Below are positions 1-64,000 of a stretch of DNA of 64,000 nt, piece after piece. Source of the DNA: an uncultured Desulfobulbaceae bacterium (lineage in GTDB: Bacteria > Desulfobacterota > Desulfobulbia > Desulfobulbales > BM004); the NCBI GenBank assembly GCA_947259115.1, contig CAMYKS010000004.1, positions 2,810 through 66,809 on the forward strand. The letters are read 5' to 3'. The first letter of the stretch is position 1. Each line of letters begins with the position of its first letter. Both the position numbers and the translations under genes were made by a program. The notes below the pieces were generated by a model that was not told where the DNA came from, searched no databases, and saw only the letters and a program-made list of their open reading frames with translations.

Positions 1-184
1 CTTAGGGAAATTTTCTTCTTTATCACCCCTTCTTTTTCTAAAGAGGCGATAAGTGACCAACCGGACAGCATTGCTACAACATAAGTAAATGCTGTAATTG
101 CGTATAAAAGTGTTGCTGAAGACATGCCAATATTCAGATATTAAAACTTAATGTGGCTATAAACTATTTTCAGGTTTAAATATT

Positions 185-208
185 CTGGACTCCCGCCTGC
201 GCGGGAGT
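185..208. repeat. GC-rich hairpin repeat, member of a dispersed intergenic repeat family
   Basis: Perfect 8-bp stem ACTCCCGC/GCGGGAGT with a 4-nt loop. The 13-mer CTGGACTCCCGCC (185-197) recurs inverted at 37506-37518, again as part of a CTCCCGC/GCGGGAG hairpin. Confidence 0.5.
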
Positions 209-407
209 GACAGTGATGTAGGATTTGTCATCCCCGCGGAGGAGGGGATCCAGTATTTATTGTTTTGTAATCATGATAAAAAAAATTCAATAACCGGAGA
301 ATCATTAAGAGCTACAAAACTTAATATATTTTGCCATTATTTGCAGTGGTTTAACTGCCCCTGCCGTTTAACTATCTTAACAGTTATGTTAACTGCCTTT
401 ATTAGAT

Positions 408-704
408 TTAAATTTTTTGATTTTTTATTCTTCTGTAAGCAAAACTTCCAGTCACAAAAGAAAATATAAGTGAGACAGCGGCTGAAATGCCGAGGTATTG
501 TTTCAAGGTTTCAGCTGCTGAGCTATATTGTTCTGATCCTTGAGGATATTCAATGCCATTTACAGCGATGGTTTCAAATGTACCAATATTAAATATTATA
601 AAGACTTCAAATAATATTGAACCTGCCGCAACAATGCTTAATAGGATGAGGGCCCAAGTTGGTATATAAAAAAAACCTTTTTTTGATGAACTCATAGTTG
701 CCAA
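408..704 (-). CDS. hypothetical small membrane protein (two predicted TM helices)
   Basis: 98-aa ORF with hydrophobic segments WALILLSIVAAGSILFEVFIIF and ISAAVSLIFSFVTGSF. No recognisable family. Confidence 0.45.
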   Translation of the reverse strand: MATMSSSKKGFFYIPTWALILLSIVAAGSILFEVFIIFNIGTFETIAVNGIEYPQGSEQYSSAAETLKQYLGISAAVSLIFSFVTGSFAYRRIKNQKI

Positions 705-830
705 TTATTCAAACTTAATAATCAAACATCCTCCTATGTGTAAGATCCTCCCGGCTTGCAAAAAGTGTTACGAATTGAACTCAGCCAGCCTCCTATCCGT
801 GGTTTTCGGGCAATGCGAAACCGCATGTAA

Positions 831-1260
831 TTATCCGGGATGTTCAAAAAATGATGCCTGCACACCTGCCGCCGTAGTCACGCGACAACAGTTACCCACA
901 TGATGCGCCGTGCTCCAACTCCCGGAAACACTGATTTTCAGCTCATAATTCACAGCAACCAATCCTACTACGTAAGGATTTTTATCATGTAACAGCCTTC
1001 TCATGCGGATTAAAAGAGTCCGGGCTATAGCAACGATGGCCCGTTTCCCTCCTGATCTGAATTTCAGTCTATCATATTTTCCCTGCATCACGACATCTTT
1101 ACGGACCAAGGTCCGTGATGCCTGGATCAGCACAGCACGTTCAGAATTTTTTCCTATACGGGTGATACTTCCCATCTGTATTTTTATCGGCGCTGGTATG
1201 TCGGGAGGGAGTCAAGCCAACCTCGGCTGCTTACTGGTCCGCATAAGTTATGTTTCCGCG
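831..1260 (-). pseudogene. IS110-family transposase, 3' fragment only
   Basis: ORF 831-1175 reads GSITRIGKNSERAVLIQASRTLVRKD..YDRLKFRSGGKRAIVAIARTLLIRMRRLL, the conserved C-terminal block of IS110/IS116/IS902 transposases. A further piece (GWLDSLPTYQRR, compare GL.PS.YQSG) lies upstream in another frame. The N-terminal catalytic two thirds is absent. Confidence 0.6.
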
Positions 1261-2195
1261 GCTGTATTTGACAAGTCGCATTCCAGGTAACAACTGCATT
1301 CGGTATTGATGCCGGCCTGCCTGATAATCGGTTCATATCTTGCTTTAAAGCCGCAATGCTTATCAAGATACATGGGATGATCCTTTGGCCTTATAACTCT
1401 TATTCTTTGATAGGCTTCCCGCCTGCCAATGTCACATATTTTTTTTAAAAGATAGGCTCTCGGATCCATTTGCAGCTTATGCCCAAGACGGGCGAAATTC
1501 CTGCTTCTTGCCTTGTTTCCCTGTTGAATGCGCTGCCCCTGGATGGTTATGACAATGATTTCATTGTTGCTCGTATCAATGAAAAAACTTACCTTGGCAA
1601 TATAACTGCAATCCGTGCCATGGGGCTGTTGTTCGGAAGCCCTGGTCAAATAACAGCATATCCCCGATGTGTCTTCAGCAGCCCCCTCCTCCATGAGCAT
1701 TTTCATATTCTGTTCCAGGTACACAGGACCGCCAAGTTTTTCCATGAATTGAGCCCGCAGGGCCAGTGTTTCATGCATGATCCTGCTGTTTTTCTTCAGC
1801 TGCCATACAACCTCACCGATTGTAGTTTTATCGAGGCCGTGCAAAAGAAAGTAGGGATAGGGAAAGCAGGCGTAATCACCGTCGGCAAGCGGTTCAGCAT
1901 AGGTCTGCAGCGCTTTTGCAACGGCCCCGGCAAAAGCCTTGACGCCTGATTGATCACGCAGGCCTCGATACGCACGATCGATCAAAATCATTACCAGTTC
2001 GATATGATCGCTGAAGCTCAGCCCCCTGATGACTTTCACTATCTGCGAAGAGGGACCGGCAGCAGATAGCGGATCTTTATTTTGTTTAATAACTTTGTAG
2101 AGAGAAGAGTCGAATCTTTGCTCATCAAACGACTCAGAGTTATGCAGGTATTCTTCGATGCGGTGAGAAAAAGCCCTTTGTCGTATTTGGGTCAT
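1248..2195 (-). CDS. hypothetical protein, 315 aa, family not confidently recognised
   Basis: Long intact ORF. Its ATG overlaps the stop of the upstream RRM gene (ATGA at 2192-2195). The C-terminal third (ITIQGQR..PRAYLLKKI..IRVIRPKDHPMY) is only vaguely reminiscent of DUF535/VirK-type proteins. Confidence 0.6.
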   Translation of the reverse strand: MTQIRQRAFSHRIEEYLHNSESFDEQRFDSSLYKVIKQNKDPLSAAGPSSQIVKVIRGLSFSDHIELVMILIDRAYRGLRDQSGVKAFAGAVAKALQTYAEPLADGDYACFPYPYFLLHGLDKTTIGEVVWQLKKNSRIMHETLALRAQFMEKLGGPVYLEQNMKMLMEEGAAEDTSGICCYLTRASEQQPHGTDCSYIAKVSFFIDTSNNEIIVITIQGQRIQQGNKARSRNFARLGHKLQMDPRAYLLKKICDIGRREAYQRIRVIRPKDHPMYLDKHCGFKARYEPIIRQAGINTECSCYLECDLSNTAAET

Positions 2196-2425
2196 GCTTC
2201 CCTGACAACAAGATGCTTTTTGTTGACATACTTGTCGTTTAAGGCGGCAATGGCACGCTTGCCGTGTTCACGGGCCGACATTTCAACATAACCCATGTTT
2301 TTTGATTGCCTGGTGTACTGGTCGGTAATAATTTGGGCATTGAGCACTTTACCGTAAGGAGTAAACAAATCGCTTAATTCCGCTTCGGTCATATTATATA
2401 TCAGATTGCCTACATAGAGTTTCAC
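2192..2425 (-). CDS. RRM (RNP-type) RNA-binding protein
   Basis: RNP-2 KLYVGNL and RNP-1-like NMGYVEM motifs, typical ~77-aa bacterial RRM size. GTG at 2425 is preceded by AAAGGGG. The ORF-track start at 2518 adds 31 non-conserved residues. Confidence 0.85.
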   Translation of the reverse strand: MKLYVGNLIYNMTEAELSDLFTPYGKVLNAQIITDQYTRQSKNMGYVEMSAREHGKRAIAALNDKYVNKKHLVVREA

Positions 2426-3013
2426 AGATGGGCCCCTTTGTGTGAGTATTGGCAACAAAGAATAGAGTTCAGCAGAGAATTCTGCAAAAAAATTAATTGT
2501 TGCAAATGAGATAGACACACACGAATAAATTTGAATGTAACGTAATTATTATATCCCTTTCTGCTTTTTTTTACAATATAAATAACCCGGTGAGCATATC
2601 TGTTTCTCCTGACTGTTGCCAGGCAGGCCTCAAAATTTCCCTGCACAAAAACTCATTAAATTACTGATATATAATACAATAAAATGGTAATGCCAGGATA
2701 AATCTTCATTCGTTCATCCCCAAAAACCGGGTGCAGTGATAAACACCGTACTTATGAAGCAAAAACATCAAATAATAACCATAAATTTGATATTAATGAA
2801 TTTCCAATTGGTTGATAATACACCGTTCCGCATCATACAATATGTCTAAGTGCAAATGGGCACGATGAGTGGGTACAATCTGTACCTTCCCTGAAGGGGA
2901 ATACTTGCAGCTATATTTACTTTTCTGATGTGCAAAATTAAAGCGAAGAACAAATACATGATGGCTGACTATTTTAGCCGCCCCAAATACTCAATTGTCA
3001 ACCCGATACCATG

Positions 3014-3117
3014 CTAGGAGCCTGTCGGAGAATTATAATCGTAACGAAAAAATGAGGAATTGAGATCAAATTTTTGGAAAATTGATGCGAATAGCAGCGC
3101 TATTTAAAGAAAATTTA
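3014..3117. repeat. truncated (left-half) copy of the 167-bp MITE at 62139-62305
   Basis: 104 bp identical to 62139-62242 except one substitution (GGAAAATTGA vs GGAAATTTGA). It starts with the same TIR CTAGGAGCCTGTCGGAGAATTA. The right half and right TIR are missing. Confidence 0.85.
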
Positions 3118-3661
3118 CATAGAGCTTGAAACTTTGAACCACCTGGTCATATGAGGCCAGGTCACGGTCATAATGGTATCTTGCCGCTGCCGTATAACAA
3201 ATTTGGTAAAATTGGTCCCGGACCATGAAACCGTTAACCGTGCTTTTCACCCGTAAGTCTCCCTGGTTTTTGTAGGTGAAAACCAGGCGGAAACCCTTGT
3301 GGCCGCTAATGGTCACAGGTGAGTTTTCCTGGATCGTGAAGTTCAGGAGGGAGGGGTTGATGGCGAAATCATCGGCAATCAATTCCGCCTGTTCGTGGGG
3401 CAGCATGTCCGCTCGGATTTTTTTCTTGGAATGCTCCAGTTCATCACCAATGGCCATGCCCTTGATGATGATGTTCTGCAGCAGAATACCGTCCCTGCTG
3501 ATTAGAAGCATATCGGTGGTAGGAGCTTTCATCCAACCGGCTGGAAGATCAACAGTGTAATTCATCTGTTCGAAATTGTAGGGCCCGCCCACCTCTTTCC
3601 AGCTCGCGGCACAGCCTGACAGAAATAAAACAAACAAAGGAAACACGATCAATCTATTCAT
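3104..3661 (-). CDS. hypothetical lipoprotein
   Basis: Start MNRLIVFPLFVLFLSGC has a signal peptide plus lipobox LSGC, and GGAGAG lies 8 nt upstream of the ATG at 3661. The last 4 codons and the stop lie inside the truncated MITE copy. Confidence 0.7.
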   Translation of the reverse strand: MNRLIVFPLFVLFLSGCAASWKEVGGPYNFEQMNYTVDLPAGWMKAPTTDMLLISRDGILLQNIIIKGMAIGDELEHSKKKIRADMLPHEQAELIADDFAINPSLLNFTIQENSPVTISGHKGFRLVFTYKNQGDLRVKSTVNGFMVRDQFYQICYTAAARYHYDRDLASYDQVVQSFKLYVNFL

Positions 3662-3790
3662 TTCAGTTCTCTCCGTGAATGGTTTTGAGACTCTCAACGA
3701 TATAGTCTCGGTCAATATAATCCGTGGCAACATTAATGGAAGTGCCGCCCCACAACAGACAGGAGGATATGATTAAGGTGACTGTAGATT

Positions 3791-4519
3791 TCATAAGCCG
3801 TGCAGAGGAAAATCAGCAAAGAGCTGCTGGATTAAATTGTCAACGCTTTCCCGGCTGCGCAGATCATGCCGCCCGGAAGTGATTTTGGACGAATACCAGA
3901 TGATCTTGCCGTTAGCTCCGATTATCGAGGCATTGACTCTGGTAATGCCCGACCTGAGTGCACCATAGCTCCCTGTGACCGCGCTGGCTAGAATGCCTGC
4001 TGCCATGAGCGCCTGACGGCCGCCGGTGGAGACCTCATCAGAACCACAAATCATGATGATGCCGTCTGCCTCCAATTCCTTGAGGATATCATCTATGGGG
4101 CCGATGGAGTAGTCGAAATTCTGTATTTTCGTGGGAAAGATATGCGGACTCTGCCCATTCATTGCATGCAACTCAATGCTGTGACTCACAGCACCATACA
4201 GGGAACGGAGATCTTCAAGCTTCTCCTCCATTTCAGGGGAAAGCTCCTTGTCCATGATCTGGTATTTTATGCCCTGCAGGTTCTGCAGCACAGCGGCGGT
4301 CACGTTTTCCAGACCTATATTGCTCCACTCCTGTTTCGGCTCGCGCACCCCGCCTGCGGTCAATTCGTAGACCTCGACCTTGGGGAGTACCAGAATAGGG
4401 TTGCGGATTTCCCTGGACAGGGCTCTGAATTCCGGATTGACGCGATACTGCTGTGAAACGCAGCCGACATTGATTGAAAAAACGGCTAGTATTATGGAAA
4501 AAATTATTTTTTTTACCAT
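3791..4519 (-). CDS. hypothetical lipoprotein
   Basis: MVKKIIFSIILAVFSINVGC signal peptide with lipobox, SD-like GGGGA upstream of the ATG at 4519. No family recognised. Confidence 0.7.
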   Translation of the reverse strand: MVKKIIFSIILAVFSINVGCVSQQYRVNPEFRALSREIRNPILVLPKVEVYELTAGGVREPKQEWSNIGLENVTAAVLQNLQGIKYQIMDKELSPEMEEKLEDLRSLYGAVSHSIELHAMNGQSPHIFPTKIQNFDYSIGPIDDILKELEADGIIMICGSDEVSTGGRQALMAAGILASAVTGSYGALRSGITRVNASIIGANGKIIWYSSKITSGRHDLRSRESVDNLIQQLFADFPLHGL

Positions 4520-4682
4520 TTTTTCCCCGGTGATACGTTTTTTCTTATTCAGGCTGTGCTGAAAACCGGGATGGTCATGGCATCCCACTGCAAATCCTGA
4601 AAAGACACTTAAGGAACCCCTGAAAAACTCTGCAGAATAAAAAGCTGCGCCAAGTGAGCATAAACATAAAACTGAAAATTAA

Positions 4683-4838
4683 AAAATAAACTGTTTTTTT
4701 CAATTTTCAGCAAATCTGGAGTTTTTGCAAAAAACTGGTATAGAAGCAGTCCTGGCAGCCGGCATATTCCATAGGGCAGAAGAGCTCATCATGGCGGTCA
4801 AGAAACACCTTCTGGAACCGGGAATCGAAATCCGTTAA
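4683..4838 (+). pseudogene. hisF: relic of the 3' end of hisF (imidazole glycerol phosphate synthase cyclase subunit)
   Basis: Start-less frame reads ..ANLEFLQKTGIEAVLAAGIFHRAEELIMAVKKHLLEPGIEIR-stop. It parallels the HisF C-terminus (..HF.E.F..T.ADAALAAS.FHF.E.TI.E.K.YL...GI.VR). Stops lie immediately upstream and no upstream HisF sequence is present in any frame. Confidence 0.55.
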
Positions 4839-4926
4839 ACTTTACATTTTAACTGCTTATGGTAAATTGTAACAAACAAGCAGGGCCATAATAAGTCTTG
4901 AACCTTTATATTACCGGACTTCCTTC

Positions 4927-5430
4927 ATGATTCTAGCAGTTGATGTAGCATACCGGAAAGATGCGGCTATTGTGGGGGGTATACTTTTCCGCAACTGGAC
5001 TGCTGATAAACCCGTTAAAGAACTTGTGATCTCCTGTGCGGTTCCGGACAATTATATGCCTGGCCAGTTTTACCGGCGGGAGTTACCCTGTATAGCAGCC
5101 TTGTTGGAACAGGTGCCCGAAAAACTTGACTGCATTATCATTGACGGGTTTGTTTATCTGGGTAGTGACAGAGAACCCGGCCTGGGCAAACATCTGCGTG
5201 ACATTCTGGATGAAGAAGTTGCTGTTATCGGGGTGGCAAAAACGGAATTTTCTGAGACGCCAGAGTCCTGTGAAGTACTGCGCGGCAAGAGCAAAAATCC
5301 TCTCTATGTAACTGCAGATGGTATTAACGAAGAACGGGCAAAATTTCTTATCAAAAGCATGCATGGCGAGGACAGGATCCCCACCCTGCTCAAATATGTG
5401 GACCGTCTGTGCAAAAATCTTGCAGCATAA
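4927..5430 (+). CDS. endonuclease V-like protein (short form)
   Basis: ILAVDVAY (catalytic Asp region), PGQFYRRELP (compare PG.LAFRE.P), DCIIIDGFVY (compare VDG.G), AVIGVAKT (compare IGVAK). At 167 aa it is shorter than canonical Nfi. Confidence 0.6.
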   Translation: MILAVDVAYRKDAAIVGGILFRNWTADKPVKELVISCAVPDNYMPGQFYRRELPCIAALLEQVPEKLDCIIIDGFVYLGSDREPGLGKHLRDILDEEVAVIGVAKTEFSETPESCEVLRGKSKNPLYVTADGINEERAKFLIKSMHGEDRIPTLLKYVDRLCKNLAA

Positions 5431-5468
5431 TGATAACTCCTGTTATTGCAAAAGGTACAAGGAGTTAA

Positions 5469-5747
5469 TTACTTATCATTAAAGAGATCATTCAATTTCT
5501 CAAAGGCTTTATTTCCCAACCCGGCTTTGGCCGCTTCTCCTGTTGAGAGACAGAAGAAGTCACTGTAATTGGCCCGTTCCTTATCCTGCACCAATTCACG
5601 AACTGATTCCCGGCATTGCCGATAAGCATTGGCATCATAAAACTCACAGTGCAGGCAAATGTGAAGGTCCCTGCTGCAGAAATGACATTCATCCCTGATA
5701 TGGATCTTTGTTTCAGCAATTTCCTTATGACAGAATGCGCAGTTCAC
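5469..5747 (-). CDS. Cys-rich zinc-ribbon protein, function unknown
   Basis: CAFC..CHFC..CLHC..C pattern. It overlaps the stop of the upstream MazG-like gene by 4 nt. Confidence 0.6.
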   Translation of the reverse strand: MNCAFCHKEIAETKIHIRDECHFCSRDLHICLHCEFYDANAYRQCRESVRELVQDKERANYSDFFCLSTGEAAKAGLGNKAFEKLNDLFNDK

Positions 5748-6085
5748 TTGTAATCACTGTACTTGTTTGATTTGCCCCTGACCTTTACAGCAGGATATTT
5801 TTCCTCATTTTTTGCCAGTTTATCCTGGGCCGCCTGCAGGGGGTCTATGCCAAGCTTGTCGCAAATATTCACCAGGTAGATCAAAACATCGCCAATCTCC
5901 TCCCTCACCGCCGCAAGTTTGTCGGCTGCCAGGCTGTTGCTCTGCTCTTCAGTCAACCACTGGAAATGCTCGGCCAACTCGCTTGCCTCAACCACCAGGG
6001 CCATGGCAAGATTTTTGGGAGAATGGTATTGATCCCAGTCCCTCTCCTGGCGGAATTTTTTTACTTGCTCAAGTAAATCCTTCAA
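5744..6085 (-). CDS. MazG-like nucleotide pyrophosphohydrolase (small all-alpha NTP-PPase)
   Basis: FRQERDWDQYHSPKNLAMALVVEASELAEHFQW..EEIGDVLIYL carries the typical EExxE/D metal-binding helices of MazG/dCTPase-type proteins. Confidence 0.8.
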   Translation of the reverse strand: MKDLLEQVKKFRQERDWDQYHSPKNLAMALVVEASELAEHFQWLTEEQSNSLAADKLAAVREEIGDVLIYLVNICDKLGIDPLQAAQDKLAKNEEKYPAVKVRGKSNKYSDYK

Positions 6086-6096
6086 AATTTTTCCAA

Positions 6097-6564
6097 CTAA
6101 TTGAGGAGATAAAACCCTAGAGATGCTTTAAAGTTATGTGTAGCATTGAACTCACAGCCAACATGGTCTTTACTTAATGATCGCACTGTAGCACCTGAAT
6201 TTATGGGAGTATTATTACTATCATCGAGTTCAAATGAAACTTCAACCTGATCGTCTGTCTGGGTCCGATGCTTGTTAAAAATGGTGAAGCCTATCCCTCC
6301 CATAGAAATATTTTCTATGATTATCTGCTGGCCTTCTTGTTTTGACATATTTATATTTTTGCCCAACAATCTGACACGTTTCCTGGGGTGTCTTCTGTAT
6401 TCGAGACAGAGGCAGAATTTTTTTTCGCAGCTGCATTTTATGCGCAACTCGCGCTTGCCGGTTCCCTTATATTGTGCCACTGATATCTTTTTTATTTTTC
6501 GGCAGAAGGGACAGGAAAGAACCGCCACATCCCCTTGCTTAACCAGAACCTTTTTCGCTTCCAT
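6097..6564 (-). CDS. PilZ domain protein with N-terminal zinc ribbon
   Basis: CPFC..C.C ribbon, then PilZ motifs RRHPRKR and ENISMGGIGF (RxxxR ... D/NxSxxG). Confidence 0.75.
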   Translation of the reverse strand: MEAKKVLVKQGDVAVLSCPFCRKIKKISVAQYKGTGKRELRIKCSCEKKFCLCLEYRRHPRKRVRLLGKNINMSKQEGQQIIIENISMGGIGFTIFNKHRTQTDDQVEVSFELDDSNNTPINSGATVRSLSKDHVGCEFNATHNFKASLGFYLLN

Positions 6565-6622
6565 TGCGGCACCTCTTCGTTATGAACGACAGCGGCAATA
6601 CCTGAAAAATCCCTTACCGTAT

Positions 6623-7072
6623 CTATGTCCGAGCCTTTAATTTGGCATCAATCATGTCTTTATGGCCGAGTCGAAGGAGATGGGTCAGTTTGCGGGCAAA
6701 ATGGTCTTCGTGTTTTTCAAGATCGCCGTCAAGAAGAATTATGCGCCAGACAGCCTCAAGAACCGCCCTCTTCTCCTCCTTGTTGAATTCATTATTGATA
6801 TGGTTGGTAAATTCAAAAAGATCAACAGCCTGACTCCGTTTACGATGGGCCAAATCAAGCAGGTCTCCGGCATGTTGCTTCGAGATGTTAAATTCCGCAC
6901 GCAGTGTCTCAATCACATGATCCAACTCTTCATCAGTACATACGTGATCAGCATAGGCCGCCTCCAAAAGAATAACACCGGCGGCAATTCTGGTGCGCTC
7001 ACCATTGTCACTGACAGTTTCGGAAGATCTCTGCCCTCTGCTTATCAATGTCTGCCTGATAAAATTTAACAT
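6623..7072 (-). CDS. TerB-family (tellurite-resistance-like) protein
   Basis: GVILLEAAYADHVCTDEELDHV and WRIILLDGDLEKHEDHFARKL are the paired ADG/E-rich helices typical of TerB. Confidence 0.7.
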   Translation of the reverse strand: MLNFIRQTLISRGQRSSETVSDNGERTRIAAGVILLEAAYADHVCTDEELDHVIETLRAEFNISKQHAGDLLDLAHRKRSQAVDLFEFTNHINNEFNKEEKRAVLEAVWRIILLDGDLEKHEDHFARKLTHLLRLGHKDMIDAKLKART

Positions 7073-7198
7073 CGTTTCCGTTTACCTGAATATAAATGCC
7101 TGTGGACTACTTACGCCGACTTTTCCTGCCTCTATATATCTTTCTCTTTATCATAAATAATATTAAATTAAAATGATACTTTGTTAATTAAAAATTAC

Positions 7199-7768
7199 TC
7201 AGCCACCTGAACCTGCGGGGTCGTTTAGCATAAGCCAGCTCGTAAGTTTTTCCGTACTTTTGCCCAGGGTCTCCAGAGCCCCGAGACCGGTGAGCTGCAG
7301 GTTTGAAATCCTGCTGCTGCTGTTTGCCAGAATGGTGACTCCCGGACTTTTTGCAAGGAAAATTCTGGTCAGGGTTGCACCGTCACCATCCAAGTCGTCC
7401 AGATCAGCATCCATGATCACCAGGTTTATGTCCTCGTTATCAAAAAACCTGAGCGCCGCATCATAGGCATAGGCGACGTGAATCTTGACTGGGCCGAAAA
7501 CATAATAATTGTTTATGGCATTAATAAACCCCTGGGCAATATTCGGTTCGTCCTCTACCAGGAGAATACGAGAATACCGCAGTACTTTACCTGCGGCTAA
7601 ATTACACCCCTGATGTTGGAACACCTGCCCCCGGGGAAGAACTGTGCGCGTTGGATTGAATATGTCCTTGATCCAGCCCAAAATACCCAGAATAAACCGG
7701 GCGGTCCGTTCGCTTGGTTTTTGGTAATTCCGGCCGTCATTGTTAATTGATTGAATTTCCTTGGGCAT
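7199..7768 (-). CDS. response regulator receiver protein with ~65-aa N-terminal extension and no output domain
   Basis: ILLVEDEPNIAQ, phospho-acceptor region LVIMDADLDD, and a later ILANSS segment. Confidence 0.65.
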   Translation of the reverse strand: MPKEIQSINNDGRNYQKPSERTARFILGILGWIKDIFNPTRTVLPRGQVFQHQGCNLAAGKVLRYSRILLVEDEPNIAQGFINAINNYYVFGPVKIHVAYAYDAALRFFDNEDINLVIMDADLDDLDGDGATLTRIFLAKSPGVTILANSSSRISNLQLTGLGALETLGKSTEKLTSWLMLNDPAGSGG

Positions 7769-7816
7769 TTTAATCCTTATTTATTCAGTTACAAGCATGC
7801 CGCTGTTTGTCCGGCT

Positions 7817-8290
7817 TCAGCCCAGGTCTTTTTTGAGCAGCATGATAAGATCTTTTTCAATTGCAGACCCCACAAGCTTCATTCTCTTGTGGTGTTTGCG
7901 ATTAAAAACATTCTCCATGGAAATCCGCAGTTGTGGCGTAATACTCTTTGTTGTCTTGCGTAATATCTTATCAAGGCAGGTCCTGACAAAACTTTCAGGG
8001 TACAGCACAAAACCATAGCAGGTGGCCTTCTCAGCCTGGAATAACGAATGGAAATTTTGATACATCGAGCCATGCCCGCGGCTCATTCCGGACCTGGAGA
8101 TAACATAGAGGTCCATGACGGGATAGTAAAGACCCGGGGCTTCCATAAGCATCCTTGAGGCCCGAGCCGAGGTGAGTGTCTGAAAATGCAATACTATGTC
8201 CTGGGCAGAAAATACAAATGTGTCGGATATTTTTTTAATCTCTGTCTTGATGCGATCCAATTCTGCCTGCGAATCTGTTTCCTGAACCAT
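7817..8290 (-). CDS. hypothetical protein
   Basis: 157-aa intact ORF directly upstream of the receiver gene on the same strand. No motif recognised. Confidence 0.45.
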   Translation of the reverse strand: MVQETDSQAELDRIKTEIKKISDTFVFSAQDIVLHFQTLTSARASRMLMEAPGLYYPVMDLYVISRSGMSRGHGSMYQNFHSLFQAEKATCYGFVLYPESFVRTCLDKILRKTTKSITPQLRISMENVFNRKHHKRMKLVGSAIEKDLIMLLKKDLG

Positions 8291-8516
8291 AATAATTGCT
8301 GAGAAAAGAGTCTTTTCATTTAAGCCAGGTTAATTCACGAGATGAGGTTACCGCTATCCTACTCTTTCTCAAAAACGAAAACAACCACTAAGGAATTAAG
8401 ATTGTGGACAAAATAATCCGCACTACGGCGGATTATTTTGGGGGGGCGATATGTAAATCTTGGCCAATTAATTCCTGGCCCTTCTTGTATGCTGATTGAA
8501 AGACAGGAATTATGAA

Positions 8517-8657
8517 TTATTTCATAAAGGATAGAGCAAGAACAGCCAACAGCCAAATACCGGTTAGTACTCCGCTCAGCATTAAAACACCTTCAACTAT
8601 TCTAGTGATTCTATCCTGTAATTGATTCTCCGACCTGGTATTTAGACTACTCTGCAT
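8517..8657 (-). CDS. candidate small membrane protein (46 aa), absent from the ORF track
   Basis: ATG at 8657 preceded by GGAGG 7 nt upstream. Translation is MQSSLNTRSENQLQDRITRIVEGVLMLSGVLTGIWLLAVLALSFMK with one C-terminal TM helix. Confidence 0.4.
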   Translation of the reverse strand: MQSSLNTRSENQLQDRITRIVEGVLMLSGVLTGIWLLAVLALSFMK

Positions 8658-8838
8658 GAGACACCTCCGGACTTTTTCATTTTTTACAAGAAAAAATCAA
8701 CCAATCAGATTCCTAAGCATTTGCATTTTCCAGCACAACTTATTGAAATTATTGATTTTACGCAATACAAAAGAGCAACAGGCACTACCACAATGTAGCA
8801 AAGAGAAATGTAAAATTCAAGAAAAACCTATGGCCGCT

Positions 8839-9615
8839 TTATGGATAAAATACTTTCCCCTGCGGCTGCCATGGCTTTATAAATTGCCCTGAAGCTACTT
8901 GAAAGGCTTCAACCAGATCACCTAGTTTAGCCTTGTTAAAATTTCTGATTTTCAAGCCCACCTGTTGCCCTTTCGTTGCCTCCCTGACTCCATTTTTTTC
9001 AATATGCAGAGACTCGATCATCCCGCTATATATTGGACCCATGGCACCCACAACCCGGAAAGGGTGTCCCCGCTCCAGCTTGCCCTGCAAAACTTCACAA
9101 CCCAGAATTATACCCCTGCGACTGCTTTTAAAAAGAGCAATGACCCTGGCAGACCCGACAATGTCTTCTGAGAATTCCTGTGGCATAAAGCTTGTGGCTA
9201 TCGCCTCTAAATCTTCAAGCAGTTTGTAAATAATGTCATAGAGTCGAATCTCAATAGTATGTTCAGTGGCAGTCTGCTCAATATGGGGCATAAGTCCGAC
9301 ATTGAAACCGATAATGAGCCTGCTGCCGGTTTCCGCTATGAAGAGGTCTGATTTATTTACAGCGCCCACGCCTGAGCTGATAATATTAATTTCCACTTCA
9401 GGCAGAGCGCAGGAGCTGATGGCGGAAATGACCGCTTCGGCACAACCGGATGTATCGCACTTCAGGACAATCTCCAGTCTTTTCTTTGCATCTGGGTTTA
9501 CAGAGAGATGATTCTTTCTCTCTGCTGATGTCTCTGCGTGCCTGCTTTTCTTTTTTTTATAATGGTGAGCACTCTTTCTGCTGCCCATGCCAAAGCATCC
9601 TCCAGGCATAAACAT
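8839..9615 (-). CDS. stand-alone IF2 C-terminal-half (C1-C2 domain) paralogue without GTPase domain
   Basis: Collinear with the last ~230 aa of bacterial IF2: LEIVLKCDTSGCAEAV, IISSGVGAVNKSD, IIGFNV, IRLYDIIYKLLEDL, GSARVIALFKSSRRGIILGCEVLQGKLERGHPFRV, LGDLVEAFQV. The N-terminus is a basic tail (HHYKKKKSRH). Start may be M10 at 9588 (GGAGGA 9 nt upstream). Confidence 0.75.
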   Translation of the reverse strand: MFMPGGCFGMGSRKSAHHYKKKKSRHAETSAERKNHLSVNPDAKKRLEIVLKCDTSGCAEAVISAISSCALPEVEINIISSGVGAVNKSDLFIAETGSRLIIGFNVGLMPHIEQTATEHTIEIRLYDIIYKLLEDLEAIATSFMPQEFSEDIVGSARVIALFKSSRRGIILGCEVLQGKLERGHPFRVVGAMGPIYSGMIESLHIEKNGVREATKGQQVGLKIRNFNKAKLGDLVEAFQVASGQFIKPWQPQGKVFYP

Positions 9616-9748
9616 TCAAATAAAAAATGTTCATTGGTCAGTTAGAGCAATATCTCCACTTTATCAAGCGGAGTCAGCGCACCCTCACTTTTAATTCTCA
9701 GCCGCTGCTGTTGAGAGTTTAAAGTTGTATTTTTTGTTGGACCTACTT

Positions 9749-10120
9749 CTATGCTGCCTTTCTTGACATTTTCTTCAACCTGTTAATGCGACGGCGGATT
9801 ATCTCAAGTTTTTTCTTGTCCCCATCTTTGCGTAGCGCTTCCCTCTCGTCACGAAGCCGGATAATTTCCTGTTTCATTTCCCTGGGGGTCATTTCCTTCT
9901 TGGGGCCGGCAGTTTTTTTCTTTTTTGCTTTCTTGGCTGGAGTTTCATCCTTAATACCTCTGGCTTCCTTGATTGCTTCCAGCAACTCCTCCTTCTTCAT
10001 GCCGGTCACGCCGATTATGTCGGGAATTTCTCCCTTTGCAACTTCACGAAGTTCAACAACAGTCATCTTATCCAGGGATTTTTCGGCTGACTTTTCTGCA
10101 TTTTTTACATCTTCGGCCAT
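9749..10120 (-). CDS. Rho_N/SAP-like domain, lysine-rich protein
   Basis: LDKMTVVELREVAK..GVTGMKKEELLEAI (Rho termination factor N-terminal-type helix-extended-helix), then a KKAKKKK tract and a coiled coil. GGAGGAG lies upstream of the ATG at 10120. Confidence 0.65.
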   Translation of the reverse strand: MAEDVKNAEKSAEKSLDKMTVVELREVAKGEIPDIIGVTGMKKEELLEAIKEARGIKDETPAKKAKKKKTAGPKKEMTPREMKQEIIRLRDEREALRKDGDKKKLEIIRRRINRLKKMSRKAA

Positions 10121-10288
10121 TTGTTCTCCTCCAGTTCTGTTTTTAAAATTCCAGCACCAGTTCCTGCGCTTTAGCACATGCCTTTTCCATATAATGAGTC
10201 ATTTTTATTTATTCATAATAAGGCTTTATGCAAGGTAATTTTTTCAGTTAAATTGTAATTTTTAGTCCTAATCCTGTCTGCAACGCTG

Positions 10289-10699
10289 TTAACCGGCAAG
10301 CAGAATAATGGCTGCAACGGCAAAAAAAAGACCAATAACCTGTTTCATGACCAGGGTTTCATGTAAAAATACAAGGGCCAGCGCAATGGTTATCAGGGGA
10401 TAGAGGGCTGTGAGACTTACCACAATTGAAATCTGTCCCCTGCTGGCTGCCGCATAATAAAAAAATGTACCGAGCACACCGGTAATACCTGTTAAGAAAG
10501 CATACAAAACACCCATGGGATGGGTTTCAGGTTTGAAGTTAAGCATTGCAAGACCTACGATTCCCACAAGCATAGCGCCGAGCACCTGGTAAATTAAAGC
10601 GCTCTGGGGGCTGATAAATTTGACGGCCAGCTTTGGGAAGAAACCCCAGGCTCCAAATGTGACCATGGCTAATATTGTCCAGAAAAACCAGCTGTCCAT
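10289..10699 (-). CDS. EamA/DMT-superfamily small membrane protein (single EamA domain)
   Basis: 136 aa with 4-5 TM helices and an EamA-like pattern FGAWGFFPKLA..ALYPLITIALALVFLHE. Confidence 0.6.
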   Translation of the reverse strand: MDSWFFWTILAMVTFGAWGFFPKLAVKFISPQSALIYQVLGAMLVGIVGLAMLNFKPETHPMGVLYAFLTGITGVLGTFFYYAAASRGQISIVVSLTALYPLITIALALVFLHETLVMKQVIGLFFAVAAIILLAG

Positions 10700-10719
10700 A
10701 TTGGGCTCCTGTGCTTTGG

Positions 10720-11100
10720 TTACTTTTGAACCTCCCCGGCATTTCTAAGTCTTTGCCAAAGGGTCCAATAAACAGCAATATTCACCCCCAGAACTATCAG
10801 GCCGAGACCGAATTGCGTCTTCCGGGTTAGTTCTGCCGGATAAAGGATAGGTATTATATAATGCTCAACAAAGCCTGTTGCATATCCTGCATCGCCACCC
10901 AAGGCGCGTAACAGGTTTTCCAGAGGCGTCAGGGGACATATCCAGCCAAAAAACTCAATGCTTGCGGCCCAGACAACAGCTGGAATATGAAACCAGGCCA
11001 TTGCTGATCTCCAAAACACAAGAAATCCTCCCAGCAGAACAAACAAGACAAAGCCCAGATGCAGCAGAACAACAAGATCAGCGAGAAAATTGTAAACCAA
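10720..11100 (-). CDS. DUF2784-family membrane protein
   Basis: LADLVVLLHLGFVLFVLLGG..HIPAVVWAASIEFFGWICPLTPLENLLR..FVEHYIIPILYP matches my recollection of the DUF2784 signature (CPLT.lE). Confidence 0.6.
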   Translation of the reverse strand: MVYNFLADLVVLLHLGFVLFVLLGGFLVFWRSAMAWFHIPAVVWAASIEFFGWICPLTPLENLLRALGGDAGYATGFVEHYIIPILYPAELTRKTQFGLGLIVLGVNIAVYWTLWQRLRNAGEVQK

Positions 11101-11160
11101 CCTTTACCTCATAGAAGGACTTATTATACAAATATTTTTCCCTCTTATATAAAAAAACGT

Positions 11161-11952
11161 TTAGCCAAAAAGAGTTCCGGCTAACAGTTTCTGCCGAATA
11201 ACTTCCTTGAGAACCATATTTTTCTTTTTAAAACCCTCACGTCCATACTGCATATTCGCTTCAATCAGGTACCACTTTCCATGACTCTGCAAAAGATCAA
11301 GACCAACATCATTAAAATTGCATTTTCTGGAAAATTCCTTGGCCAATTCGATAACATCCCGGGGTATGTTGTCGAAATCAATCATTCCGCCCTGGTACAG
11401 ATTTGTTCTGAAATCTCCATGGGGTAGTTTACGCCAATAAGCCAGAACCGGTTCATAGTTGATCAGGACCACCCGCAAATCCTTTTCATGGGGAATAAAT
11501 TCCTGGATATAGGCGAATTTCGTCTTTTCCAGATACTCCCCCAGTTCAGCTGATTCAGTAATTTTAAACACCCCTCTCCCCCGGGATGATCTCCTGGGAA
11601 TCTTTGCAATGAATGGAAAGGGGAATTCATTTTCGATGCTGCTGAATTCTCTTTTCAGGTAGATTTTTGTTTTGGGATGCGGAATGGAAAGCATGGTAAA
11701 AAGGGTGGTCTGCTTCATTTTTTGGCCAGCATACAGGTAGGTCTCTACGCTGGGAAAAATCTTCTTACCCATTGTGGTAAGATACTGGGCATAATTCAGG
11801 CTTGGATACAGGACACACTCGGCGCCCAGTATTTTCTGTCTTTCCGCCTGAGTATAGTCATGAAAATTAGGTTTTACCCCGAGGGTGAGAACCTCCGGCA
11901 CGCCAACCAGTCTACTGCCTAAAGCAATATATTTAGGGTGAACCTGCTCCAT
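11161..11952 (-). CDS. ATP-grasp enzyme (RimK-like ligase family)
   Basis: FPFIAKIPRRSSRGRGVF, YIQEFIPHEKDLRVVLI, DFRTNLYQGG, VGLDLL..YLIEANMQYG. Confidence 0.7.
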   Translation of the reverse strand: MEQVHPKYIALGSRLVGVPEVLTLGVKPNFHDYTQAERQKILGAECVLYPSLNYAQYLTTMGKKIFPSVETYLYAGQKMKQTTLFTMLSIPHPKTKIYLKREFSSIENEFPFPFIAKIPRRSSRGRGVFKITESAELGEYLEKTKFAYIQEFIPHEKDLRVVLINYEPVLAYWRKLPHGDFRTNLYQGGMIDFDNIPRDVIELAKEFSRKCNFNDVGLDLLQSHGKWYLIEANMQYGREGFKKKNMVLKEVIRQKLLAGTLFG

Positions 11953-11965
11953 ATGACATCAATAT

Positions 11966-12505
11966 TTATTGGCGACAGTTAACCGGCTTATGATCCTCAG
12001 GGATCGGTTTAAGACGGCCTGCAGTCATAATTTCCTCCAGACCCCGATCAAGTCCCTCAACAAACTTATCTTCCCGAAATAATGGAAACATTACTTCTTT
12101 GAGTATTGTATCCGCTGTCCCATTTTGAATAAACCATTCAAAGGCGGAACCTGTCTCAATACGCACTGACCCCTCCTCCATGGCAACACTGACCAGGAAG
12201 CCATTGCCAAAGCCCGGTTGCCCGATTTCCCAGGCTGCGGCTGTTCTTTGAGAAAACTCCTCTATATTTTCACCAGCAAGTGATGGAATGATAATCACGA
12301 AAATTTGGTGGCAGGTTTCCTTTTCATACGCTTCCAGAGCAGCGGAAATTCGCACTTTTTCTTCCGGTTGCAGTTTATCTGCATAATCACTCACCCATCC
12401 CTGTCGCATCAAAACCGTTGGAGAGTCCTCCGTTTGCGAACATGCGTAAAGGAAAATCAATAAAACTCCCAGAAAAAATAATGGTACAGGACTGTAATAT
12501 TTCAT
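11966..12505 (-). CDS. TPM-domain (TLP18.3/Psb32/MOLO-1-type) lipoprotein
   Basis: Signal peptide MKYYSPVPLFFLGVLLIFLYAC, then TPM pattern VSDYADKLQPEE..QIFVIIIPSL..EEFSQRTAAAWEIGQPGFGNGFLV. An alternative ATG lies at 12520. Confidence 0.7.
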   Translation of the reverse strand: MKYYSPVPLFFLGVLLIFLYACSQTEDSPTVLMRQGWVSDYADKLQPEEKVRISAALEAYEKETCHQIFVIIIPSLAGENIEEFSQRTAAAWEIGQPGFGNGFLVSVAMEEGSVRIETGSAFEWFIQNGTADTILKEVMFPLFREDKFVEGLDRGLEEIMTAGRLKPIPEDHKPVNCRQ

Positions 12506-12524
12506 CGCTTTTTCCGACATACTG

Positions 12525-12878
12525 CTAGAGTGTAATAATTTCATAACCCTGCTCAATATATGGTGCCATGCCGGCATGGCCTGCCATGTCTTCTGCAATC
12601 CTGAAGCCTTCTGCTTCGGCCGCTGCAAGTGCTCCCATCTTTATGGCACAGGCAAGGCAGACTGCATCGATGAGGGCAAGCTTTTTTACCTTCTCGAAGA
12701 GCGCATGCAGGGGATGCTCCGATTTGCTGAGCTCAATGATGAGCCCTGTGGCCTCCCCTTCCAGGATAATTTTTACCTCGCCTTCCTTTTCATGCAAATC
12801 AATGGCATTAAGAAGCACGTGGGCAAAGCAGATGGGGTTGCCCTTGAAGGCAAAAATAGCGGTCTTGTTAACTTTCAT
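12525..12878 (-). CDS. DsrE/DsrF-like family protein
   Basis: 117 aa with a KTAIFAFKG N-terminal strand, GEVKIILEGEATGL and CLACA active-site-like Cys region typical of the DsrE fold. Confidence 0.5.
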   Translation of the reverse strand: MKVNKTAIFAFKGNPICFAHVLLNAIDLHEKEGEVKIILEGEATGLIIELSKSEHPLHALFEKVKKLALIDAVCLACAIKMGALAAAEAEGFRIAEDMAGHAGMAPYIEQGYEIITL

Positions 12879-12929
12879 GACGGTCCTTTTAATATTTTTT
12901 TACCGAATGCAGTGTAACCGATAAAATTA

Positions 12930-13784
12930 TCATAGTACGCCCCTGTAAAAGGCGAGTTTTCTGGAGTAAGGCTTGAATACCTTTAAAATGCGTTCTTTTT
13001 CCTCAGTGGAGATTGGTTTGGCACTGCTTCCCGCTCTGGCAAGTGTCTGAACTTCATCCGCTGCAGAACAGCCGACAATTCCAACTGTAATGCCCCACGA
13101 CAGGGCATAGCGAATCAGGAGGTCCGCTGAAATGTTAAACTTCGGCAGAATATAGTGGGAGGCCCCCAATATCTTCATGCCGATTACTGCAATTTTTTTA
13201 CGCTGCGCTTCGTGCAGGGTTGTTGTGAGAAACCCTCCCAACAGTTCCTCCACAGGGTTAACCGGCAGCATAACCGAATCAACCGGCCATTCGGCGACCG
13301 CCCTGGCTAGAATATCAGGGTCATGGTGTCCTGTTACACCAATGTTCCGGACCTTCCCTGACTTCTTCGCCTCAACAAAGGCTTCCAAGGCACCATTGGG
13401 ACCGCTGATAACAGCAAAGTCATTTTGCGTCCGCAAGTCATGTATCTGCCACAGGTCAAGATAATCGGTATGCAAACGGGTCAGGGTTTTCTCCAGTTCA
13501 GAAAGCGCGCCTCTTTTATCACGTTTTCCAGACTTGCTGGCCTGGAATACCTTCTGTCTGGCAACTGGGTTTTCCTTCCAGATGGAGCCGAGATAGAGTT
13601 CGCTGTCCTGGTAAGCAGGTGCAGAATCAAAATAGGTTATGCCCTGGGAAAGCGACTCGTGGAGAACTTTTCGGGCATGGGGAGAGCGACCTGTAGTCCT
13701 AAGTATACCTTCACCTCCCAGGCCGACCGCAGTGATCTGGGGACCGCCGGGTGTAAAACTTTTTTTCGGAATGGTTTCAGCCAT
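12930..13784 (-). CDS. aldo/keto reductase
   Basis: GLGGEG..SQGITYFDSAPAYQDSELYLG, DYLDLWQIHD, NIGVTGHH. Confidence 0.8.
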   Translation of the reverse strand: MAETIPKKSFTPGGPQITAVGLGGEGILRTTGRSPHARKVLHESLSQGITYFDSAPAYQDSELYLGSIWKENPVARQKVFQASKSGKRDKRGALSELEKTLTRLHTDYLDLWQIHDLRTQNDFAVISGPNGALEAFVEAKKSGKVRNIGVTGHHDPDILARAVAEWPVDSVMLPVNPVEELLGGFLTTTLHEAQRKKIAVIGMKILGASHYILPKFNISADLLIRYALSWGITVGIVGCSAADEVQTLARAGSSAKPISTEEKERILKVFKPYSRKLAFYRGVL

Positions 13785-13804
13785 AATAACACTTAGGCAG
13801 TCGC

Positions 13805-14266
13805 CTAATCATATCGTGGAAAAATTGCCCAGCGTATATACCAAGAGCCGGAAAAATCATCGGTATCCAGGCAGATTATGCAGCTGTTCTGAAACTTGAT
13901 GACCGGTTTTTCCAGGGATCCGCTAACCTGGTGAGAAACAAGTTTTTCCATAAAAGGAAGATGCCCCACCACCATTATATCCTCATTACCGTTCAATGAA
14001 GAAGCAAAGCTGGCAACATCATCCATTGGGGCAAGGCCCGTTTCTTTGCTAATTCCAGCTTCCGGTTCCAGGGCTTTCATGAAAATCTCAGCAGTCTGCA
14101 GGGCTCTTTTCTTGCCGCTGTGAATGATACGCATGGGCTGGACATTGTTTTCTGCAGCCATTGCTGCCATTGCTTGAGTTTCTGCCAACCCCTCCCTGGA
14201 AAGTCCCTGATTGGGGTCCTTTTCTTTTGGTAAACTCTTGCCGTGCTGAACTAAAAACAGTGCCAT
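13805..14266 (-). CDS. sixA: phosphohistidine phosphatase SixA-type (histidine phosphatase superfamily)
   Basis: LFLVQHGKS (RHG-type motif with Q), LSREG, HSGKKRALQTAEI, VVGHLPFM, at ~150 aa. Confidence 0.7.
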   Translation of the reverse strand: MALFLVQHGKSLPKEKDPNQGLSREGLAETQAMAAMAAENNVQPMRIIHSGKKRALQTAEIFMKALEPEAGISKETGLAPMDDVASFASSLNGNEDIMVVGHLPFMEKLVSHQVSGSLEKPVIKFQNSCIICLDTDDFSGSWYIRWAIFPRYD

Positions 14267-14276
14267 AACATCACCC

Positions 14277-14444
14277 TTAATTCTCTTTTTTCTTCACAAG
14301 AACCCAAAGAGCATGGATCATTCCCGGGATAACTCCCAGAATGGTAAGCAGGATGTTGATCCAGAAATGCATCCCCAGTCCGACTGTCAGAAACACTGCC
14401 AGTGGCGGCAGCAGAATTGCAAGCACTATACGCAGAATATCCAT
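14277..14444 (-). CDS. YqaE/Pmp3 (UPF0057) small membrane protein
   Basis: MDILRIVLAILLPPLAVFL..INILLTILGVIPGMIHALWV. The ATG at 14444 lies 7 nt after the stop of the upstream gene. Confidence 0.75.
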   Translation of the reverse strand: MDILRIVLAILLPPLAVFLTVGLGMHFWINILLTILGVIPGMIHALWVLVKKKEN

Positions 14445-14451
14445 GGTGCCC

Positions 14452-15108
14452 CTACTCTTCAAGCATTGTTTGTATAAAAGAATTTGCTTCGGTAATGGAT
14501 TTTTCCATCTCTCTCACCAGGTCGGCTATATCCGATTCAACGTTGACCAGTTCACCCTGCAGCGAGGCAATGGCCTTGGCATTGAGGTTGTGTTTCAGGT
14601 ACAGTACCTGATCCCCCAGGGCTGTAAGCACCGGTTCTATTTTCTTTTCCGCCTTGTTCATGGCTGTGATAAGCTGCTTATACTGGCGCCTGGTTGCTGT
14701 TAATTTCTTTTCACTGTCACGGCGCAGAGATGCGCTGGAGTATTGATCGAGTTCGTTCTCCCACTCATCAAACAACGCCTCTGATACATCTTCAACCGCA
14801 TCAATCCTGTCCCTTACCTCATTGGCCTTAGCCTCGCTCTCATCATATTCAGCCTTGAGTATCTTATATTTATCTTCCAGATCGCCTCCCTTAAAACCTA
14901 GAACCGAACTGAATTGCTCCAGGGCGGACTGGAACTGTTCCTTGGCCTCCTCCTGGCTGTCACGCGCCTCCTCAACACGATCCACCATGATATCACGCTT
15001 ATGGACGCCGAACTTCTCCATGGTGTTGTAGTAAGTTTTCTGGCAGCCACCAGCAAAAAAAATGACAAAAAGTATAGGTAAAAAAGTATATAATACTTTG
15101 CTTTTCAT
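14452..15108 (-). CDS. DUF2959-family lipoprotein
   Basis: Lipobox FFAGGC, then YYNTMEKFGVHKRDIMVDRVEEARDSQEEAKEQFQSALEQF, followed by a long coiled coil. Confidence 0.65.
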   Translation of the reverse strand: MKSKVLYTFLPILFVIFFAGGCQKTYYNTMEKFGVHKRDIMVDRVEEARDSQEEAKEQFQSALEQFSSVLGFKGGDLEDKYKILKAEYDESEAKANEVRDRIDAVEDVSEALFDEWENELDQYSSASLRRDSEKKLTATRRQYKQLITAMNKAEKKIEPVLTALGDQVLYLKHNLNAKAIASLQGELVNVESDIADLVREMEKSITEANSFIQTMLEE

Positions 15109-15135
15109 GTGTTTCTCCTTTTTTCCAGCTTCAGC

Positions 15136-15372
15136 TTAAAGCCTTGGATCAACATTTCCCGGTCCGCCGCATTCCGGGGTGTAACAGGTAACATTCTTGA
15201 ACTCGCACTTTTCCTTGCAGCTCGGACAGGTATCAGGCCCGACCGGGGCGGTGACTAAAAATCCACAATTGCCGCACTTCCAATAGGTCAGTCCACAGCC
15301 CGGGCACAGCGCCCCACTGAAATCACCGGGTAAAGCTTGTCTGCAATTGGCACATGACTTTGCATCACTCAT
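15136..15372 (-). CDS. Cys-rich zinc-ribbon/rubredoxin-like protein
   Basis: CANC..CPGC..CGNC..CPSC..C..C pattern. GGAGGA lies 7 nt upstream of the ATG at 15372; the ORF-track start is 15387. Confidence 0.55.
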   Translation of the reverse strand: MSDAKSCANCRQALPGDFSGALCPGCGLTYWKCGNCGFLVTAPVGPDTCPSCKEKCEFKNVTCYTPECGGPGNVDPRL

Positions 15373-15635
15373 TGTACAATCCTCCATAATCAGGTTATCA
15401 AATTAATATTCCCCTTGTTTTGCCACTGAAAAAATTAGTTCAAATTGAATAATATCAACTTACCCCCATGCAAGACATGGGGGCAACAAAAATAATTATT
15501 GATCTCTTAGATACTTTATAAAGATAATGCCGGAGCAATTGGAAGGACTGTCGGTGAAAAAGTTAGTCAAGACAGCTGCAGATGCACGGAGCAGGGGTTT
15601 TGGCTCTATAAATATATGCCAAATTCCCCGCGACA

Positions 15636-15735
15636 GGTAAGCGACCAACGGAAGACTCCGGGTAAGCGACCAACGGAAGACTCCGGGTAAGCGACCAACG
15701 GGAGACTCCAGGTAAGCGACCAACGGGAGACTCCG
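15636..15735. repeat. 4 x 25-bp perfect-period tandem repeat (GGTAAGCGACCAACGGRAGACTCCR)
   Basis: Units start at 15636, 15661, 15686 and 15711, and differ at only 1-2 positions. Two degenerate inverted units occur at 37377-37426. Confidence 0.9.
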
Positions 15736-15772
15736 CAGCAGGTGTTGCTGTATCAGCTTGTGTGTAGGATTA

Positions 15773-17077
15773 TTAATAAAGAAGGTTGACCAGAAAAAGA
15801 CTGATCCACGGGATATAGGTAACCAGGATCAAGGCTGCAATCATCACCGCCATCCAGGGCAGGGATGCCTTGGTGACCTCCTCAAGGCTCAAACCGCTCA
15901 AACCCGAGGCGACATAGAGATTCAGTCCCACCGGTGGAGTTATCATCCCAACCTCCATATTCAGGGTCATGACGATACCAAGGTGGATAGGATCAATTTT
16001 GAGCGCCATGGCAATGGGGAAAAAAATGGGTGCCAGGATCAGAATGATGGAAGAAGGCTCCATGAAGTCACCAGCAAACCAGAGAATCACGTTAACCATG
16101 AGCAGAAACATCCACCAGGACATTTCCCGTGCCACAAGCCATTCAGCTATATTCTGTGGAATCCTTTCCATGGTCAGGACATGAGCAAAGATCATGGCAC
16201 AGGCAATAATGAAAAGTAGCATGGCGGTCATCTTGGCTGATTCCAGCAGCACATGCGGAACTTCTTTGAAACCCATGTCACGGTAGACAAAAAGCGCAAT
16301 AATCGCCGAGTATACCGCCGCTACGGCTGCCGCCTCCGTCGGTGTAAAGATGCCGCCGTAAATACCGCCGATGATCATGACGATGAGCAGCAAACCCCAG
16401 AAGGCGCCTAAAAAAGACTTCCAGACCTCCTGCAAGGTCGGCTTCTGCTGCCGCGGCATACCTTTTTTAACCGCGGTTATCCAGGTGACAAACAGGAGCA
16501 TACCGCCCAACATCAAGCCGGGCACAATGCCGGCGATGAACATTTTTCCTACCGACTGCTCAGTGGCAACCGCATAGACTATCATGACAATGGATGGCGG
16601 GATCAAAATACCCAGGCTGCCGGCCGTGGCGATTGAACCCACGGCAAAAGGCTTCGAGTAATTGGCCTCAAGCATGCCGGGAATCATGATGGAACCGATT
16701 GCCACAACCGTGGCCGGGCTAGAGCCTGAGACTGCAGCAAAAAGAATACAGGCCATGATACCGGCCATGGCCAGTCCACCGGCCATCCAGCCCACCAGAG
16801 CATTGGCAAACCGTACAATGCGCCGGGCCACACCGCCGGTTGACAGAAAATTGGAACTGAGAATGAAAAACGGAATGGCCATGAGCGTGAAATGCTCCAT
16901 GGTGGCTGAAAACTTGTTCGGCAGGATGCCGGAAAGCACATTGGTGGTAGTGGTCCACTCGGGGATATGGAAAAAGAGCAGCAGATAAATGCCGGCCGAA
17001 AGACCCAGACAGATGGCAATGGGTACGCCGATGAGAAGAAGGATTGCGAGGACAATAAATATGACTGTTGCTTCCAT
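15773..17077 (-). CDS. dctM: TRAP transporter large permease
   Basis: 434-aa polytopic protein with a DctM-type layout, adjacent to the small permease and the DctP-type binding protein. Confidence 0.9.
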   Translation of the reverse strand: MEATVIFIVLAILLLIGVPIAICLGLSAGIYLLLFFHIPEWTTTTNVLSGILPNKFSATMEHFTLMAIPFFILSSNFLSTGGVARRIVRFANALVGWMAGGLAMAGIMACILFAAVSGSSPATVVAIGSIMIPGMLEANYSKPFAVGSIATAGSLGILIPPSIVMIVYAVATEQSVGKMFIAGIVPGLMLGGMLLFVTWITAVKKGMPRQQKPTLQEVWKSFLGAFWGLLLIVMIIGGIYGGIFTPTEAAAVAAVYSAIIALFVYRDMGFKEVPHVLLESAKMTAMLLFIIACAMIFAHVLTMERIPQNIAEWLVAREMSWWMFLLMVNVILWFAGDFMEPSSIILILAPIFFPIAMALKIDPIHLGIVMTLNMEVGMITPPVGLNLYVASGLSGLSLEEVTKASLPWMAVMIAALILVTYIPWISLFLVNLLY

Positions 17078-17087
17078 GAAAGGCCCC

Positions 17088-17678
17088 CTAATCCTTAATC
17101 TTTTCTAAGTGTTCTTCTTCCGTGGTTGGATGGCCGGGGGGATATATATCCGGAATTTCCTCAATCTCATCACTGTCAAGCTCACCGCTTGTGGAGACAT
17201 TGATCATGCGGCCTGTATAAACCCAGAAGAAGACCTGTATCAGCCGGATTGATATCAGGGTAAACCCTAAGGGCAGGGCAAGATGCGGTATCCACTGGGG
17301 AATTTCCAGGTCCACTGTCATGAGTTCCATCTTGTAGGCATCGTGGACATAAAAGAAAGACAGGTAGGCCATGTAAACGGTAAAAAACAGGGAAATCACT
17401 ACTGCGACCAGCGCCATTATCCGCCGCTGCGTTTCCGGCAGTTTCTTCATCAGCACGTCCACCCCGAGATGGACACCGTGCTTGAAACCGTAGGAGGCGC
17501 CGATCATCACCGTCCACAGAAAAAAATGCTGCACAAGTTCCGGGGCCCATGTAATCCCTGCATTGAAGACATACCGTGCCACCACCTGGGCAAATACCAG
17601 GAGTGTAGCAACGCCGAGCAATACTGAGATCAGTATTTCTTCTAAGCGGTCAATAATGGTTGCTTTCGCTTTTTCCAT
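17088..17678 (-). CDS. dctQ: TRAP transporter small permease with acidic C-terminal extension
   Basis: 4 TM helices, DctQ size and position between dctP and dctM. The C-terminal ~40 aa (SGELDSDEIEEIPDIYPPGHPTTEEEHLEKIKD) is an unusual hydrophilic tail. Confidence 0.8.
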   Translation of the reverse strand: MEKAKATIIDRLEEILISVLLGVATLLVFAQVVARYVFNAGITWAPELVQHFFLWTVMIGASYGFKHGVHLGVDVLMKKLPETQRRIMALVAVVISLFFTVYMAYLSFFYVHDAYKMELMTVDLEIPQWIPHLALPLGFTLISIRLIQVFFWVYTGRMINVSTSGELDSDEIEEIPDIYPPGHPTTEEEHLEKIKD

Positions 17679-17920
17679 GGTCTTAGGGATTTTAAATGAT
17701 CACAGAAGAGCCACCCATTCCTGCAAAAAGCTCTTAATTTTTTCATAACTCTCTTTTAATGCTATAAATTTATATGTCTGTCAACCACCGAATTTCGCTT
17801 TGACCTGCAAAGTTTGTACGGTTAGGGGATTGCGGCTTCCTGAAGTTCGCCATCTCCAGTCAGCTCTATATTGGCCAAACAAATAAACGACGGCTGACAG
17901 ACAGGGTTCAATTATGGATT

Positions 17921-18937
17921 TTAATTCTTTGCATTCAGTTCATAAACCGCATCAATCAGATCGCCTCCGATAACATCACGAAATTCGTTATGCACCGGCT
18001 TGAAAGCCTTACGGAATGCATCTTTTTCAGCTTCGGTCAACTCGGTAACCTTGGTTGTACCAGCATCAATAATTTTTTGTTTCTGATCCATATTGATCTT
18101 GTAGGCATTTACCCTGATCCAAGCGGTAACTTCCTGGAGTATCGCTTCAAGTTCGGCCCGGACATCCTTGGGAAGATAGTTCCAGAACTGGGCGTTGGTG
18201 ACAACCATATAGCCAAGATAACCATGGTCGGTCCCTGTTATGTATTTCTGCACTTCATAGAATTTTTTGGAGTACATGTTGGACCAGGTATTCTCCTGAC
18301 CGTCAATAACGCCCTGCTCCAGAGCGGAATACACTTCAGAGAAAGGCATTACCAGCGGATTGCCGCCAACTGCATTGAACTGTGCTTCCAGAACCTTTGA
18401 TGACATGATCCTGTATTTCAGCCCGGCCATGTCAGCAGGCGTCTTGACCTCGCGGTTATTATTGCCGACCTGCTTGAAGCCGTTGTCCCACATGGCCAAA
18501 CCGAGCATATTTTTCTTGCCCAGCATCTTGTACAATTTCTTTCCTACTTTGCCATCTATGGTGTCATAAAGTGCATCACTGTTTTTGAACAGGAATGGCA
18601 GGTCAAAAAGCTGCAACTGTGGAACCCATGAGGTGAATTTCGCGGTAGAAGGTGCTGCCATCTCCACACTGCCGGTGCTCAGGGCATCCAACACTTTCCC
18701 ATCTGTATAAAGCTGGGAGTTAGGGAATACCTGTACTTCAACTTTGCCTGCAAGGCGCTCATTGGCCAGCTTGGCAAACATATCCGCCGCCTGGCCTTTC
18801 GGGGTATTGGGCGACACCACGTGGGAGAAGCGGATTTTGATCGGCGCTGCTGCGGCAGTACCAACCTGTGCCATGATCATGGCAAATCCAAGGACCATGG
18901 CCAAACCGATAGTTAAATGTTTTGATACTTTTTTCAT
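17921..18937 (-). CDS. dctP: TRAP transporter substrate-binding protein (DctP family)
   Basis: Signal peptide, IKIRFSHVVSPNTPKGQA, MAAPSTAKF, YRIMSSKVLEAQF, at 338 aa. Confidence 0.9.
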   Translation of the reverse strand: MKKVSKHLTIGLAMVLGFAMIMAQVGTAAAAPIKIRFSHVVSPNTPKGQAADMFAKLANERLAGKVEVQVFPNSQLYTDGKVLDALSTGSVEMAAPSTAKFTSWVPQLQLFDLPFLFKNSDALYDTIDGKVGKKLYKMLGKKNMLGLAMWDNGFKQVGNNNREVKTPADMAGLKYRIMSSKVLEAQFNAVGGNPLVMPFSEVYSALEQGVIDGQENTWSNMYSKKFYEVQKYITGTDHGYLGYMVVTNAQFWNYLPKDVRAELEAILQEVTAWIRVNAYKINMDQKQKIIDAGTTKVTELTEAEKDAFRKAFKPVHNEFRDVIGGDLIDAVYELNAKN

Positions 18938-19534
18938 GGGTAGAACCTCCTTAAAAATTGAAATGAAATAGGGAAAAATTACCTGCTGTTTTCAGGATTA
19001 TCACTTCTTGGGCATTTTCCTTTCTGGATGAATTGTGCAAAATTTCAACTTGTAAACTCTTGCAAACCCGTTCTAACAAAATATCTAATTCCTCATGTTT
19101 ATATATAGTGCCAATTACCTCTTTTTAAATCAATCCGGAGAATTCTGATTTTTCCGTAAGAATTTTTCTTACACCTTAATCCGTGAGCCGTTTGCTATAT
19201 CCCGGATTAAGAGAAGTGATCGCAGGAAGACTTTGAGGAAGAGTAGGTTCGACTATGGCTTTCCGAGTCGAACGAGGGAGAATATCCATTCTTGAAAATT
19301 AGGGAGTAGCCTGCGGCTCCGAAATACCCAGCAAGGGTGTATGTATAGGAATATTCAATGCTGCATGGTGAATACAAAGTTTGCCAGGCTCGTATAAAGG
19401 ACTCCGTCGACATATGCACCCGGAATCTTCATGTAATTAACCCCATTGATGAACGCTGGACTTTTCGAAGTCTGCGCTTATCTATAAATACAGGGTTCAA
19501 ACAATTTCAAATCATTTCCCATTAAGGATTCATA

Positions 19535-19568
19535 TAAAAAAAGCCCCTCTCAAAAAGAAGAGGGGCTT
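19535..19568 (-). terminator. rho-independent terminator
   Basis: 10-bp stem AAGCCCCTCT/AGAGGGGCTT with 8-nt loop, followed on the minus strand by TTTTT. It lies 40 bp downstream of the 19609 stop. Confidence 0.75.
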
Positions 19569-19608
19569 TACTGGATTCATTATGTTTATTTGTCTGAAAT
19601 TCTTCTTA

Positions 19609-19971
19609 TCACTTCTGTTTATAATCTTTCAAATCAATATCTATCTCTTTCTCCTGGATATCGATATCCTGTTCAACAAGGTTGTCGATGTTGATATCAT
19701 GCTCAACTATTGTTTTCAAGTTGGCTAACTGTTTGGTCCTATCCTTATCTGCCTTTTTATTGAGTCTATTTATCTCAGCGGTGAGATAATCACGGAACTC
19801 TTCAAGTTCCACCTTGGGGTTCTTGGCATACAACTTATTGTTAATATTCTTTAATTTCCGGGAAAGGCTGTCCAGCTCATCTTCCAGTTTTTCTATCTCC
19901 CCGTGCAATTCAACCCATTCATCTATTAATGCCAATTCTTTTTTTGTAATTTCCATAATCGTATCTCGCAT
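19609..19971 (-). CDS. hypothetical coiled-coil protein
   Basis: Heptad-rich, acidic and lysine-rich ORF bracketed by terminators. Start is ambiguous (19971 or 19956). Confidence 0.5.
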   Translation of the reverse strand: MRDTIMEITKKELALIDEWVELHGEIEKLEDELDSLSRKLKNINNKLYAKNPKVELEEFRDYLTAEINRLNKKADKDRTKQLANLKTIVEHDINIDNLVEQDIDIQEKEIDIDLKDYKQK

Positions 19972-20035
19972 TATTTCATAAAAAAATATTAATTTATCAC
20001 TGGCAGACTTCAGCAGGAAAGAGCTTTTATTGAAA

Positions 20036-20070
20036 ATAAGATAAAAGCCCCTTCTAGCAACAAAGGGGCT
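20036..20070 (-). terminator. rho-independent terminator
   Basis: Stem AGCCCCTT/AAGGGGCT (20046-20070), followed on the minus strand by TTTATCTTATTTT. Confidence 0.7.
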
Positions 20071-20119
20071 CTTATCTATATCTTAGCAAATTACAATTTT
20101 TTATTAAAATAACTCTATG

Positions 20120-21220
20120 TTACATCTGCTCCCAAAAGAAGTCTGTAAAGATATCTATAGTTCCATCATTATCCAAGTCGGTTTCTTCAGTTTCATCATT
20201 ACCATTACTATCATACGTATAGTAAGAAACCCGCTCAATTGCTCCACCTACAGGCTGGTCTCTTTCCATTGAGATCAAATTTTCATTACTGTCATAATAG
20301 TAGTACTTAACAGCATCAATTATTCCGTCAATATTCTCGTCAATTTCTTCAGTTACTGTATTTTGCATAATGTCAAAGGAAAAAGATGAAATCGTATCAA
20401 CCGTCCCATCATTATCCTCGTCTATCTCTAAAGTAGTCATTTTTCCACTGTTGTCGTCATAGGAGTATAGTTCAACATAATCAACTGTACCATTATTAAA
20501 TAAATCCTTCTCAACTCTTGTTCTGTTTCCATGCCAGTTTACAAAATAGTCAAAGTGTAAAAGATAATCAATTGGTCCAGCAAAGTATTGGTATACAACA
20601 TTATCAATTGTCCCATCATCATGATTGTCAATTTCTGCAGTCAGGATATGCTGGTTTGCATCATAGGAATAATAAGCAACATGTATAACACCTCCTGTAT
20701 GAAGCTCTTCAGTTTCAATTAAACCATTAACATCATAATTATAATATCGTGTACTTGAATTTGTTTGTTCAACACTTTGCACTTCAATTAATTTCCATGT
20801 ACCTGAAGAGGGAACAGTCGTTGTTGTCGTTGAAGTTGTACTTGTTGTTAGTGTGGTAGTTGTTGTGCCCCCCCCTGGGACTGTCGTGGAAGAGGTTCCA
20901 CCGGGGACCGTAGTGGTTGGGGAACCTCCGGGGACCGTCGTGGTTGGGGAGCCTCCGGGGATTGTCGTGGACGTTGTTGTGGATGTTGTAGTGGTAGTAG
21001 TCGTTGTCGTTGTTGTGGTCGAAGTCGTGGTCGAGGTAGTGGTCGTTGTTGAGGTCGTTGTAGTTGGGGAGCCTTTGGGGACGGTTGTGGTTGTAGTAGC
21101 GGAAACTCCGGGGAGGGTCGTGGTCGTTGGCAAAGTTTTTTTCTTATTACTGCCGCCGTGACACCCCCCTAAAAGTAAAACTATAAAAAATAATATGAAT
21201 AATTTAAGTTTTGCCTTCAT
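20120..21220 (-). CDS. lipoprotein with ~110-aa poly-Thr/Ser linker and five YxYD..DxDxDGxxD repeats
   Basis: MKAKLKLFILFFIVLLLGGC lipobox. Linker contains TTTTTSTTTTTSTTTSTTTTTTTTTTTT with 3 x (V/I)PGG(S/T)xTTT. C-terminal half has five ~35-aa modules (YSYDANQ..DNHDDGTIDNV; YSYDDNSG..DEDNDGTVDTI; ..DENIDGIIDAV; YYYDSNEN; YTYDSNGN..DLDNDGTIDIF). An alternative start lies at 21232. Confidence 0.75.
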   Translation of the reverse strand: MKAKLKLFILFFIVLLLGGCHGGSNKKKTLPTTTTLPGVSATTTTTVPKGSPTTTTSTTTTTSTTTSTTTTTTTTTTTTSTTTSTTIPGGSPTTTVPGGSPTTTVPGGTSSTTVPGGGTTTTTLTTSTTSTTTTTVPSSGTWKLIEVQSVEQTNSSTRYYNYDVNGLIETEELHTGGVIHVAYYSYDANQHILTAEIDNHDDGTIDNVVYQYFAGPIDYLLHFDYFVNWHGNRTRVEKDLFNNGTVDYVELYSYDDNSGKMTTLEIDEDNDGTVDTISSFSFDIMQNTVTEEIDENIDGIIDAVKYYYYDSNENLISMERDQPVGGAIERVSYYTYDSNGNDETEETDLDNDGTIDIFTDFFWEQM

Positions 21221-21655
21221 TTGAAAATCCATTTTTATAAAAAACAAGATGTTTCTCCTTCTTAAAAAAAGAGGCAAAATTGATACCATTCTTAAATAAA
21301 ACGGTTATATTATAAAATATTTACAGAATAATTTACATGTTTTTTTCATATTGCTTACTTTGAATAATGTTTGGGGGTTACAGAAAATGCCCCATTGAAT
21401 GAAATACCTCGGAGCTTGCCGCGGGGTATTACCCCTTAAGATAGAATGAAAAATTCATAACGCCCCCTCTGGTTTGACCAGGCTTCTCATATCGACTGGA
21501 CCAAGAAGCGATCCAAAAAACACTAGGGTATGGTATGAATAGAGAATGGGAACTTACAGAGTTAGTATTTCAACAATCAACCTTCTCAGAGGATATGCCA
21601 ACTGCTTTCTTACCTGGGAACCCTCCAAAAAATCAGACTACAACCATCCTTGACG

Positions 21656-22294
21656 TTAGGCGTCAATAAGTTTGTTCTGCATGGCAAAGCGGGATATCTC
21701 AGCGTTATTGCGCAGGTTCAATTTTTTGAGCAACCGTAAACGATAGGTGTCCACAGTTTTTATGCTGATGCCGTAGGCCTCGGCTATTTCATGGTTGGTA
21801 TGCCCCATGGCCAGACGACGGAGCACCTGCAGTTCCCTGTTTGAGAGTGAGTCCAACGTAGATTTGCCTCCCGTTCCCCTGGCAATCCTCAGGGCAAGTG
21901 CTTCACTGGCCTCTGCAGTAAGATACCTGTTTCCTCCTGCAACCTGATGAATGGCCTTGACAATATGCTCAGGCGCAGAGCGTTTGGTGACATATCCCAT
22001 GGCTCCGGCCTCAATGGCCCGCACCACATACTGTTCCTCCTCATGCATGGTCAGTATAATAACAGGCAGACCCGGCAGGTATATTTTCAGTTGACTGACA
22101 ACTTCGAGTCCGTCCATTCCGGGCATGGAGATATCGATGACAGCCGCATCAGGATTTTTTTCCCGGGCAAGCTGAATAGCGGTTCTGCCGTCATCTGCCT
22201 CGGCAATGACCTCAATATCCGGGCTCTCTTCAATAATGCGGCGCAGACCGGCCCGCACTATGGAATGATCATCGGCAAGCAGCACTTTTATCAT
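21656..22294 (-). CDS. NarL/LuxR-family response regulator
   Basis: MIKVLLADDH, DISMPGMDG, C-terminal LuxR HTH (LSNRELQVLRRLAMGHTNHEIAEAYGISIKTVDTYR). AAAGGAG lies upstream of the ATG at 22294. Confidence 0.9.
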   Translation of the reverse strand: MIKVLLADDHSIVRAGLRRIIEESPDIEVIAEADDGRTAIQLAREKNPDAAVIDISMPGMDGLEVVSQLKIYLPGLPVIILTMHEEEQYVVRAIEAGAMGYVTKRSAPEHIVKAIHQVAGGNRYLTAEASEALALRIARGTGGKSTLDSLSNRELQVLRRLAMGHTNHEIAEAYGISIKTVDTYRLRLLKKLNLRNNAEISRFAMQNKLIDA

Positions 22295-22569
22295 CCTGTC
22301 TCCTTTGCAGCACCCTGAGTTCCTGAACTGTCGGGCTTCATAATCGAGGAAGAATCGTTTCGGCCCTGGTTTCCCATGCCCCACCGTTCACACCCTTTCA
22401 GGGCATTAGTTTCAGTATCCCGATGAGGGGTCTAAAGGCATGAAAAGGGGTGCATGCAACGGCCCCCGAAGGGGAGTCGTAACGAAATTACACGTTCAAT
22501 ATAAATTCTAAAGCCGCTTCTCCATTAACAGTATTAGAAATGTTCTCAGAAAGCGAAGGCAATATTCCG

Positions 22570-25032
22570 TCACGAGTTCAGATTCCTGCTGATCGGAGCC
22601 CTAAACATCACATGGCATCCCCTACCCTTTTCAGACATAACTTCCAGTTTACCGCCGGCAAGTGCCGCCCGTTCCCGCATGCCTGCAATACCGACCCCTT
22701 CAAATTCCGCCAGCCCGGAGATATCAAAACCTTTGCCATCATCCCTGACCGAAAGATTCAGTATGTTCCCCTCCGCTTGCAAAACAACAGACACCCGGCC
22801 TGCTTCTGCATATCGTGCCACATTTGTCAGGGCTTCCTGGCAGATTCTGTAAGCTGCAGTGGAGACGGTTTCATTTATTGCCGGGACATTTTCATGTTCA
22901 AAAACGCATGTAATGCCGCTACGGTTTTCAAAATCGCTGGTCAGCCACTCCAGTGCATCTACAAGTCCCAAATCATCCAGTACTCCGGGGCGCAGCCGGA
23001 TGGCTATGGAACGCACGTCTTTTATGGTGTTATCGATCAGGTCACACATTGTCAAGGCGCGTTCAGCAGTTTTTGGATCGCTTTCTTTCAGGCGTTCCTG
23101 CATCCAGACCGCATCCATGCGCAAAGCGGTCAGCACCTGACCCAACTCATCATGCAGTTCGCGCGCTATGGCGGTGCGCTCTTTTTCCTGGCTGGCCATT
23201 ATACTTCCGGAAAGACGCCTCAATTGGTTCTGCGCCTTCTTTACAGCGGTAATATCTGTGGATATGGAGCACACCCCGTTGATAGCTCCTGTTTCATCAT
23301 ATACCGGGAATTTAACCGACAGGTAGGTATGGATCTCACCATTTTGGACCACGCGTTCCTCAACCTGCATTGATTTGTCTTCCTGCAGAACCTTGCGATC
23401 ATTTATACGAAATTCATCGGCAACCTCTTTTGCCATAATTTCGTAATCGGTTTTTCCGCGAACTTCTTCGTTGCTGACCCCAAACAAATCCTCAAATCTG
23501 GAGTTGACCAGGATATACCTACCATCTCTGTCCTTGACGTACACAACATCGGGCGTATACTTCAGAATGTTGGTAATCTCCCTGGTACGGATACTGACCT
23601 GTCTTTCCAGGTCTTTGGAATAACTGGAAAGCTCCTCCTTGGCTAGTCTGAGGGCCTCAACTGCCCTGTTCCTCTCAGTGACATCGATTAATACGGCAAG
23701 GGTTCTGAAAATTTCGCCGGTCTCATCACGTTCTCCAATGGCAGAGAGAAGAATATCGATTGCCTGACCATCCTTTTTTTGGATCTGGTAGGGAATATCG
23801 GTGCAAAAGCCTTTCTTGAAAAACTCGGGAAAAACGACAAGCTCTGCGTATTGCTTCGATTCTTCCGTAAAAAAATCCGTCAGTTTTTTACCGATAACCT
23901 CCTGCTCGCTGTAACCGAGCATTTCACTCCAGTAATTACTGACACTGACAATTTCACCATTCCTGTTGATGGAATGGAGCATGGCCGGAGTATTATGATA
24001 CAGAGAACGGTAGCGCTTATCACTTTCCCGCAATGCCTCTTCAGCGGCCCGTCGCTGTCTGATCTCCAGGCTGGCCTGCCTGTACAGCATCAGTACTGAC
24101 ATCCCGAGGACCACAAATAAGGCAAGAACAATAGGACGTACAAATACAACGAGCGGTTTGAAAGCCTCCTGGGATATTTTTTTCATGTCCAGCAAATGCA
24201 TGACCTTCCAACCCGGATAGTTATCCAGATCAATTTCATGCAGGAGAAACCTGATACCGTTTTCGGTCACTGCATATTCTTCTGCAGATTTCTTAAGCCC
24301 CGTCCATTCCCAGGGACCGTTGCCAAACTGTCTTGAAGAGGCGAGCTCCGCCGTCAATTCTTCTGAAATGTCCCAGGCCGTATGATAGAGCCAGTCCTGC
24401 CGGTTCGATATAAAGATGAAACCATTGGGATCGGTCACCAGTACTATTTCATCCTCAATAAATCCAATCTCCCTCTCTATCTGCTCAATAGAGCCCTTAA
24501 TAACTACAATACCTATTGGAGATTCCTCACTGTATTCATAGATAGGGAAGCTGAAATAGACACCCCTTTTCCCCGAGGTGGAGCCCAACGCCATATAGTT
24601 GGCAGGGTTGCCACGTATTGCCTCTTGAAAATATGGGCGAAAGGAAAAATTCTGCCCCACAAAACTGTCAGGATCATTACGGTTGCTTGAGGCAATTGTC
24701 TTGCCCTCATAATCCATGAGGTAGCAAACGTCCGCCTGCAGGGTATTTCTAAAATGATCCAGAATACGATTGGCAGCCAATAAGGATTCAGAATCTGGGT
24801 TGCTGAATAACTCATGAAGTTCATTCATTCCTGCAAGGGTCCGAACCGGTTTTTTATACTCTGAAAGAAGGGTTGTCAGATTTTTATTGATACGTTCCAG
24901 GCGGATAAGGGTCTCGCTTTCAGCTTCCCTGAAAGCCGCCTCCTTAAAAGAAGTATAATAAAAATAACTTCCGGCAGAGGCAAAAACAAGTGCCATGAGC
25001 GAGAGTATGAGTAGAATCAAACGGAGTTTCAT
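22570..25032 (-). CDS. sensor histidine kinase: periplasmic Cache/DctB-like domain, two PAS domains, HisKA_3, HATPase
   Basis: TM1, ~280-aa periplasmic region with FSFRPYFQEA..YFSFPIY (Cache-type), TM2, PAS repeats, H-box ARELHDELGQVLTAL (HisKA_3) and GIAGMRERA. Located next to the NarL-type regulator. Confidence 0.85.
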   Translation of the reverse strand: MKLRLILLILSLMALVFASAGSYFYYTSFKEAAFREAESETLIRLERINKNLTTLLSEYKKPVRTLAGMNELHELFSNPDSESLLAANRILDHFRNTLQADVCYLMDYEGKTIASSNRNDPDSFVGQNFSFRPYFQEAIRGNPANYMALGSTSGKRGVYFSFPIYEYSEESPIGIVVIKGSIEQIEREIGFIEDEIVLVTDPNGFIFISNRQDWLYHTAWDISEELTAELASSRQFGNGPWEWTGLKKSAEEYAVTENGIRFLLHEIDLDNYPGWKVMHLLDMKKISQEAFKPLVVFVRPIVLALFVVLGMSVLMLYRQASLEIRQRRAAEEALRESDKRYRSLYHNTPAMLHSINRNGEIVSVSNYWSEMLGYSEQEVIGKKLTDFFTEESKQYAELVVFPEFFKKGFCTDIPYQIQKKDGQAIDILLSAIGERDETGEIFRTLAVLIDVTERNRAVEALRLAKEELSSYSKDLERQVSIRTREITNILKYTPDVVYVKDRDGRYILVNSRFEDLFGVSNEEVRGKTDYEIMAKEVADEFRINDRKVLQEDKSMQVEERVVQNGEIHTYLSVKFPVYDETGAINGVCSISTDITAVKKAQNQLRRLSGSIMASQEKERTAIARELHDELGQVLTALRMDAVWMQERLKESDPKTAERALTMCDLIDNTIKDVRSIAIRLRPGVLDDLGLVDALEWLTSDFENRSGITCVFEHENVPAINETVSTAAYRICQEALTNVARYAEAGRVSVVLQAEGNILNLSVRDDGKGFDISGLAEFEGVGIAGMRERAALAGGKLEVMSEKGRGCHVMFRAPISRNLNS

Positions 25033-25095
25033 CTCTGACTTTTCCTCTGGTTACCGGGCATGCAAAGCTGGTACAGATCCTGTGTACAGTAAAGG

Positions 25096-26832
25096 CTATA
25101 CTGGAACCAGGGGGAGATATTGGGGCTCCCAGCGCATTTTTTCAATCAGTGTTTGCAAGCGTTCGGGATCATTCCTGTGTTTGAATTTGCTGAAAGCACA
25201 GGGGCCGCTCACGTTATCACGTAAGGCGGCAAGGCCAACGGCCAGAGCAACACTGGAACTCACCTCCTTAAGCTCATCCACGCGCGGCATAAGGATACCG
25301 GCTTTAAGATCCTCCCGTGAAACCATTTCTGCAACCGCCTTTGCCCCTGCCGTAAAAAAAGAAGGCAGTACTTCCTTTGCACCTGATGCCAGGGTGCCGA
25401 GTCCTACCCCGGGAAAGATAAAGACATTGTTACATTGCCCAATCCTTATTTCCTTTTCTCCCAGCTTTACACGGGGGAAAGGGCTGCCTGTGGCAACCAA
25501 GGCTCTCCCTGCGGTCCACTGGTAAATATCCTCCGGCAGGGCCTCTGCCTTATCGGTGGGATTGGAAAGGGGCAGGATAACCGGACGTTCGCAGTTAGAG
25601 GCCATAGCCTCAACCACCTCACGGGTAAAGCAACCGGCCTGCCCGGAAGTCCCTATCAATACAGTGACTCCGGCATGCTTCACGGCTTCAAGCAGGGCAT
25701 TATCACCCGGCTCCTGCAGCCAGTTCATTGCCACAGGATTCTTGGCATATTTGGCCTTGTAGGGCTCAACCATTCTGTCCGACGTGACAACACCCCGGCT
25801 GTCCAGGGTAAATATCCTTCTCCTGGCCTCACTTTCGCGCAGTCCATGTTCGATAAGGGCTACCTCTATCTGCTCGGCAATACCAATACCTCCGGCCCCG
25901 GCACCATGAACGAGATAAACCTGGTCCTCTATCTTCTCTCCCTTAATTTTCATGGCCGCAAAAATGGCTGCCAGGGTCACTGCGCCGGTTCCCTGGATGT
26001 CATCATTAAATGAAATTAGATCATGCAGATAGGCATCCCTGACCGCAAAGGCATTCTGCTTGGAGAAATCCTCCCACTGGCAGAGGGCATGGGGGAAAAC
26101 CGCTTTGAAGGCTTTGGCAAACTGCTGCATGAATTTGACATACTCGGAACCCCTCACCCTGCGATGGCGCCAGCCGAGGTATTCTTCGTTATCCAGCAAT
26201 GCCTGGTTGTCGGTGCCGACGTCAAGGGAAATGGGCAGGCAGTGCCACGGGGCGATGCCTGCTCCCTGGGTGTAGAGCATAAGTTTTCCGAGGCAAATGG
26301 CAATGCCTCCTGCACCCTGGTCCCCGATTCCCAGAATTCCCTGGTTGTCAGTCACCACGGCAACACGTATATCGCGGTGTCCGTAACGGCGCAGTATGTC
26401 CTCCGCGTTATCAATATTTCCCGGGTAGAGATGCACGCCGTTTGCGGAGCGGAACAGGGAAGAATATTGCTGACAGGCAAGCCCCACGGTCGGCGTATAG
26501 ATTATTTCCATGAATTGGGAAATGTCGGTGGCAATAACTGCATGGGCCAGGGTTACATTGCGGTCAAACAGAGAACGCATATAGATATAACGCTCAATAT
26601 CGTCCTCCTTCTTGAGAACTTTTTCCCGGCTGTTCTTTACCTGTTGCTGAAGAGGCCTTACCGCCGGCGGCAGCCCACCGTCTATACCAAGATTTCGTCT
26701 CTCTTCTTCTGTAAATCCGGTACCCTTGTTGACATAATTATTGCCATGTACCCCAATACCACGGGTGTGTACTTTAATTTCAGTTGTGTTGCCATATTCG
26801 TCATAGACAAATTTATAACTTTTCGCAGGCAT
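25096..26832 (-). CDS. maeA: NAD(P)-dependent malic enzyme (large form)
   Basis: VNKGTGFTEEERRNLGIDGGLPP, YTPTVGLACQ, VTDNQGILGIGDQGAGGIAI, GAGAGGIGIA, SNPT. GGAGGA lies 7 nt upstream of the ATG at 26832; the ORF-track GTG is at 26856. Confidence 0.9.
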   Translation of the reverse strand: MPAKSYKFVYDEYGNTTEIKVHTRGIGVHGNNYVNKGTGFTEEERRNLGIDGGLPPAVRPLQQQVKNSREKVLKKEDDIERYIYMRSLFDRNVTLAHAVIATDISQFMEIIYTPTVGLACQQYSSLFRSANGVHLYPGNIDNAEDILRRYGHRDIRVAVVTDNQGILGIGDQGAGGIAICLGKLMLYTQGAGIAPWHCLPISLDVGTDNQALLDNEEYLGWRHRRVRGSEYVKFMQQFAKAFKAVFPHALCQWEDFSKQNAFAVRDAYLHDLISFNDDIQGTGAVTLAAIFAAMKIKGEKIEDQVYLVHGAGAGGIGIAEQIEVALIEHGLRESEARRRIFTLDSRGVVTSDRMVEPYKAKYAKNPVAMNWLQEPGDNALLEAVKHAGVTVLIGTSGQAGCFTREVVEAMASNCERPVILPLSNPTDKAEALPEDIYQWTAGRALVATGSPFPRVKLGEKEIRIGQCNNVFIFPGVGLGTLASGAKEVLPSFFTAGAKAVAEMVSREDLKAGILMPRVDELKEVSSSVALAVGLAALRDNVSGPCAFSKFKHRNDPERLQTLIEKMRWEPQYLPLVPV

Positions 26833-27053
26833 TAAATTTTCCTCCATATCAAGCACTTACCAGCAAAAATACCCCACATTTCTACTGTGCCGTTTACCAT
26901 ACTGCAGCAAAATCGGAAACTTAAAAAATTTTGTGCCTGTGTCTCTGGTCCTGTTTTTTCCGAAAAACCATCGACAAAACCCAATGATTCCGGTAAGATT
27001 TCAACTGAATTATATTTAGTTACCTAAATTGATATCCCCCAGCAGGTCTTTGC

Positions 27054-27377
27054 ATGCCCAAACACAAATCAAAAAACAAACCCATAGCAGACCCTGCAAA
27101 CCATTCTGACAATTACTGGGAAATTAAAGAATCCCTGGAAAAGGAAGGGAAGCGACTTTTTGTGCAGAAAATATTTGCCGACTGGTGCAAGTCCTGCGGT
27201 ATCTGTGTTGAATTCTGTCCTGCAGGTGTTTTCGAAAAAAGTAAAAACTCCATACCGGTCATACATAATCCGGATGCATGTACAGGTTGCAGATTCTGTG
27301 AATTTCACTGCCCTGATTTCGCCATATCCATCCAAGAGCGTTACCCTGACAGGAGAAAGAAGAAAAATGGCGCCTGA
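27054..27377 (+). CDS. korD: 2-oxoglutarate:ferredoxin oxidoreductase delta (2x[4Fe-4S] ferredoxin) subunit
   Basis: CKSCGICVEFCP and CTGCRFCEFHCP clusters. First gene of a delta-alpha-beta-gamma operon, the OorDABC/KorDABC order. Confidence 0.8.
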   Translation: MPKHKSKNKPIADPANHSDNYWEIKESLEKEGKRLFVQKIFADWCKSCGICVEFCPAGVFEKSKNSIPVIHNPDACTGCRFCEFHCPDFAISIQERYPDRRKKKNGA

Positions 27378-28509
27378 GTTGAACGGCAAAAAATTTCTGT
27401 TGCAGGGAAATGAGGCCATGGCAGAAGGCGCCATTGCCGCGGGGTGCCGTTTCTTTGCAGGGTATCCCATTACCCCTGCTTCCGAGATAAGCGAACGCAT
27501 GTCCTACCGGCTGCCCCAGGTGGACGGCACCTTTATCCAGATGGAGGATGAAATTTCCAGCCTGGGTGCCGTAATCGGCGCCTCGCTGGCAGGTGTTAAG
27601 AGCATGACCGCCACCAGTGGTCCCGGGTTTTCACTCATGCAGGAAAACCTTGGCTACGCCTGCATAACCGAAGTTCCCTGTGTCGTTGTCAATGTCATGC
27701 GTGGCGGACCCAGCACAGGATTGCCGACCAGTCCGGCCCAGGGAGATGTCCTGCAGGCCCGTTGGGGAACCCACGGCGACCATCCTGTCATCGTCCTTTC
27801 GGTCTCTTCGGTCAGCGAATGTTTTTCTATAATTGTCACGGCCTTCAATCTCTCGGAAAAATACAGAGTGCCGGTGGTGGTGCTCTCGGACGAGGTCGTG
27901 GCCCACTCCCGGGAAACCTTCACTATCCCGGCTGCCGACTCCATCGAAGTGGTGGACCGCATCGTGCCCAATGTACCGCCGGAATGGTACAAACCTTATG
28001 AAGACAACAGCCGCGGCGTGCCTCCCATGGCAGCCATGGGAGATGGATACAGGCATCACGTCACCGGTCTGGTGCATGACGCCCATGGCTTTCCTACGGA
28101 GAGACCGGATGAGATCGAGGCTTTTTTAAAGCGGCAGTTCAGGAAAATAACCAATGGTTTTTTTGAAATTCAGATTACCAAGAAATTCAATATTGAAGAT
28201 GCCGAGATCGCGGTTATCGCCTATGGTTCCGTTGCCCGTTCAGCGCATCGGGCTGTTGCCATGGCCCGTTCCCAAGGCATCAAAGCCGGGCTCATCCAGC
28301 TGGTCACCCTCTTTCCCTTTCCGAAAAGCACGGTGGTGAACGTCATGCGCCAGTGCAAGGCAGTCCTTGTCCCTGAAATGAACATGGGGCAGATAAGCCG
28401 TGAGGCAAAACGGGTTAACACCGGTTTGACCAAGGTCTTCAAATACAACCGTATCGACGGGCAACTTATCAGCCCTGTTGAGATATTCGAAGAACTTCAG
28501 AAGATGTAA
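27367..28509 (+). CDS. korA: 2-oxoglutarate:ferredoxin oxidoreductase alpha subunit
   Basis: [41 protein letters not shown]. The ATG at 27367 overlaps the korD end by 11 nt. The ORF-track start at 27160 lies inside korD. Confidence 0.85.
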   Translation: [380 protein letters not shown]

Positions 28510-28564
28510 AATGGGTCTGCTGCCATGTATATTTTAATCCAGCCCCCGGAATTGGAGATAAAGC

Positions 28565-29395
28565 ATGTTTTCAGGAATGACTGAGCTGCGCCACAAGTAC
28601 CTGCGCCACCACAAAAAATTTCCCCATGTATGGTGTCCCGGATGCGGCAACGGTATTGTCCTCGGCGCTCTTATCCGCGCCATTGAGCGGCTGAACCTGG
28701 AAAAAGATGATATCGTATTTGCTTCAGGCATAGGCTGCTCGGGCCGCATGCCCACCTATGTCGATTTCAATACCCTGCATACCACCCATGGCAGGGCTTT
28801 GACCTTTGCCACCGGCATCAAGCTTGCCAACCCGTCCCTCAACGTTATTGCGGTCATGGGGGACGGCGATGCCACGGCCATCGGCGGCAACCACTTCATT
28901 CACGCCGCCAGGCGCAATCTGGATCTTACCGCCATCATTATTAATAACCAGATTTACGGCATGACCGGCGGTCAGGCTTCCCCAACCACACCATATGGAG
29001 CCCAATCAACAACCTCACCCTTTTCCAACATCGAGCATGCTTTTTCCATCGCTGAACTTGCCGTTGCCGCCGGAGCAAGTTTTGTGGCCCGGGGCACAGT
29101 GTATCATGCCGCGCAGCTGGACAAACTTCTTGAGAAAGGCATCAATAAAATCGGCTTCAGTGTTGTGGAAATCATGTCCAACTGCCATGTGCAGTTCGGC
29201 AGGCGCAACCAGATGGGCGACCCGGTCACCATGCTCAACTGGTTGAAAGAGCACGCCGTATCAAAGGACAACGGCTCCAGCATGCCGCCGGATTCCCTTG
29301 ACGCCAAATTTACCATTGGCATCCTGGCTGACACGGATAAACCAGACTACATTGAGGAATACAAAAAAATAAGGCTAAAGGCCCAAAGGGGTTAG
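28565..29395 (+). CDS. korB: 2-oxoglutarate:ferredoxin oxidoreductase beta (TPP-binding) subunit
   Basis: WCPGCGNGIV, SGIGCSGR, GDGDATAIGGNHFIHAARRN. Confidence 0.85.
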   Translation: MFSGMTELRHKYLRHHKKFPHVWCPGCGNGIVLGALIRAIERLNLEKDDIVFASGIGCSGRMPTYVDFNTLHTTHGRALTFATGIKLANPSLNVIAVMGDGDATAIGGNHFIHAARRNLDLTAIIINNQIYGMTGGQASPTTPYGAQSTTSPFSNIEHAFSIAELAVAAGASFVARGTVYHAAQLDKLLEKGINKIGFSVVEIMSNCHVQFGRRNQMGDPVTMLNWLKEHAVSKDNGSSMPPDSLDAKFTIGILADTDKPDYIEEYKKIRLKAQRG

Positions 29396-29399
29396 GGGT

Positions 29400-29990
29400 A
29401 TGGATGTTGATCGTTTTGAGATACGGCTTAGCGGTTCAGGGGGCCAGGGAATCATTCTGGCATCCATTATTCTGGCTGAAGCAGCCGGCATTTTTGCAGG
29501 ATATAACGTGAGTCAGACCCAAAGCTACGGTCCTGAAGCACGTGGCGGCAGATGCAAGGCCGAAGTGGTCATCAGCAGCAAGCCCATCGACTACCCGAAG
29601 GCAGTGCAGCTTGACATGATGCTGGCCATGAACCAGGCATCCTGCGATTCCTACTGCTTTGATTTCAAAGCAAACGGTTTGCTGCTTGTTGACTCAGGCC
29701 TCGTGGACCAGACACCCACCAGCCGGGTTGTTGCTCTTCCCTTTACAAAAATTGCCCGGGAGTCTGCAGGCAGGGATTTGGCTGCCAATATTGTTGCCCT
29801 TGGCGCCCTGGGACATTTCTGCCCCCTGCTGTCACGCAAAAGCCTGGAATCCGCCCTGTCTGCCAGGGTACCCCAGGAAACCAAAAAGATGAACAGCAAA
29901 GCTTTGAAAGCAGGCATTAAGGCTGCGGAAAAGTTTGACATGGACAGCCTGCCGCGCTCCATTCTCCCCGAAGAAGAAGAGGAAATCTGA
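29400..29990 (+). CDS. korC: 2-oxoglutarate:ferredoxin oxidoreductase gamma subunit
   Basis: IRLSGSGGQGIILAS..QSYGPEARGG, the gamma-subunit signature. Starts 4 nt after korB. Confidence 0.85.
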   Translation: MDVDRFEIRLSGSGGQGIILASIILAEAAGIFAGYNVSQTQSYGPEARGGRCKAEVVISSKPIDYPKAVQLDMMLAMNQASCDSYCFDFKANGLLLVDSGLVDQTPTSRVVALPFTKIARESAGRDLAANIVALGALGHFCPLLSRKSLESALSARVPQETKKMNSKALKAGIKAAEKFDMDSLPRSILPEEEEEI

Positions 29991-30018
29991 CACACATTAC
30001 CCTTAAACGTGGAAGCCG

Positions 30019-32997
30019 ATGAAGCCTGACATTAGTTTGTGGCATGATGACCTGGACAGCAGCTTTAAGGTCTTCCATGAGCTCATGGCATACAAGATAC
30101 GTGATATCCTCCTGGTACTGAGCCCTTACGACGCCTTTATCATGGAAGAGGACACCAGCCTCTCCACCCGGATCATCAACGAATACAGAGGATTGAACCT
30201 CAGCAAACCGCCGCGCCTGACCAACGTTTCCACTGCTGCTGAAGCTCTTGAACTGGTACGCTATAAAAAATTCGACTTGGTTATTACCCTGCCCCAGGTG
30301 GGCGAGATGGACTGCAACATCTTAGGCCTCAAAATAAAAGAAATCTGTCCGCATCTGCCGGTAATCCTCCTGGCCCACAGCCTGAAAGCAATCACCCCAT
30401 ACATGGAAAAAGGGAAGCGATCCGGAATTGACAATTTCTATATCTGGTCTGCCGACCCCGCACTTCTCCTGGCGCTTATCAAGAACATTGAAGACCATCA
30501 TAACGTTGAATGGGATACCTCCCTGGCCATGGTTCGTGTTCTCATCCTCGTGGAGGATTCGCCGCTTTACCGATCATTCTTCCTGCCGCTGCTCTATAAG
30601 GAGGTGGTGGCCCAGACCCAGGCGGTCCTGGATGATAGCCTCAATGAGGAGCACAGGCTCCTGAAGATGCGCGGTCGGCCAAAGATCCTGGTGGCGGAAA
30701 ATTATGAAGAAGCGATGCAGCTCTATCACAAGTATAAAAACTTTGTTTTCGGCATCTTTTCCGATACCCGTTTTCCCAAAAATTCCAATTTAAAGGATAA
30801 CGCAGGATTAGAGCTGCTGCAGCATATTCGCAGGGAGATACCGGATCTACCACTGTTGCTCCTCAGTTCCGAATCGACCAATGCCCCAAAGGCAGAAGCA
30901 ATTCCAGCAAGTTTTATCAATAAAAACGACGACATACTTGAAGAGGAAATCCACCGGTTTTTTCTGCAGCATCTCGGTTTTGGTGATTTTATTTTCCACA
31001 TGCCGGACGGCTTGCAAGTTGACCAGGCCTCAAGTCTGCACTCTTTTGAAAAAAAACTGGCCACCATCCCTTATGAATGCCTGCTGTTCCATGCGACACA
31101 CAATCATTTCTCAAACTGGGTTATGGCCAGGGCAGAGATTGGCCTTGCGTCCCGTTTGCACAAGAGCCGTATAACTCAGTTTAACAATGTTGAGACGCTG
31201 CGCCAATACCTTATTAAGCAGATCCATTCCCTGCGCAGATTGAGGGAACAGGGTGTTGTGGCCCATTTTGCCGAGCATGATTTTGATGCCGATGTCATGC
31301 AGTTTGTCAAGATAGGGCATGGCTCAATGGGGGGCAAGGCTCTGGGGCTGGCCTTCATGGCCTCACAACTTTCTAAAAATGGGTGGCTGCAGGAAAAATA
31401 TCCCCAGCTAAGCATCTCCATACCACCGACCCTTGTCCTAACAACTGAAGGGTTTCAGGCTTTTATGCGGCAAAATAATCTCTTAATTGATTTTGCAAGT
31501 AAAAGCGATGCTGAAATCGCCTCACTTTTTCTTGCGGCAGCTATGCCGACCTGGCTTGAAAATCAACTTGGCGCTTTTCTGCAACAGGTATTCGAGCCAT
31601 TAAGCGTCCGCTCCTCAAGCCTTCTTGAGGATGCACTGCACACACCCTTTGCCGGACTTTTTGAAACCTATATGCTGCCAAACAACCATGCTGACCATGG
31701 AATCCGCCTGCAGCAACTGGTTAAAGCTGTAAAGCTTGTTTTTGCCTCAACGTACTTCGCCGATCCACGGGCCTTTTCCTCTGGAATAGACAAACATGCA
31801 TCCAGCCCTGAAAGCATGGCTGTCATTATTCAAATATTGGCAGGCAAGCCATACGGCAACTATTTCTATCCTGCAATTTCCGGCATAACCAAATCGTACA
31901 ATTACTATCCAGTTGGTAAAATGAAAGCGAATGACGGCATTGCGCAGATCGCCTTAGGCTTTGGCAAAACAGTAGTAGAAGGGGGAAAATGCCTTCTCTT
32001 TTCTCCCCCTTACCCGAAAAAACTGCCCCAGTTTGCAAACGTCGATGATATGCTGTCCAGCTCCCAGCAGAGCTTTTATGCCCTGCGCATCAAGGGATAT
32101 CCTGCTGAACTCGACTACTGCCAATCTAATCTTGTGCAGCGGGAAATAAGCGATGCTGAAAATGAACCACCCGTCCAGGCCATGGTAAGCACCTATTTTC
32201 CTGAGGATCATGCTGTTCGGGACAGCTTCTCCAAAGGTCCGAAGGTTGTCACTTTTGCCTCCATCCTGAAACATCAGATGCTGCCTCTGGCAGATCTGTT
32301 GCAGGATCTCCTGGAACTGGGCTACAAGGGGATGAGCTGTGATATAGAAATCGAGTTCGCTGTTGACTTGGGCAGCGATGCTGAGAAGAGCAGGTTTCAT
32401 TTCCTGCAGATCCGCCCCATGGTTGCCGGTGAGAACCGCTATGAAGTTACAATTGATCAGACAGAGATCGATGGGGCTTTTTGCTATTCCAGTAAGCCCC
32501 TGGGGCATGGAATAGATGATACAATTGCTGATATTGTTTATATAAAACCGGAGACATTCAAAACTAAGGAGACCCGGGAAATATCCCGTGAGATCGGTCA
32601 TATCAATGCCAGGCTCATAAAAGGGCAGAAACCATACCTGCTTATCGGCCCGGGAAGATGGGGGTCGGCTGACCCCTGGCTGGGCATCCCGGTTGGCTGG
32701 GAGGACATTTCCGGGGTGGCGGCAATGATTGAACTGCGTAATGACCAGCTCTTTGCCGAGGATTCCCAGGGCACCCACTTTTTCCAGAATATTACCGCCA
32801 TGGGTATCAAATACCTGACAGTCACTGAAAACGATGAAAAGCTTGCCGATTTCATCAACTGGCAATGGCTAGCATCTTTACCGACAACCTATGAGACAGA
32901 ACACTTGAGACATGTGCGTCTTGCAAACCCTTTTCGTATTAAAGTTAACATTCAGACATCGGAATGCGTCATATTTGAAAAAAATAATAAGAAATAG
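30019..32997 (+). CDS. receiver-like domains fused to a PEP/pyruvate-binding (PPDK_N ATP-grasp) domain and a C-terminal GPGRWGS domain
   Basis: N-terminal CheY-like segments (ILLVLSPYD.., VLILVEDSP..GIFSDTRFP). PPDK_N motifs GGKALGLAFM, SVRSSSLLEDALHTPFAGLFETY, AVIIQIL, FLQIRPM. C-terminal LIGPGRWGSADPWLGIPV..SQGTHFFQN. No GGxTSH swivel motif seen. Confidence 0.75.
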   Translation: MKPDISLWHDDLDSSFKVFHELMAYKIRDILLVLSPYDAFIMEEDTSLSTRIINEYRGLNLSKPPRLTNVSTAAEALELVRYKKFDLVITLPQVGEMDCNILGLKIKEICPHLPVILLAHSLKAITPYMEKGKRSGIDNFYIWSADPALLLALIKNIEDHHNVEWDTSLAMVRVLILVEDSPLYRSFFLPLLYKEVVAQTQAVLDDSLNEEHRLLKMRGRPKILVAENYEEAMQLYHKYKNFVFGIFSDTRFPKNSNLKDNAGLELLQHIRREIPDLPLLLLSSESTNAPKAEAIPASFINKNDDILEEEIHRFFLQHLGFGDFIFHMPDGLQVDQASSLHSFEKKLATIPYECLLFHATHNHFSNWVMARAEIGLASRLHKSRITQFNNVETLRQYLIKQIHSLRRLREQGVVAHFAEHDFDADVMQFVKIGHGSMGGKALGLAFMASQLSKNGWLQEKYPQLSISIPPTLVLTTEGFQAFMRQNNLLIDFASKSDAEIASLFLAAAMPTWLENQLGAFLQQVFEPLSVRSSSLLEDALHTPFAGLFETYMLPNNHADHGIRLQQLVKAVKLVFASTYFADPRAFSSGIDKHASSPESMAVIIQILAGKPYGNYFYPAISGITKSYNYYPVGKMKANDGIAQIALGFGKTVVEGGKCLLFSPPYPKKLPQFANVDDMLSSSQQSFYALRIKGYPAELDYCQSNLVQREISDAENEPPVQAMVSTYFPEDHAVRDSFSKGPKVVTFASILKHQMLPLADLLQDLLELGYKGMSCDIEIEFAVDLGSDAEKSRFHFLQIRPMVAGENRYEVTIDQTEIDGAFCYSSKPLGHGIDDTIADIVYIKPETFKTKETREISREIGHINARLIKGQKPYLLIGPGRWGSADPWLGIPVGWEDISGVAAMIELRNDQLFAEDSQGTHFFQNITAMGIKYLTVTENDEKLADFINWQWLASLPTTYETEHLRHVRLANPFRIKVNIQTSECVIFEKNNKK

Positions 32998-33041
32998 TTT
33001 TTTAAGTCGAATAATTCACGAGCTGGGCAGGAGCAGAAAAT

Positions 33042-34391
33042 ATGGATGATTTTATGACAATGGTGCGGGAAAAGGATCCAGGTGAAGAGGAATTCCACCA
33101 GGCAGTCGAGGAGGTGCTCGAATCCGTAAAGCCTGTTATTGAGAGAAATCCGGAATACCGCAGAGCAGCAGTGCTTGAAAGAATTGTTGAGCCTGAACGC
33201 GTTATACAGTTCCGGGTGCCGTGGATGGACGACGAGGGACAGGTCCATGTCAACCGTGGGTTCCGGGTTGAAATGAACAGCGCCATCGGGCCTTACAAGG
33301 GCGGCCTGCGTTTTCACCCTTCGGTCAACCTGGGCATCATGAAGTTTCTAGCTTTTGAACAGGTTTTCAAAAACAGCCTCACAACCCTGGGAATGGGCGG
33401 CGCCAAAGGCGGCTCGGATTTCAATCCCAAGGGTAAATCGGATAATGAAATAATGCGCTTCTGCCAGGGTTATATGACTGAACTCTTCAGGCATATAGGT
33501 CCAAACACTGATATTCCTGCCGGCGATATCGGGGTAGGCACCCGGGAGATCGGTTATCTTTTCGGCATGTACAAGAAACTGAAAAATGAATTTTCAGGTG
33601 TACTGACAGGTAAAAGCCTCAATTGGGGCGGCAGCCTGATCCGGCCGGAGGCAACCGGCTATGGCTGTGTCTATTTTGCAGCGGAGATGCTTGCCACCCG
33701 CAATGATAAACTGGAAGGCAAAACCTGCCTGATATCTGGGAGTGGCAATGTTGCCCAGTATACAGCGGAGAAAATATTGCACCTGGGAGGCAGGGTTGTG
33801 ACCCTTTCAGATTCATACGGCTACATTTATGATGAACAGGGCATTGACTCGGAAAAACTTGAATTTGTAAAAGAGCTTAAAAATATCAAGCGTGGCCGCA
33901 TTGATCGGTATACAGAAAAATACACTTCAGCTGTATATACACCGGCAGATCAGATATTGGACCATAATCCTCTTTGGGGCCATGGGGCCGACTGCTGCTT
34001 TCCCTGTGCCACAGAAAATGAAATCCAGCGGCAGGACGCTGAAAATCTGACCAATAACGGTGTACAACTTATCTGCGAAGGGGCCAACATGCCCTCCACT
34101 CCGGAAGCTGTAGACATTTTCAGCGACCGCGGAATTCTTTACGGGCCGTCCAAAGCCGCCAATGCAGGAGGCGTAGCAGTTTCAGGCCTGGAAATGGCGC
34201 AGAATTCCATGCGCCTGAACTGGCCGGCGGAAGAAGTAAACAGCCGCCTGAAAATAATTATGAAATCAATCCACCAGACCTGCCTGGACGCCGCTGAAGA
34301 GTACGGTGAAGCCGGCAGCTATGTGGCTGGTGCCAATATTGCCGGCTTTGTCAAGGTTGTGAGTGCCATGCTTGATCAAGGGCTGGTGTAA
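33042..34391 (+). CDS. gdhA: NADP-specific glutamate dehydrogenase
   Basis: RVPWMDDEGQVHVNRGFRV, GPYKGGLRFHPS, GMGGAKGGSDFNPKGKS, GSGNVAQY, at 449 aa. Confidence 0.95.
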   Translation: MDDFMTMVREKDPGEEEFHQAVEEVLESVKPVIERNPEYRRAAVLERIVEPERVIQFRVPWMDDEGQVHVNRGFRVEMNSAIGPYKGGLRFHPSVNLGIMKFLAFEQVFKNSLTTLGMGGAKGGSDFNPKGKSDNEIMRFCQGYMTELFRHIGPNTDIPAGDIGVGTREIGYLFGMYKKLKNEFSGVLTGKSLNWGGSLIRPEATGYGCVYFAAEMLATRNDKLEGKTCLISGSGNVAQYTAEKILHLGGRVVTLSDSYGYIYDEQGIDSEKLEFVKELKNIKRGRIDRYTEKYTSAVYTPADQILDHNPLWGHGADCCFPCATENEIQRQDAENLTNNGVQLICEGANMPSTPEAVDIFSDRGILYGPSKAANAGGVAVSGLEMAQNSMRLNWPAEEVNSRLKIIMKSIHQTCLDAAEEYGEAGSYVAGANIAGFVKVVSAMLDQGLV

Positions 34392-34578
34392 TTGTTTTTT
34401 TTAAAGCTGTTTGCAGAAAATTACAATCAAATTTTATCTTCAACGGTTATTATGGACTCTTTCAGCTCTAAGGAGTATAATTGGTTTGTGGGTACAATGT
34501 ATTAATGCCTAGGTCTGATTAGTCTTACTAATATTTTTTTATCCAGACAAGACTACCATTTTCTCTCATTTTCCAACC

Positions 34579-37260
34579 ATGGAACACTCTGACGCTCCCT
34601 TACGAAAACAGCTCATCATTCCGCTCCTGCTTTGCCTTTTCATCATGCTTGCGGTTTCTCTTGCCAGCGTTTTCATGATTCAACGCCTGCATATACATAA
34701 CACTATCAAGTCCAATGTGGACAGCGTAGAAAAGCTCTTCCCTACCCTTCTTGAAATGGAAACCAACCAGCTTGCAGCCCACGTTGACTTGCTGGGGCGT
34801 GATAAAAACCTGCAGGAAATATGGTTAACCCGGGACAGAGATTCCCTGTTTCAGACGGCCTCCCCAATGTTTTCTGAAATTAAATCGAAGTACAACATTA
34901 CCCATTTCTATTTTACAGATCTTGACAGAAACTGCTTCCTGCGTGTGCACAATCCTGAACGTTTCGGCGATTATATCAACCGTTCAACCATGAACGCAGC
35001 TGTTCGTAAGGGAACAAACGGCAGCGGCATCGAACTTGGCCCTCTCGGCACCTTTACCCTCAGGGTTGTGCATCCCTGGTTTATCGATGGAACACTTGTC
35101 GGCTACATAGAACTCGGCAAGGAAATCCTGCACATCGCGCCCATGCTGAAACGCAGCCTCAACGTTGATCTCATCTTTACCATTCACAAAACCCGTCTGC
35201 ACCGTCTGGACTGGGAAGAAGGCATGCGCATGTTAGGACGCGATTCTCAATGGGACTTATTCAGAGACTCTGTAATCATAGATGCAACCAAAGATGATAT
35301 ACCTCCACAGATTGGAGGTCAACTTGCTTTGCCGCATCAGGATCATGCAGACGGTATCGTGGAATTAAACACTGATAATCTACAGCTGCGCGCCATGTTT
35401 ATTCCCCTCATAGATGCCGGGGCACGGGATGTTGGTGATATAATTGTTATTTCAGATGTGACGGCGCTTGAATACAACCTCAACATGATCACCCTTTCAA
35501 TACTTGCCCTTTTTCTTTTTATCGGCATGATACTCATGGCACTCATGTACTTCTTCCTGATCAGGACAGAAGATACGATAGGCTCTATAAAAAATAAGCT
35601 TGTTGCTGAAATTGAAGAGCGCAAACAGGCTGAAGAAGACCTGAAGCACCACCGTGACAATCTTGAACTGTTGATCCAGGAACGCACCCATGAATTAAAC
35701 AACTCGTTAATCAAATTAAAAAGTGAAGTAGAAGAAAGAAAGCTGGCGGAAGAGGCTCTGCGTTTGAGTGAGGATCAATTCAGGGGTGTTTTTGAGGGTT
35801 CGGCCCTGGGCATTACCATTTCCGACATGAATGGCCATATCCTGAAATGCAACCCCGCTTTCCAGAAAATGTTGGGTTTCAGTGAAAAAGAACTCAAGAA
35901 AATGACCTTTTCCACTCTCACCCACTCTGAAGATGCAGGAAAACACATGGAACTTTACCATGAACTCCTCGATGGCAAACGTGATTTTTTCAGGGCTGAA
36001 AAACGCTATATCAGCAATGATGGCCAGGTAGTCTGGGGTCAATTGACTGCATCATTTGTCCGTAACCAGGCCGGTAAACCGCTTTTTATCATCGGCTTGA
36101 TTGAAAATATCGGTGAGAGAAAACTCCTTGAGATAGAGCGCATCAAGGCCAGTAAACTCGAATCCATAGGTTTATTGGCCGGCGGCATAGCCCACGACTT
36201 CAACAATCTTTTAACCGCCATAGTCGGCAACATTTCCCTGGCGAAAAACTTTATTGATCCTGCAAGCAAGGCTTCTGCCAGGCTGCAGCAGGCGGAAAAA
36301 GCCCTTTTTCGTTCCAAGGATCTTACGCAGCAGTTGTTGACATTTTCCAAGGGCGGCGATCCGGTTAAAAAGAGTGTTGCAATCGCCGATTTGCTCCGTG
36401 AATCGGCAGAGTTTGCTTTGCGGGGTGCCAATGTCAAATGCAACTTTACTATTGCCAAAGATCTGTGGCGGGCCCTTGTGGACAGTGGTCAATTCACCCA
36501 GATTATCCAGAATCTGATGATAAATGCCGATCATGCCATGGCCGAAGGCGGAACAATTACCATTGCAGCCAGTAATTATACAGCAACCCGTGAAAGCGAT
36601 CTGCCCATAAATGAAGGGAAGTTTGTTAAAATTTCTATCCGGGACCAAGGTCAGGGAATTAAGCCGGATGATCTGCCAAAGATTTTCGACCCCTATTTCA
36701 CTACAAAAAATGATGGCACCGGCCTGGGTCTTTCCATCGTCCATTCAATCGTTAATAACCATAACGGTCATATAGTAGTCGATTCACCGCCCGGTAAAGG
36801 CACAACGTTTCACATTTACCTTCCGGCCTCTCTCATGAAAAATGAGAAAATTAAGGCAGAACCTTCTCAAGTTATCACGGGCAGCGGCAAGATACTTCTT
36901 ATGGATGATGAGGAGATGATCAGGGATTTTGCCAGAGAATTACTGGAGTACCTGGGGTATGAAGTGGAGCTTGCCGGAGATGGAGCCGAAGCGGTCAAAC
37001 TGTTTCAGAAAGCCAGGGCAAACGGGACACCCTTTAGCGCTGTTTTCATGGATATTACAGTACCGGGTGGCATGGGCGGCAAGGAGGCAATACAGGAAAT
37101 GCTTGAAATTGATCCTGCCGTCAAAGCCATTGTTTCAAGCGGTTACGCCCGGGATCCGATCATGTCCAATTATCAGCGCTACGGATTTGTCGGTGTAGTG
37201 CCGAAACCTTATAATCTGGAGGAAATGAGTATGGAACTCCACAGGGTGCTAACCCGGTAA
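34579..37260 (+). CDS. hybrid sensor histidine kinase (periplasmic sensor, PAS, HisKA, HATPase, C-terminal receiver)
   Basis: Two TM segments flank a ~270-aa sensor region. PAS (SEDQFRGVFEGSALGI), H-box IAHDFNNLLTAI, GTGLGLSIV, receiver ILLMDDEEMIRD..FMDITVPGGMGG. Confidence 0.9.
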   Translation: MEHSDAPLRKQLIIPLLLCLFIMLAVSLASVFMIQRLHIHNTIKSNVDSVEKLFPTLLEMETNQLAAHVDLLGRDKNLQEIWLTRDRDSLFQTASPMFSEIKSKYNITHFYFTDLDRNCFLRVHNPERFGDYINRSTMNAAVRKGTNGSGIELGPLGTFTLRVVHPWFIDGTLVGYIELGKEILHIAPMLKRSLNVDLIFTIHKTRLHRLDWEEGMRMLGRDSQWDLFRDSVIIDATKDDIPPQIGGQLALPHQDHADGIVELNTDNLQLRAMFIPLIDAGARDVGDIIVISDVTALEYNLNMITLSILALFLFIGMILMALMYFFLIRTEDTIGSIKNKLVAEIEERKQAEEDLKHHRDNLELLIQERTHELNNSLIKLKSEVEERKLAEEALRLSEDQFRGVFEGSALGITISDMNGHILKCNPAFQKMLGFSEKELKKMTFSTLTHSEDAGKHMELYHELLDGKRDFFRAEKRYISNDGQVVWGQLTASFVRNQAGKPLFIIGLIENIGERKLLEIERIKASKLESIGLLAGGIAHDFNNLLTAIVGNISLAKNFIDPASKASARLQQAEKALFRSKDLTQQLLTFSKGGDPVKKSVAIADLLRESAEFALRGANVKCNFTIAKDLWRALVDSGQFTQIIQNLMINADHAMAEGGTITIAASNYTATRESDLPINEGKFVKISIRDQGQGIKPDDLPKIFDPYFTTKNDGTGLGLSIVHSIVNNHNGHIVVDSPPGKGTTFHIYLPASLMKNEKIKAEPSQVITGSGKILLMDDEEMIRDFARELLEYLGYEVELAGDGAEAVKLFQKARANGTPFSAVFMDITVPGGMGGKEAIQEMLEIDPAVKAIVSSGYARDPIMSNYQRYGFVGVVPKPYNLEEMSMELHRVLTR

Positions 37261-37292
37261 AGAACAGGGGTCGAGGGGTCAAGTAAAAAAGA

Positions 37293-37591
37293 AGTGACTA
37301 AAGTGAGCTAAAGTTAAGAGTGAGCTAAAGTTATAAAAAATATTTCTTGGCTTAGTCTCTTGGATGGGTGCTAGATCGGAGTCTCCCTCTGGTCGCTTAC
37401 CTGGAGTCTCCTTCTGGTCGTTTATACCCCTCAAGGGGGGTTTATGCCCTGTTTTTAAGGGTGTACTAAAAAGAGTGTCCTGAAAGGGTGCTTACCTCCC
37501 GCGACGGCGGGAGTCCAGGAAGATGACAGCTTAGTTTCGTTAAGAGCCAGATTAAAAAATAAACTTTAGCTCACTTGTAACTTTAGTCACT
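37293..37591. repeat. ~300-bp non-coding composite element bounded by ~25-30-bp imperfect terminal inverted repeats (MITE-like)
   Basis: Left end AGTGACTAAAGTGAGCTAAAGTT versus reverse complement of right end AGTGACTAAAGTTACAAGTGAGCTAAAGTT. Inside: 2 x AGTGAGCTAAAGTTA, two inverted 25-bp units (37377-37426), hairpin CCCCTCAAGGGGGG, and hairpin CTCCCGC/GCGGGAG (37496-37513). Confidence 0.7.
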
Positions 37592-37622
37592 ATCTCTTTC
37601 TACTCCATCACTCCAGTCATAT

Positions 37623-40130
37623 TCACTCTTCCGGTGTAAAAAACCGTAACCGCAGGGCATTGGTTACAACAGACACCGAACTCATGGCCATGGCACCACC
37701 GGCAATCATGGGGTTTAAGGTGGGGCCGCCGAAAATATAGAGCAGGCCTGCGGCAACAGGGATTCCCACGACATTGTAAGCAAAGGCCCAGAAAAGATTC
37801 TGTTTGATATTGCGCATGGTTGCCCTGCTGAGTGAAATAGCGGTGAGCACACCACTGAGTTCCCCCTTCATGAGCACGATATCGCCCGACTCCACAGCCA
37901 CATCAATGCCGGTGCCCATGGCAATTCCCACATCGGCTTTTGCCAGGGCCGGGGCGTCGTTGATGCCGTCGCCAACCATGCCGACCTTCATGCCCTTACC
38001 CTGTAACTCTGCCACCTTTTCCGCTTTAAAATGCGGCAGGACTTCAGCCATGACATCTTCGATGCCTGCCTGGACCGCAATTGCTGCAGCTGTTATTTTA
38101 TTGTCACCGGTGAGCATGAAAATCTTGATTCCCATGTTTTTCAGCCTGTTGATTGTCTGCGGGGTTTCAGGCTTTATCTTGTCGGCTATGGCCAGCAAAG
38201 CTGCCATCTCGCCATTGATCGCCAAAAAAAGGGAAGTCTTGCCGGAGGCGGCAAATTCCTCAGCCCTGCGGTCAACAGATGGATAGTCAAAATGTCCAAC
38301 CTGCTCCCAGATAAACTCCCTGTTGCCAAGAAGAAGGATTTTATCTTCCATGGAAGCTTTAATTCCTTTGCCTGGAATGGCCTCAAAGGTATCCGGTTCC
38401 TTTAACTGCAGGTTCCTTGTCCGGGCTTCCTGGACTATCGCCTCTGCCAGGGGATGCTCGGATACACTTTCCGCTCCTGCAACAAGAGCCAAGATCTTAT
38501 CTTCCGACTCACCTGCATCCTGCACCAGCTCAAAATCGGTTAGCTGCGGTTTGCCATAGGTAAGGGTGCCCGTCTTGTCAAAGACTAAAGCGTTTATCCC
38601 CTGGGCCATTTCCAAGGCCTCCCCGCTTTTAATGAGAACCCCGAGCTGGGCGCCTCTGCCGGTGCCGACCATGATCGATGTGGGTGTTGCCAGTCCCATG
38701 GCGCATGGGCAGGCAATTACAAGCACAGCGATGAATATGCGCAGGGCAAAGGGAAACGGTGCCCCGCCGATAAAGTACCAGGCCAGTCCGGACAGCGTTG
38801 CTATGACCATCACCGTCGGCACAAAATACAAACTTATCCTGTCGGCCAGGTTTGCGATGGGTGCCTTGGAACCCTGGGCTTCACGCACCATTTTAATGAT
38901 ACGTGCCAAAACGGTATCCTGGCCGACACGTTCAGCCAGTACCCGCAGCATGCCGTTCTTATTCAGGGTACCGCCGATAACCCTGTCCCCTTCTTCCTTT
39001 GAAACGGGCAGGCTTTCTCCGGTCAGCATGGATTCATCAACGCTGGAATGCCCCTTCTTAACCGTACCGTCCACTGAAACTCTTTCACCGGGTCGCACCA
39101 GGATCAGGTCTCCGGCTTCGATATCGGATACAAGAATGGAAACCTGTGCCTCATTTTCCGCACCCGGGTTTTTTATAAGTGTTGCCTTGTCAGGTGTTAA
39201 TTCCATGAGTTGACTGATGGCATCAGAGGTCTTGGCCTTGGAGCGCGTCTCCAGGTATTTGCCCAAAGAAACCAGGGCGATAAGCATCGCGGCAGACTCG
39301 TAGTACAGGTCCATTACCCGGGTCATTGCGTCAAGGCCCAGAGAAATTTCAATGAGATTCCAGGTTGAATAGATAAAAGCTGCCCCTGTGCCCACTGCTA
39401 TGAGTGAATCCATATTGGGTGATTTTCTGATAAGGGCGGGAAAGCCATTGAGATAAAAGCGGCGGCCGGACCACATAACCGGCAAAACCAGAAGAAACTG
39501 GGTCAAGGCAAACTTAAAGGGAGCATTATGGGGATCGAGGAATTTCGGCAGCGGCATGCCGAGCATTTCGCCCATGGAAAGCACCAGCAAAGCAAAGGCA
39601 AAAGCAAAAGCCGGGATAAGCTCTTTTTTCATCCTGGTCAGTTTTGCCTTGGTTTCCCTCTGCTGTTTTAGCAGCAGGTTTTCATCCTGTTCCGCCAACG
39701 GTTCAGCTTCAAATCCAAGACCGGAAATGGTTTCCAGTATTCTGCGCTTGCTGATTATGTCAGGGTCAAATACAACAACACCTGTCTCTGCTGCCAGATT
39801 AACCTGCATCTTCCGCACACCATTATGGTTTGATATCACCTTCTCGATGCGTGCCGAACACGAAGCACAGGTCATACCCTTAATTTCCAGGTCAAGGGTT
39901 ACCTCGCTGGCAGGTATCTCAAGTTCAAAACCAAGGCCGGCAACCTGGCTTGAAATATCATCAAGTGAAAGTTTCGCATCATCCCATTCCACCTCCATGG
40001 TTTCTGCAGCCAGATTCACTGAAACAGCACTGATACCGGCCTGGGATGACAGTACTTTTTCAATGCGGGCAGAACAGGAAGCACAGGTCATACCCTTAAC
40101 AGCAAGCGTTTTTTTCTGTAATTCAGCCAT
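37623..40130 (-). CDS. copA: copper-translocating P1B-type ATPase with two N-terminal HMA domains
   Basis: 2 x [18 protein letters not shown] (LTGESLPV), CPC ([11 protein letters not shown]), [15 protein letters not shown]. Confidence 0.95.
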
Positions 40131-40266
40131 GTTTGTTTCTCATAGAATTAGATGGATTAAGGTGCGCATGTTGATCAACTATAAGCACAAACCCAGATTG
40201 AAACAATCCGATAGACAATTACCGCACAAGAAAGTTTGTCATGTAATTTCTATATTTTTATGAGCA

Positions 40267-40676
40267 CGATGCGGACATCTATACCGTGCTAACCATATAT
40301 TTCAGTAGGTAGCACTATTTTCGATAAAATTTTTCAAATGCTCCAAATATTTATCAGCATCATAAAAAACGATGCGGACACGTATACCTTTTGAAACATT
40401 TATTGCATCAGGTGGCGCTGGTATTCCGAAGTTTTTTTGAATGCATCAAATATTTGTCGGCATCAAAAAAAATGATGCGGACACGTATACCTCTTGAAAC
40501 TATTTATTGTGTCAGGTGGCGCTGGTATTCCGAAGTTTTTTTGAATGCATCAAATATTTGTCGGCATCATAAAAAAACGATGTGGACACGTATACCTCTT
40601 GAAACTATTTATTGTGTCAGGTGGCGCTGATATTTCGAAGTTTTTTTGAATGCATCAAATATTTGGCAAAAGCATG
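40267..40676. repeat. tandem array, 4 units of ~103-105 bp
   Basis: Units start at 40267, 40370, 40473 and 40578. Units 2-4 are nearly identical and unit 1 is diverged. Each unit contains GTATACC..N~32..GGTATTC, TTGAATGCATCAA, and a junction inverted repeat GCATCA-A7-YGATGC. Confidence 0.9.
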
Positions 40677-40824
40677 TTGCATGATTATTGTTTGAAATCT
40701 GCAGAGATACTCCCTGCTAAACTGTAACTGGACATAAATCATTTTGCATTTTATCATTCTTAAATGTTTGAATTTATGTAAAAAATACTGAAACAAAACA
40801 ACAACTTTACAAAAGGAGAACAAA

Positions 40825-40977
40825 ATGGCTGTATTTAAATGTGAAAAATGTGGCGCTACCAAGGAAGGCAGATGCAAACCTAAAAAATGTCCGGAATGCA
40901 CTGAAACAGGGACCATGCAAAAAAAGGAGGAGAAAAAATCCTCCGGTTGCGGCTGTGCCTGTGCGGCAAAAAAATAA
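40825..40977 (+). CDS. 50-aa Cys-rich zinc-ribbon-like protein with C-terminal GCGCACA motif, absent from the ORF track
   Basis: AAGGAG 7 nt upstream of the ATG at 40825. Translation is MAVFKCEKCGATKEGRCKPKKCPECTETGTMQKKEEKKSSGCGCACAAKK. A strong terminator follows immediately. Confidence 0.7.
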   Translation: MAVFKCEKCGATKEGRCKPKKCPECTETGTMQKKEEKKSSGCGCACAAKK

Positions 40978-40982
40978 AAAAA

Positions 40983-41017
40983 GCCACTGCCAGATAATTT
41001 TGGCAGTGGCTTTTTTT
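40983..41017 (+). terminator. rho-independent terminator
   Basis: 10-bp stem GCCACTGCCA/TGGCAGTGGC with 8-nt loop, followed by TTTTTTT. Confidence 0.85.
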
Positions 41018-41255
41018 ATTTTTTTCCCCAGCCTCAGCACAACCGGGGCACACCTACTGGCCCTTCATAGTAGTTTTTTCCTATAGTATTGTTAGTATAC
41101 CGGCGGGCATAAATATCCTGTTAGCATGATGCCAACAAGTTATATGTGATTGGATTACTTACTGTCCTGGTTACACTCTGTGCATATTCAATTTCAGGAC
41201 AAGTCCCGCTTTGCGGTCATATGCCGCAGTCTTCCCCTGCCGCACATTTTTCACT

Positions 41256-43421
41256 TTACTGGAGAGCAATAATCTCAGTAGCTGTTCCCATGACCACCGG
41301 CTCACCCATGTTGGCTGCTGTCCAGATATCAAATGTGACATTGCCCCATGTCATATGATTTTCAAAAGGCCCGTCAGGAAGATTTCGGGCCCGGCCTCCG
41401 AATTTCTCCGTGTTTTCCGTATCATGCTCATTGAGAAACTCCATGTACTCCCTGTTAAAGGTCTGGTATTTCAGGGTGGCGGTCACGGTAACGGCTCCCT
41501 GTGCCGATGCGGGAATCGTAAAGGCATAGGGTGTCACATCCCAGTTCTGCCCGGTGGGATAGTCCGTATCCTTTGGATCATGGGGAACAATAAAGGCCCC
41601 GTCTTTCATGTACGCCTCTTTATTGTAGCCAAGAGGAGGGATCCTGTTGTCCTTCTCGATATAGTTCATCAGGACGAAATGAAATTCCTCCTCTGCATGG
41701 GTCACAGTCCCGTCTTTGTCCGCATCAATAATGCTGTAACCATCGAGTTTAAAATTCTTGTAGCCCTCTGCCAGGACCAGCTGTTCATAGACTTTGATCA
41801 TGGTCTTCCCCGGGTCCATGACAAAGCCGCCGTTTGCTGCCGCAAAATATTCTTTGCGGGCAAGGGAGCCGTCAGGCAGCAAATATCCGCTTTCAAAGAG
41901 CAGCGTACCCGATTGATCAACTGCCTGTACATGAAGCCACATCTGCCGCCCTTCGGCAAAACCGGAAGGAAGCTTGTGCCCTGTTTTATTCGTCACCTTG
42001 ACATTTACCGTGACCACCTGGCCGGGCGCAGCCTGGGCAGGAGTATTAACCAGTGCTATATCTGCTGCGGTGTCCCGCATAAATGCCCTGTTTCTATTCA
42101 TGGCATCCATATATGACTGGGTTCTCCAGGGATTAACAGAATAATTGTAAGGGGGTTTTGTCCACTTATCATCAATCGGGCCCCAGAGCATGTCGAGCCC
42201 CGGGTAAAGAAGCCAGGTTTGGGCGCCCTGGAATTTCATGGGCACATGACAGTCCTGGCATTTTGTATTGCCGCGGTAACCGCTCCAGTACCATTCGGTA
42301 TAGGTTCTCTCTATGGGGTGGAGCATGCGGTCCACGCCGGAGGTCCTGGTATAGATGAGCGGATTGGTGACATCGTGGCAGGCACCGCAGAATTGACTGG
42401 CGTCTGCAAAACCACCGGAAGATCCGGTGCCCGTGGAATTCTCCCCGTGGCAGTGAGCACAGTCCCTGTGGGCAATAATTTCAAGATAGCCGAAAGAAAA
42501 ATCACGGGTATGACAGGAAAAACACTCATAGATCCCTCCCGATTCGCCTGAGATGGCTTCCGTGCCTTCTGGAATATCTGCTCCGTCTCGAAGATGGTGA
42601 CGCACCCTGGTTGTGTCATTCATATCAGAGAAAAAACTTCCGTTTCCTGCAGCCATCACTCTTCCGTCATAACGGGACTGTCGCGTGTATCCCTCATTGA
42701 ATTTTGCCCGATGGCAGAAATCACACTGCATGCCCTCCATTTCCGCTTCAGACTCTTCAAGGGTATTCACGGCTCGGGGGTTGCCGAACTCATCAACGGG
42801 ATTTTCCTTAAAGGCTGCTCCCCAGAACTGTCCTTTCAGAAAGGGGGCATGGGGCGTCGCAGGCTCAGAGTTCCCCTCCATCCATCCCACCGGAGTATGA
42901 CAGCGCAGGCACATATCCGCTGTCAGGGGAATCTTGTCTTCTTCAAGGAGCTGGATATCACCTCCGGGTATGCAGGGTTCCCCGATGTTGGGGTCATACA
43001 GCTCCAGAGCACAGGCAACTTCTCTTGCCGTCCCAATGCCGACAAGATCGAAAAGGTCCTGATTGAATGTATCGATTCCTTTGGCGACAGCAGCATAGAT
43101 CAGGTTGATAAAATCATTGTTTGCCACATATGTCGTGGCGAAAAAAGCAGGATCACGGGCGGCATTTCCCATGGTCATCCCGGCCCAGTCACGATAATGG
43201 TTCCCGTCTCCCAGGCGTTGGGGCGCCCTGAAGCCTTCCTTCACCGCACACAGGTCCTGGCCCTGGTCATTTAAGACTTCCAAGCCGTAACCGCAGCTGT
43301 TCTCCATAAATCCTCGGGGCTGGGTGGAATCAAAGTCGGTTAATACATTTGCCATCAAAGACCCTGGAGTTGAAAAAACAAGCAATACTAAAGCAATGGT
43401 CTCTATACATTTTACCTTCAT
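41256..43421 (-). CDS. secreted hexahaem c-type cytochrome with non-haem C-terminal domain carrying an EF-hand-like loop
   Basis: Signal peptide. Six CxxCH motifs (CLRCH, CDFCH, CFSCH, CAHCH, CGACH, CQDCH). C-terminal ~260 aa lacks haem motifs and contains VTNKTGHKLPSG and DADKDGTVTHAE. AAGGAGGG is placed for the ATG at 43421. Confidence 0.85.
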   Translation of the reverse strand: MKVKCIETIALVLLVFSTPGSLMANVLTDFDSTQPRGFMENSCGYGLEVLNDQGQDLCAVKEGFRAPQRLGDGNHYRDWAGMTMGNAARDPAFFATTYVANNDFINLIYAAVAKGIDTFNQDLFDLVGIGTAREVACALELYDPNIGEPCIPGGDIQLLEEDKIPLTADMCLRCHTPVGWMEGNSEPATPHAPFLKGQFWGAAFKENPVDEFGNPRAVNTLEESEAEMEGMQCDFCHRAKFNEGYTRQSRYDGRVMAAGNGSFFSDMNDTTRVRHHLRDGADIPEGTEAISGESGGIYECFSCHTRDFSFGYLEIIAHRDCAHCHGENSTGTGSSGGFADASQFCGACHDVTNPLIYTRTSGVDRMLHPIERTYTEWYWSGYRGNTKCQDCHVPMKFQGAQTWLLYPGLDMLWGPIDDKWTKPPYNYSVNPWRTQSYMDAMNRNRAFMRDTAADIALVNTPAQAAPGQVVTVNVKVTNKTGHKLPSGFAEGRQMWLHVQAVDQSGTLLFESGYLLPDGSLARKEYFAAANGGFVMDPGKTMIKVYEQLVLAEGYKNFKLDGYSIIDADKDGTVTHAEEEFHFVLMNYIEKDNRIPPLGYNKEAYMKDGAFIVPHDPKDTDYPTGQNWDVTPYAFTIPASAQGAVTVTATLKYQTFNREYMEFLNEHDTENTEKFGGRARNLPDGPFENHMTWGNVTFDIWTAANMGEPVVMGTATEIIALQ

Positions 43422-43565
43422 GTTCACCATCCCTCCTTTTGTAAATAAAAAACTGCGAAGTAATCACTTTTTCAGCCTGCCCTAATAGTCGGGGCCCTAT
43501 CTCATTTTTATTAGTCCTGCTTTTTTCTGCCCAACCTTTACAGGTACTTCGGCTTTTACTTTTGT

Positions 43566-43619
43566 GGAAAAACACAAGGCCTCCATAGGGAAACGAATAC
43601 ATTCCCCTGGAGGCCTTGT
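43566..43619 (-). terminator. terminator/attenuator-like hairpin in the 5' region of the hexahaem cytochrome gene
   Basis: Perfect 12-bp stem ACAAGGCCTCCA/TGGAGGCCTTGT (43574-43619), followed on the minus strand by G-TTTTT. It lies ~150 nt upstream of the start codon. Confidence 0.5.
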
Positions 43620-43862
43620 AATGGCGTTTTTAAATACACCTCTCTCATTGAAGTTTCCTTCTATTGGAGATTTTATGAATATGCCAGGACTTTGATTTAT
43701 AAAAAAACATATAAACCTGATTGTCAATAAAAATTAGAAAGAACAACTTGGTAGGAATGGTTGCTAATTTAGATGTCTGTGTAAGTCAAACTGGGGATTT
43801 TTTATGATGGAAGGATGGCTGATGGTATTATTCGATAAAATTGATTTTTATATGCCTCTTTA

Positions 43863-43897
43863 ACAAAAGCCCCCCACTGGTAATTCCAGCGGGGGGC
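43863..43897 (-). terminator. rho-independent terminator ending the cytochrome operon
   Basis: Stem GCCCCCCACTGG/CCAGCGGGGGGC (one mismatch), followed on the minus strand by TTTTGTT. It lies 28 bp after the 43925 stop. Confidence 0.75.
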
Positions 43898-43924
43898 TTG
43901 ATTTATTAACTGAAAGGTTGTCTG

Positions 43925-45376
43925 TTACTCTGGTTCATCGTGGCACAGGTCGCAGTCCATTTTGATGTAGTTGCCGGCCTCGGAGGTATGTTCCTCATCA
44001 TGGCAGCGGAAGCAGCCAAAGCCGTTTTCATCATAATACTTATGGCCGAGATGCCCTGAATAAGTACCCCATAGGACATTCATGTTGGGCCAGACATTAT
44101 TCATATAGGACTCAACCAGGTACTCTCCTGCAGCCCTGATATCCTCTCCATTTTCCTCGGCCTGCTTTTCGCTGCGCAGTTTCTGTAGCCCCAGCAGGTG
44201 TTCAGTCATTTTGGCCTCGGCCTCTTCCCTGGACGGGTACTCCCGCTGCAGGGCAATGAGGCTGTCCTCCCTGATGCCTTCAATTTCCGGGTTGATCCTC
44301 TTGCTGAGCAGACCGAAGTCCACTACTTCATCGGGCATATCATAGATGTGGGTAGGACGATTATGGCAGTCGATACAATCCATGGTGCGCCATTCACCTT
44401 CCTCGCCCTCCGGCATCTCAATATCCTCTTTGACAAATTCCTCTTCAGAGCCGTCTGGACGCTTCACCCTGACCCTGGCTACCTGGGTCCGCTTTTTATC
44501 AGCAGCAAGATAACTGACCTCAACATCCTTACTTACATGCCAGTGGATGCCCTCAAAATCTCCGGTCTGGGGATTATGACCGCCGATATGCAGGGCCATT
44601 TCATTGACCTCGGGATTGACCTGGTCATCGTTGGAAAAATGGCTGAATGTCTTAATCTTCTTACCGTGGAACTTATCAGGCCAGTGACACTGTTCACAGG
44701 TGTCCCGGGCAGGACGCAGATGCTCCACCGGTGCCGGGATCGGACGGCTGTAGCTGTCAGCCACAACAGCCAATACCTGGCGTAGGCCTGATATCTTGGC
44801 CTGCACGAACCAGTCGGCGCCAGGGCCGATATGGCATTCCACACAGGCAACCTTTACATGGGGAGAGCGCTGGTAGGCCGTATATTCCGGCGCCATGACA
44901 TCGTGGCACACCATGCCGCAGAAATAAGGTGAATCGGTAAAGTGATAGCCTTCATAACCGACGAGAACAAGAACTGCTAAGTTGACGATGGTCAGGATAA
45001 TGAAGCCGATTATGAATTTACGATGCTTGTGATCACTGAGGTTGATCTGCAGGTGTTCTTTGACAATGCCGTACTTATGGTATTGCTTCCTTCTTAACCA
45101 GGCAGCAAGGGGGATAATCAAAAGACCCAGTATCATGCCGACCGGCAGAATCATAAAGGTTATTATACCGATATAAGGGTTGTGGAAGACTCCCAATACC
45201 TCTGCAATTATGCCGAGTATCATCAAGGTGATACTGACAGTTGTCAGGACTACTCCGAACATTCCAAGGGGTGTACGCCACATCCCCCGGATAATGTGAC
45301 CCCATGGCCCTCTGTAGCTTTTGGTGCCGCCACCTGTTGTAGTTTGCTCTTCCTGGTTTGTTTCGTTCTCAGACAT
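43925..45376 (-). CDS. inner-membrane NapC/NirT-type multihaem cytochrome (ImcH-like architecture)
   Basis: Three N-terminal TM helices, then haem motifs CGMVCH (CX3CH), CVECH, CEQCH, CIDCH, CFRCH, CDLCH. Confidence 0.8.
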   Translation of the reverse strand: MSENETNQEEQTTTGGGTKSYRGPWGHIIRGMWRTPLGMFGVVLTTVSITLMILGIIAEVLGVFHNPYIGIITFMILPVGMILGLLIIPLAAWLRRKQYHKYGIVKEHLQINLSDHKHRKFIIGFIILTIVNLAVLVLVGYEGYHFTDSPYFCGMVCHDVMAPEYTAYQRSPHVKVACVECHIGPGADWFVQAKISGLRQVLAVVADSYSRPIPAPVEHLRPARDTCEQCHWPDKFHGKKIKTFSHFSNDDQVNPEVNEMALHIGGHNPQTGDFEGIHWHVSKDVEVSYLAADKKRTQVARVRVKRPDGSEEEFVKEDIEMPEGEEGEWRTMDCIDCHNRPTHIYDMPDEVVDFGLLSKRINPEIEGIREDSLIALQREYPSREEAEAKMTEHLLGLQKLRSEKQAEENGEDIRAAGEYLVESYMNNVWPNMNVLWGTYSGHLGHKYYDENGFGCFRCHDEEHTSEAGNYIKMDCDLCHDEPE

Positions 45377-45591
45377 TTCTCTTAGCTCTCCTTCGCTATC
45401 TTCTTCATTGGTGCGGATATATAAATATTCCTAAATATAATCAGGCCAGGCTTTTGTAGTCCGGACTTATCTCATTAATTTCTGGTGATCTTTAAACCAC
45501 GATGTGGCAAACAAGGTCAACTCATGAAAGAACCCGTTTATATAACAAAGGGGGTCCCAAAGCTCAACTATTTTTATGTACGAAAAACTAC

Positions 45592-46434
45592 CTATTTTAC
45601 ATACAGGAAGACCATTGAGTAGATAATGGATACAACGAGAGTGAGACCTATAGCCAAAGCGGTAAAACCAAAAACATGGGACACAACAAAAAACCAGCGT
45701 GGTGTCGGGGGCACTTTGATCTCGTCAAGCTTGCCTGCAGCAACGAGCTCGGCATATTCCCGGGGCCGTTCATGCCTCAGTTCTTCCAGGGGCATGGTGC
45801 CGGTGAAAATAACCGGGTCCATGGGAAATTTTTCAGGACGTAAATGGGTATTGAAAAAATGGATGGTGAAAATAAATCCCGATGCCAGCAGGGCCTCATC
45901 GCTGTGGATAATTGTGGCAATGTTAATCCAGTAACCGGGTATGAATATGGTGAATGTTTCAGGGAACCAGAGGCATAATCCCGTTGTACCGATGACTGCC
46001 ACACCCCAGAAGACCGCCATGAAATCAAACTTTTCCCAGTAGGTCCAACGCCCGTATTGCGGCTGCGGCCCCAAACCGAAAAACCACTTGAAGGTCTGGA
46101 TCAGTTCCTTGGCATCGTTCAGGTTAGGAATCATGCTGTCTTTATAAAGGATAAATTGCACAATTGATTTGCCGGACTTCCTCCAATTCTGGTACATGAG
46201 GACAAAGGTTAAGGCAAAGTAGGTAAATGTAACAATGGCCATTAACCTGTGCAGTGCTCCCAAGACCTCAAAGCTGCCAAAAAAATCTGCAACAAATTCA
46301 GCCCATCTCTCCGAGGCAAACTTAAGCGCCATGCCGGTAACAGCCAGGGTCAAAAAGCTGACAATCACCAGAAAGTGCAGAAATCTGGGAAAAATTGAAA
46401 AACGTTGTACATATTCTACTTGTGGGTTGTCCAT
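45592..46434 (-). CDS. membrane b-type cytochrome subunit (FdnI/HydC-like)
   Basis: RFSIFPRFLHFLVIVSFLTLAVTG opening typical of FdnI/HydC-type dihaem b subunits, 5 TM helices, conserved His (HRL, IHSDEALLA, HFFNTH). Confidence 0.7.
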   Translation of the reverse strand: MDNPQVEYVQRFSIFPRFLHFLVIVSFLTLAVTGMALKFASERWAEFVADFFGSFEVLGALHRLMAIVTFTYFALTFVLMYQNWRKSGKSIVQFILYKDSMIPNLNDAKELIQTFKWFFGLGPQPQYGRWTYWEKFDFMAVFWGVAVIGTTGLCLWFPETFTIFIPGYWINIATIIHSDEALLASGFIFTIHFFNTHLRPEKFPMDPVIFTGTMPLEELRHERPREYAELVAAGKLDEIKVPPTPRWFFVVSHVFGFTALAIGLTLVVSIIYSMVFLYVK

Positions 46435-46520
46435 AATGAATCTTCCTTCTCAAAAACTCTCGGCTCTGCCGACATTTCTGTTTATATTCAAATTACTTTA
46501 AGAGCTGTTTTATTTTATCC

Positions 46521-48527
46521 TTATTCGTCCTTCTTCAGAATACTCTGACGGCTATGTTCACGGCGTTTCTTAAAACGCTCCCTGAAGGAACGCGGCACCC
46601 AGAAGAGGGTGTGGATGCCGAAGAAGGCAAAGGTACCCACCAGCAGGCCGGTCATGCCCCAGAATGTATAGAACAGATAAGGGTACTTATCCCTGTCATG
46701 ATGGGTGGCATGGGTCAGGTAGCCGGTGAATTTCCTGTTGGAGCCCGGATGACATTTCTTGCAGGTTTCCACGACATGGCGCCTGTTCAGGCGGGACTCG
46801 CTGTAGTATGCCGGCAGGATATCGTGGGCCCCGTGACAGTCGGAACACTTTGCTGTCTTTTCACCTCCGGAAAGCATGGAGGCCTTGCCGTGATACGTTT
46901 CAAAATAGGTGTCTGTTTCATGCTCATGGCAGGTGCCGCACTCATCAAGGATCAGACCACGAAAACCTGCTGTATCATGACGGCTGATGGTATGCGAGGT
47001 ATGGCAGTCATTGCAGACCGGCAGTTTTTTATCCGTTTTTGATACCTGCGGACTGTGGATCGAGGAACTGAATTTTTCAGCAATACCCAAGTGGCACTGG
47101 GCGCATGCGGTAATGATATTCTCCCGGTTAACACTTGATTCAGGATTGGAGGCCGGCAGCATACTGTGAGCCGTATGGCAGTTGGTACAGGTGGCTGAGA
47201 CCATCAGTCCTGACTGCGACAATCCCCTACCGTGAATACTCATCTGGTAGTGCTTGACGATATCATGCTGTTTTCCTGTATAGCGCAGGGCGGCCTTCTC
47301 TCCTTCCCGGTGGCAGCGGCCACAGAGATCCGGAATGTTACGGGCAAATATGGGGGATTCGAAGTTGGATTTTGACATGACGCCATGGGTGCCATGGCAT
47401 TCCGTACAGACCGGGGCATTCTTGTCATTTTTTGCCACCAGCATGCCGTGGGTGCTCTTGTCGTAAAGATCTACCACCTGGGCATGGCATATGGAACAGT
47501 CCACCGGGCCTGAATCCTGGCAGACCGGATTCTTCTGGTGATCAACATTGACATGGCACTTGGCACAGGCAATACGTTTCTCCTGATGGATTGAATGCTC
47601 AAAATCATCGACATTGACATACAGAATTCTTTCCTCACCGTTGGCCAGTATCTTCTTCAGGTCAGGATTACCGTGACATTTCAGGCAGAACTGGTCGTTG
47701 AGGCTGTCTTCATAAAGAACTCTCCTGGCCTGGTGAGGTCCGTGGCATTCGACACAGGCCGGGACTTTATGCGGTTCCGTTTCCCATAATTCACCACGGA
47801 CGATCTTGGTATGAGCATCTTCAATATTTGCATGACATTTCATGCAGGTCTTCACAACATTCAAACGGCTGATTGTGGAATTCGGGTCCGTGTGCGGCAG
47901 AACATTATGGGCCGTATGGCAGCTGGAACATACCGCGGTTACGGTCAGCCCCTTGCGGAATAACCCCTCACCGTGTATGGACATGGAGAAATTTTTCAGG
48001 ATATTATGTTTGCCGATGTCATGGGTCAGGGTCATGGGGCTGCCTTCCTGGTGGCAGCGGCCGCAGGTAAAGGGAACATTCATTACATATGTAGGAGAAT
48101 CCTTATCCTGCATTGAAAGGATATCATGTTTGCCATGACAGTCTATACATTTAGGCGCATAGGGATCATTATTTTCAAGAGCCTGGCCATGCAGGCTGTC
48201 TGCAAAAATCTCGGCAATATCATCATGACAGTTGGCGCAATCCACACGGGCCATTGGGTATGGATGCGGTGCTTCTTCAACATCAGCCTCTTCATGGCAG
48301 GAGACACAGCCGTTGTCCGCATGGACCGAACCTGCAAACTTATCACCGTCAAGGGTCAACTGAACGGTCTTGCCGTCAACCTCAACGGTAAGGTCCGGGT
48401 CGGTATGACAGTCAAGGCAGTCCTCGTCTGTCATGGCTGCGGCATTCTGGGCAAGATTTACCAGCAATGCGACAGATATAATAACTAGAAACTTCAACCA
48501 TCCCTGTTTTTCTGTAACGTTTAACAT
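46521..48527 (-). CDS. membrane-anchored multihaem c-type cytochrome, 19 CxxCH motifs
   Basis: Signal/anchor at the N-terminus, 19 CxxCH motifs counted, clear internal duplication, and a single C-terminal TM helix (YLFYTFWGMTGLLVGTFAFFGIHTLFW) followed by a basic tail. Confidence 0.9.
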   Translation of the reverse strand: MLNVTEKQGWLKFLVIISVALLVNLAQNAAAMTDEDCLDCHTDPDLTVEVDGKTVQLTLDGDKFAGSVHADNGCVSCHEEADVEEAPHPYPMARVDCANCHDDIAEIFADSLHGQALENNDPYAPKCIDCHGKHDILSMQDKDSPTYVMNVPFTCGRCHQEGSPMTLTHDIGKHNILKNFSMSIHGEGLFRKGLTVTAVCSSCHTAHNVLPHTDPNSTISRLNVVKTCMKCHANIEDAHTKIVRGELWETEPHKVPACVECHGPHQARRVLYEDSLNDQFCLKCHGNPDLKKILANGEERILYVNVDDFEHSIHQEKRIACAKCHVNVDHQKNPVCQDSGPVDCSICHAQVVDLYDKSTHGMLVAKNDKNAPVCTECHGTHGVMSKSNFESPIFARNIPDLCGRCHREGEKAALRYTGKQHDIVKHYQMSIHGRGLSQSGLMVSATCTNCHTAHSMLPASNPESSVNRENIITACAQCHLGIAEKFSSSIHSPQVSKTDKKLPVCNDCHTSHTISRHDTAGFRGLILDECGTCHEHETDTYFETYHGKASMLSGGEKTAKCSDCHGAHDILPAYYSESRLNRRHVVETCKKCHPGSNRKFTGYLTHATHHDRDKYPYLFYTFWGMTGLLVGTFAFFGIHTLFWVPRSFRERFKKRREHSRQSILKKDE

Positions 48528-48547
48528 GATCCTTCTAATCCTGTTTT

Positions 48548-49297
48548 TTATGATGATGGACTATTCATAAAGTGCTTGAACAATTCAATTGGCACCGGAA
48601 TCAATGTACTGTTCTGCTCCGATACGCCTATCTCTCTGATGGTTTGCAGGTAGCGGAGCTGCAGGGTAATCGGTTCCTTAGCTATCAGGCTTGCAGCCTC
48701 GCTCAGTTTGGCAGCAGCCTGCAGTTCGCCGTCTGCATTAATGACCGTGGCCCGACGCTCCCTTTCCGCCTCTGCCTGCTTGGCCATAGCCCTCTGCATA
48801 CTCTCAGGCAGATCAATTTCCTTTAACTCCACCTTGCTTATGGCAACGCCCCAGGGCTCTGTTTCATGATCCAGAATTTCCTGCATTTTCCTATTCTTGG
48901 CATCACGTTCGGACAGTATGTGATCCAGATCCTCCTGGCCGCAAACACTCCGAAGAGTGGTCTGGGCCAACTGTGATGTTGCCGCCTTGTAGTTTTCAAT
49001 TTCAATTGAAGCTTTTACCGCATCGACGACCCTGAAATAAACCACTGCGCTGACACGCACAGAGACATTGTCCTTGGTAATGATATCCTGCCCAGGGACA
49101 TCATGGGTAATGGTCCTCATGTCAACCCTTTTGAGTTTATCAATAAGGGGCATGACGAGCACCATACCCGGACCTTTCGGTTCGAGTACCTTGCCCATCC
49201 GAAAGACAACACCACGTTCATATTGGGGGACCATTTTAACAGATGCAAAAATCAGCATCGCAATAAGCGGAATCAGGAAAACGGCAACGTATATCAT
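48548..49297 (-). CDS. SPFH/band-7 (stomatin/slipin-like) protein
   Basis: N-terminal TM, VPQYERGVVFRMGK, DMRTITHDVPGQDIITKDNVSV, then an Ala/Glu-rich coiled coil. Located 20 bp upstream of the 19-haem gene. Confidence 0.9.
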   Translation of the reverse strand: MIYVAVFLIPLIAMLIFASVKMVPQYERGVVFRMGKVLEPKGPGMVLVMPLIDKLKRVDMRTITHDVPGQDIITKDNVSVRVSAVVYFRVVDAVKASIEIENYKAATSQLAQTTLRSVCGQEDLDHILSERDAKNRKMQEILDHETEPWGVAISKVELKEIDLPESMQRAMAKQAEAERERRATVINADGELQAAAKLSEAASLIAKEPITLQLRYLQTIREIGVSEQNSTLIPVPIELFKHFMNSPSS

Positions 49298-49905
49298 TAT
49301 AAATACCTCGGCATATTTTTCTTAATGCTTCTCGCCCTAATTATTCCACTTAAGGTATTACTACAGACATGCAGCTTACTTTGCATTCCCTGCAACACTA
49401 ACGATGGACAATGCAACACTTCTGTGGCAAACGGAATATACGATTATTTTCTTAAATTGCAAGCAAAAAAGACAATTTTCTGAATGGGCATTCAATGGTT
49501 TTTTGGGCATTCTATATATGCAAATCGGTGAAATATTCCACCCTTGTCTCCTCTCATCCCACAACACGAGGCACCAAGTAAAAATGCAACCTCACTGTAA
49601 GATATTGAATTGTTAGGATTTAATTTTATTTTGATGTTCATATATTGTAAAATAACTTTAAAATTATATGCGTTATTGCTGGCTAACAAGTTTTTCCAAA
49701 CTGAAATTATTATAATGCCGAAATATTCAGTTGTCCACGTTACCTAATAATTATCCAATTTTGCTTGACATTTTTTGCCTTCCTGGTCTATTCATTGCAT
49801 AGTTTTTCACTGGACAAACTGTCTTTTTACCCACAATTAGAAACTGAAATACAAAACCGTTTTTGCCGGGATGCTGATGAATCAATCCTGAAGGAAACTT
49901 CTTAA

Positions 49906-52173
49906 GTGGACCTGACTCTCATCTTTCATATCTTTTCCACCATTGGTTTTGGTCTGGCTTTGCTCCTGGCATTCCGCATCCAGAAAAATCTTTTGGGACA
50001 TCCCTCAAGAATATTCCTGACCCTTTTTCTGCTGATTTATTTCCTGGTCGGGGTGTCTAATGTCCTTAAAGAGGGCGGTGTGACAAATTACTTTGACCGT
50101 TTTGAGTACTTTGCCGAAATGCTCTTTCCGCCGGCCTTTCTTTTTTTTATTTTTCCAATCTTTTCCCTGTACATTTTTTCCATATACATGAAGCAGGATT
50201 TTGAAAAACGTTTGGAAATTGAGGAGTCTCTCATAGAAAGTGAAAAAAAATTCCGTAATATCTCTGAAGAAATAGCCGATGGAATTGCAGTAGTCATCGA
50301 CGGAAAAATTAAATGGCTGAACAAGGCATTTCCGAAAATTTTCGGCTATGAATATGATGAACTGCTTGATATGGATATACAGTCCCTCATTCAATTGGTT
50401 ACCCCCGCTCGGAACGAAAACCCTTTACCGCAGACCCCCCCCGCAAACAATCTGCATCAAGACCGTTACGAGACAACCGGATTTTTAAAGAACGGTAATA
50501 GAATTGCAATCGAGGCTTCTGAGAAGTCAATTACCTTTGAAGATAAGTCCGCTCTCCAGATCATTACCCGTGATATTACGGAAAGGCAACTGGCCCAGGA
50601 GGAAATTACGAGGGCAAAAATGGAATGGGAGCAGACTTTCAATACTGTTCCGGACATGATCACCATACTTGACAGCAGGAACAGAATCCTGCGTGTCAAT
50701 AAGAGTATGGCAGAGCATCTCAACGCAACACAGGATGAACTTGCTGGTAAAAATTTTCACTTGCTCGTTCATGGCAACGAAAAGCCTGGTGAAATGACAT
50801 CCCCTGATTCCATAGCAGCATACTGCGAGGGGCAATCTGTTGAAATCTACGAAGAACATCCCGATAAAAATTTCCTAGTCAGCATCTCACCGCTCAATGA
50901 TGACAGGGGAAACTATATCGGTTCTGTCAGAGTTGCCCATAATATTACTGAATTAAAGCAGGTGCAGAATGAGCTAGAATCTACCCGGGCTTTTCTCCAG
51001 TCTGTTATTGACGGTGTTGCTGAATCCATTATGGTAATCGACAGGAATTACCGCATTCGCCTCATTAACAAAACGGCAATTGAACTGCACGCGGTTGACC
51101 TGCCCCTGACAGATTCCCATCTTTGCTACAAGATCTCGCATCATACAAACCAGCCATGCCACGGGGAAGAACATCCCTGTCCCCTGAAAAAAGTTCTTGA
51201 ATCGAAACAACCGGTGAACCTTGTGCACACCCATAAACGGGCAGACGGCACTGAATATGTAGTTGAGCTTGGCGCCTCCCCAATCTTTGACAATGAAGGT
51301 GAGATTACCGGTATTATTGAAGTGGGGCGTGATATTACAGAAAAATTACGCCTTGAAAAAGAGGAAAAGGAATTTCGAGCCAGGCTCTTCCAACAGCAGA
51401 AAGACCAGTCCATAGCCCTCATTGCCAAAGGTATTGCCCATGATTTTAATAATCTCCTGGGTACTGTTATCGGCAATGTAGACCTGTTGCAAATGGGAAC
51501 CGCCCCAAAAGAGGAAGAGTGCGGCATCGTTGAAGCCATAGGAAGTGCTGCCCACCGCATGAGCGACCTTACCACCCAGCTTCTGGCTTATGCCAAGGGA
51601 GGGGCGTACAAACTTGAACGTATTGTGCTCACCTCCCTTATCCTGCAAACCCTGAAATTCTCACATACCGGTCTTGCAGCAAAAATAAATATTATCAATA
51701 ACCTGGATAAAGACCTCTGGCCAATTCTCGGTGACCCAAACCAGATGAAACAAATGCTGGTGAATATTTTCACAAACGCCTTTGAGGCCATGGAAGATGG
51801 CGGCGGCACACTGTGTGTGGAAACCAGAAATGTAATCAAGGAAACCGATTGGGAATGTTCCTTCAAAAATGTTCACCCGCAAGGCTGTTATATTTCCATA
51901 GATATTACCAATACGGGTCCTGGAATCCCTGAAGAAATAGCAAAACAGATCTTTGAGCCGTTTTACACCACTAAGTCATTGGGGCGGGGACTTGGCCTTG
52001 CTGCTGTGGCGGGCATTGTACAAAACCATGGTGGTTGCGTGTCATTTGAGAGCAGTTCCGGGAGTATAACATTTCATATTCTGCTCCCGGTGGCAAAAGA
52101 TAATGGCAATACCCCGGGAAAAGAAATTTTAAATCAATCTGCATTGACGGCAAGCCTGAAACAAATACAGTAA
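49906..52173 (+). CDS. sensor histidine kinase with multi-TM N-terminus and three PAS-like domains
   Basis: GTG start. PAS segments, one with a Cys/His-rich insert (CYKISHHTNQPCHGEEHPCP). H-box IAHDFNNLLGTV, HATPase GRGLGLAAV. Confidence 0.85.
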   Translation: MDLTLIFHIFSTIGFGLALLLAFRIQKNLLGHPSRIFLTLFLLIYFLVGVSNVLKEGGVTNYFDRFEYFAEMLFPPAFLFFIFPIFSLYIFSIYMKQDFEKRLEIEESLIESEKKFRNISEEIADGIAVVIDGKIKWLNKAFPKIFGYEYDELLDMDIQSLIQLVTPARNENPLPQTPPANNLHQDRYETTGFLKNGNRIAIEASEKSITFEDKSALQIITRDITERQLAQEEITRAKMEWEQTFNTVPDMITILDSRNRILRVNKSMAEHLNATQDELAGKNFHLLVHGNEKPGEMTSPDSIAAYCEGQSVEIYEEHPDKNFLVSISPLNDDRGNYIGSVRVAHNITELKQVQNELESTRAFLQSVIDGVAESIMVIDRNYRIRLINKTAIELHAVDLPLTDSHLCYKISHHTNQPCHGEEHPCPLKKVLESKQPVNLVHTHKRADGTEYVVELGASPIFDNEGEITGIIEVGRDITEKLRLEKEEKEFRARLFQQQKDQSIALIAKGIAHDFNNLLGTVIGNVDLLQMGTAPKEEECGIVEAIGSAAHRMSDLTTQLLAYAKGGAYKLERIVLTSLILQTLKFSHTGLAAKINIINNLDKDLWPILGDPNQMKQMLVNIFTNAFEAMEDGGGTLCVETRNVIKETDWECSFKNVHPQGCYISIDITNTGPGIPEEIAKQIFEPFYTTKSLGRGLGLAAVAGIVQNHGGCVSFESSSGSITFHILLPVAKDNGNTPGKEILNQSALTASLKQIQ

Positions 52174-52336
52174 AATCCGCCTTTGACAACTCAACTTTAG
52201 TAGTAGTAATCCGGATTCTATCTGACATAAGTCAAACTCTTGTTTTAATTAAATATCCGGCGGATTAGCGAAGTGGAATCTGGCGGATATTTCTGGCTTG
52301 CCGTCAAAAAACCGATACTGCACAAACCCTTCAGTC

Positions 52337-52700
52337 TTAAAAATTATAGATGCCTACTACCGAACTCATAAACTGGCCACTTTCTCCTTCATCGTCAACT
52401 AAAGGGCTGTCCCTGGCATCATTCAGCAGGGCACTGTAAGCCAGGGCTCCCCTGATGCCCCAATTTTCGTTCATGTTGTAACGCAGCATCAGGTCAACAC
52501 CGATATCTTTTATCCCTGAATCAGCATTAGGTTGATAATCCGCTGCGGGCGGAATCTGCAGCATCAACAGAGAAGCAGGTGTCCATGTAATCACTGTCTA
52601 CATAGGTAATGCAAGCACCGAATTGCCATAATGGAAACTTTTGAAACCGTATTGGAAGTTGCCATGTCCAGCGGACAACTGGCATGTTTGACAAAGGTGG
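52337..52700 (-). pseudogene. MipA/OmpV-family outer-membrane protein, 5'-truncated and frameshifted
   Basis: ORF 52337-52594 ends ..RGALAYSALLNDARDSPLVDDEGESGQFMSSVVGIYNF, a MipA-type C-terminus ending in F. The preceding segment (..YVDSDYMDTCFSVDAADSARSGLS-stop) is in another frame. The N-terminal half is absent. Confidence 0.55.
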
Positions 52701-52783
52701 TTATGTTATAGTTAATAAGAATTAATACCATTCAGTGACCCATGAAGTTGCTGCAGAGCAGTATATATGTGGAGGTACTCGCC

Positions 52784-53314
52784 ATGACCGGAAGAATAAA
52801 TGATATATTGAACAGACGTAATAGCTTATTCATTTTATTTGTATCAGTTCTTACACTTATTATGCTGGCAGGTTTTGCTTTAGCAGCCAACATTTACGGG
52901 ACACTGGACAGAGACAGGGATCTTGACAACTTGTTCCGTAACTATGAAGTGCTGCAAGATCATAACTATTATGTAAGCGGTGGCTATGATAGACCAAATG
53001 CAATCCTGTTAATCCACAAGGACTATGAACTGGACAATCCAGGAAATCTTTGGGTACCATTTCCTTATGTTGATTACAACCAGATGAGAAAATGGGTTTA
53101 TGTCATAAGTTCCGAGCAGGATGCTGATAGGTCAGGTGGTTATTACGCTGCCTACATCCTTGACCAGGATGGCAAAAGAGTTGGTGTGTGGTATTCAGTT
53201 GAGGTTTTTACAACTGTGAAATTTCTCGCAGGAAACAAGATCCAGGTATACACACCGGAGCTGAACCAGAATTCTATCCTGAGTAAATTTGACGAATCAG
53301 AATATAGATTTTAA
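52784..53314 (+). CDS. hypothetical membrane-anchored/secreted protein
   Basis: GGAGG 8 nt upstream of the ATG at 52784. N-terminal hydrophobic helix LFILFVSVLTLIMLAGFALA. No family recognised. Confidence 0.5.
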   Translation: MTGRINDILNRRNSLFILFVSVLTLIMLAGFALAANIYGTLDRDRDLDNLFRNYEVLQDHNYYVSGGYDRPNAILLIHKDYELDNPGNLWVPFPYVDYNQMRKWVYVISSEQDADRSGGYYAAYILDQDGKRVGVWYSVEVFTTVKFLAGNKIQVYTPELNQNSILSKFDESEYRF

Positions 53315-53668
53315 TCGGCTGATGTTGGTAGGGTGACAGGTAACCGCTTTTCAGTCTGCATAGAAAAACGGGTTCACATGTTATTCCGCCCCGGGGCAAG
53401 TAATGCTCTATATCCTTTATGAGAGGAAAGATCCGCCTTCGGTAAGCAAAAAGCAAAACAGCCCTCTACGAGTCTCTATTTTGCGACACCCAAAAACGCA
53501 ATTAAACTCCCCGCGCCAAGCCACGGGGTATCTTCTGGTACAACAGAACTGCTTTATTGTGGCTTTTGTGAATGTAAATACTCATCCAACCCAATTAGCA
53601 CTTTAGTTAATATGAGGCAAGCCGCGGGGTATTACCCTAAGCCGGTAATAAAACCCAATGGTATCGTA

Positions 53669-55018
53669 TTATGATTTGAAAAGAGCTGGAATAATCTGAT
53701 GGCGATTCAGCAGTTTATAAAAATCTGTGCGGTTACGATTGGCTATACGAGCAGCCTGTGACACATTACCCTGGGTTGTCTGCAGGAGCTTTATGAGATA
53801 TTGCTGTTCAAACTGACGTCGGGCTTCTGACAGGGGGACTATCTTCTTCTGATGCTGCTTTATTGCATCATGCAAGAGGTCCTCAGTAATGAGCGGCGAG
53901 GTGGCAAGAGCACATGCATTCTCTACCACATTGTACAATTGACGGACATTCCCGGGCCAGGCTGCATCCACCAGAATCCGCATTGCATCAGGCGCAATCC
54001 TCTTAACTTGTTTCCTGTTCTCACCGGACAGGATTTCAACAAAATATTCCACCAGAAGCGGTATATCCTCCTTGCGCTCATGCAAGGGAGGAAGGTTAAG
54101 ACTCACGACATTGAGCCTATAAAAAAGGTCCTCCCTGAACTGCTTGTGCTCAAGAGCTTCTTCCAGGTTTCTGTGTGTTGCGGAGATAATACGGACATCC
54201 ACAGGAACCGGCGTTGTACTACCCACAGGCCTTACCTGCTTTTCCTCCAGGACTCTGAGCAGCTTTACCTGGAGATGCAGTGGCATATCACCGATCTCAT
54301 CGAGAAAAAGTGTTCCTTTGTTCGCGGCCTGGAAAAGTCCAAAATGGCTTTTCAAAGCACCCGTAAAAGACCCCTTGGAATGACCAAACAGTTCCGACTC
54401 AAGCAGTGCTTCCGGGATAGCTGCACAGTTGACCGGGACAAATGGCTTGTCCCTGCGGCTGCTTGCCCTATGAATAGCAACGGCCAAAAGTTCCTTGCCG
54501 GTACCGCTTTCTCCTCGTATAAGCACAGTCGAGTCTGTATCAGCCACCAAATAAGTCCTGGAAAGAAGTTCCTCCATGGCAGCACTTTTGGAAATAATAT
54601 CCCTGCGCCACTTATTACTATCATTCTGCGGTAGAGTGCCACCGGTTGAAAAGTGCAACGCTTTCTCAGTTTCGAGAATAAGATCCTTGCCGTCAATTGG
54701 TTTAGTAAGAAAACTAAAAACTCCCTTTTTCGTCGCCTCAACAGCCTCTGGAATAGAGCCATGGGCGGTAATTATAATCACAGGAATAACCTTGTTCCTT
54801 TCCCGAATCGCCTCAAAAAGAGCCATGCCGTCTATCCCCTGCATGCGCAGATCAGTAAGCACAACATTGGGATTGATCAGTGAGAATTTCACCAGGGCTT
54901 CCTCTCCGCTGAGCGCCGTGGTAACCTCATAACCATTGCTCTCAAGTCGTAATTTCCACAGGCTGAGCAAATCCGCCTCATCATCAACAAGGAGTATTCT
55001 GTTGCTTTTTCTATTCAA
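53669..55018 (-). CDS. sigma54-dependent response regulator (NtrC family; GlrR/QseF-like)
   Basis: Receiver (ILLVDDEADLL..VLTDLRMQGIDG), AAA+ domain (GESGTGKE, ESELFGHSKGSFTGA), C-terminal Fis-type HTH. Its start overlaps the stop of the lipoprotein gene. Confidence 0.9.
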   Translation of the reverse strand: MNRKSNRILLVDDEADLLSLWKLRLESNGYEVTTALSGEEALVKFSLINPNVVLTDLRMQGIDGMALFEAIRERNKVIPVIIITAHGSIPEAVEATKKGVFSFLTKPIDGKDLILETEKALHFSTGGTLPQNDSNKWRRDIISKSAAMEELLSRTYLVADTDSTVLIRGESGTGKELLAVAIHRASSRRDKPFVPVNCAAIPEALLESELFGHSKGSFTGALKSHFGLFQAANKGTLFLDEIGDMPLHLQVKLLRVLEEKQVRPVGSTTPVPVDVRIISATHRNLEEALEHKQFREDLFYRLNVVSLNLPPLHERKEDIPLLVEYFVEILSGENRKQVKRIAPDAMRILVDAAWPGNVRQLYNVVENACALATSPLITEDLLHDAIKQHQKKIVPLSEARRQFEQQYLIKLLQTTQGNVSQAARIANRNRTDFYKLLNRHQIIPALFKS

Positions 55019-55647
55019 GGCTGCTCCGTCTCCCTGCTTTTAATAATATTTTCAATGTTCTTTAACTGTCCGATCTGTTTCTTCAGCTCCACGATCTGTT
55101 CTTGCAACTCCTCGTTCAAAATCTGATCCTTCTTAATCTTTCCCTGTAAGGTTTCAACTTCTGAGGTGAGTTTCTTTTTGTCTTCAAGCAGCGTTTTCCA
55201 GGCACTCCATTTGTTCAACATTTCTACATCAAGCCAATCAACAAGAATTTTGAATCCCTGAATATCATCTGTGGAGTTAGGGTGTTCAGCTATGTATTGT
55301 TCAAGCACCTCCCGACCCTGCTTAAACTGCTGATAGTCAGCCTGTGCATCTAAACTCAAGCATATAAAGTGTAATTTGTACAGGTCTTGACCATACTGGA
55401 GTCCATCTTCAGCCATTTTGAAATTAGCAGCAAACTCCTCAGGACCAATGCCTTGTATTTCGTTCAAGCACGACAAAACATAAGTAGTCACATTCAGTTC
55501 CGGAAGGTTCCCCGATTCTGGATCGAGCTGCGCCAGTTCCGGGCTGGGCTGCACCAGTTCCAGGCTGGACTGCCCCAATTCAGCACATCCTCCCAGCAGC
55601 AACACACAGACAAGCATCAAAATGTTTATTTTCACGACGTTATTCAT
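55015..55647 (-). CDS. lipoprotein encoded between kinase and regulator (QseG/YfhG-like position)
   Basis: MNNVVKINILMLVCVLLLGGC lipobox and a C-terminal coiled coil. 4-nt overlaps with both neighbours. Confidence 0.7.
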   Translation of the reverse strand: MNNVVKINILMLVCVLLLGGCAELGQSSLELVQPSPELAQLDPESGNLPELNVTTYVLSCLNEIQGIGPEEFAANFKMAEDGLQYGQDLYKLHFICLSLDAQADYQQFKQGREVLEQYIAEHPNSTDDIQGFKILVDWLDVEMLNKWSAWKTLLEDKKKLTSEVETLQGKIKKDQILNEELQEQIVELKKQIGQLKNIENIIKSRETEQP

Positions 55648-57086
55648 CCTGACAGTGGCAGAGTCACTAGAAAACGGGCACCCTTCTTGCTGGCCAACAG
55701 ACGAAGGGATCCATCATGATTCTGCACATATTCTTTACTTATTGCAAGGCCAAGGCCAGAACCCTTGACCACGGCCTTTTCTGATCTTTTACCCTGAAAA
55801 AAAGGTGAGAAAATCTGAGAGCGATCTTCATCAGCAATACCAGGGCCACTATCCTCTACAAGACAATGCGCATGTTTACCATCGATTTTTAGTCTTATAC
55901 GAATAATTCCTTGATCCGGAGTAAATTTCACCGCATTGGACACAAGGTTGTCAAAGACAGTTCTCAGCTGATTCCGGTTCCCGTAAACTTCCATGGTACC
56001 AAGCTTAATGTCAAGTTCAATATTTCGGGCCAGAATGGAATTGCGCTGATCAGCCACTATCTCACCAATGAGTTCATCTAATTTAATTTGATTTTTTTCA
56101 GAAGGAATGTCCCTGGCTTGAGCCATATTGAAATTTAGGATATTTTCAATAAGTTTCTGCAATTTCAAACAATTCTTGTCCAGAATCTCGACTATCTCTT
56201 TCTGGTTGCTATTCATGGGGCCGACAAGTTCATCACGGAGTAAACTCGCCCCCTCTTTAATGGAGGCCAGGGGTGTTTTTAAATCATGCGATATATGGGC
56301 TACCAACTTTATTTTTTCTTTGTCCAATTTTGTAAGACGTTTTCTCAGCCAGTCCAGTTTCTTGCCGAGGTCATGCAGGTCTTTCGGGCCTGAAATATCA
56401 ACAGGTGTTGTAAAATCTCCATCACCAAGGCGTTCTATTCCTTTGTTAATTTGCCTGATGGGCCTGGAGATGAGTGCCATAAATATAACGATAAGGAGGA
56501 CTGTAAAAGAAAGCAAACGAGAGGCCTGCCAGATAAGTTTTTCTTTGTCCTGATTAACTTTCAGCTTCAGCGCTTCCACCTCATCAAGCATCAACTGATT
56601 ACTCGATTTTTCAATGGATCTGGCTAAGCTGGTAAGATCCTTATATAGGGAAAGAACCTGTTCCTGCTCTTCTTTAATGAGCTCAGGATCCCCGGCTGCA
56701 TCTTTATTTAAAACAGCTAAAATGTGGTTTTCCTTGAACTTCAGTTCCTCAATCAATTGCGGCAGTTGTTCGTCGCTTTTAAAAGAAAGAAGGTACTCCA
56801 GTGCCTTTTCAATATCCAGATGGGTATTGTTCAGTTCAAGAAGTTGAGCCGGATCACCAAGAACATTATATACTCTTGCCTTACGTTCCTCATCCTGGAG
56901 AAGTTCAGCTACCTTTCTACTACTTGTTACCATATCAACAGAACGATAAACGGCAACATTGCTCTGCACCATCAAGCCGTCCAGAATCTGCACTGAACTG
57001 TACAGGGCCGTGAGCAAAGGCAGGGAGACTAAAAGAAAGCCTGTAAGTAAAAGAGCAAAGAAGGAGTGCGGTCTATATATTCTCAT
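55644..57086 (-). CDS. sensor histidine kinase, TM-periplasmic-TM-HAMP-HisKA-HATPase (GlrK/QseE-like)
   Basis: 480 aa. ISGPKDLHDLGKKLDWLRKRL, H-box HISHDLKTPLASIKEGASLLRDELVGPMNSNQKEIVEILD, GSGLGLAISK. Confidence 0.85.
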   Translation of the reverse strand: MRIYRPHSFFALLLTGFLLVSLPLLTALYSSVQILDGLMVQSNVAVYRSVDMVTSSRKVAELLQDEERKARVYNVLGDPAQLLELNNTHLDIEKALEYLLSFKSDEQLPQLIEELKFKENHILAVLNKDAAGDPELIKEEQEQVLSLYKDLTSLARSIEKSSNQLMLDEVEALKLKVNQDKEKLIWQASRLLSFTVLLIVIFMALISRPIRQINKGIERLGDGDFTTPVDISGPKDLHDLGKKLDWLRKRLTKLDKEKIKLVAHISHDLKTPLASIKEGASLLRDELVGPMNSNQKEIVEILDKNCLKLQKLIENILNFNMAQARDIPSEKNQIKLDELIGEIVADQRNSILARNIELDIKLGTMEVYGNRNQLRTVFDNLVSNAVKFTPDQGIIRIRLKIDGKHAHCLVEDSGPGIADEDRSQIFSPFFQGKRSEKAVVKGSGLGLAISKEYVQNHDGSLRLLASKKGARFLVTLPLSG

Positions 57087-57643
57087 TCATCATTACCTAC
57101 CGAAACACTTGGCTTAATTGAATATTCGCAGGGCAGAAGACAAGAAACTTTTCATCCACTCCCAAAAGGCATAACAGCTTATGAATTGTATCAAATAACG
57201 CATTAAAAAATGCATGGATATATAAATAGTAACTTATTTAAAACAGTAAACCAAGAGTCTGATTCCAGACTAAGAAACACCGTCTTATGAAGAACGTAGC
57301 AACAAAACAGCCAAGGGCCCAGCAAAAAGGGGCCATGCTGTTACACTGAACCCCATGGTATACAATGATATCATATTATAGCACCACCCCATAAAGTGGG
57401 ATTGTCCATTCAGCCACAATTTCTTTCATATGAATACCCTGCTGCAAAACTCCTGCCACCGATTATTACACCGCATCGTTACGTGTCCACTTTTACTGAA
57501 TTGATCTGCTGTTCCCGGCTTTTTTATTAATTTCATTTCAGAACTCCTCACTGCTCCAATAAAATTATATACGGGATAATCAATACACCTCTCTGCATTT
57601 TTTTAGGATAGAGTAACAGTGAGGAAAACAAAAAAGTCTTTTC

Positions 57644-57665
57644 TGTCTGTTGCCCAAAACAGACA
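57644..57665. promoter_or_regulatory. perfect palindrome TGTCTGTT-N6-AACAGACA, candidate enhancer (UAS) for a sigma54 activator
   Basis: 8-bp arms with a 6-bp spacer, centred ~100 bp upstream of the sigma54 -24 element at 57753. Confidence 0.55.
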
Positions 57666-57751
57666 CTTTTGCTTTTTCTGCCCCTGGCAGCAACCTCAGC
57701 ATATTTATTTTTTATAATAATATCTGACAGATGACCCATCCTTAATTATAT

Positions 57752-57767
57752 TGGCATAGTCCTTGCT
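57752..57767 (+). promoter_or_regulatory. sigma54 (-24/-12) promoter
   Basis: TGGCATAGTCCTTGCT fits TGGCAC-N5-TTGCW, with GG and GC at exact 10-nt spacing. The intergenic region is divergent from the sigma54-activator operon. Confidence 0.7.
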
Positions 57768-57929
57768 AATTACCATATAGAGAGCCTGGTATGAACCCTT
57801 TTTACCGGCGCCTAAAAGTAGTCTGTACAAGCCTCATCAACAATAAAAGCAGTCTATTCAAACAGCTGCATCAATCTTGAAAATTCAATGAAGAGCAAAT
57901 CAAAGGCATTGGAAAGATAATGGGATATG

Positions 57930-57955
57930 GGACTGTCTCAAAAATGAGACAGTCC
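57930..57955 (+). other. perfect 10-bp-stem hairpin/palindrome GGACTGTCTC-N6-GAGACAGTCC (contains TGTC-N10-GACA)
   Basis: Lies ~155-180 nt downstream of the predicted sigma54 start site and ~110 nt upstream of the 57-aa ORF. No U-tract follows. Confidence 0.6.
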
Positions 57956-58062
57956 AGTGAAAAGAGAAAATAAATATGGGCCTGAGAATACGAAGACTGG
58001 AGCTGGAACAACGTTAATCATGGCATATCAACAAATACTTTACTGGTAAGGAGGGTTTTCAA

Positions 58063-58236
58063 ATGGCTGAACTGATCAAACCTCAAAGAGATGTCTCGGC
58101 AGAAGATATTTTAATGACAAGGATCGTTGTCTACCAGGCTCTGATTGACATCCTGATTGCCAAGCAGGTCATTTCCGAAGCAGAACTGGTGCACTGCATT
58201 GGGAGAATCAGGCTTGAGCAGGCGAATTTGAAATAA
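58063..58236 (+). CDS. 57-aa hypothetical protein, absent from the ORF track
   Basis: AAGGAGGG 8 nt upstream of the ATG at 58063. Translation is MAELIKPQRDVSAEDILMTRIVVYQALIDILIAKQVISEAELVHCIGRIRLEQANLK. Confidence 0.5.
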   Translation: MAELIKPQRDVSAEDILMTRIVVYQALIDILIAKQVISEAELVHCIGRIRLEQANLK

Positions 58237-58456
58237 TATGAATGGGGATGAGAGACATGAAAAAGTGACTACATAAAATGAGCCGCTTACCTCACCCTTC
58301 CTAAACTTTAAATATACATTTGAGTTAAATTTGATGAACCGACGAAAAAACAATGCTACCTCTGTTATTTTTTCAAAAAATGCCAGGACCGGAAATAGAA
58401 ACTAAATGCAGCAACTGAGTAACAAATTTTATTTCATTTAATAAAGGATGATTCGT

Positions 58457-59203
58457 ATGAAAGAGCAGATGAAAAGAATAAAGTTTATCGAAGTTGATTC
58501 GGAATACCTGAAAAAGGAAGTCTATAAGCTTCGCTATGATGTTTATGTCAATGAATTTGGCTTTGAAAAACAAGGGGACCATCCTGCAGGCCTGGAAATG
58601 GATATATATGATCCCCATTCAGTAGAATTGGCAGCAATAGAACAGATAAATGCCGAAAGGCAAAAGATTATAGGCACCATACGACTTATTCTCCATTCAG
58701 AGCATGGCTTCCCAATTGAAAATGCAGTTCCAATTGGCTTCACAGGCAAAAAGCCATCAGTGGATAAAATTGCCGAAATTTCCCGTCTTGCCATCAGTAA
58801 GGAGTATCGCCGTCGCCAGGGTGATGGTCTCTATGGTGCCAAATCATTTCGAAAGGTGTCTGAAGATGGGGGGCTTGCCGATTGTGGCAGGATACAAAGT
58901 GAAAAGGTCAAGATACAGCCATACCTTATATTGGGATTATTCAAAGAAATGTATCAAGTAAGCAAAAAAATGGGGATCACACACTGGTATATGATAACAG
59001 AAAAGAAACTCTGGTATGCCCTGAAACGATTTAATTTAATCTTTAGCCAGATTGGAGAACCTATAAATTACCATGGCCTGAGAATTCCATACCTTGGAGT
59101 TGTTGCAGAAATTGAACAGCATCTAAGGGAAAAACATGTAGACTTGTACAAGGATTTTCTGGTTGGGCTTGATAAGCAGTATTGGCCGGCGGAGGCATGT
59201 TAG
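58457..59203 (+). CDS. GNAT-fold N-acyl amino acid synthase-like acyltransferase (family linked elsewhere to PEP-CTERM/exosortase systems)
   Basis: VYKLRYDVYVNEFGFE, DIYDPHSVELAA, IGTIRLIL, AEISRLAISKEYRRR, at ~250 aa. AAGGA lies upstream of the ATG at 58457. Confidence 0.65.
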   Translation: MKEQMKRIKFIEVDSEYLKKEVYKLRYDVYVNEFGFEKQGDHPAGLEMDIYDPHSVELAAIEQINAERQKIIGTIRLILHSEHGFPIENAVPIGFTGKKPSVDKIAEISRLAISKEYRRRQGDGLYGAKSFRKVSEDGGLADCGRIQSEKVKIQPYLILGLFKEMYQVSKKMGITHWYMITEKKLWYALKRFNLIFSQIGEPINYHGLRIPYLGVVAEIEQHLREKHVDLYKDFLVGLDKQYWPAEAC

Positions 59204-59306
59204 ATCGGTTTTAAAAATTTTTGTTTAATTGTGCTACCGGAAAAAATGTCACCTGCTTGTCCACCGGCTTTGTGAAATAAGAATAAAAAACACTTATAAA
59301 TAAAAA

Positions 59307-59338
59307 ATGCAGAGTCAGAAGTGACTCTGCATTTTTTA
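59307..59338. terminator. bidirectional rho-independent terminator
   Basis: 11-bp stem ATGCAGAGTCA/TGACTCTGCAT with 4-nt loop, flanked by an A-run on the left and a T-run on the right. It sits between convergent genes. Confidence 0.85.
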
Positions 59339-59394
59339 TTGCCCGGGACTATAATTTTTTTTATGTACTCCCTAACTCCTTCGGCTAATACTCA

Positions 59395-60045
59395 CTAGAC
59401 TATGGCATCCTCGGTTGCTTCTGGCTCATGATGATCTTCATATCCCGTGAACATGGCCTTGAAATGCGCTAAAGGTGTGTGTCCTAGGGTAGCAAGATAG
59501 GCATGCACAAATATAAAGGCAGTAAAAAAGAAAAAGAGCAGGACATGAATAGTTGAGACGATTTTTATGCCGCCAAGAAGGTCTATATAATTTTCGAACC
59601 TCTTAACCCGCCAGAGAAAAAGCCCGGTTATCATCTGAGCCGGAAGAAAGACAAACATGAGGCCGACATAGGCTTTTTGCTGCAGGGCATTAAACTTGTT
59701 GTCAGGGGTCATATGATGCGGGTTGGGGTCTCCCTTGAAAATTCCTGAACCGTAATATTTTACTTGTTTAATGGCATCCGGCACAAAGGTCCTTGGATTT
59801 GGGAAGTAAAGCTTGATTTTCATGGTTCCAAAATAAAAAGACACCCATAGACCGTAGGCTGCAATCACTACAAAACCGACATAATTATGCAGTTGAATCG
59901 CCTCTTCAAGTGAAAACCAGTTCACCATTTCAGCAAACCGTATCTGGATGCCGGTTATGATCAGTATGATAAACCCAACTGCATTGACCCAGTGCCATAC
60001 TCTGACTGGAGCAGGATGAACATACATCAAATTATCATCTCCCAT
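59395..60045 (-). CDS. membrane b-type cytochrome subunit (FdnI/PhsC-like; CbcB-like)
   Basis: HPAPVRVWHWVNAVGFIILIITGIQIRF opening, 4-5 TM helices, conserved His (HNY, HVLLFFFF..FVHAY). Confidence 0.75.
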   Translation of the reverse strand: MGDDNLMYVHPAPVRVWHWVNAVGFIILIITGIQIRFAEMVNWFSLEEAIQLHNYVGFVVIAAYGLWVSFYFGTMKIKLYFPNPRTFVPDAIKQVKYYGSGIFKGDPNPHHMTPDNKFNALQQKAYVGLMFVFLPAQMITGLFLWRVKRFENYIDLLGGIKIVSTIHVLLFFFFTAFIFVHAYLATLGHTPLAHFKAMFTGYEDHHEPEATEDAIV

Positions 60046-60056
60046 GACCTTTCTCC

Positions 60057-61172
60057 TTATATTGAAAATTCATCTTTCTTTTGTTTTCTTTTTCTACGGA
60101 CAGGTGCGGTTGCTATCCTGACCAGGAGGTGTCCTGTCACCACACTTAACCCGCCGACAATGAGAACAAGTCCTATCTTATCAAGATTTCGCACCCGGGT
60201 GCCGCCAATTGCATAGAAGTGATTCACATAGTAGCTTTCAAGCACCCTGCGCTCCACCCTGTGGCGATCACCGGTGCCGTCTTCTCTGTTAAGACTGATA
60301 TAGACCTCCTCAAAAAATGGCGATTCCGGATTATGGCATTGTTCACACTCCCGGTTTGCCCCTCCCCTGTTGACATGGTGCACGGAAGGCACCAGCTCCA
60401 GTACCAGCTCACCGTGGAAGGTGCCGCGGATATCTTTCTGGCGCAACAGCAGGACCATGTCTTCCAATTCCTGCAAACTGATGATTCCGTCCTGGTCTTT
60501 ATCCACCTTATCCATGAAGCCGTCATAGTCCGTCTCCAAGGCTGCGAGCAGATTTTCCGCCCCTAAGAACTTATTGGAAATCAGGTCGTAAAATCTGAGC
60601 GAAATGTAACGCGGGGAATCAGGGGCATGGCAAACGGCACACTCCACAAAGGCAAAATGTGTCTGCTTCTGTGGCAGCCAATCATGGAAGCTATCAGGGT
60701 TGTGGCACCTGAGGCAGAATTTATTCTCCCGCTCAAAGACGGAATCCGAGGTCAGATGAGAGACAAAATGGTACCCATGGCAGGCATAGCAGGGGATGGT
60801 TATACCTTTGCCGCCGGCTTTCTTGTGAACACTGTCAAGATATGCCTCACCCTCTTCTTCATGGCACTCCTCGCATTTTACCATCGCCAGAGAGGTCTCA
60901 TGGGGCACATCGTTATCCCAATTGAGTTCCTCAATATCGGAATGGCAGTCCACACAGGTGATGCCGTTCACATTATGTACAGAGTATTTAAACTTATTGT
61001 AATCAATAAAGAGGTCCTCTTTCATCCCTTCGGACTCAGTGCGCTCAAGGGAGTCGTCGCTGTGGCACTCCATGCATTCATCATTCTCAGTGGCAAAGGC
61101 ATAGGTCGAAAGAAGGCAGGAGCTTATAAGAATGATAAAAACACCAACCAGATAGTACGTCTTTAGTTTCAT
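60057..61172 (-). CDS. heptahaem c-type cytochrome with C-terminal membrane anchor and internal EF-hand loop (CbcA-like architecture)
   Basis: Signal peptide. Seven CxxCH motifs (CMECH, CVDCH, CEECH, CYACH, CLRCH, CAVCH, CEQCH). DKDQDGIISLQE lies between haems 6 and 7. C-terminal TM IGLVLIVGGLSVVTGHLLV plus a basic tail. Confidence 0.85.
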   Translation of the reverse strand: MKLKTYYLVGVFIILISSCLLSTYAFATENDECMECHSDDSLERTESEGMKEDLFIDYNKFKYSVHNVNGITCVDCHSDIEELNWDNDVPHETSLAMVKCEECHEEEGEAYLDSVHKKAGGKGITIPCYACHGYHFVSHLTSDSVFERENKFCLRCHNPDSFHDWLPQKQTHFAFVECAVCHAPDSPRYISLRFYDLISNKFLGAENLLAALETDYDGFMDKVDKDQDGIISLQELEDMVLLLRQKDIRGTFHGELVLELVPSVHHVNRGGANRECEQCHNPESPFFEEVYISLNREDGTGDRHRVERRVLESYYVNHFYAIGGTRVRNLDKIGLVLIVGGLSVVTGHLLVRIATAPVRRKRKQKKDEFSI

Positions 61173-61705
61173 GGTGTTGAAGACCTCCTGTTAATTTTTT
61201 TATTTGGTATCTGTCTCGTTTAGTATCCCCAATTAATAACGGTTCTGAAAAAAAATTACATAGCCGGCCAACCAATTCCTACCTTTCTCTATAGGTAGAG
61301 GAATTCCCATCGGCAATACCATATATTATTAAAGGAAATAATGTGATGACAGATAAATGAATTCGCAGAAGAATTTTTCATACTCGTTATGTCTGGTTTT
61401 GCTGGGGACAACAGCTCCAAAAAAAAACTTTATTACTCAAAAAAATGAATGAGTAATCATTAAAAGGAATTGGTAAATTTTGCAAGTATTTTATTGATTT
61501 ACCACTTTGTGGTACCTCCAGCAATATCTTTCAGATCATTTACCACCAGCTGCATAATGAATTAAATGATAGATAGAGTACGTTTGAAAGAAGAACTCCG
61601 GGCAATACAGATGAATTTCTGTTTCATACTTTTCGTATATCTGGTAAGGATTGGAACTCCCTGATACCTGGGAAGCCATACAGCTTAAATGAGCATAGAC
61701 CTCTG

Positions 61706-62116
61706 GTGAAATTTACCTGGGCCCGATTTCAGCTGACAATACAACCAATAAAAAAAAGTCAAGTAACAGCAATGCAGCCTATAAATGAAAAGCCCGAGAT
61801 CCCGACTCATACCAAATGGGGCATACGTGTCTCAGGGGTGATAATCCTGCTCATCACAGTTATGATATTAAAAAACTGCATGGGATCATTTATATATGGT
61901 GTTTCCACCGAAGAGGAACCGCAAAAGGAATATTACGAGCTTGGTTATTCCCACGGTGTCCAGAAAGCGCAAGGATTGGAACAGCCCCCGGAGCCGGATA
62001 CCGAAAATCTTCTCCTGCGGAAACTCTACCGCAAGGGCTATAGAGACGGCTGGGACAGTGTACAGGCAGCTAAAAAAGCAAAAAATTCAGGTGCTTCACC
62101 GGAAGCAGGTCAATGA
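61706..62116 (+). CDS. hypothetical single-pass membrane protein
   Basis: ORF with TM VSGVIILLITVMIL. No clear RBS at either candidate start (61706 GTG or 61772 ATG). Confidence 0.35.
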   Translation: MKFTWARFQLTIQPIKKSQVTAMQPINEKPEIPTHTKWGIRVSGVIILLITVMILKNCMGSFIYGVSTEEEPQKEYYELGYSHGVQKAQGLEQPPEPDTENLLLRKLYRKGYRDGWDSVQAAKKAKNSGASPEAGQ

Positions 62117-62138
62117 CCTGTGGCATAAGCAGGAAAAA

Positions 62139-62305
62139 CTAGGAGCCTGTCGGAGAATTATAATCGTAACGAAAAAATGAGGAATTGAGATCAAATTTTT
62201 GGAAATTTGATGCGAATAGCAGCGCTATTTAAAGAAAATTTATGGAAATTTGAGCCGATTCTCTCGCTTTTGCAGTAGATTTGTAATTCTCCGACAGGCT
62301 CCTAG
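62139..62305. mobile_element. 167-bp MITE with perfect 22-bp terminal inverted repeats
   Basis: CTAGGAGCCTGTCGGAGAATTA (62139-62160) versus TAATTCTCCGACAGGCTCCTAG (62284-62305). No coding capacity. The left 104 bp are duplicated at 3014-3117. Confidence 0.85.
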
Positions 62306-62333
62306 CCTCGGATAAATAAGAAACAGTCTCCGC

Positions 62334-63518
62334 TTAATAGAGCCGGAAAAGCCTTCCCACGAATCTCTCACCCAGCAGGAAACCAAAGCCCACCAGGCCA
62401 AATGCCCCAAGAACCACGATGAGTTCGGCGCCGCTCGGGAAATAGTGAAAATATTGCGGCAGATCATTCCAGCCGCTAAACTTCGGTATAATCTGGCCGC
62501 TGAAAACCAGGTCAAACCTCTGGACATACGCTCCTACCATGGCCATACAGGAGGCCAATGTCATGGCCCAAACGGATTTTGTTTTAGTGATCAGCAGCAG
62601 AGCCAACGGCATAATGAGACCCGTGAAAATTTCAAAGCCCCAGAAGTTAACGGCCAGAGGGCCATTTATCAGGGCCTGGGCTGCAGCTCTTCCCGGATCA
62701 GGGGTGTCACTGAAAAAAATGGAATAGAATCTGGCTATGGTTACCACCAGAACTATGCCGATCATTAAAGCCATGAGTGTTGCGGCGGTCTCAAGCGCCT
62801 TGTGTGGCTCTCCGGCTATTTTCTGCTGCCGTAATGTAAAGGCAAGCACGGTAAAAATAATGATAGCTGCCGTTCCCGATAACACTGCTGAGGCCAGAAA
62901 AAGCACAAGGAGTTGAATCCCGAACCAGATGGGCGGGTCAGAAGCCAGGGTAAACAAACCGCCAAGGTTGTTATTTGCACCAACTGCAGTGACAGCAGCA
63001 ATAATTCCAAAACTCAGAGCCAAACCCTGGCTGCCCGAAACCAAAAAAGCAAAACGCAGAAACAGGCAGCCTGACATGATGCCATACAGGGTTGAAAGCC
63101 ACCATATATTGGATGTAAGGCTGGGAGACGCAGCGTTGAAGTAGATGAGCATCCAGGGACTTTCCACACTGAAAGCCAGGAGCATGAAGGCAGTCACGGT
63201 GGTAACGATGGCAAGATAGACCGCACGACTCCCCAAGGGGCGTAACTGAGTTACTCCATAGGCATGGCTGATGGCTGCAAGCAGGCATAATCCTGTGGAG
63301 GTGATGGCAAAAAAAGCAAAGGATGAGGTCAATATTCCCCAGGGAACTTCACGCGAAGTACCATAGGCGATCTCATGCCCGGTCATTGTCGCATAGGAAC
63401 CGGCAGTCAACCCTGCAATGACAAAGAGAGACAAGAGATGTGTCGTCCATTTTACCGAAGAGCTGGCCAGACGCCCCTCTTCTAAATCCTCAATATTGGT
63501 CGTCATATTTTTTCTCAA
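62334..63518 (-). CDS. NrfD/PsrC-family quinone-interacting membrane subunit
   Basis: 394 aa with ~9-10 TM helices and an NrfD-like N-terminal region (GHEIAYGTSREVPWGILTSSFAFFAITSTG). Confidence 0.75.
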   Translation of the reverse strand: MRKNMTTNIEDLEEGRLASSSVKWTTHLLSLFVIAGLTAGSYATMTGHEIAYGTSREVPWGILTSSFAFFAITSTGLCLLAAISHAYGVTQLRPLGSRAVYLAIVTTVTAFMLLAFSVESPWMLIYFNAASPSLTSNIWWLSTLYGIMSGCLFLRFAFLVSGSQGLALSFGIIAAVTAVGANNNLGGLFTLASDPPIWFGIQLLVLFLASAVLSGTAAIIIFTVLAFTLRQQKIAGEPHKALETAATLMALMIGIVLVVTIARFYSIFFSDTPDPGRAAAQALINGPLAVNFWGFEIFTGLIMPLALLLITKTKSVWAMTLASCMAMVGAYVQRFDLVFSGQIIPKFSGWNDLPQYFHYFPSGAELIVVLGAFGLVGFGFLLGERFVGRLFRLY

Positions 63519-63540
63519 AAATTTAAAGCCGCAGTGCTGC

Positions 63541-63921
63541 CTACTTTATTCCCAGTTCATATTCTTCCAGGTGCTTATGCCCCTGCACACCGATATGGCA
63601 CCAATTGCACTTCGTATTAACTGAAAAGGCATTCGTGCCGTCATGGCACTTGCCGCAGTATTTACCCTGCCTGAAAGACTCCATGGTAAAATCGCCTTTT
63701 TCTTCAACCTCACCTGCTTTTTTGGCAAATAAATCAGGATGGCAGCTCTGGCAGTCGAACTGTTTCCCCAGATGAAATTTATGTTCAAAAATTACCGCCC
63801 GTACCGGTTTTATAAAAACAATCGGCCCTCCACCGTATTCCTGGGCCCCGGATGCAGGCACCATACCCGTAAAGACCAGCAGGAGTATAAAAAGAAAAAA
63901 TATTTTGTCTAACTTATTCAT
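63541..63921 (-). CDS. small periplasmic trihaem c-type cytochrome (c7/c3-like)
   Basis: Signal peptide, VIFEHKFH, CQSCH, CGKCH, CNWCH, 126 aa. Located 22 bp upstream of the NrfD-like gene. Confidence 0.8.
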   Translation of the reverse strand: MNKLDKIFFLFILLLVFTGMVPASGAQEYGGGPIVFIKPVRAVIFEHKFHLGKQFDCQSCHPDLFAKKAGEVEEKGDFTMESFRQGKYCGKCHDGTNAFSVNTKCNWCHIGVQGHKHLEEYELGIK

Positions 63922-64000
63922 GCCTATATCCCGACACCATCGTTCCCATTCTATCCCTGCAGATAAAAAACATTGGGCATGGAGCCCGATTCGGGACGCA

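Follow-up and report, generated by a model that had tools for sequence, protein, structure and literature searches.

A gene family related to the C-terminal half of initiation factor IF2, lacking the G domain and carrying replaced fMet-tRNA contact residues

Initiation factor IF2 is universal in bacteria, so that a full-length infB gene is to be expected elsewhere in the source genome of the DNA described here, and in E. coli the full-length protein coexists with IF2-2 and IF2-3, N-terminally shortened isoforms that arise from internal infB starts. Fragments of the B. stearothermophilus protein termed IF2 C and IF2 C-2 contain the whole fMet-tRNA site (Spurio et al., 2000; Guenneugues et al., 2000, as cited in PMC4611024); the fMet pocket in that species consists of R654, Q655, F657, G667, and E713, and the isolated C2 domain binds both fMet and fMet-ACC (PMC4611024). 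In E. coli IF2, the single replacement R847G strongly lowers the affinity for fMet-tRNA (PMC8709274). Outside bacteria, Pbp11 of the Thermococcales is a stand-alone barrel of the translation-factor type, the N-terminal part of which is needed for tRNA binding (PMC9540759).

An intact open reading frame of 258 codons on the minus strand (8839..9615) of the window, which is the whole 64-kb stretch of DNA analysed, was found to be collinear with the C1 and C2 domains of IF2, as the first-pass annotation of this DNA had proposed: the protein aligns without gaps to residues 682-883 of E. coli IF2, and Pfam, TIGR00487, and phmmer agree on the assignment. The Pfam IF-2 model (PF11987, the C1 domain) matched residues 28-137 with 97.9 bits against a cut-off of 27 (E 4.6e-28), and the C2 barrel drew only sub-threshold matches to EF-Tu domain D2/D4 models (GTP_EFTU_D2, 25.4 versus a cut-off of 30.3). 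Residues 16-241 aligned to positions 355-580 of the 587 in TIGR00487 (IF-2), that is, to 226 positions in the C-terminal part of the model only, and the score of 165 bits did not reach the curated whole-protein cut-off of 424.4. The best phmmer match in the PDB was E. coli IF2 (E 1.7e-35; residues 40-241 against 301-502, with zero gaps), and isolated C2 (1d1n, E 9.5e-16) and C1 (1z9b, E 2.6e-15) domains were also recovered. Identity to E. coli IF2 682-883 amounts to 63 of 202 residues (31%), and the core motifs K-x-D-x-x-G-x-x-E-A, GFNV, R-x-Y-x-x-I-Y, F-K, G-C-x-V, and S-L are common to IF2 and to the family introduced below. The proposed absence of a G domain and of the N-terminal IF2 regions was borne out by the missing GTP_EFTU match and by the exclusively C-terminal TIGR00487 alignment. 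When four full-length IF2 proteins were compared with the 64-kb window by tblastn, the sole match lay at 8869..9546 (approximately IF2 residues 642-945), and Pfam scans of the large open reading frames of the window returned neither another piece of IF2 nor a full-length infB.

The translation start was set at the second ATG of the open reading frame, at 9588, because it is preceded, at a distance of 10 nt, by a GGAGG sequence and because the N-termini of more than 100 homologues read MGSRK or MSSRK; by this evidence translation begins at M10 of the 258-aa frame, giving a protein of 249 aa. The gene and its ribosome-binding site are as follows.

8839..9588, minus strand: gene for the 249-aa paralogue of IF2 C1-C2 without a G domain, stop codon (8839..8841) included, defined by the reading frame, the start, and the IF2 homology
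9599..9603, minus strand: Shine-Dalgarno sequence GGAGG, read from the sequence, within the spurious 9-codon extension and 10 nt ahead of the start codon at 9588

Similar GGAGG or GGGAG sites precede the gene in related loci. Having a Shine-Dalgarno site to itself, the gene appears to form an independent unit. Two first-pass details had to be adjusted: the N-terminal tail is indeed basic, yet about 35 aa long instead of about 40, since the real start is the second ATG; and the upstream sequence, described as 130 bp, does lack any G-domain remnant, with the gap itself corrected to 133-160 bp and ending at a Rho_N-like gene.

Homologs were recruited from protein collections, and more than 200 sequence clusters of 220-270 aa, typically about 249 aa, were assembled into one family. 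A collection of 5.8 billion proteins contributed over 120 clusters with 60-84% identity and lengths of 238-302 aa, in most cases 249; exhaustive phmmer searching of representatives at 50% identity added about 20 further clusters of short proteins at 140-255 bits, ordinary full-length IF2 ranking next in that list at no more than 140 bits and 26-39% identity; and a profile of 15 distant members drew in another large set of 219-269 aa. The wider set, at 37-55% identity, retains the length and the hallmarks of the family, namely 220-270 aa, a basic N-terminal tail, C1, a C2 domain with S-L-H-I-E and G-Q-Q-V-G-L-K, and a C-terminal W-x-P-x-G; these recur in 137 aligned members, and the window protein has every one of them. 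All named sources are metagenome-assembled or single-amplified genomes of Desulfobulbaceae, Desulfobulbales, Desulfobulbia, Desulfobacteraceae, or Thermodesulfobacteriota. Other short IF2-like proteins, P0151 and P0153 among them, fall outside the family; their G3 sequence and normal C-termini mark them as pieces of ordinary IF2 cut off at contig edges.

When 126 family members were aligned together with 97 IF2 C-termini, family members shared a median identity of 0.57 with one another and IF2 proteins one of 0.47, against 0.34 for comparisons across the groups, and the family formed a single clade apart from IF2 in 50 of 50 neighbor-joining bootstraps. Pairwise dN/dS across 17 loci ranged from 0.08 to 0.38 (median 0.19), which indicates that the family is under purifying selection. 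These values bear directly on the suspicion, raised by the presence of only the C-terminal 35-40% of IF2 and by the name "translation initiation factor IF-2" that JGI pipelines give to homologues, that the gene is a pseudogene left by recent truncation of infB, half of an infB gene split in two, or a product of mis-assembly. Such an origin is excluded because the family is large and monophyletic, its dN/dS is low, and no G-domain reading frame adjoins the gene: in about 25 family loci, inspected over the surrounding 6-8 kb, the sole nearby GTPase gene was an unrelated selB (L007). Hundreds of independent contigs show the same architecture, with its own start and Shine-Dalgarno site, IF2 proteins are just 23-44% identical to family members, the added tails are family-specific, and gene order is maintained on contigs as long as 913 kb, so that an artefactual or decaying gene is effectively refuted and the earlier description of an intact, diverged, stand-alone gene that is no fresh truncation holds. 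The comparative evidence thus shows that the gene encodes a functional, selected paralogue of the C-terminal half of IF2 without the GTPase, a coexisting infB being expected from the universality of IF2. Source databases label the members either "hypothetical" or "IF-2", and the latter label is, judged by these sequence comparisons, wrong. No account of a family of G-less IF2 C1-C2 proteins came up in literature searches, and the family is apparently undescribed so far.

The domain anatomy was read from profile and PDB matches, from conservation within the family, and from an AlphaFold model built on a 137-sequence alignment (mean pLDDT 83.5), which superseded a 30-sequence run with a pLDDT of 66.

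9484..9588, minus strand: N-terminal tail, residues 1-35, rich in Lys, His, and Arg and predicted to be disordered (pLDDT below 50 for residues 1-33)
9235..9483, minus strand: C1 domain (Pfam IF-2), residues 36-118, supported by PF11987 and 1z9b, modelled with alternating strands and helices at pLDDT above 90
9172..9234, minus strand: helix connecting C1 and C2 (equivalent to IF2 H12), residues 119-139, modelled as a helix over 120-133 and aligned with E. coli IF2 770-790
8896..9171, minus strand: C2 beta-barrel with remodelled fMet pocket, residues 140-231, supported by the 1d1n match and the comparison of columns in 126 family and 97 IF2 sequences
8842..8895, minus strand: C-terminal extension absent from IF2, residues 232-249, marked by the conservation of W240, P242, and G244 and by a pLDDT of 93 at 240-249

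In the model, the strands of C2 span residues 141-231 at pLDDT above 90. The best Foldseek matches in the PDB were all IF2, ribosome-bound states included, with TM scores of 0.61-0.70 and rmsd values of 2.6-4.0 Å over about 200 columns; the top match was 9a4o_A (TM 0.70, rmsd 2.8 Å, 199 columns), followed by the ribosome-bound 7unv_x and 3jcj_f. C2 is the best-conserved region of the family, with a mean top-residue frequency of 0.76, and its net charge is +4.2, versus -0.9 in IF2. The N-terminal tail is poorly conserved in sequence and retains its composition (20% Lys and 11% His in the first 20 residues; family mean net charge +6.1). IF2 proteins end about 7 residues past the C2 barrel; the family continues into a C-terminal tail of net charge +2.9 with the motif W-x-P-x-G, in which W240 is found in 137 of 137 sequences, P242 in 133, and G244 in 127. 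Because residues 240-249 are modelled with a pLDDT of 93, the prediction is that this tail docks against the folded part of the protein, and it may fill the former fMet pocket. Family-specific features of C1 include K79, where IF2 has Glu, and a T-G-S-R loop at 87-90. A metal or redox site was suspected at a pair of cysteines in the core clade (K-C-D-T-S-G-C, within LKCDTSGC) and then dismissed, as the wider family has Ser, Ala, or Thr at these positions.

The motif readings of the first-pass annotation were exact, SLRRFKDDV of IF2 corresponding to SLHIEKNGV and ECG to QVG, and its claim that residues contacting fMet-tRNA have changed holds for the whole family, in which the replacements are fixed, whereas IF2 has kept the original residues. 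Pocket columns were mapped on the B. stearothermophilus and E. coli numbering, and residue frequencies were compared between the 126 family members and the 97 IF2 sequences. Six of the 11 contact positions have been replaced by other conserved residues.

E. coli R801 (B. stearothermophilus R654; I150 here): Arg or Lys in 82% of IF2, Ile in 96% of the family
E. coli R846 (H195 here): Arg or Lys in 97% of IF2, His in 94% of the family
E. coli R847 (I196 here): Arg in 83% of IF2, Ile in 97% of the family
E. coli F848 (E197 here): Phe in 60% of IF2, Glu in 83% of the family
E. coli E860 (B. stearothermophilus E713; Q209 here): Glu in 96% of IF2, Gln in 83% of the family
E. coli C861 (V210 here): Cys in 99% of IF2, Val in 90% of the family

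The other five contacts, F804, G814, C815, K849, and G862 (F153, G163, C164, K198, and G211 here), are kept, and new basic residues (K148, R157, K158, and K213) surround the pocket. By this pattern the pocket was rebuilt and later fixed in the family, and such conserved replacements argue for a new specificity over decay. Since three Arg, the Glu-Cys pair, and Phe were replaced and then frozen, the ligand is probably something other than fMet-tRNA. This weighs on the idea that the protein is a decoy of IF2 that still binds fMet-tRNA, a free C1-C2 module sequestering the initiator tRNA or blocking the site of IF2, its specificity unchanged from that of IF2, and thereby acting as a brake on initiation. 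Such a decoy would accord with collinearity to the part of IF2 that holds the whole fMet-tRNA site (PMC4611024) and with the five retained pocket residues; however, six contact positions have been exchanged in at least 83% of members, R847 among them, the loss of which alone strongly weakens fMet-tRNA binding (PMC8709274), and conserved replacements point to a new specificity, so that this explanation is quite improbable.

The function favoured here, at a probability of roughly 45%, is that of a GTP-independent, RNA-binding accessory factor of translation, a binder of tRNA or of the ribosome with a changed ligand. The RNA-binding character is suggested by the charge of C2 relative to that of IF2, by the positive charge of both tails, and by the position of C2 as the best-conserved region. 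Under this proposal, the protein would act without GTP; the basic C2 barrel and the two flanking basic tails would grip a tRNA at its acceptor end, or the ribosome where the C-terminal half of IF2 sits; the rebuilt pocket would accept another acylated or free tRNA 3' end, or rRNA, in place of fMet-tRNA; and the bound RNA would be held or shielded, or the place of IF2 occupied, such that initiation is tuned, possibly under stress. The proposal is supported by two precedents, the laboratory IF2 C fragment, an autonomous binder of fMet-tRNA, and Pbp11. Against it stand the lack of a conserved translation neighbour and of a nearby tRNA gene, and work of the Gualerzi laboratory in which the isolated IF2 C fragment alone reportedly did not bind ribosomes; the loss of three basic residues with the gain of a Glu at the CCA/fMet site could mean that the classical tRNA-end site was abolished rather than retargeted. 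A narrower version, in which a GTP-independent translation factor of Desulfobulbia and Desulfobacteria would use its re-specified pocket to read a non-fMet tRNA 3' end (unformylated, differently acylated, or uncharged) and would thereby control initiation or protect that tRNA, is unlikely.

Genomic context was examined in the window and in related loci. Two conserved genes flank the family gene in the window.

9749..10120, minus strand: 123-aa Lys-rich Rho_N-like protein, directly upstream (Rho_N 24 bits, just under the Pfam cut-off)
7817..8290, minus strand: 157-aa conserved protein of unassigned family, downstream, with synteny confined to 10 core-clade loci

The Rho_N-like neighbour is syntenic in 12 of 20 loci, all in the core clade, and is absent near distant members. 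It combines a Rho_N/SAP-like helix-hairpin with a KKKKK stretch and an RRRINRLKKM C-terminus, and is 68-81% identical in 11 related loci; the open reading frame list starts it at a GTG at 10177, and homologues point to the ATG at 10120. The 157-aa neighbour, conserved at 74-85% identity in nine loci, has no Pfam, NCBIfam, or significant PADLOC match (marginal, PDC-M69A, E 0.009). The core-clade run comprises, upstream, genes for TPM, a RimK-like ATP-grasp protein, DUF2784, EamA, sometimes AhpC, and the Rho_N-like Lys-rich protein, then the family gene, and past it genes for a 157-160-aa protein, a receiver domain, TerB, PilZ, and a MazG-like protein. In the window, the TPM, RimK-like ATP-grasp ligase, and DUF2784 block occupies 10720..12628 (minus strand) and is kept together upstream in most core-clade loci, the ligase scoring 70 bits against rimK_fam, below the cut-off. 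Between the family gene and the 157-aa gene lies a gap of about 550 bp (8291..8838) without a conserved reading frame, Rfam match, or terminator-like site; because its size varies in relatives, from about 100 to 635 bp, it apparently holds no conserved element.

Near distant members the neighbours are of other kinds: glyoxalase and amidohydrolase genes at one locus, two HSP20 genes and NfeD at another, Lon and HU at a third, a histidine kinase and receiver at a fourth, and a rubrerythrin-like protein at L018. At L007, from the Desulfobulbaceae MAG isolate B4-01, a 643-aa selB-like selenocysteine elongation factor (3962..5893, plus strand) ends 99 bp upstream of the family gene; this adjacency, the only one to a translational GTPase, is confined to L007 and is not repeated in the closest relative (L002/L008). 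At L014-L016, from three Desulfobulbia/Thermodesulfobacteriota MAGs, a 247-aa protein with a signal-peptide-like N-terminus is encoded about 745 bp upstream of the family gene; its reading frame ends exactly at the first in-frame TTG of the family frame, about 21 nt before the likely ATG, which, as an ending at the first start codon, suggests co-transcription with an unrelated gene there. No operon partner is shared family-wide, since neighbours differ between clades and no translation gene is conserved among them, and an operon-based function was therefore rejected, the Rho_N-like and 157-aa neighbours being limited to the core clade and the distant neighbours unrelated. The window gene does not lie in a rimP-nusA-(ylxR)-infB-rbfA operon, its neighbours being Rho_N-like, EamA, DUF2784, RimK-like, and response-regulator genes (compare the true infB locus L033). 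Searches around the family gene found no tRNA genes, no terminator-like site, promoter-like sites no commoner than in shuffled sequence, a single sub-threshold chance match to Rfam inside the reading frame, and no upstream motif common to related loci that was visible by eye; no PADLOC defence model matched the window protein.

These surroundings are one ground for a further explanation, that the C1-C2 fold was exapted for work outside translation, where it would bind a small ligand, a protein, or a nucleic acid of another kind; a stress-response adaptor is one example. In that case the protein would resemble Pbp11, which links the proteasome and the translation machinery; a translation neighbour is conserved nowhere in the family, several neighbours (AhpC, the rubrerythrin-like protein, the HSP20 pair with NfeD, and Lon with HU) lean toward stress and redox functions, the classical fMet site has been stripped of charges, and the invariant Trp tail is new. 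The neighbour theme is loose, however, each clade having a different abutting gene; the strong positive charge of barrel and tails fits RNA best; and the closest structural matches are all ribosome-bound IF2. Exaptation is accordingly a rather doubtful alternative, although a stronger one than the decoy, and the RNA-binding accessory factor is retained as the preferred reading.

Elsewhere in the window, a run of large multihaem cytochrome genes (41256..48527, minus strand) encodes proteins of 724 aa (c7, MtrC/MtrF-like), 483 aa (with a NapC/NirT-type N-terminus), and 668 aa (c3, c7, and paired-CXXCH), as would fit an electron-transfer module of the Desulfobulbales type, extracellular or periplasmic. 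A 992-aa protein with receiver-like and PPDK_N (PEP-utilising, ATP-binding) domains is encoded at 30019..32997 (plus strand), among PAS/Cache histidine kinases.

The family is of interest as a natural set of genes that keeps only the initiator-tRNA half of IF2, selected across a bacterial class, with a rebuilt pocket for the amino acid. If its members bind a tRNA end or the ribosome, the C-terminal module of IF2 would be shown able to work alone, a ready-made comparison for the reading of formyl-methionine by IF2 would be at hand, and a hidden layer of initiation control might exist in abundant sulfate reducers of sediments. Should the pocket prove to be re-specified, it would constitute a natural experiment in re-targeting the ligand site of IF2. 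Annotation pipelines call the members "IF-2" or "hypothetical", and a separate family is warranted at least.

Compared with known systems, the protein shares with bacterial IF2 (InfB; TIGR00487) the fold and the order of C1, connecting helix, and C2 barrel, and its model superposes on ribosome-bound IF2. Unlike IF2, it has no N-terminal region, G2, or G3, and scores 165 bits against a 424-bit cut-off; its fMet-tRNA contacts are replaced, its barrel is basic where that of IF2 is slightly acidic, it carries a W-x-P-x-G tail and a Lys/His-rich head, and its gene stands outside the rimP-nusA-ylxR-infB-rbfA operon. It is thus homologous to IF2 and of the same fold; of the features that define IF2 itself, it lacks the G domain, falls short of the curated score, and departs in contact residues and in operon. 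The IF2-2 and IF2-3 isoforms are likewise shorter forms of IF2, but they come from infB itself and never lack the G domain, whereas here a separate, diverged gene lacks it. Domains III-IV of aIF5B/eIF5B are homologous (E 2e-8 to 1e-5), and domain IV is also extended past the barrel, yet they are much more distant (18-25% identity), their extension is a pair of helices, and they are invariably part of a GTPase. Pbp11 (NF041207; PDB 7anu) is likewise small and stand-alone, with a beta-barrel of the translation-factor type, but is archaeal, an approximately 11-kDa barrel only, and without a C1 domain; its similarity is marginal (NF041207, 18.5 bits, below the cut-off of 100; 7anu, E 0.086), and it is an analogy, not a case of membership. 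The IF2 C fragments form a free C-terminal module that is stable alone and show that a G-less module can be an autonomous binder of an RNA end; they are man-made and keep the pocket of IF2, whereas the gene described here is natural and its product combines added tails with a pocket that is different and conserved.

Follow-up and report, generated by a model that had tools for sequence, protein, structure and literature searches.

The gene cluster described here encodes new representatives of ImcH and CbcL, both of them catalogued families of membrane cytochromes connecting the quinone pool with the periplasm. It lies at positions 41256-49297 of a stretch of 64,000 nucleotides from an uncultured Desulfobulbaceae bacterium (GCA_947259115.1, CAMYKS010000004.1, positions 2,810-66,809 of the forward strand), which is referred to as the window. 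Two of its features are unusual: CbcL is divided over two genes, and a gene for a stomatin-like scaffold protein stands in front. The region is probably part of a Desulfobulbales 'quinol-to-periplasm' cytochrome island, in which members of these two families occur as a split CbcL-type complex and an ImcH-type dehydrogenase with a slipin added to them. In Geobacter, genetic work has defined just three exits by which electrons leave the quinone pool for extracellular transfer, namely ImcH, CbcL and CbcBA, and they serve as markers of this process in uncultured organisms; one Desulfobulbales island holds candidates for all three. The current picture of the ImcH and CbcL families is left unchanged by these findings. 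The points of note are a recurrent split in the b-haem helix bundle, the presence of 19 haems in most complete units and the slipin link.

The five ORFs of the preliminary description were present in the ORF list at the coordinates it had given, all on the minus strand. Its reading of them as an SPFH protein, a 19-haem cytochrome c, an FdnI-like cytochrome b, a NapC/NirT-type cytochrome with three membrane helices and a hexahaem protein agreed with ORFs, motifs and Pfam matches (Band_7, Ni_hydr_CYTB and Cytochrom_NNT). CxxCH motifs numbered 19 in the 668-aa protein, none in the 280-aa protein and six in the 724-aa protein. On the minus strand the slipin gene is followed by the genes for the 19-haem cytochrome c, cytochrome b and the ImcH-like protein, then by a hairpin and the hexahaem gene, and the gaps between the five genes are 20, 86, 215 and 494 bp in this order. 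The features are:

59395-61172, minus strand: CbcBA-like pair, a 371-aa cytochrome c (60057-61172) with 7 CxxCH and a 216-aa PhsC-like b
48548-49297, minus strand: slipin (stomatin-like SPFH/Band_7 protein), 249 aa (Pfam Band_7, 136 bits)
46521-48527, minus strand: 668-aa cytochrome c, predicted periplasmic subunit of a split quinol:cytochrome oxidoreductase of CbcL type (19 CxxCH)
45592-46434, minus strand: predicted b-type subunit of the split CbcL-type complex, 280 aa (FdnI-type fold, conserved His)
45491-45558, minus strand: degenerate hairpin and putative promoter ahead of imcH (aligned gap of four loci)
43925-45376, minus strand: ImcH-family inner-membrane cytochrome, 483 aa (three TM helices, CX3CH and five CxxCH)
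43863-43900, minus strand: intrinsic terminator-like hairpin closing imcH (folding energy)
41256-43430, minus strand: secreted hexahaem cytochrome, 724 aa (6 CxxCH)

The order slipin, c, b, imcH was kept in three related loci, L001, L083 and L085. No description of such a cluster was found in the literature on ImcH or CbcL together with Desulfobulb*. The preliminary description had allowed that the proteins might belong to already characterised complexes with the same gene order; they do fall in catalogued families, although the exact order including the slipin is undescribed. Rfam and tRNA scans gave no RNA genes in the window, and no outer-membrane conduit (MtrAB or porin-cytochrome) was identified in it.

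Judged by their sequences, the 668-aa c and 280-aa b proteins are a split member of the CbcL/MtrH/MtoC family and not a CbcBA-like pair. This assignment is based on the FdnI fold, on a pattern of six helices and five His, on aligned fragments of CbcL and on the haem spacing. The family was catalogued in 2018 (Zhong & Shi) and has an N-terminal periplasmic domain with 3-23 haems (PMC6295460). The 668-aa protein possesses a signal peptide and a C-terminal TM anchor, as seen from hydropathy, and is composed of two tandem octahaem modules and a trihaem part beside the anchor; the internal repeat (residues 36-269 versus 280-516) shows 36% identity. Its motif spacing equals that of Caldithrix abyssi Cabys_319, a fused form of 920 aa with 19 motifs (Table S2, PMC6295460). 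The periplasmic haem wire had been thought much larger than in described systems, a claim which fails because the 19-motif Cabys_319 is already tabulated in that paper. A search of the literature on '19 heme' cytochromes found no relevant paper, nor did the searchable literature contain an experimentally studied member of the 19-haem CbcL subfamily. For the 19-haem protein, sequence searches of the PDB returned only a 278-aa cytochrome c without a name (28pb), and for the b subunit they returned no match.

The label 'FdnI-like' for the b subunit is borne out by its predicted structure. The AF2 model (pLDDT 75) has five long helices, an FdnI-type fold with a fifth helix at the C-terminus, and its sole significant fold match in the PDB was E. 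coli FdnI (1kqf_C; E 1.5e-4, TM 0.75 normalised to the target). The Pfam match to Ni_hydr_CYTB lies just above the cut-off (30.4 versus 30.1 bits). Together with the single helix of the c subunit this makes six membrane helices, of which helices 1-3 carry one b-haem His each (H639 of c; H20 and H62 of b) and helix 5 carries two (H177 and H192). All 76 fused and split homologs have His639 in the anchor, and likewise His20, His62, His177 and His192 of the b subunit, while His197 is found in 75 of the 76. In the machine-read fragments of a published alignment to which the comparison with G. sulfurreducens CbcL was confined, 24 of 44 residues (including YWEKFDF) and 15 of 32 residues were identical to the b subunit (47-55%).

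In the window the c and b domains reside on separate polypeptides, divided by a stop codon and an 86-bp spacer, and the split point is the cytoplasmic loop after the first of the six membrane helices. With the b subunit as query, 80 loci from many phyla were collected. The 19-haem module was fused to the b domain in 58 of them, split from it in 19 and cut by a contig end in three; in other words, 19 of the 77 loci uncut by a contig end, belonging to several separate clades, are split in this same loop. Members of the 19-haem subfamily are about 42-60% identical across many phyla, and the number of CxxCH motifs is exactly 19 in 61 of 73 complete units. The anchor helix of c is predicted to give its invariant His to the b-haem bundle, so c and b would have to form one complex. 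The recurrent split within this bundle, with a His coming from the c subunit, is a testable structural prediction. Searches with fused proteins will overlook split forms of CbcL.

The 483-aa protein fits every sequence feature of the ImcH family that was tested, the comparison being with the published motif tables. The family is defined by three N-terminal TM helices, a CX3CH motif after the membrane domain and five to nine further CX2CH motifs (PMC6295460). The 483-aa protein (Pfam Cytochrom_NNT, 36.3 bits) has hydrophobic helices at residues 39-57, 69-87 and 121-139 by hydropathy, and the basic residues flanking them are consistent with a periplasmic haem domain. The CX3CH motif of haem 1 (CGMVCH, residues 153-158) follows directly after TM3, its motif residues are invariant in 29 homologs, and five CX2CH motifs are found at residues 178, 227, 334, 455 and 475. 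This layout parallels that of the ImcH homolog of Geothrix fermentans, whose motifs are listed at 134/158/207/316/433/453 (Table S3, PMC6295460). K194, Q200 and Y209 are located at +36, +42 and +51 from the haem-1 His158, the same spacing as H137, K173, Q179 and Y188 of G. sulfurreducens ImcH. In the family these Lys and Tyr residues are near the proposed site of quinol binding. All 29 ImcH-like homologs have the K and the Q, with Tyr or Phe at the place of the Tyr. The proposal that the third protein has the ImcH layout was thus supported by TM count, CX3CH, five CX2CH and the spacing of Lys, Gln and Tyr. An AF2 model of this protein was set aside (pLDDT 52), and only a weak match to NrfH was obtained in a PDB sequence search.

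An ImcH-like gene lies within about 2.2 kb of the 19-haem CbcL-type gene in 25 of the 80 loci, again in many phyla. The preliminary description had seen two quinol-oxidising modules fused into one operon, and CbcL-type and ImcH-type genes do adjoin; their neighbourhood is, however, not peculiar to this locus, and a single operon is unproven. The hairpin at 43863-43900 is strong (-32.2 kcal/mol, z = -6.9) and is followed by UUUUGUU, so that the terminator proposed at 43863-43897 stands, with a strong hairpin and a U-rich tail; a simple terminator scan did not list this hairpin. A second, degenerate hairpin is found at 45530-45558 between the b gene and imcH. In the window it folds weakly, at -11.4 kcal/mol (z -0.4), whereas the hairpin of L001 is strong (-20.4 kcal/mol) and that of L085 is clearly a terminator. 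After it comes a promoter-like element, TTGACC (45515-45520) and TTTAAA (45491-45496) with an 18-nt spacer, which encloses the inverted repeat CCAC-N3-GTGG. Such an element is present in this gap in three of four loci (window, L001 and L083), and the ImcH gene may have its own promoter. Because imcH is preceded by a hairpin in the relatives and, in three of the four loci, by a promoter-like element, it is doubtful whether it is transcribed together with the genes upstream. The 494-bp gap before the hexahaem gene, which the preliminary description took to be separately promoted, showed no promoter-like site. CbcBA is regulated through sigma-54 and a regulator of the BccR type. In the window a scan for the sigma-54 -24/-12 consensus gave 31 matches versus 43.7 expected, none of them at relevant 5' ends including that upstream of slipin; a gene for a sigma-54 response regulator is located at 53669-55018.

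The hexahaem protein shows a weak Pfam match to an MtrC/OmcA domain. Its conserved part is the C-terminal half (about residues 340-723), where 1610 homologs mainly match, and a PDB sequence search gave no match. In L001, the closest relative, the place of this gene is taken by an unrelated cytochrome of 715 aa encoded on the other strand; we therefore regard the hexahaem gene as a variable neighbour and not as a member of the cluster. About 10 kb away lies the pair at 59395-61172, which is CbcBA-like by architecture and part of the same conserved island, as it is also found upstream of the slipin gene in L083, L085 and L001. The C-terminal TM anchor of its 371-aa cytochrome c contains His348, and the best NCBIfam match of the 216-aa b was thiosulfate reductase cytochrome b subunit (139 bits, below the cut-off of 204).

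It might be objected that the c and b proteins serve a periplasmic dehydrogenase as its electron-transfer and membrane subunits, since public annotation names the b protein 'formate dehydrogenase subunit gamma', and the FdnI fold and a weak match to NCBIfam TIGR01583 (formate dehydrogenase gamma) point the same way. The score of 37.8 is, however, far under the cut-off of 115.85. Catalytic genes of the molybdopterin, FeS or hydrogenase kind are absent next to the pair among the Pfam-marked genes of the window, L001 and L083-L085 (for the 80 phylum-wide loci the screen covered only the proteins of the window), and the majority of loci have the b domain in one polypeptide with the 19-haem cytochrome. 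A formate dehydrogenase identity of b was rejected in view of this low score and the lack of catalytic genes nearby, and the dehydrogenase explanation as a whole is hardly credible. More weight, though still little, can be given to the original proposal of a new combined system with an SPFH scaffold, in which one operon joins a CbcBA-like anchored c and dihaem b to an ImcH-like module. A separate anchored c and a separate b do resemble CbcA and CbcB, and the anchor of CbcA is also a proposed b-haem His donor; moreover the gaps are short, the order is conserved in three relatives and a strong terminator is found only after imcH. Against this stand the elements preceding imcH described above and the nature of the b subunit, which has five helices rather than four, matches fragments of CbcL, gave no PhsC match in NCBIfam and has no detectable similarity to the window's own PhsC-like CbcB-type protein (E 3.5). 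In addition, the window possesses a separate pair of a 7-haem CbcA-like and a PhsC-like CbcB-like protein, and the combination is widespread and not new. What remains of the supposed likeness to both CbcBA and CbcL is a quinone-linked bc module of Geobacter type, which by helix and His pattern is CbcL-type rather than CbcBA-type.

How a split CbcL and an ImcH protein might work can be proposed from the published genetics and biochemistry of Geobacter, which supply by analogy the direction of electron flow and the potential windows. The FdnI-type b domain with its two haems would take electrons from menaquinol, and these would cross the membrane and then pass along the 19 c-haems into the periplasm. 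The 483-aa protein would oxidise menaquinol at an NrfH-like site beside the His/Gln-ligated haem 1 on the periplasmic face. As in G. sulfurreducens, the split CbcL, ImcH and the CbcBA-like pair might serve acceptors of different redox potential. Alternatively, the system could run in reverse, as a quinone reductase that, like MtoC, supplies menaquinone with electrons of periplasmic or extracellular origin (Fe(II), a cathode, a partner cell or periplasmic sulfur oxidation). The CbcL/MtrH/MtoC family includes proteins of Fe(II) oxidisers (MtoC), and its oxidases cannot be told from its reductases by any feature of sequence. In formate dehydrogenase-N the FdnI fold serves to reduce quinone, and the Desulfobulbales include sulfide oxidisers and cable bacteria. 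However, ImcH has so far been implicated in quinol oxidation only and its homologs have been found only in Fe(III) reducers, so that outward flow is favoured by the linkage of CbcL-type genes with imcH in 25 of the 80 loci; nor are there mtoAB-like genes near the cluster. We consider reverse flow rather unlikely, and quinol oxidation remains the preferred function.

The slipin carries a single N-terminal TM helix (residues 2-20 by hydropathy) ahead of its Band_7 domain. Its gene is the first of the cluster and ends 20 bp upstream of the cytochrome c gene. Relatives of the protein bear the source name 'slipin family protein', and it is 60-64% identical to slipins of unrelated phyla; a PHROGs scan gave nothing informative. 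In L001, L083 and L085 the slipin gene is immediately 5' of the same cytochrome genes, and it is missing from this position in L084 and in the phylum-wide loci. Its place at the head of the cluster is thus limited to a subclade of the Desulfobulbales. In the literature on Cbc and Imc systems we found no SPFH gene, in line with the preliminary description. The slipin family is highly conserved and pairs elsewhere with NfeD or with unrelated genes, and the placement here could be positional only. We read the slipin as a lineage-specific addition that would most likely act on the split complex, as its membrane scaffold or as a factor in its assembly. Exactly 19 haems are retained in 61 of the 73 complete units, in many phyla. 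One may speculate that a 19-haem wire of fixed length, anchored in the inner membrane, spans the periplasm and reaches an outer-membrane partner with no need of soluble carriers, and that in this Desulfobulbales clade a dedicated slipin gathers the split complex, perhaps with ImcH, into an SPFH membrane microdomain. We think this improbable; if true, it would be the first SPFH scaffold committed to a bacterial respiratory quinol oxidase. In any case the slipin link is a modest lead on the function of bacterial SPFH proteins.

Operons of slipin or stomatin with NfeD contain the same SPFH/Band_7 family, but there the partner is NfeD, whereas here a slipin without NfeD heads a cytochrome cluster. 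The 608 bp 5' of the slipin gene contain no NfeD-sized ORF, no NfeD gene was called in L001, L083 or L085, and a canonical NfeD-slipin pair is present in L088. Of the Geobacter systems, CbcBA (GSU0593-0594) shares with the c and b pair a separate anchored c, a separate b and an anchor proposed as b-haem His donor. CbcB is nevertheless a four-helix PhsC-like b and CbcA has seven haems, as against a five-helix b and 19 haems here; the counterpart of CbcBA, by architecture, is found at 59395-61172 and not in the 280-aa b, which is unrelated in sequence to the PhsC-like b of the window.

In CbcL of G. sulfurreducens (GSU0274), as here, a dihaem b domain of FdnI/HydC type in the membrane is combined with a multihaem c domain in the periplasm, and the CbcL family shows the same six membrane helices with His in helices 1-3 and two in helix 5, as well as shared motifs such as PN..D...WF..GP.P...RW.YWEKFDF. 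Geobacter CbcL has nine haems in one polypeptide, whereas the pair in the window has 19, a duplicated octahaem module plus three, encoded by two genes with a slipin gene in front. ImcH (GSU3259) and the 483-aa protein have in common three N-terminal helices, a CX3CH motif by the membrane, homology to NapC/NirT and, at identical spacing, the conserved Gln (distal haem-1 ligand), Lys and Tyr. ImcH possesses seven haem motifs but the 483-aa protein only six (1 + 5), like the homologs of Geothrix fermentans and Geopsychrobacter.

In G. sulfurreducens the imcH and cbcL loci are far apart, whereas here imcH is directly downstream of the CbcL-type genes. A similar proximity exists in Desulfuromonas soudanensis, where both genes are in the same vicinity (DSOUD_0207 and DSOUD_0214) and the CbcL homolog is 71% identical to G. 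sulfurreducens CbcL, and in D. acetexigens, where the homologs have the consecutive accessions TRO80643.1 and TRO80642.1. In these two species the CbcL homologs were described as single proteins and no slipin gene was reported. Because the 19-haem CbcL is conserved across many phyla and often stands beside imcH, the ImcH and CbcL pair gives the impression of an ancient, mobile unit of two modules and not of something special to Geobacter.

Five open reading frames on the minus strand, separated by successive gaps of 20, 86, 215 and 494 bp, made up the cluster as first described, with a hairpin 3' of the fourth:

48548-49297, minus strand: slipin, 249 aa (open reading frame, Pfam Band_7)
46521-48527, minus strand: c subunit, 668 aa, 19 CxxCH motifs (open reading frame, motif count)
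45592-46434, minus strand: b subunit, 280 aa, without a haem-c motif (open reading frame, motif count)
43925-45376, minus strand: ImcH-like protein, 483 aa, five CxxCH and one CX3CH motif, CGMVCH (open reading frame, motif count)
43863-43900, minus strand: terminator-like hairpin (-32.2 kcal/mol, z = -6.9), then a U-run
41256-43430, minus strand: hexahaem protein, 724 aa, six CxxCH motifs (open reading frame, motif count)

Reading frames, haem counts and the 20-bp gap bore out the preliminary description, and so did the hairpin, which it had read as a terminator. Pfam and NCBIfam matches over the cluster were to Band_7, generic multihaem domains, marginally to cytochrome b561/FdnI, and to NapC/NirT.

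The c and b subunits together most likely form a split CbcL-type cytochrome and not a CbcBA-type complex. The model of the b subunit (pLDDT 75) showed five long helices, and its sole significant match in the PDB was FdnI of E. coli. Fragments of G. sulfurreducens CbcL, machine-read from the supplement of PMC9129911, aligned to the b subunit, one stretch being identical at 24 of 44 positions including YWEKFDF. In an alignment of the C-terminal regions of 76 fused or split homologs, beginning at the last haem motif, the invariant histidines were His639, in the anchor helix of the c subunit, and four in the b subunit (His20, His62, His177 and His192). This pattern matches that of CbcL but is divided between two polypeptides, the split point being the basic cytoplasmic loop that follows helix 1. 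Similarity between the b subunit and the PhsC-like cytochrome b at 59395-60045 was undetectable by sequence comparison. The kinship proposed with CbcBA and CbcL is therefore retained for CbcL, on the basis of the FdnI fold, the histidine pattern and the fragments, and is dropped for CbcBA. The family-level idea was largely right, but the proteins belong to families catalogued in 2018, the 19-haem form included.

The c subunit contains an internal repeat: residues 36-269 and 280-516 were 36% identical, with eight motifs apiece at equal spacing, and three more motifs lay between this repeat and the anchor. Eleven-haem (8+3) forms occur in other Desulfobacterota (loci L004 and L013). The haem wire had been thought to go beyond described systems; however, the 19-haem design is already in the literature. 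Cabys_319 of Caldithrix abyssi (920 aa, six helices, 19 motifs) is listed in Table S2 of PMC6295460, and its motif positions are shifted from those of the c subunit by a steady 14 to 19 residues.

Judged by its sequence features, the 483-aa protein is a member of the ImcH family, in line with the layout ascribed to it earlier. The family is defined by three N-terminal helices, a membrane-adjacent atypical CX3CH and five to nine CX2CH motifs (Zhong & Shi, PMC6295460), and motif count and hydropathy revealed all three features, with five CxxCH motifs. According to the ImcH preprint, H137 and Q179 are the haem-1 ligands of G. sulfurreducens ImcH, with conserved K173 and Y188 close by. K194, Q200 and Y209 of the 483-aa protein lie at +36, +42 and +51 from His158, offsets equal to those of the G. 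sulfurreducens protein. Among 29 homologs from several phyla the Lys and Gln were invariant and the Tyr position was held by Tyr or Phe. The six motif positions also paralleled those of the tabulated Geothrix fermentans homolog at a near-constant offset.

A genome-collection scan with the b subunit alignment as query returned 80 loci at 52-65% identity from Acidobacteriota, Ignavibacteriota, Bacteroidota, Planctomycetota, Zixibacteria, Calditrichota, Gemmatimonadota, Verrucomicrobiota and others. The 19-haem and b domains were fused in one protein of approximately 920-1050 aa in 58 loci and encoded by separate genes in 19, while the remaining three were cut by a contig end; exactly 19 CxxCH motifs were present in 61 of the 73 complete units. 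In a rough neighbour-joining tree the split forms were scattered over four or more distinct clades, so fission or fusion recurred. In 25 of the 80 loci an ImcH-like gene, in every case with the CX3CH motif, was no more than about 2.2 kb away, mostly on the same strand and within 300 bp, on either side of the CbcL-type gene. The proximity of imcH and cbcL in Desulfuromonas soudanensis is a precedent, and consecutive accessions imply the same for D. acetexigens. The searchable literature contained no description of a recurrent split inside the b-haem bundle or of frequent cbcL-imcH adjacency across phyla. Four loci of Ignavibacteriota/Bacteroidota (L025, L051, L076, L081) had a larger conserved cluster, in which a 13-haem cytochrome of about 730 aa, a split 19-haem CbcL and an ImcH-like gene were followed, about 1.5 kb downstream, by a cytochrome of some 490-540 aa with 11 haems; this suggests that those phyla carry a more complete set of electron-transfer genes.

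The succession slipin, c, b, imcH was also found in the Desulfobulbales loci L001, L083 and L085, whose b subunits were 92%, 81% and 74% identical to that of the window and whose slipin-to-c gaps measured 10-79 bp. Many further contigs probably carry slipin, b and ImcH homologs jointly, since contigs of identical length recur in the three sets of matches. Desulfomarina profundi (63%) and locus L003 (65%) possessed the split pair without adjoining slipin or imcH. The slipin family is highly conserved and usually located elsewhere, as beside NfeD in locus L088 and, in a genome of the Chlorobiaceae, beside a Usp gene. In L086 (GCA_018814865.1 contig, 64123-78869) a slipin 69% identical had two ImcH paralogs on one side and an NrfD/FeS/cytochrome c7 operon on the other, which hints that within this order slipin recurrently accompanies quinone-linked cytochrome complexes. 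FtsH and MerR genes accompany these paralogs, and the slipin association differs from that in the window. The view that an SPFH first gene is foreign to described systems holds as far as the searchable literature goes; we found no description there of a slipin heading such a cluster in one Desulfobulbales clade.

The hexahaem protein, previously counted in the cluster, lies outside the conserved unit: its position is occupied in L001 by an unrelated 715-aa cytochrome on the opposite strand and in L085 by a DUF2339 protein. Its family has about 1600 representatives, whose common part is the C-terminal half. Beyond it, a roughly 104-bp unit occurs in four tandem copies (40266-40665; 72-96% identical, each with a palindromic AT-rich segment) between a copA-type P-type ATPase gene (37623-40130, minus strand) and a small open reading frame. 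The segment 40825-41028 comprises a 50-aa Cys-rich open reading frame (MAVFKCEKCGATKEGRCKPKKCPEC...GCGCACAAKK), which may be metal-related because the copper ATPase adjoins, and then a bidirectional terminator that is nearly perfect, its 28-nt arms being 96% complementary.

Across four Desulfobulbales loci the 215-bp spacer ahead of imcH could be aligned. It starts with a G+C-rich hairpin that is a clear terminator in L085, reaches -20.4 kcal/mol in L001 and is degenerate in the window (-11.4 kcal/mol, no better than shuffles). After the hairpin the window, L001 and L083 share a promoter-like element (-35 TTGACC or TTGCCT; -10 TATACA, TATATG or TTTAAA) enclosing the inverted repeat CCAC-N3/4-GTGG; L085 was only partly alignable here. 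Thus imcH may be under a separate, regulated promoter, whether or not transcripts also read through from upstream, and a single operon is not established.

By analogy with Geobacter, the FdnI-type b domain would oxidise menaquinol, resulting in cytoplasmic-side proton release and a low energy yield, as argued for CbcL. Electrons would pass from two b-haems through the 19 c-haems to periplasmic acceptors. ImcH would oxidise menaquinol at the periplasmic face, and the two modules would cover different potential windows. Electrons could possibly flow inward instead, because the CbcL/MtrH/MtoC family also includes proteins of Fe(II) oxidisers (PMC6295460).

Upstream of the slipin gene the window contained:

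49906-52173, plus strand: 755-aa multi-PAS histidine kinase with three N-terminal helices
53669-55018, minus strand: sigma-54-dependent response regulator
55015-55647, minus strand: 210-aa protein with a hydrophobic N-terminus
55644-57086, minus strand: HAMP histidine kinase
59395-61172, minus strand: CbcBA-like pair by architecture, a 371-aa cytochrome c (seven CxxCH, C-terminal anchor with His348), then a 216-aa PhsC-like b
62334-63921, minus strand: 394-aa NrfD-like membrane protein, its gene following that of a 126-aa protein that has a trihaem c7-type domain (TIGR04257, 77.5 bits)

The multi-PAS kinase gene diverges from the slipin gene over a 608-bp AT-rich spacer and is a candidate regulator of the cluster because its position is kept in L001 (83% identity). 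The three genes at 53669-57086, with overlapping stops and starts, form a unit between the CbcBA-like pair and the slipin cluster that is reminiscent of the regulation of cbcBA by BccR; a consensus scan found no -24/-12 promoter. At 58448-59203 (plus strand) lies a PEP-CTERM/exosortase-associated acyltransferase gene (TIGR03694, 180 bits) whose product weakly resembles autoinducer synthases; in D. soudanensis a LuxI-like gene is close to the imcH and cbcL homologs (PMC4914508). The NrfD segment probably belongs to an NrfD/FeS/cytochrome quinone module that the window end cuts, and comparable modules occur in L001, L083, L085 and L086. Against the thiosulfate reductase b subunit the PhsC-like b scored 139 bits, and the pair fits the published CbcBA architecture of seven haems and a His-bearing C-terminal anchor. 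In L083 the pair closely precedes the slipin gene, and L085 and L001 have it in the vicinity. Since the pair and the NrfD module are upstream in the window and all three of these relatives, one island in this clade holds candidates for three Geobacter-type quinol oxidases.

What the first reader, a model, noticed from the sequence alone, without database searches (positions are those of the whole stretch)
57644..58236. Consensus sigma54 promoter with upstream palindrome, a TGTC-N10-GACA hairpin and a hidden 57-aa ORF, divergent from the activator operon
TGGCATAGTCCTTGCT (57752-57767) is a near-perfect -24/-12 element. About 100 bp upstream lies the perfect palindrome TGTCTGTT-N6-AACAGACA, the expected distance for an enhancer-binding-protein site. 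In the transcribed leader a perfect 10-bp-stem palindrome contains TGTC-N10-GACA, the half-site spacing reported for enterobacterial GlrR sites as I recall it. It could be a second activator site or an RNA stem-loop. In enterobacteria GlrR drives the small RNA GlmY, so the ~290-nt leader may itself be a regulatory RNA. Alternatively the promoter serves the RBS-equipped 57-aa ORF (58063-58236, missed by the track) and the downstream acyltransferase. The track's 58111-58353 minus-strand ORF overlaps and is probably spurious.
Basis: partly seen in the sequence, partly recalled or inferred. Interest (0 to 1): 0.7.

Follow-up and report, generated by a model that had tools for sequence, protein, structure and literature searches.

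The report
Sigma-54 promoter for unannotated small gene
This is a real enhancer-dependent (sigma-54) promoter with binding sites for the neighbouring GlrR/QseF-like regulator, and it switches on a previously unannotated 57-residue protein gene from a widespread, uncharacterised family; it is a sound but fairly ordinary regulatory region, not a GlmY-like small RNA.

Summary
All four described elements are present at the stated coordinates. TGGCATAGTCCTTGCT (57752-57767) is the only 7/7 sigma-54 match in the 64-kb window. The same motif lies in the sense orientation upstream of about 20 of 69 non-redundant homologues of the 57-aa ORF, against 0 of 69 on the antisense strand. The ORF is a real gene: 568 homologues, a confident two-helix model, no Pfam or PDB relative. 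The overlapping minus-strand ORF is broken by stop codons in close relatives. The divergent operon (kinase, lipoprotein, sigma-54 regulator) has the E. coli glrK-qseG-glrR gene order. Its regulator is 53% identical to GlrR, with a nearly identical recognition helix. The hairpin TGTCTCAAAAATGAGACA is the only perfect TGTC-N10-GACA box in the window. Orthologous Desulfobulbales regulators carry pairs of the same TGTCTC-N6-GAGACA boxes upstream of sigma-54 promoters. I therefore read the hairpin as an activator site in DNA, although it lies about 164 bp downstream of the start site, inside a clade-specific leader insertion. The upstream palindrome holds a one-mismatch box at about -122. The GlmY-like RNA idea finds no support: no Rfam match, no terminator, no consensus fold. 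Verdict: a new member of a known kind, moderately interesting.

The parts
57752..57767 (+). Sigma-54 (-24/-12) promoter TGGCATAGTCCTTGCT; inferred transcription start near 57778
   Evidence: Only 7/7 match in the window. Kept as TGGCACAATCCTTGCT or TGGCATAATCCTTGCT in relatives. A 7/7 motif lies sense-upstream of about 20 of 69 non-redundant homologous small-ORF loci, against 0 antisense.
57644..57665 (.). Palindrome TGTCTGTT-N6-AACAGACA. It contains the one-mismatch GlrR-type box TGTTGCCCAAAACAGACA (57648-57665), centred about -122 from the inferred start.
   Evidence: The box register TGTT-N10-GACA is kept in L008, but the outer palindrome is not. Its position matches E. coli glmY ABS3, about -125.
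57930..57955 (.). Perfect 11-bp-arm palindrome holding the GlrR-type box TGTCTCAAAAATGAGACA (57934-57951), centred about +164 in the transcribed leader. Most likely an activator binding site; it would also form an RNA hairpin.
   Evidence: Only zero-mismatch box in 64 kb. Invariant in all five relatives. Lies in a leader segment absent from all other family members. Same TGTCTC-N6-GAGACA form as the boxes next to orthologous regulators. RNA hairpin -19.4 kcal/mol.
57778..58062 (+). 5' leader of about 285 nt for the small ORF, with no terminator. A possible anti-Shine-Dalgarno pairing joins 57794-57808 to 58043-58057.
   Evidence: No terminator-like site on the + strand here. No Rfam family. 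Duplex -23.7 kcal/mol, z -4.4 in the window, but z -2.0 and -1.2 in the closest relatives and about 0 elsewhere.
58063..58236 (+). 57-aa small protein gene (RBS GGAGG at 58050-58054), unannotated, member of an uncharacterised helical-hairpin family
   Evidence: Seven close homologues and 568 by profile. 114 cluster representatives, all 37-103 aa. AlphaFold pLDDT 88 with two helices. No Pfam, PDB or fold match.
58448..59203 (+). N-acyl amino acid synthase-type acyltransferase (TIGR03694, PEP-CTERM/exosortase-associated); probable second gene of the transcript (likely start 58457)
   Evidence: TIGR03694 179.8 bits against a cutoff of 112. Pfam FeeM and Acetyltransf_5. The small ORF-acyltransferase order recurs in L007, L013, L017, L034 and L053.
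55644..57086 (-). Sensor histidine kinase, GlrK/QseE-like
   Evidence: HAMP, HisKA and HATPase_c domains. 32% identity over 415 aa to E. coli GlrK, E 1e-65.
55015..55647 (-). Lipoprotein (lipobox LLLGGC) in the position of QseG
   Evidence: Translation. No sequence similarity to E. coli QseG. Conserved at 35-60% identity in the same position in orthologous operons.
53669..55018 (-). Sigma-54-dependent response regulator, GlrR/QseF orthologue (D56, GSFTGA loop, Fis-type HTH)
   Evidence: Best NCBIfam hit is GlrR at 582 bits, with the next family at 406. 53% identity over the full length to E. coli GlrR, with a near-identical recognition helix. GSFTGA and the phosphorylation site confirmed.
53471..53488 (.). 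Further GlrR-type box (minus strand TGTCGCAAAATAGAGACT, one mismatch), 181 nt downstream of the regulator gene
   Evidence: Identical to the first box after the regulator in L003. Orthologous loci carry box pairs at this position.

Best explanation
The region is the control region of a sigma-54-dependent transcript that starts near 57778 and encodes a 57-residue helical-hairpin protein, probably with the downstream N-acyl amino acid synthase.

Proposed mechanism:
1. RNA polymerase with sigma-54 binds TGGCAT-N5-TTGCT (57752-57767) as a closed complex.
2. The divergently encoded two-component system senses an envelope signal. It consists of a GlrK/QseE-like kinase, a lipoprotein and a GlrR/QseF-like regulator.
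3. The phosphorylated regulator binds TGTC-N10-GACA boxes. The perfect box is at 57934-57951. A weaker box sits inside the upstream palindrome at 57648-57665.
4. By DNA looping across an A/T-rich stretch, the regulator's AAA+ domain opens the promoter.

Shown here: the sequence elements; family-wide conservation of the promoter; the reality of the gene; the orthology and conserved DNA-reading helix of the regulator; and the recurrence of the same box next to orthologous regulators.

Inferred: binding, activation, the start site, use of a box that lies downstream of the start site, and co-transcription of the acyltransferase. The function of the small protein is not known.
For: Promoter:
- It is the only 7/7 match in the window.
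- It is conserved, with changes only at non-critical positions, in L005 and L008.
- A 7/7 motif lies 60-300 nt sense-upstream in about 20 of 69 non-redundant loci that encode homologues. The antisense strand has 0 of 69, and the background rate is 0.004 per 400 nt.

Gene:
- 568 homologues of matching length.
- A strong RBS.
- pLDDT 88.
- The antisense ORF is broken in relatives.

Regulator:
- GlrR is by far the best NCBIfam hit (582 bits against 406 for the next family).
- It is 53% identical to E. coli GlrR, and the recognition helix RNRTDFYKLLNRH compares with RNRTEFYKLLSRH.
- The kinase is 32% identical to GlrK.
- The gene order is the same as glrK-qseG-glrR.

Boxes:
- The published consensus is TGTCN10GACA (PMC3045617).
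- The hairpin box is 14/18 identical to E. coli ABS3.
- Among all small-ORF loci, perfect boxes occur only in the clade that has the GlrR orthologue. Sister loci with a different kinase carry TGTAT-N8-ATACA instead.
- Orthologous Desulfobulbales operons (L094, L095, L096, L093, L003) have pairs of TGTCTC-N6-GAGACA-type boxes directly after the regulator gene. In L095, L096 and, more weakly, L094 these are followed by a sigma-54 promoter.
- The one-mismatch box in the palindrome sits at about -122, close to E. coli ABS3 at about -125.
Against: - The best box lies about 164 bp downstream of the inferred start. In E. coli the boxes are at -125 to -221. In L094-L096 they are at about -197 and -264. 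No second sigma-54 promoter exists between 57600 and 58460 to make the box upstream of anything.
- The box is also a perfect 11-bp hairpin in the transcript, and its invariance cannot separate a DNA role from an RNA role.
- No IHF-like site (one mismatch or fewer) lies between the sites and the promoter in the window.
- The regulator scores below NCBIfam's equivalog cutoff (582 against 763).
- Within-clade conservation is near the neutral level.
- There is no transcript or binding data.
Confidence: 0.7

Rival explanations
1. The hairpin at 57930-57955 works as RNA, not as a protein-binding DNA site. It would be a stable stem-loop in the 5' leader that affects mRNA stability, processing or translation, perhaps together with the long-range pairing that buries the ribosome-binding site. 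Only the upstream palindrome would then serve the activator.
For: The stem is 11 bp and perfect, at -19.4 kcal/mol, and forms in both the MFE and the centroid folds of the leader. The leader folds better than shuffles (z -2.9). The 57794-57808 to 58043-58057 duplex is -23.7 kcal/mol with z -4.4. The arms extend beyond the TGTC/GACA core. The site lies downstream of the start, which is unusual for an enhancer site.
Against: The sequence matches the recognition box of the adjacent regulator exactly, including the extended TGTCTC/GAGACA form found next to orthologous regulators, where those boxes lie in DNA upstream of promoters. The hairpin lies in a segment absent from every other leader of the family. 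The anti-SD pairing is weak in the closest relatives and absent elsewhere. No covariation is available.
Confidence: 0.2
2. The GlrR-type boxes do not serve the + strand promoter. They serve autoregulation of the kinase-lipoprotein-regulator operon from the sigma-54-like sequence TGGCAGGAGTTTTGCA on the minus strand (57458-57443). This might include a GlmY-position small RNA ending at the stem-loops 57334-57316 or 57271-57256.
For: A GG-N10-GC match with TTGC lies 357 nt upstream of the kinase start. GG and GC are kept in L008 as GGGCAGGAGTCTTGCT. Two stem-loops with U-rich tails follow. The arrangement mirrors glmY-glrK in E. coli. The 196-nt stretch folds with z -2.35.
Against: The match is only 6/7, and six such matches occur in the window, mostly inside genes. 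Conservation there is at the neutral level. Sister loci and orthologous operons have no sigma-54 promoter, no boxes and no conserved sequence upstream of the kinase gene. There is no Rfam GlmY or GlmZ match at E<=10. The 136-nt version folds no better than shuffles (z -0.12).
Confidence: 0.08
3. The roughly 285-nt leader is itself a trans-acting regulatory RNA, analogous to GlmY, and the ORF is incidental.
For: GlrR drives small RNAs in enterobacteria (PMC3045617). The leader is long, and parts of it (57980-58062) are as conserved as coding sequence.
Against: No Rfam match. No terminator before the ORF. The ORF has a strong RBS and hundreds of homologues of the same length. RNAalifold finds no consensus structure. 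Leader length varies from about 48 to 290 nt across the family.
Confidence: 0.04

Closest known systems
E. coli glmY control region (GlrK/QseE-QseG-GlrR/QseF; three TGTCN10GACA activator sites, IHF sites, sigma-54 promoter)
   Same: The regulator is orthologous (53% identity, near-identical recognition helix). The kinase-lipoprotein-regulator gene order is the same. The box consensus is the same, and the window's box is 14/18 identical to ABS3. The promoter class is the same. The weaker box sits at about -122, like ABS3 at about -125.
   Different: The target is a protein-coding small ORF (plus an acyltransferase), not a small RNA. The target is divergent from the kinase operon rather than upstream in the same orientation. 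There are two boxes, not three, and the perfect one lies downstream of the start. There is no recognisable IHF site and no overlapping sigma-70 promoter. The lipoprotein is not sequence-similar to QseG.
Control regions downstream of GlrR orthologues in other Desulfobulbales (loci L093-L096, L003)
   Same: Regulators 79-90% identical. The same TGTCTC-N6-GAGACA boxes. Sigma-54 promoters.
   Different: There the boxes come in pairs 62-67 bp apart, at about -197 and -264. They lie after the regulator gene and drive a family of secreted proteins of 145-176 aa. The window keeps only one such box (53471-53488) and lacks that gene.
PEP-CTERM regulatory system (PrsK, PrsR, TPR lipoprotein PrsT; upstream motif 1 plus a sigma-54 motif before single-gene operons; Haft et al. 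2006, PMC1569441)
   Same: Kinase, lipoprotein and sigma-54 regulator together. Long intergenic regions with an activator motif, a spacer and a sigma-54 promoter in front of short, often single-gene units. The downstream acyltransferase belongs to the PEP-CTERM/exosortase-associated family TIGR03694.
   Different: The regulator scores far better as GlrR (582 bits) than as PrsR (382 bits). The small protein has no signal peptide and no PEP-CTERM tail. The activator motif differs: motif 1 ends in TTTACA. No exosortase gene was seen among the neighbours that were scanned.
Sister loci of the same small-protein family (L013, L014, L017, L018, L023, L026, L034, L053, L069, L079, L080)
   Same: A homologous small ORF and a partly homologous leader. 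A 7/7 sigma-54 promoter. In L013, L017, L034 and L053 the same acyltransferase lies downstream. In L013, L034 and L053 a divergent kinase is present, and in L034 it is followed by a TPR/YfiO-like lipoprotein.
   Different: The activator sites are TGTAT-N8-ATACA, one or two copies at about -100 and -185, followed by an IHF-like AACAACAAGTTA. The kinase is only 24-28% identical. The leader lacks the segment of about 110 nt that carries the hairpin.

Membership tests
Sigma-54-dependent promoter | -24 GG and -12 GC elements with exact spacing, close to TGGCAC-N5-TTGCW | tested here: met
   TGGCATAGTCCTTGCT, 7/7 on my scoring, unique in the window.
Sigma-54-dependent promoter | Element conserved in front of orthologous or homologous genes | tested here: met
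   Kept in L005 and L008. About 20 of 69 non-redundant homologous loci have a 7/7 match on the sense strand, against 0 of 69 antisense.
Sigma-54-dependent promoter | A cognate enhancer-binding protein with an intact sigma-54 contact loop | tested here: met
   The divergent regulator has Sigma54_activat and AAA_lid domains, a GSFTGA loop and D56.
Sigma-54-dependent promoter | Transcription start about 12 nt after the GC, dependent on rpoN | not testable with these tools
   Needs 5' RACE or dRNA-seq in wild type and an rpoN mutant.
GlrR/QseF regulon (GlrR-type activator sites) | Regulator is a GlrR orthologue | tested here: inconclusive
   GlrR is the best NCBIfam hit at 582 bits, but this is below the equivalog cutoff of 763. 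Identity to E. coli GlrR is 53% over the full length, with the recognition helix nearly identical. Public annotations of close homologues call them GlrR.
GlrR/QseF regulon (GlrR-type activator sites) | Kinase-lipoprotein-regulator operon | tested here: met
   The order is the same as glrK-qseG-glrR. The kinase is 32% identical to GlrK. The lipoprotein is not similar to QseG in sequence.
GlrR/QseF regulon (GlrR-type activator sites) | TGTCN10GACA boxes near the promoter | tested here: met
   One perfect box at 57934-57951 and one with a single mismatch at 57648-57665. The consensus is from PMC3045617. The same boxes lie next to orthologous regulators.
GlrR/QseF regulon (GlrR-type activator sites) | Boxes lie upstream of the promoter (about -100 to -270) | tested here: inconclusive
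   The one-mismatch box is at about -122, which fits. The perfect box is at about +164, which does not.
GlrR/QseF regulon (GlrR-type activator sites) | IHF site between boxes and promoter | tested here: not met
   No WATCAANNNNTTR match with one mismatch or fewer in 57600-57960. L008 has one, TATCAAATATATG. The window has only an A/T-rich tract, 66% A+T.
GlrR/QseF regulon (GlrR-type activator sites) | Regulator binds the boxes and activates transcription | not testable with these tools
   Needs EMSA or footprinting and reporter assays.
GlmY/GlmZ small RNAs | Match to the Rfam GlmY_tke1 or GlmZ_SraJ covariance models | tested here: not met
   No match at gathering threshold in the window, and none at E<=10 in 57000-58500 on either strand.
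GlmY/GlmZ small RNAs | Discrete transcript ended by an intrinsic terminator | tested here: not met
   No terminator-like site on the + strand between 57778 and 58447.
Small-protein family of the 57-aa ORF (unnamed) | Homologues of matching length with a conserved core (ALIDILIAKQIISEEEL) | tested here: met
   The two-helix model has pLDDT 88.
TIGR03694 PEP-CTERM/exosortase-associated acyltransferase (N-acyl amino acid synthase) | Score above the curated cutoff | tested here: met
   179.8 bits against a cutoff of 111.95. Pfam FeeM and Acetyltransf_5.
PEP-CTERM regulatory system (PrsK/PrsR/PrsT) | Regulator matches the PrsR model; target proteins carry a PEP-CTERM tail | tested here: not met
   TIGR02915 scores 382 bits against a cutoff of 502.6, well below the GlrR score. 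The small protein has no signal peptide and no C-terminal sorting motif.

The most novel reading that the evidence does not exclude
The perfect GlrR box inside the transcribed leader is a true downstream enhancer. The activator would then work from about +164, and the same 26 nt would also form a hairpin in the mRNA, so that one element acts on both transcription and the transcript.

The 57-residue protein would belong to a large family of sigma-54-controlled small regulators of cell-surface or biofilm functions in sulfate-reducing sediment bacteria. The family is wired to different enhancer-binding proteins in different lineages. In some lineages it is encoded next to an HU/IHF-like protein, a PilZ protein and a VpsR-like activator. 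[quoted passage not shown]
Probability: 0.2. Interest if true: 0.6.

Novelty: new member of a known kind. Interest (0 to 1): 0.42.

Why it matters
- The GlrK/QseE-lipoprotein-GlrR/QseF system has been studied almost only in enterobacteria, where it drives glmY and rpoE. [quoted passage not shown]
- The analysis adds a real gene that annotation missed and removes a spurious one.
- It defines a family of more than 500 small proteins whose most consistent feature is a sigma-54 promoter. That gives a starting point for finding out what they do.
- If the leader box is functional, it would be a natural case of an enhancer-binding site downstream of the start site.

Tried and rejected
- **GlmY/GlmZ or any known RNA family.** Rfam gave nothing at gathering threshold on the window, or at E<=10 on 57000-58500.
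- **A conserved leader structure.** RNAalifold on 11 homologous leaders predicted no pairs. Anti-SD pairing is strong only in the window itself.
- **A second sigma-54 promoter that would place the hairpin upstream.** None exists between 57600 and 58460 on either strand.
- **A minus-strand sigma-54 promoter or small RNA ahead of the kinase.** The match is 6/7, as common as chance, and has no counterpart in sister or orthologous loci.
- **The palindrome as an intrinsic terminator.** The scan flags it, but no + strand transcript arrives from upstream.
- **A 36-aa minus-strand ORF at 57534-57426.** It starts inside a 121-nt insertion that L008 lacks, so I rejected it.
- **A 9-codon upstream ORF at 58020-58049.** It is kept only in the window clade and has no RBS. 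The homologous block in other leaders is not an ORF.
- **Repeats or mobile elements.** The clade-specific segments have no other copies.
- **A fold or family for the small protein.** No Pfam, PDB-sequence or Foldseek-PDB match. The afdb50 library was unavailable.
- **The genome-contig scan with the kinase.** It gave only one useful relative, L003, whose contig ends inside the kinase gene and so does not include the intergenic region.
- **The source organism.** It could not be named. Close homologues are from Desulfobulbaceae and Desulfobacterales MAGs.
- **Craig et al. 2011 on NAS/PEP-CTERM linkage.** The paper is not held.
Full report
**1. Observation.**
- The sigma-54-type motif TGGCATAGTCCTTGCT lies at 57752-57767.
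- The palindrome TGTCTGTT-N6-AACAGACA lies at 57644-57665.
- A perfect palindrome, GGACTGTCTCA-AAAA-TGAGACAGTCC, lies at 57930-57955 and holds TGTC-N10-GACA at 57934-57951.
- An ATG ORF lies at 58063-58236, preceded by GGAGG at 58050-58054.

A loose promoter pattern is not enriched in the window (18 found, 15.3 expected). A stricter score (T-GG-C-A-Y ... T-T-GC-W) gives 7/7 only for this site in both strands of the 64 kb. TGTC-N10-GACA occurs once in the window against 0.62 expected, so by itself it is not significant.

**2. Surroundings.**
On the minus strand lies an operon of three genes:
- a HAMP/HisKA/HATPase kinase (55644-57086);
- a 210-aa lipoprotein with lipobox LLLGGC (55015-55647);
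- a receiver, sigma-54-AAA+ and Fis-HTH regulator (53669-55018).

This is the gene order of E. coli glrK-qseG-glrR.
- The regulator's best NCBIfam model is GlrR at 582 bits, with the next family at 406. This is below the equivalog cutoff of 763.
- It is 53% identical to E. coli GlrR over the full length. Its recognition helix RNRTDFYKLLNRH compares with RNRTEFYKLLSRH. It keeps D56 and a GSFTGA loop.
- The kinase is 32% identical to GlrK.
- The lipoprotein shows no similarity to QseG, but it is conserved in the same position in orthologous operons.

Downstream of the small ORF is a 251-aa acyltransferase. It passes the TIGR03694 cutoff for PEP-CTERM/exosortase-associated N-acyl amino acid synthases. 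Close homologues of the regulator come from Desulfobulbaceae and Desulfobacterales MAGs. The rest of the window is rich in multihaem cytochromes.

**3. The 57-aa ORF is a gene and the overlapping ORF is not.**
- The ORF has seven close homologues of 57-75 aa and 568 by profile search.
- It has 114 cluster representatives at 50% identity, all 37-103 aa.
- The core ALIDILIAKQIISEEEL is nearly invariant.
- AlphaFold gives a confident two-helix hairpin, pLDDT 88.
- There is no Pfam, PDB-sequence or Foldseek-PDB relative.
- The 80-aa minus-strand ORF at 58111-58353 carries in-frame stops in L005, L007 and L008.

**4. The promoter.**
Three related lineages keep the GG and GC elements: L005, and L006/L008/L009. 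L008 is even closer to consensus, at TGGCACAATCCTTGCT. Divergence within this clade is near neutral, with third-position identity of 0.81-0.87 against 0.67-0.93 across the intergenic region. The stronger test therefore used 80 metagenomic loci that encode homologues of the small protein.

About 20 of 69 non-redundant loci have a 7/7 motif 60-300 nt upstream on the sense strand, and 32 of 69 have at least 6/7. On the antisense strand the counts are 0 and 1. The background rate is 0.004 per 400 nt. One or two of the sense hits come from loci cut at the ORF and should be discounted. Sigma-54 control is thus a property of the whole family.

The activator sites differ between groups:
- TGTAT-N8-ATACA, in one or two copies, followed by an IHF-like AACAACAAGTTA, in the group closest to the window;
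- TTCCGGA repeats in another group;
- further motifs elsewhere.

**5. The two palindromes.**
The published GlrR consensus is TGTCN10GACA (PMC3045617). I read the three E. coli sites directly from the glmY upstream region.

The window's hairpin box TGTCTCAAAAATGAGACA is 14/18 identical to E. coli ABS3 (TGTCGCTAAAAAGAGACA). Among 334 kb of fetched loci, perfect boxes occur only in the window clade, in E. coli, and once elsewhere.

I then fetched orthologous regulator operons with 79-90% identity. In L094, L095 and L096 the regulator gene is followed directly by a pair of boxes of the same extended form, such as TGTCTCCACGATGAGACA, TGTCTCCGCATGGAGACA and TGTCTCCTGGTGGAGACA. The boxes are 66-67 bp apart. 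About 170 nt further on lies a sigma-54 promoter (TGGCATGAAACCTGCT in L095 and L096; a weaker TGGCACGAAAAGTGCG in L094), followed by a secreted protein of 145-176 aa. L093 and L003 have one-mismatch pairs. The window has the same first box as L003 at 53471-53488.

This validates the box for this regulator clade and makes the hairpin a strong candidate binding site. The upstream palindrome has half-sites spaced N14. It contains TGTT-N10-GACA (57648-57665), and this register is the one kept in L008. Its centre is about -122, close to ABS3 at about -125.

**6. The difficulty.**
The perfect box is centred about 164 bp downstream of the inferred start. It lies in a leader segment of about 110 nt that is present only in the window clade. 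No other sigma-54 promoter lies between 57600 and 58460. No IHF-like site is present, only a tract of 66% A+T.

From general knowledge, enhancer-binding proteins act by looping and can work from downstream positions (Reitzer and Magasanik 1986, and the Caulobacter ftr elements; I did not check these sources here). Natural cases are uncommon. The element would also form a -19.4 kcal/mol hairpin in the mRNA. An RNA role therefore remains a live rival, and invariance cannot decide between the two.

**7. The regulatory-RNA idea.**
- Rfam finds nothing.
- No terminator lies between the promoter and the acyltransferase gene.
- RNAalifold finds no consensus structure in 11 homologous leaders.
- The long-range pairing that hides the RBS is strong only in the window itself.
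- A minus-strand sigma-54-like site (57458-57443), in the position where E. coli has glmY, is only 6/7 and no rarer than chance. It has no counterpart in sister or orthologous loci.

**8. Conclusion.**
- Its kind is known.
- Its target, its host lineage and the placement of its best activator box are new.
- What the small protein does is unknown.
- Its neighbours elsewhere point loosely to cell-surface or biofilm regulation. In some loci these are an HU/IHF-like protein, a PilZ protein and a VpsR-like activator. In others, the acyltransferase follows.

Noticed in passing
window 53471-53488; L094 7881-7964; L095 7890-7974 and 8137-8152; L096 2154-2238 and 2401-2416; L093 7933-8016; L003 2031-2110: GlrR-type boxes sit directly downstream of the regulator gene in every orthologous operon examined. 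They usually come in pairs 62-67 bp apart. In L094-L096 a sigma-54 promoter follows, and then a family of secreted proteins of 145-176 aa (motif SFSWRANPPEDNVIGYRLYYG). The window keeps one box but lacks that gene. A convergent 190-aa ORF (52742-53314, no Pfam match) lies there instead.
   Followed up: partly
window 57443-57458 (minus strand), 57316-57334, 57256-57271: A 6/7 sigma-54-like motif, TGGCAGGAGTTTTGCA, points at the kinase operon and is followed by two stem-loops with U-rich tails. This is the position where E. coli has glmY. It is no rarer than chance and is not seen in related operons.
   Followed up: yes
window about 57502-57622: A 121-nt stretch is absent from the L006/L008/L009 lineage. 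It moves the palindrome from about 100 to about 220 bp away from the minus-strand motif. No other copy was found in the window or in the fetched loci.
   Followed up: partly
L013 1932-1949 and 2015-2032; L014 433-450 and 515-532; L034 2611-2628 and 2693-2710; also L018, L023, L026, L053, L069, L079, L080: Sister loci of the small-protein family carry a different, well conserved activator palindrome, TGTAT-N8-ATACA. It sits about 100 bp upstream of the sigma-54 promoter, often with a second copy 82 bp further up. An A/T tract and an IHF-like AACAACAAGTTA follow. The adjacent kinase there is only 24-28% identical to the window's. In L034 it is followed by a TPR/YfiO-like lipoprotein.
   Followed up: partly
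L071 2950-5747; L057 3001-3620; L059, L068, L044: In another branch of the family the small ORF is followed by an HU/IHF-family DNA-binding protein (95 aa). In L071 a PilZ-domain protein and a VpsR-like sigma-54 activator come next. This hints at a link to sigma-54 and c-di-GMP or biofilm regulation.
   Followed up: partly
window 57794-57808 with 58043-58057: A 15-bp pairing (AACCCUUUUUACCGG with CUGGUAAGGAGGGUU) would bury the ribosome-binding site of the small ORF: -23.7 kcal/mol, z -4.4. It is much weaker in L005 and L008, and absent in other family members.
   Followed up: yes
window 58020-58049: A 9-codon upstream ORF (MAYQQILYW) ends in the TAA just before the Shine-Dalgarno sequence. 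It is kept in the window clade (L005, L007, L008) but has no RBS of its own. The homologous block ATCATGGCnT in other leaders is not an ORF.
   Followed up: partly
L013, L014, L084 and other group-1 leaders (alignment A3 columns 105-125); window 57905-57932: Group-1 leaders share the block GTCATTGGATGAAATCAGTCTAG, a short hairpin with GGA in its loop, and a second GGA lies in the Shine-Dalgarno sequence. This resembles CsrA/RsmA-type sites. The window lacks this block but has three GGA motifs just before the hairpin. This is speculative.
   Followed up: no
window 53517-53531 and 53618-53632: Two copies of a 15-nt direct repeat (minus strand ATACCCCGYGGCTTG) lie between the regulator's stop codon and the GlrR-type box. 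This segment is not present in L003, where the box follows the stop codon after 39 nt.
   Followed up: no
window 58237-58282: The first 45 nt or so after the small ORF's stop codon (TATGAATGGGGATGAGAGACATGAAAAAGTGA...) are almost invariant across the clade, more conserved than the rest of the 211-nt spacer before the acyltransferase. No explanation.
   Followed up: no
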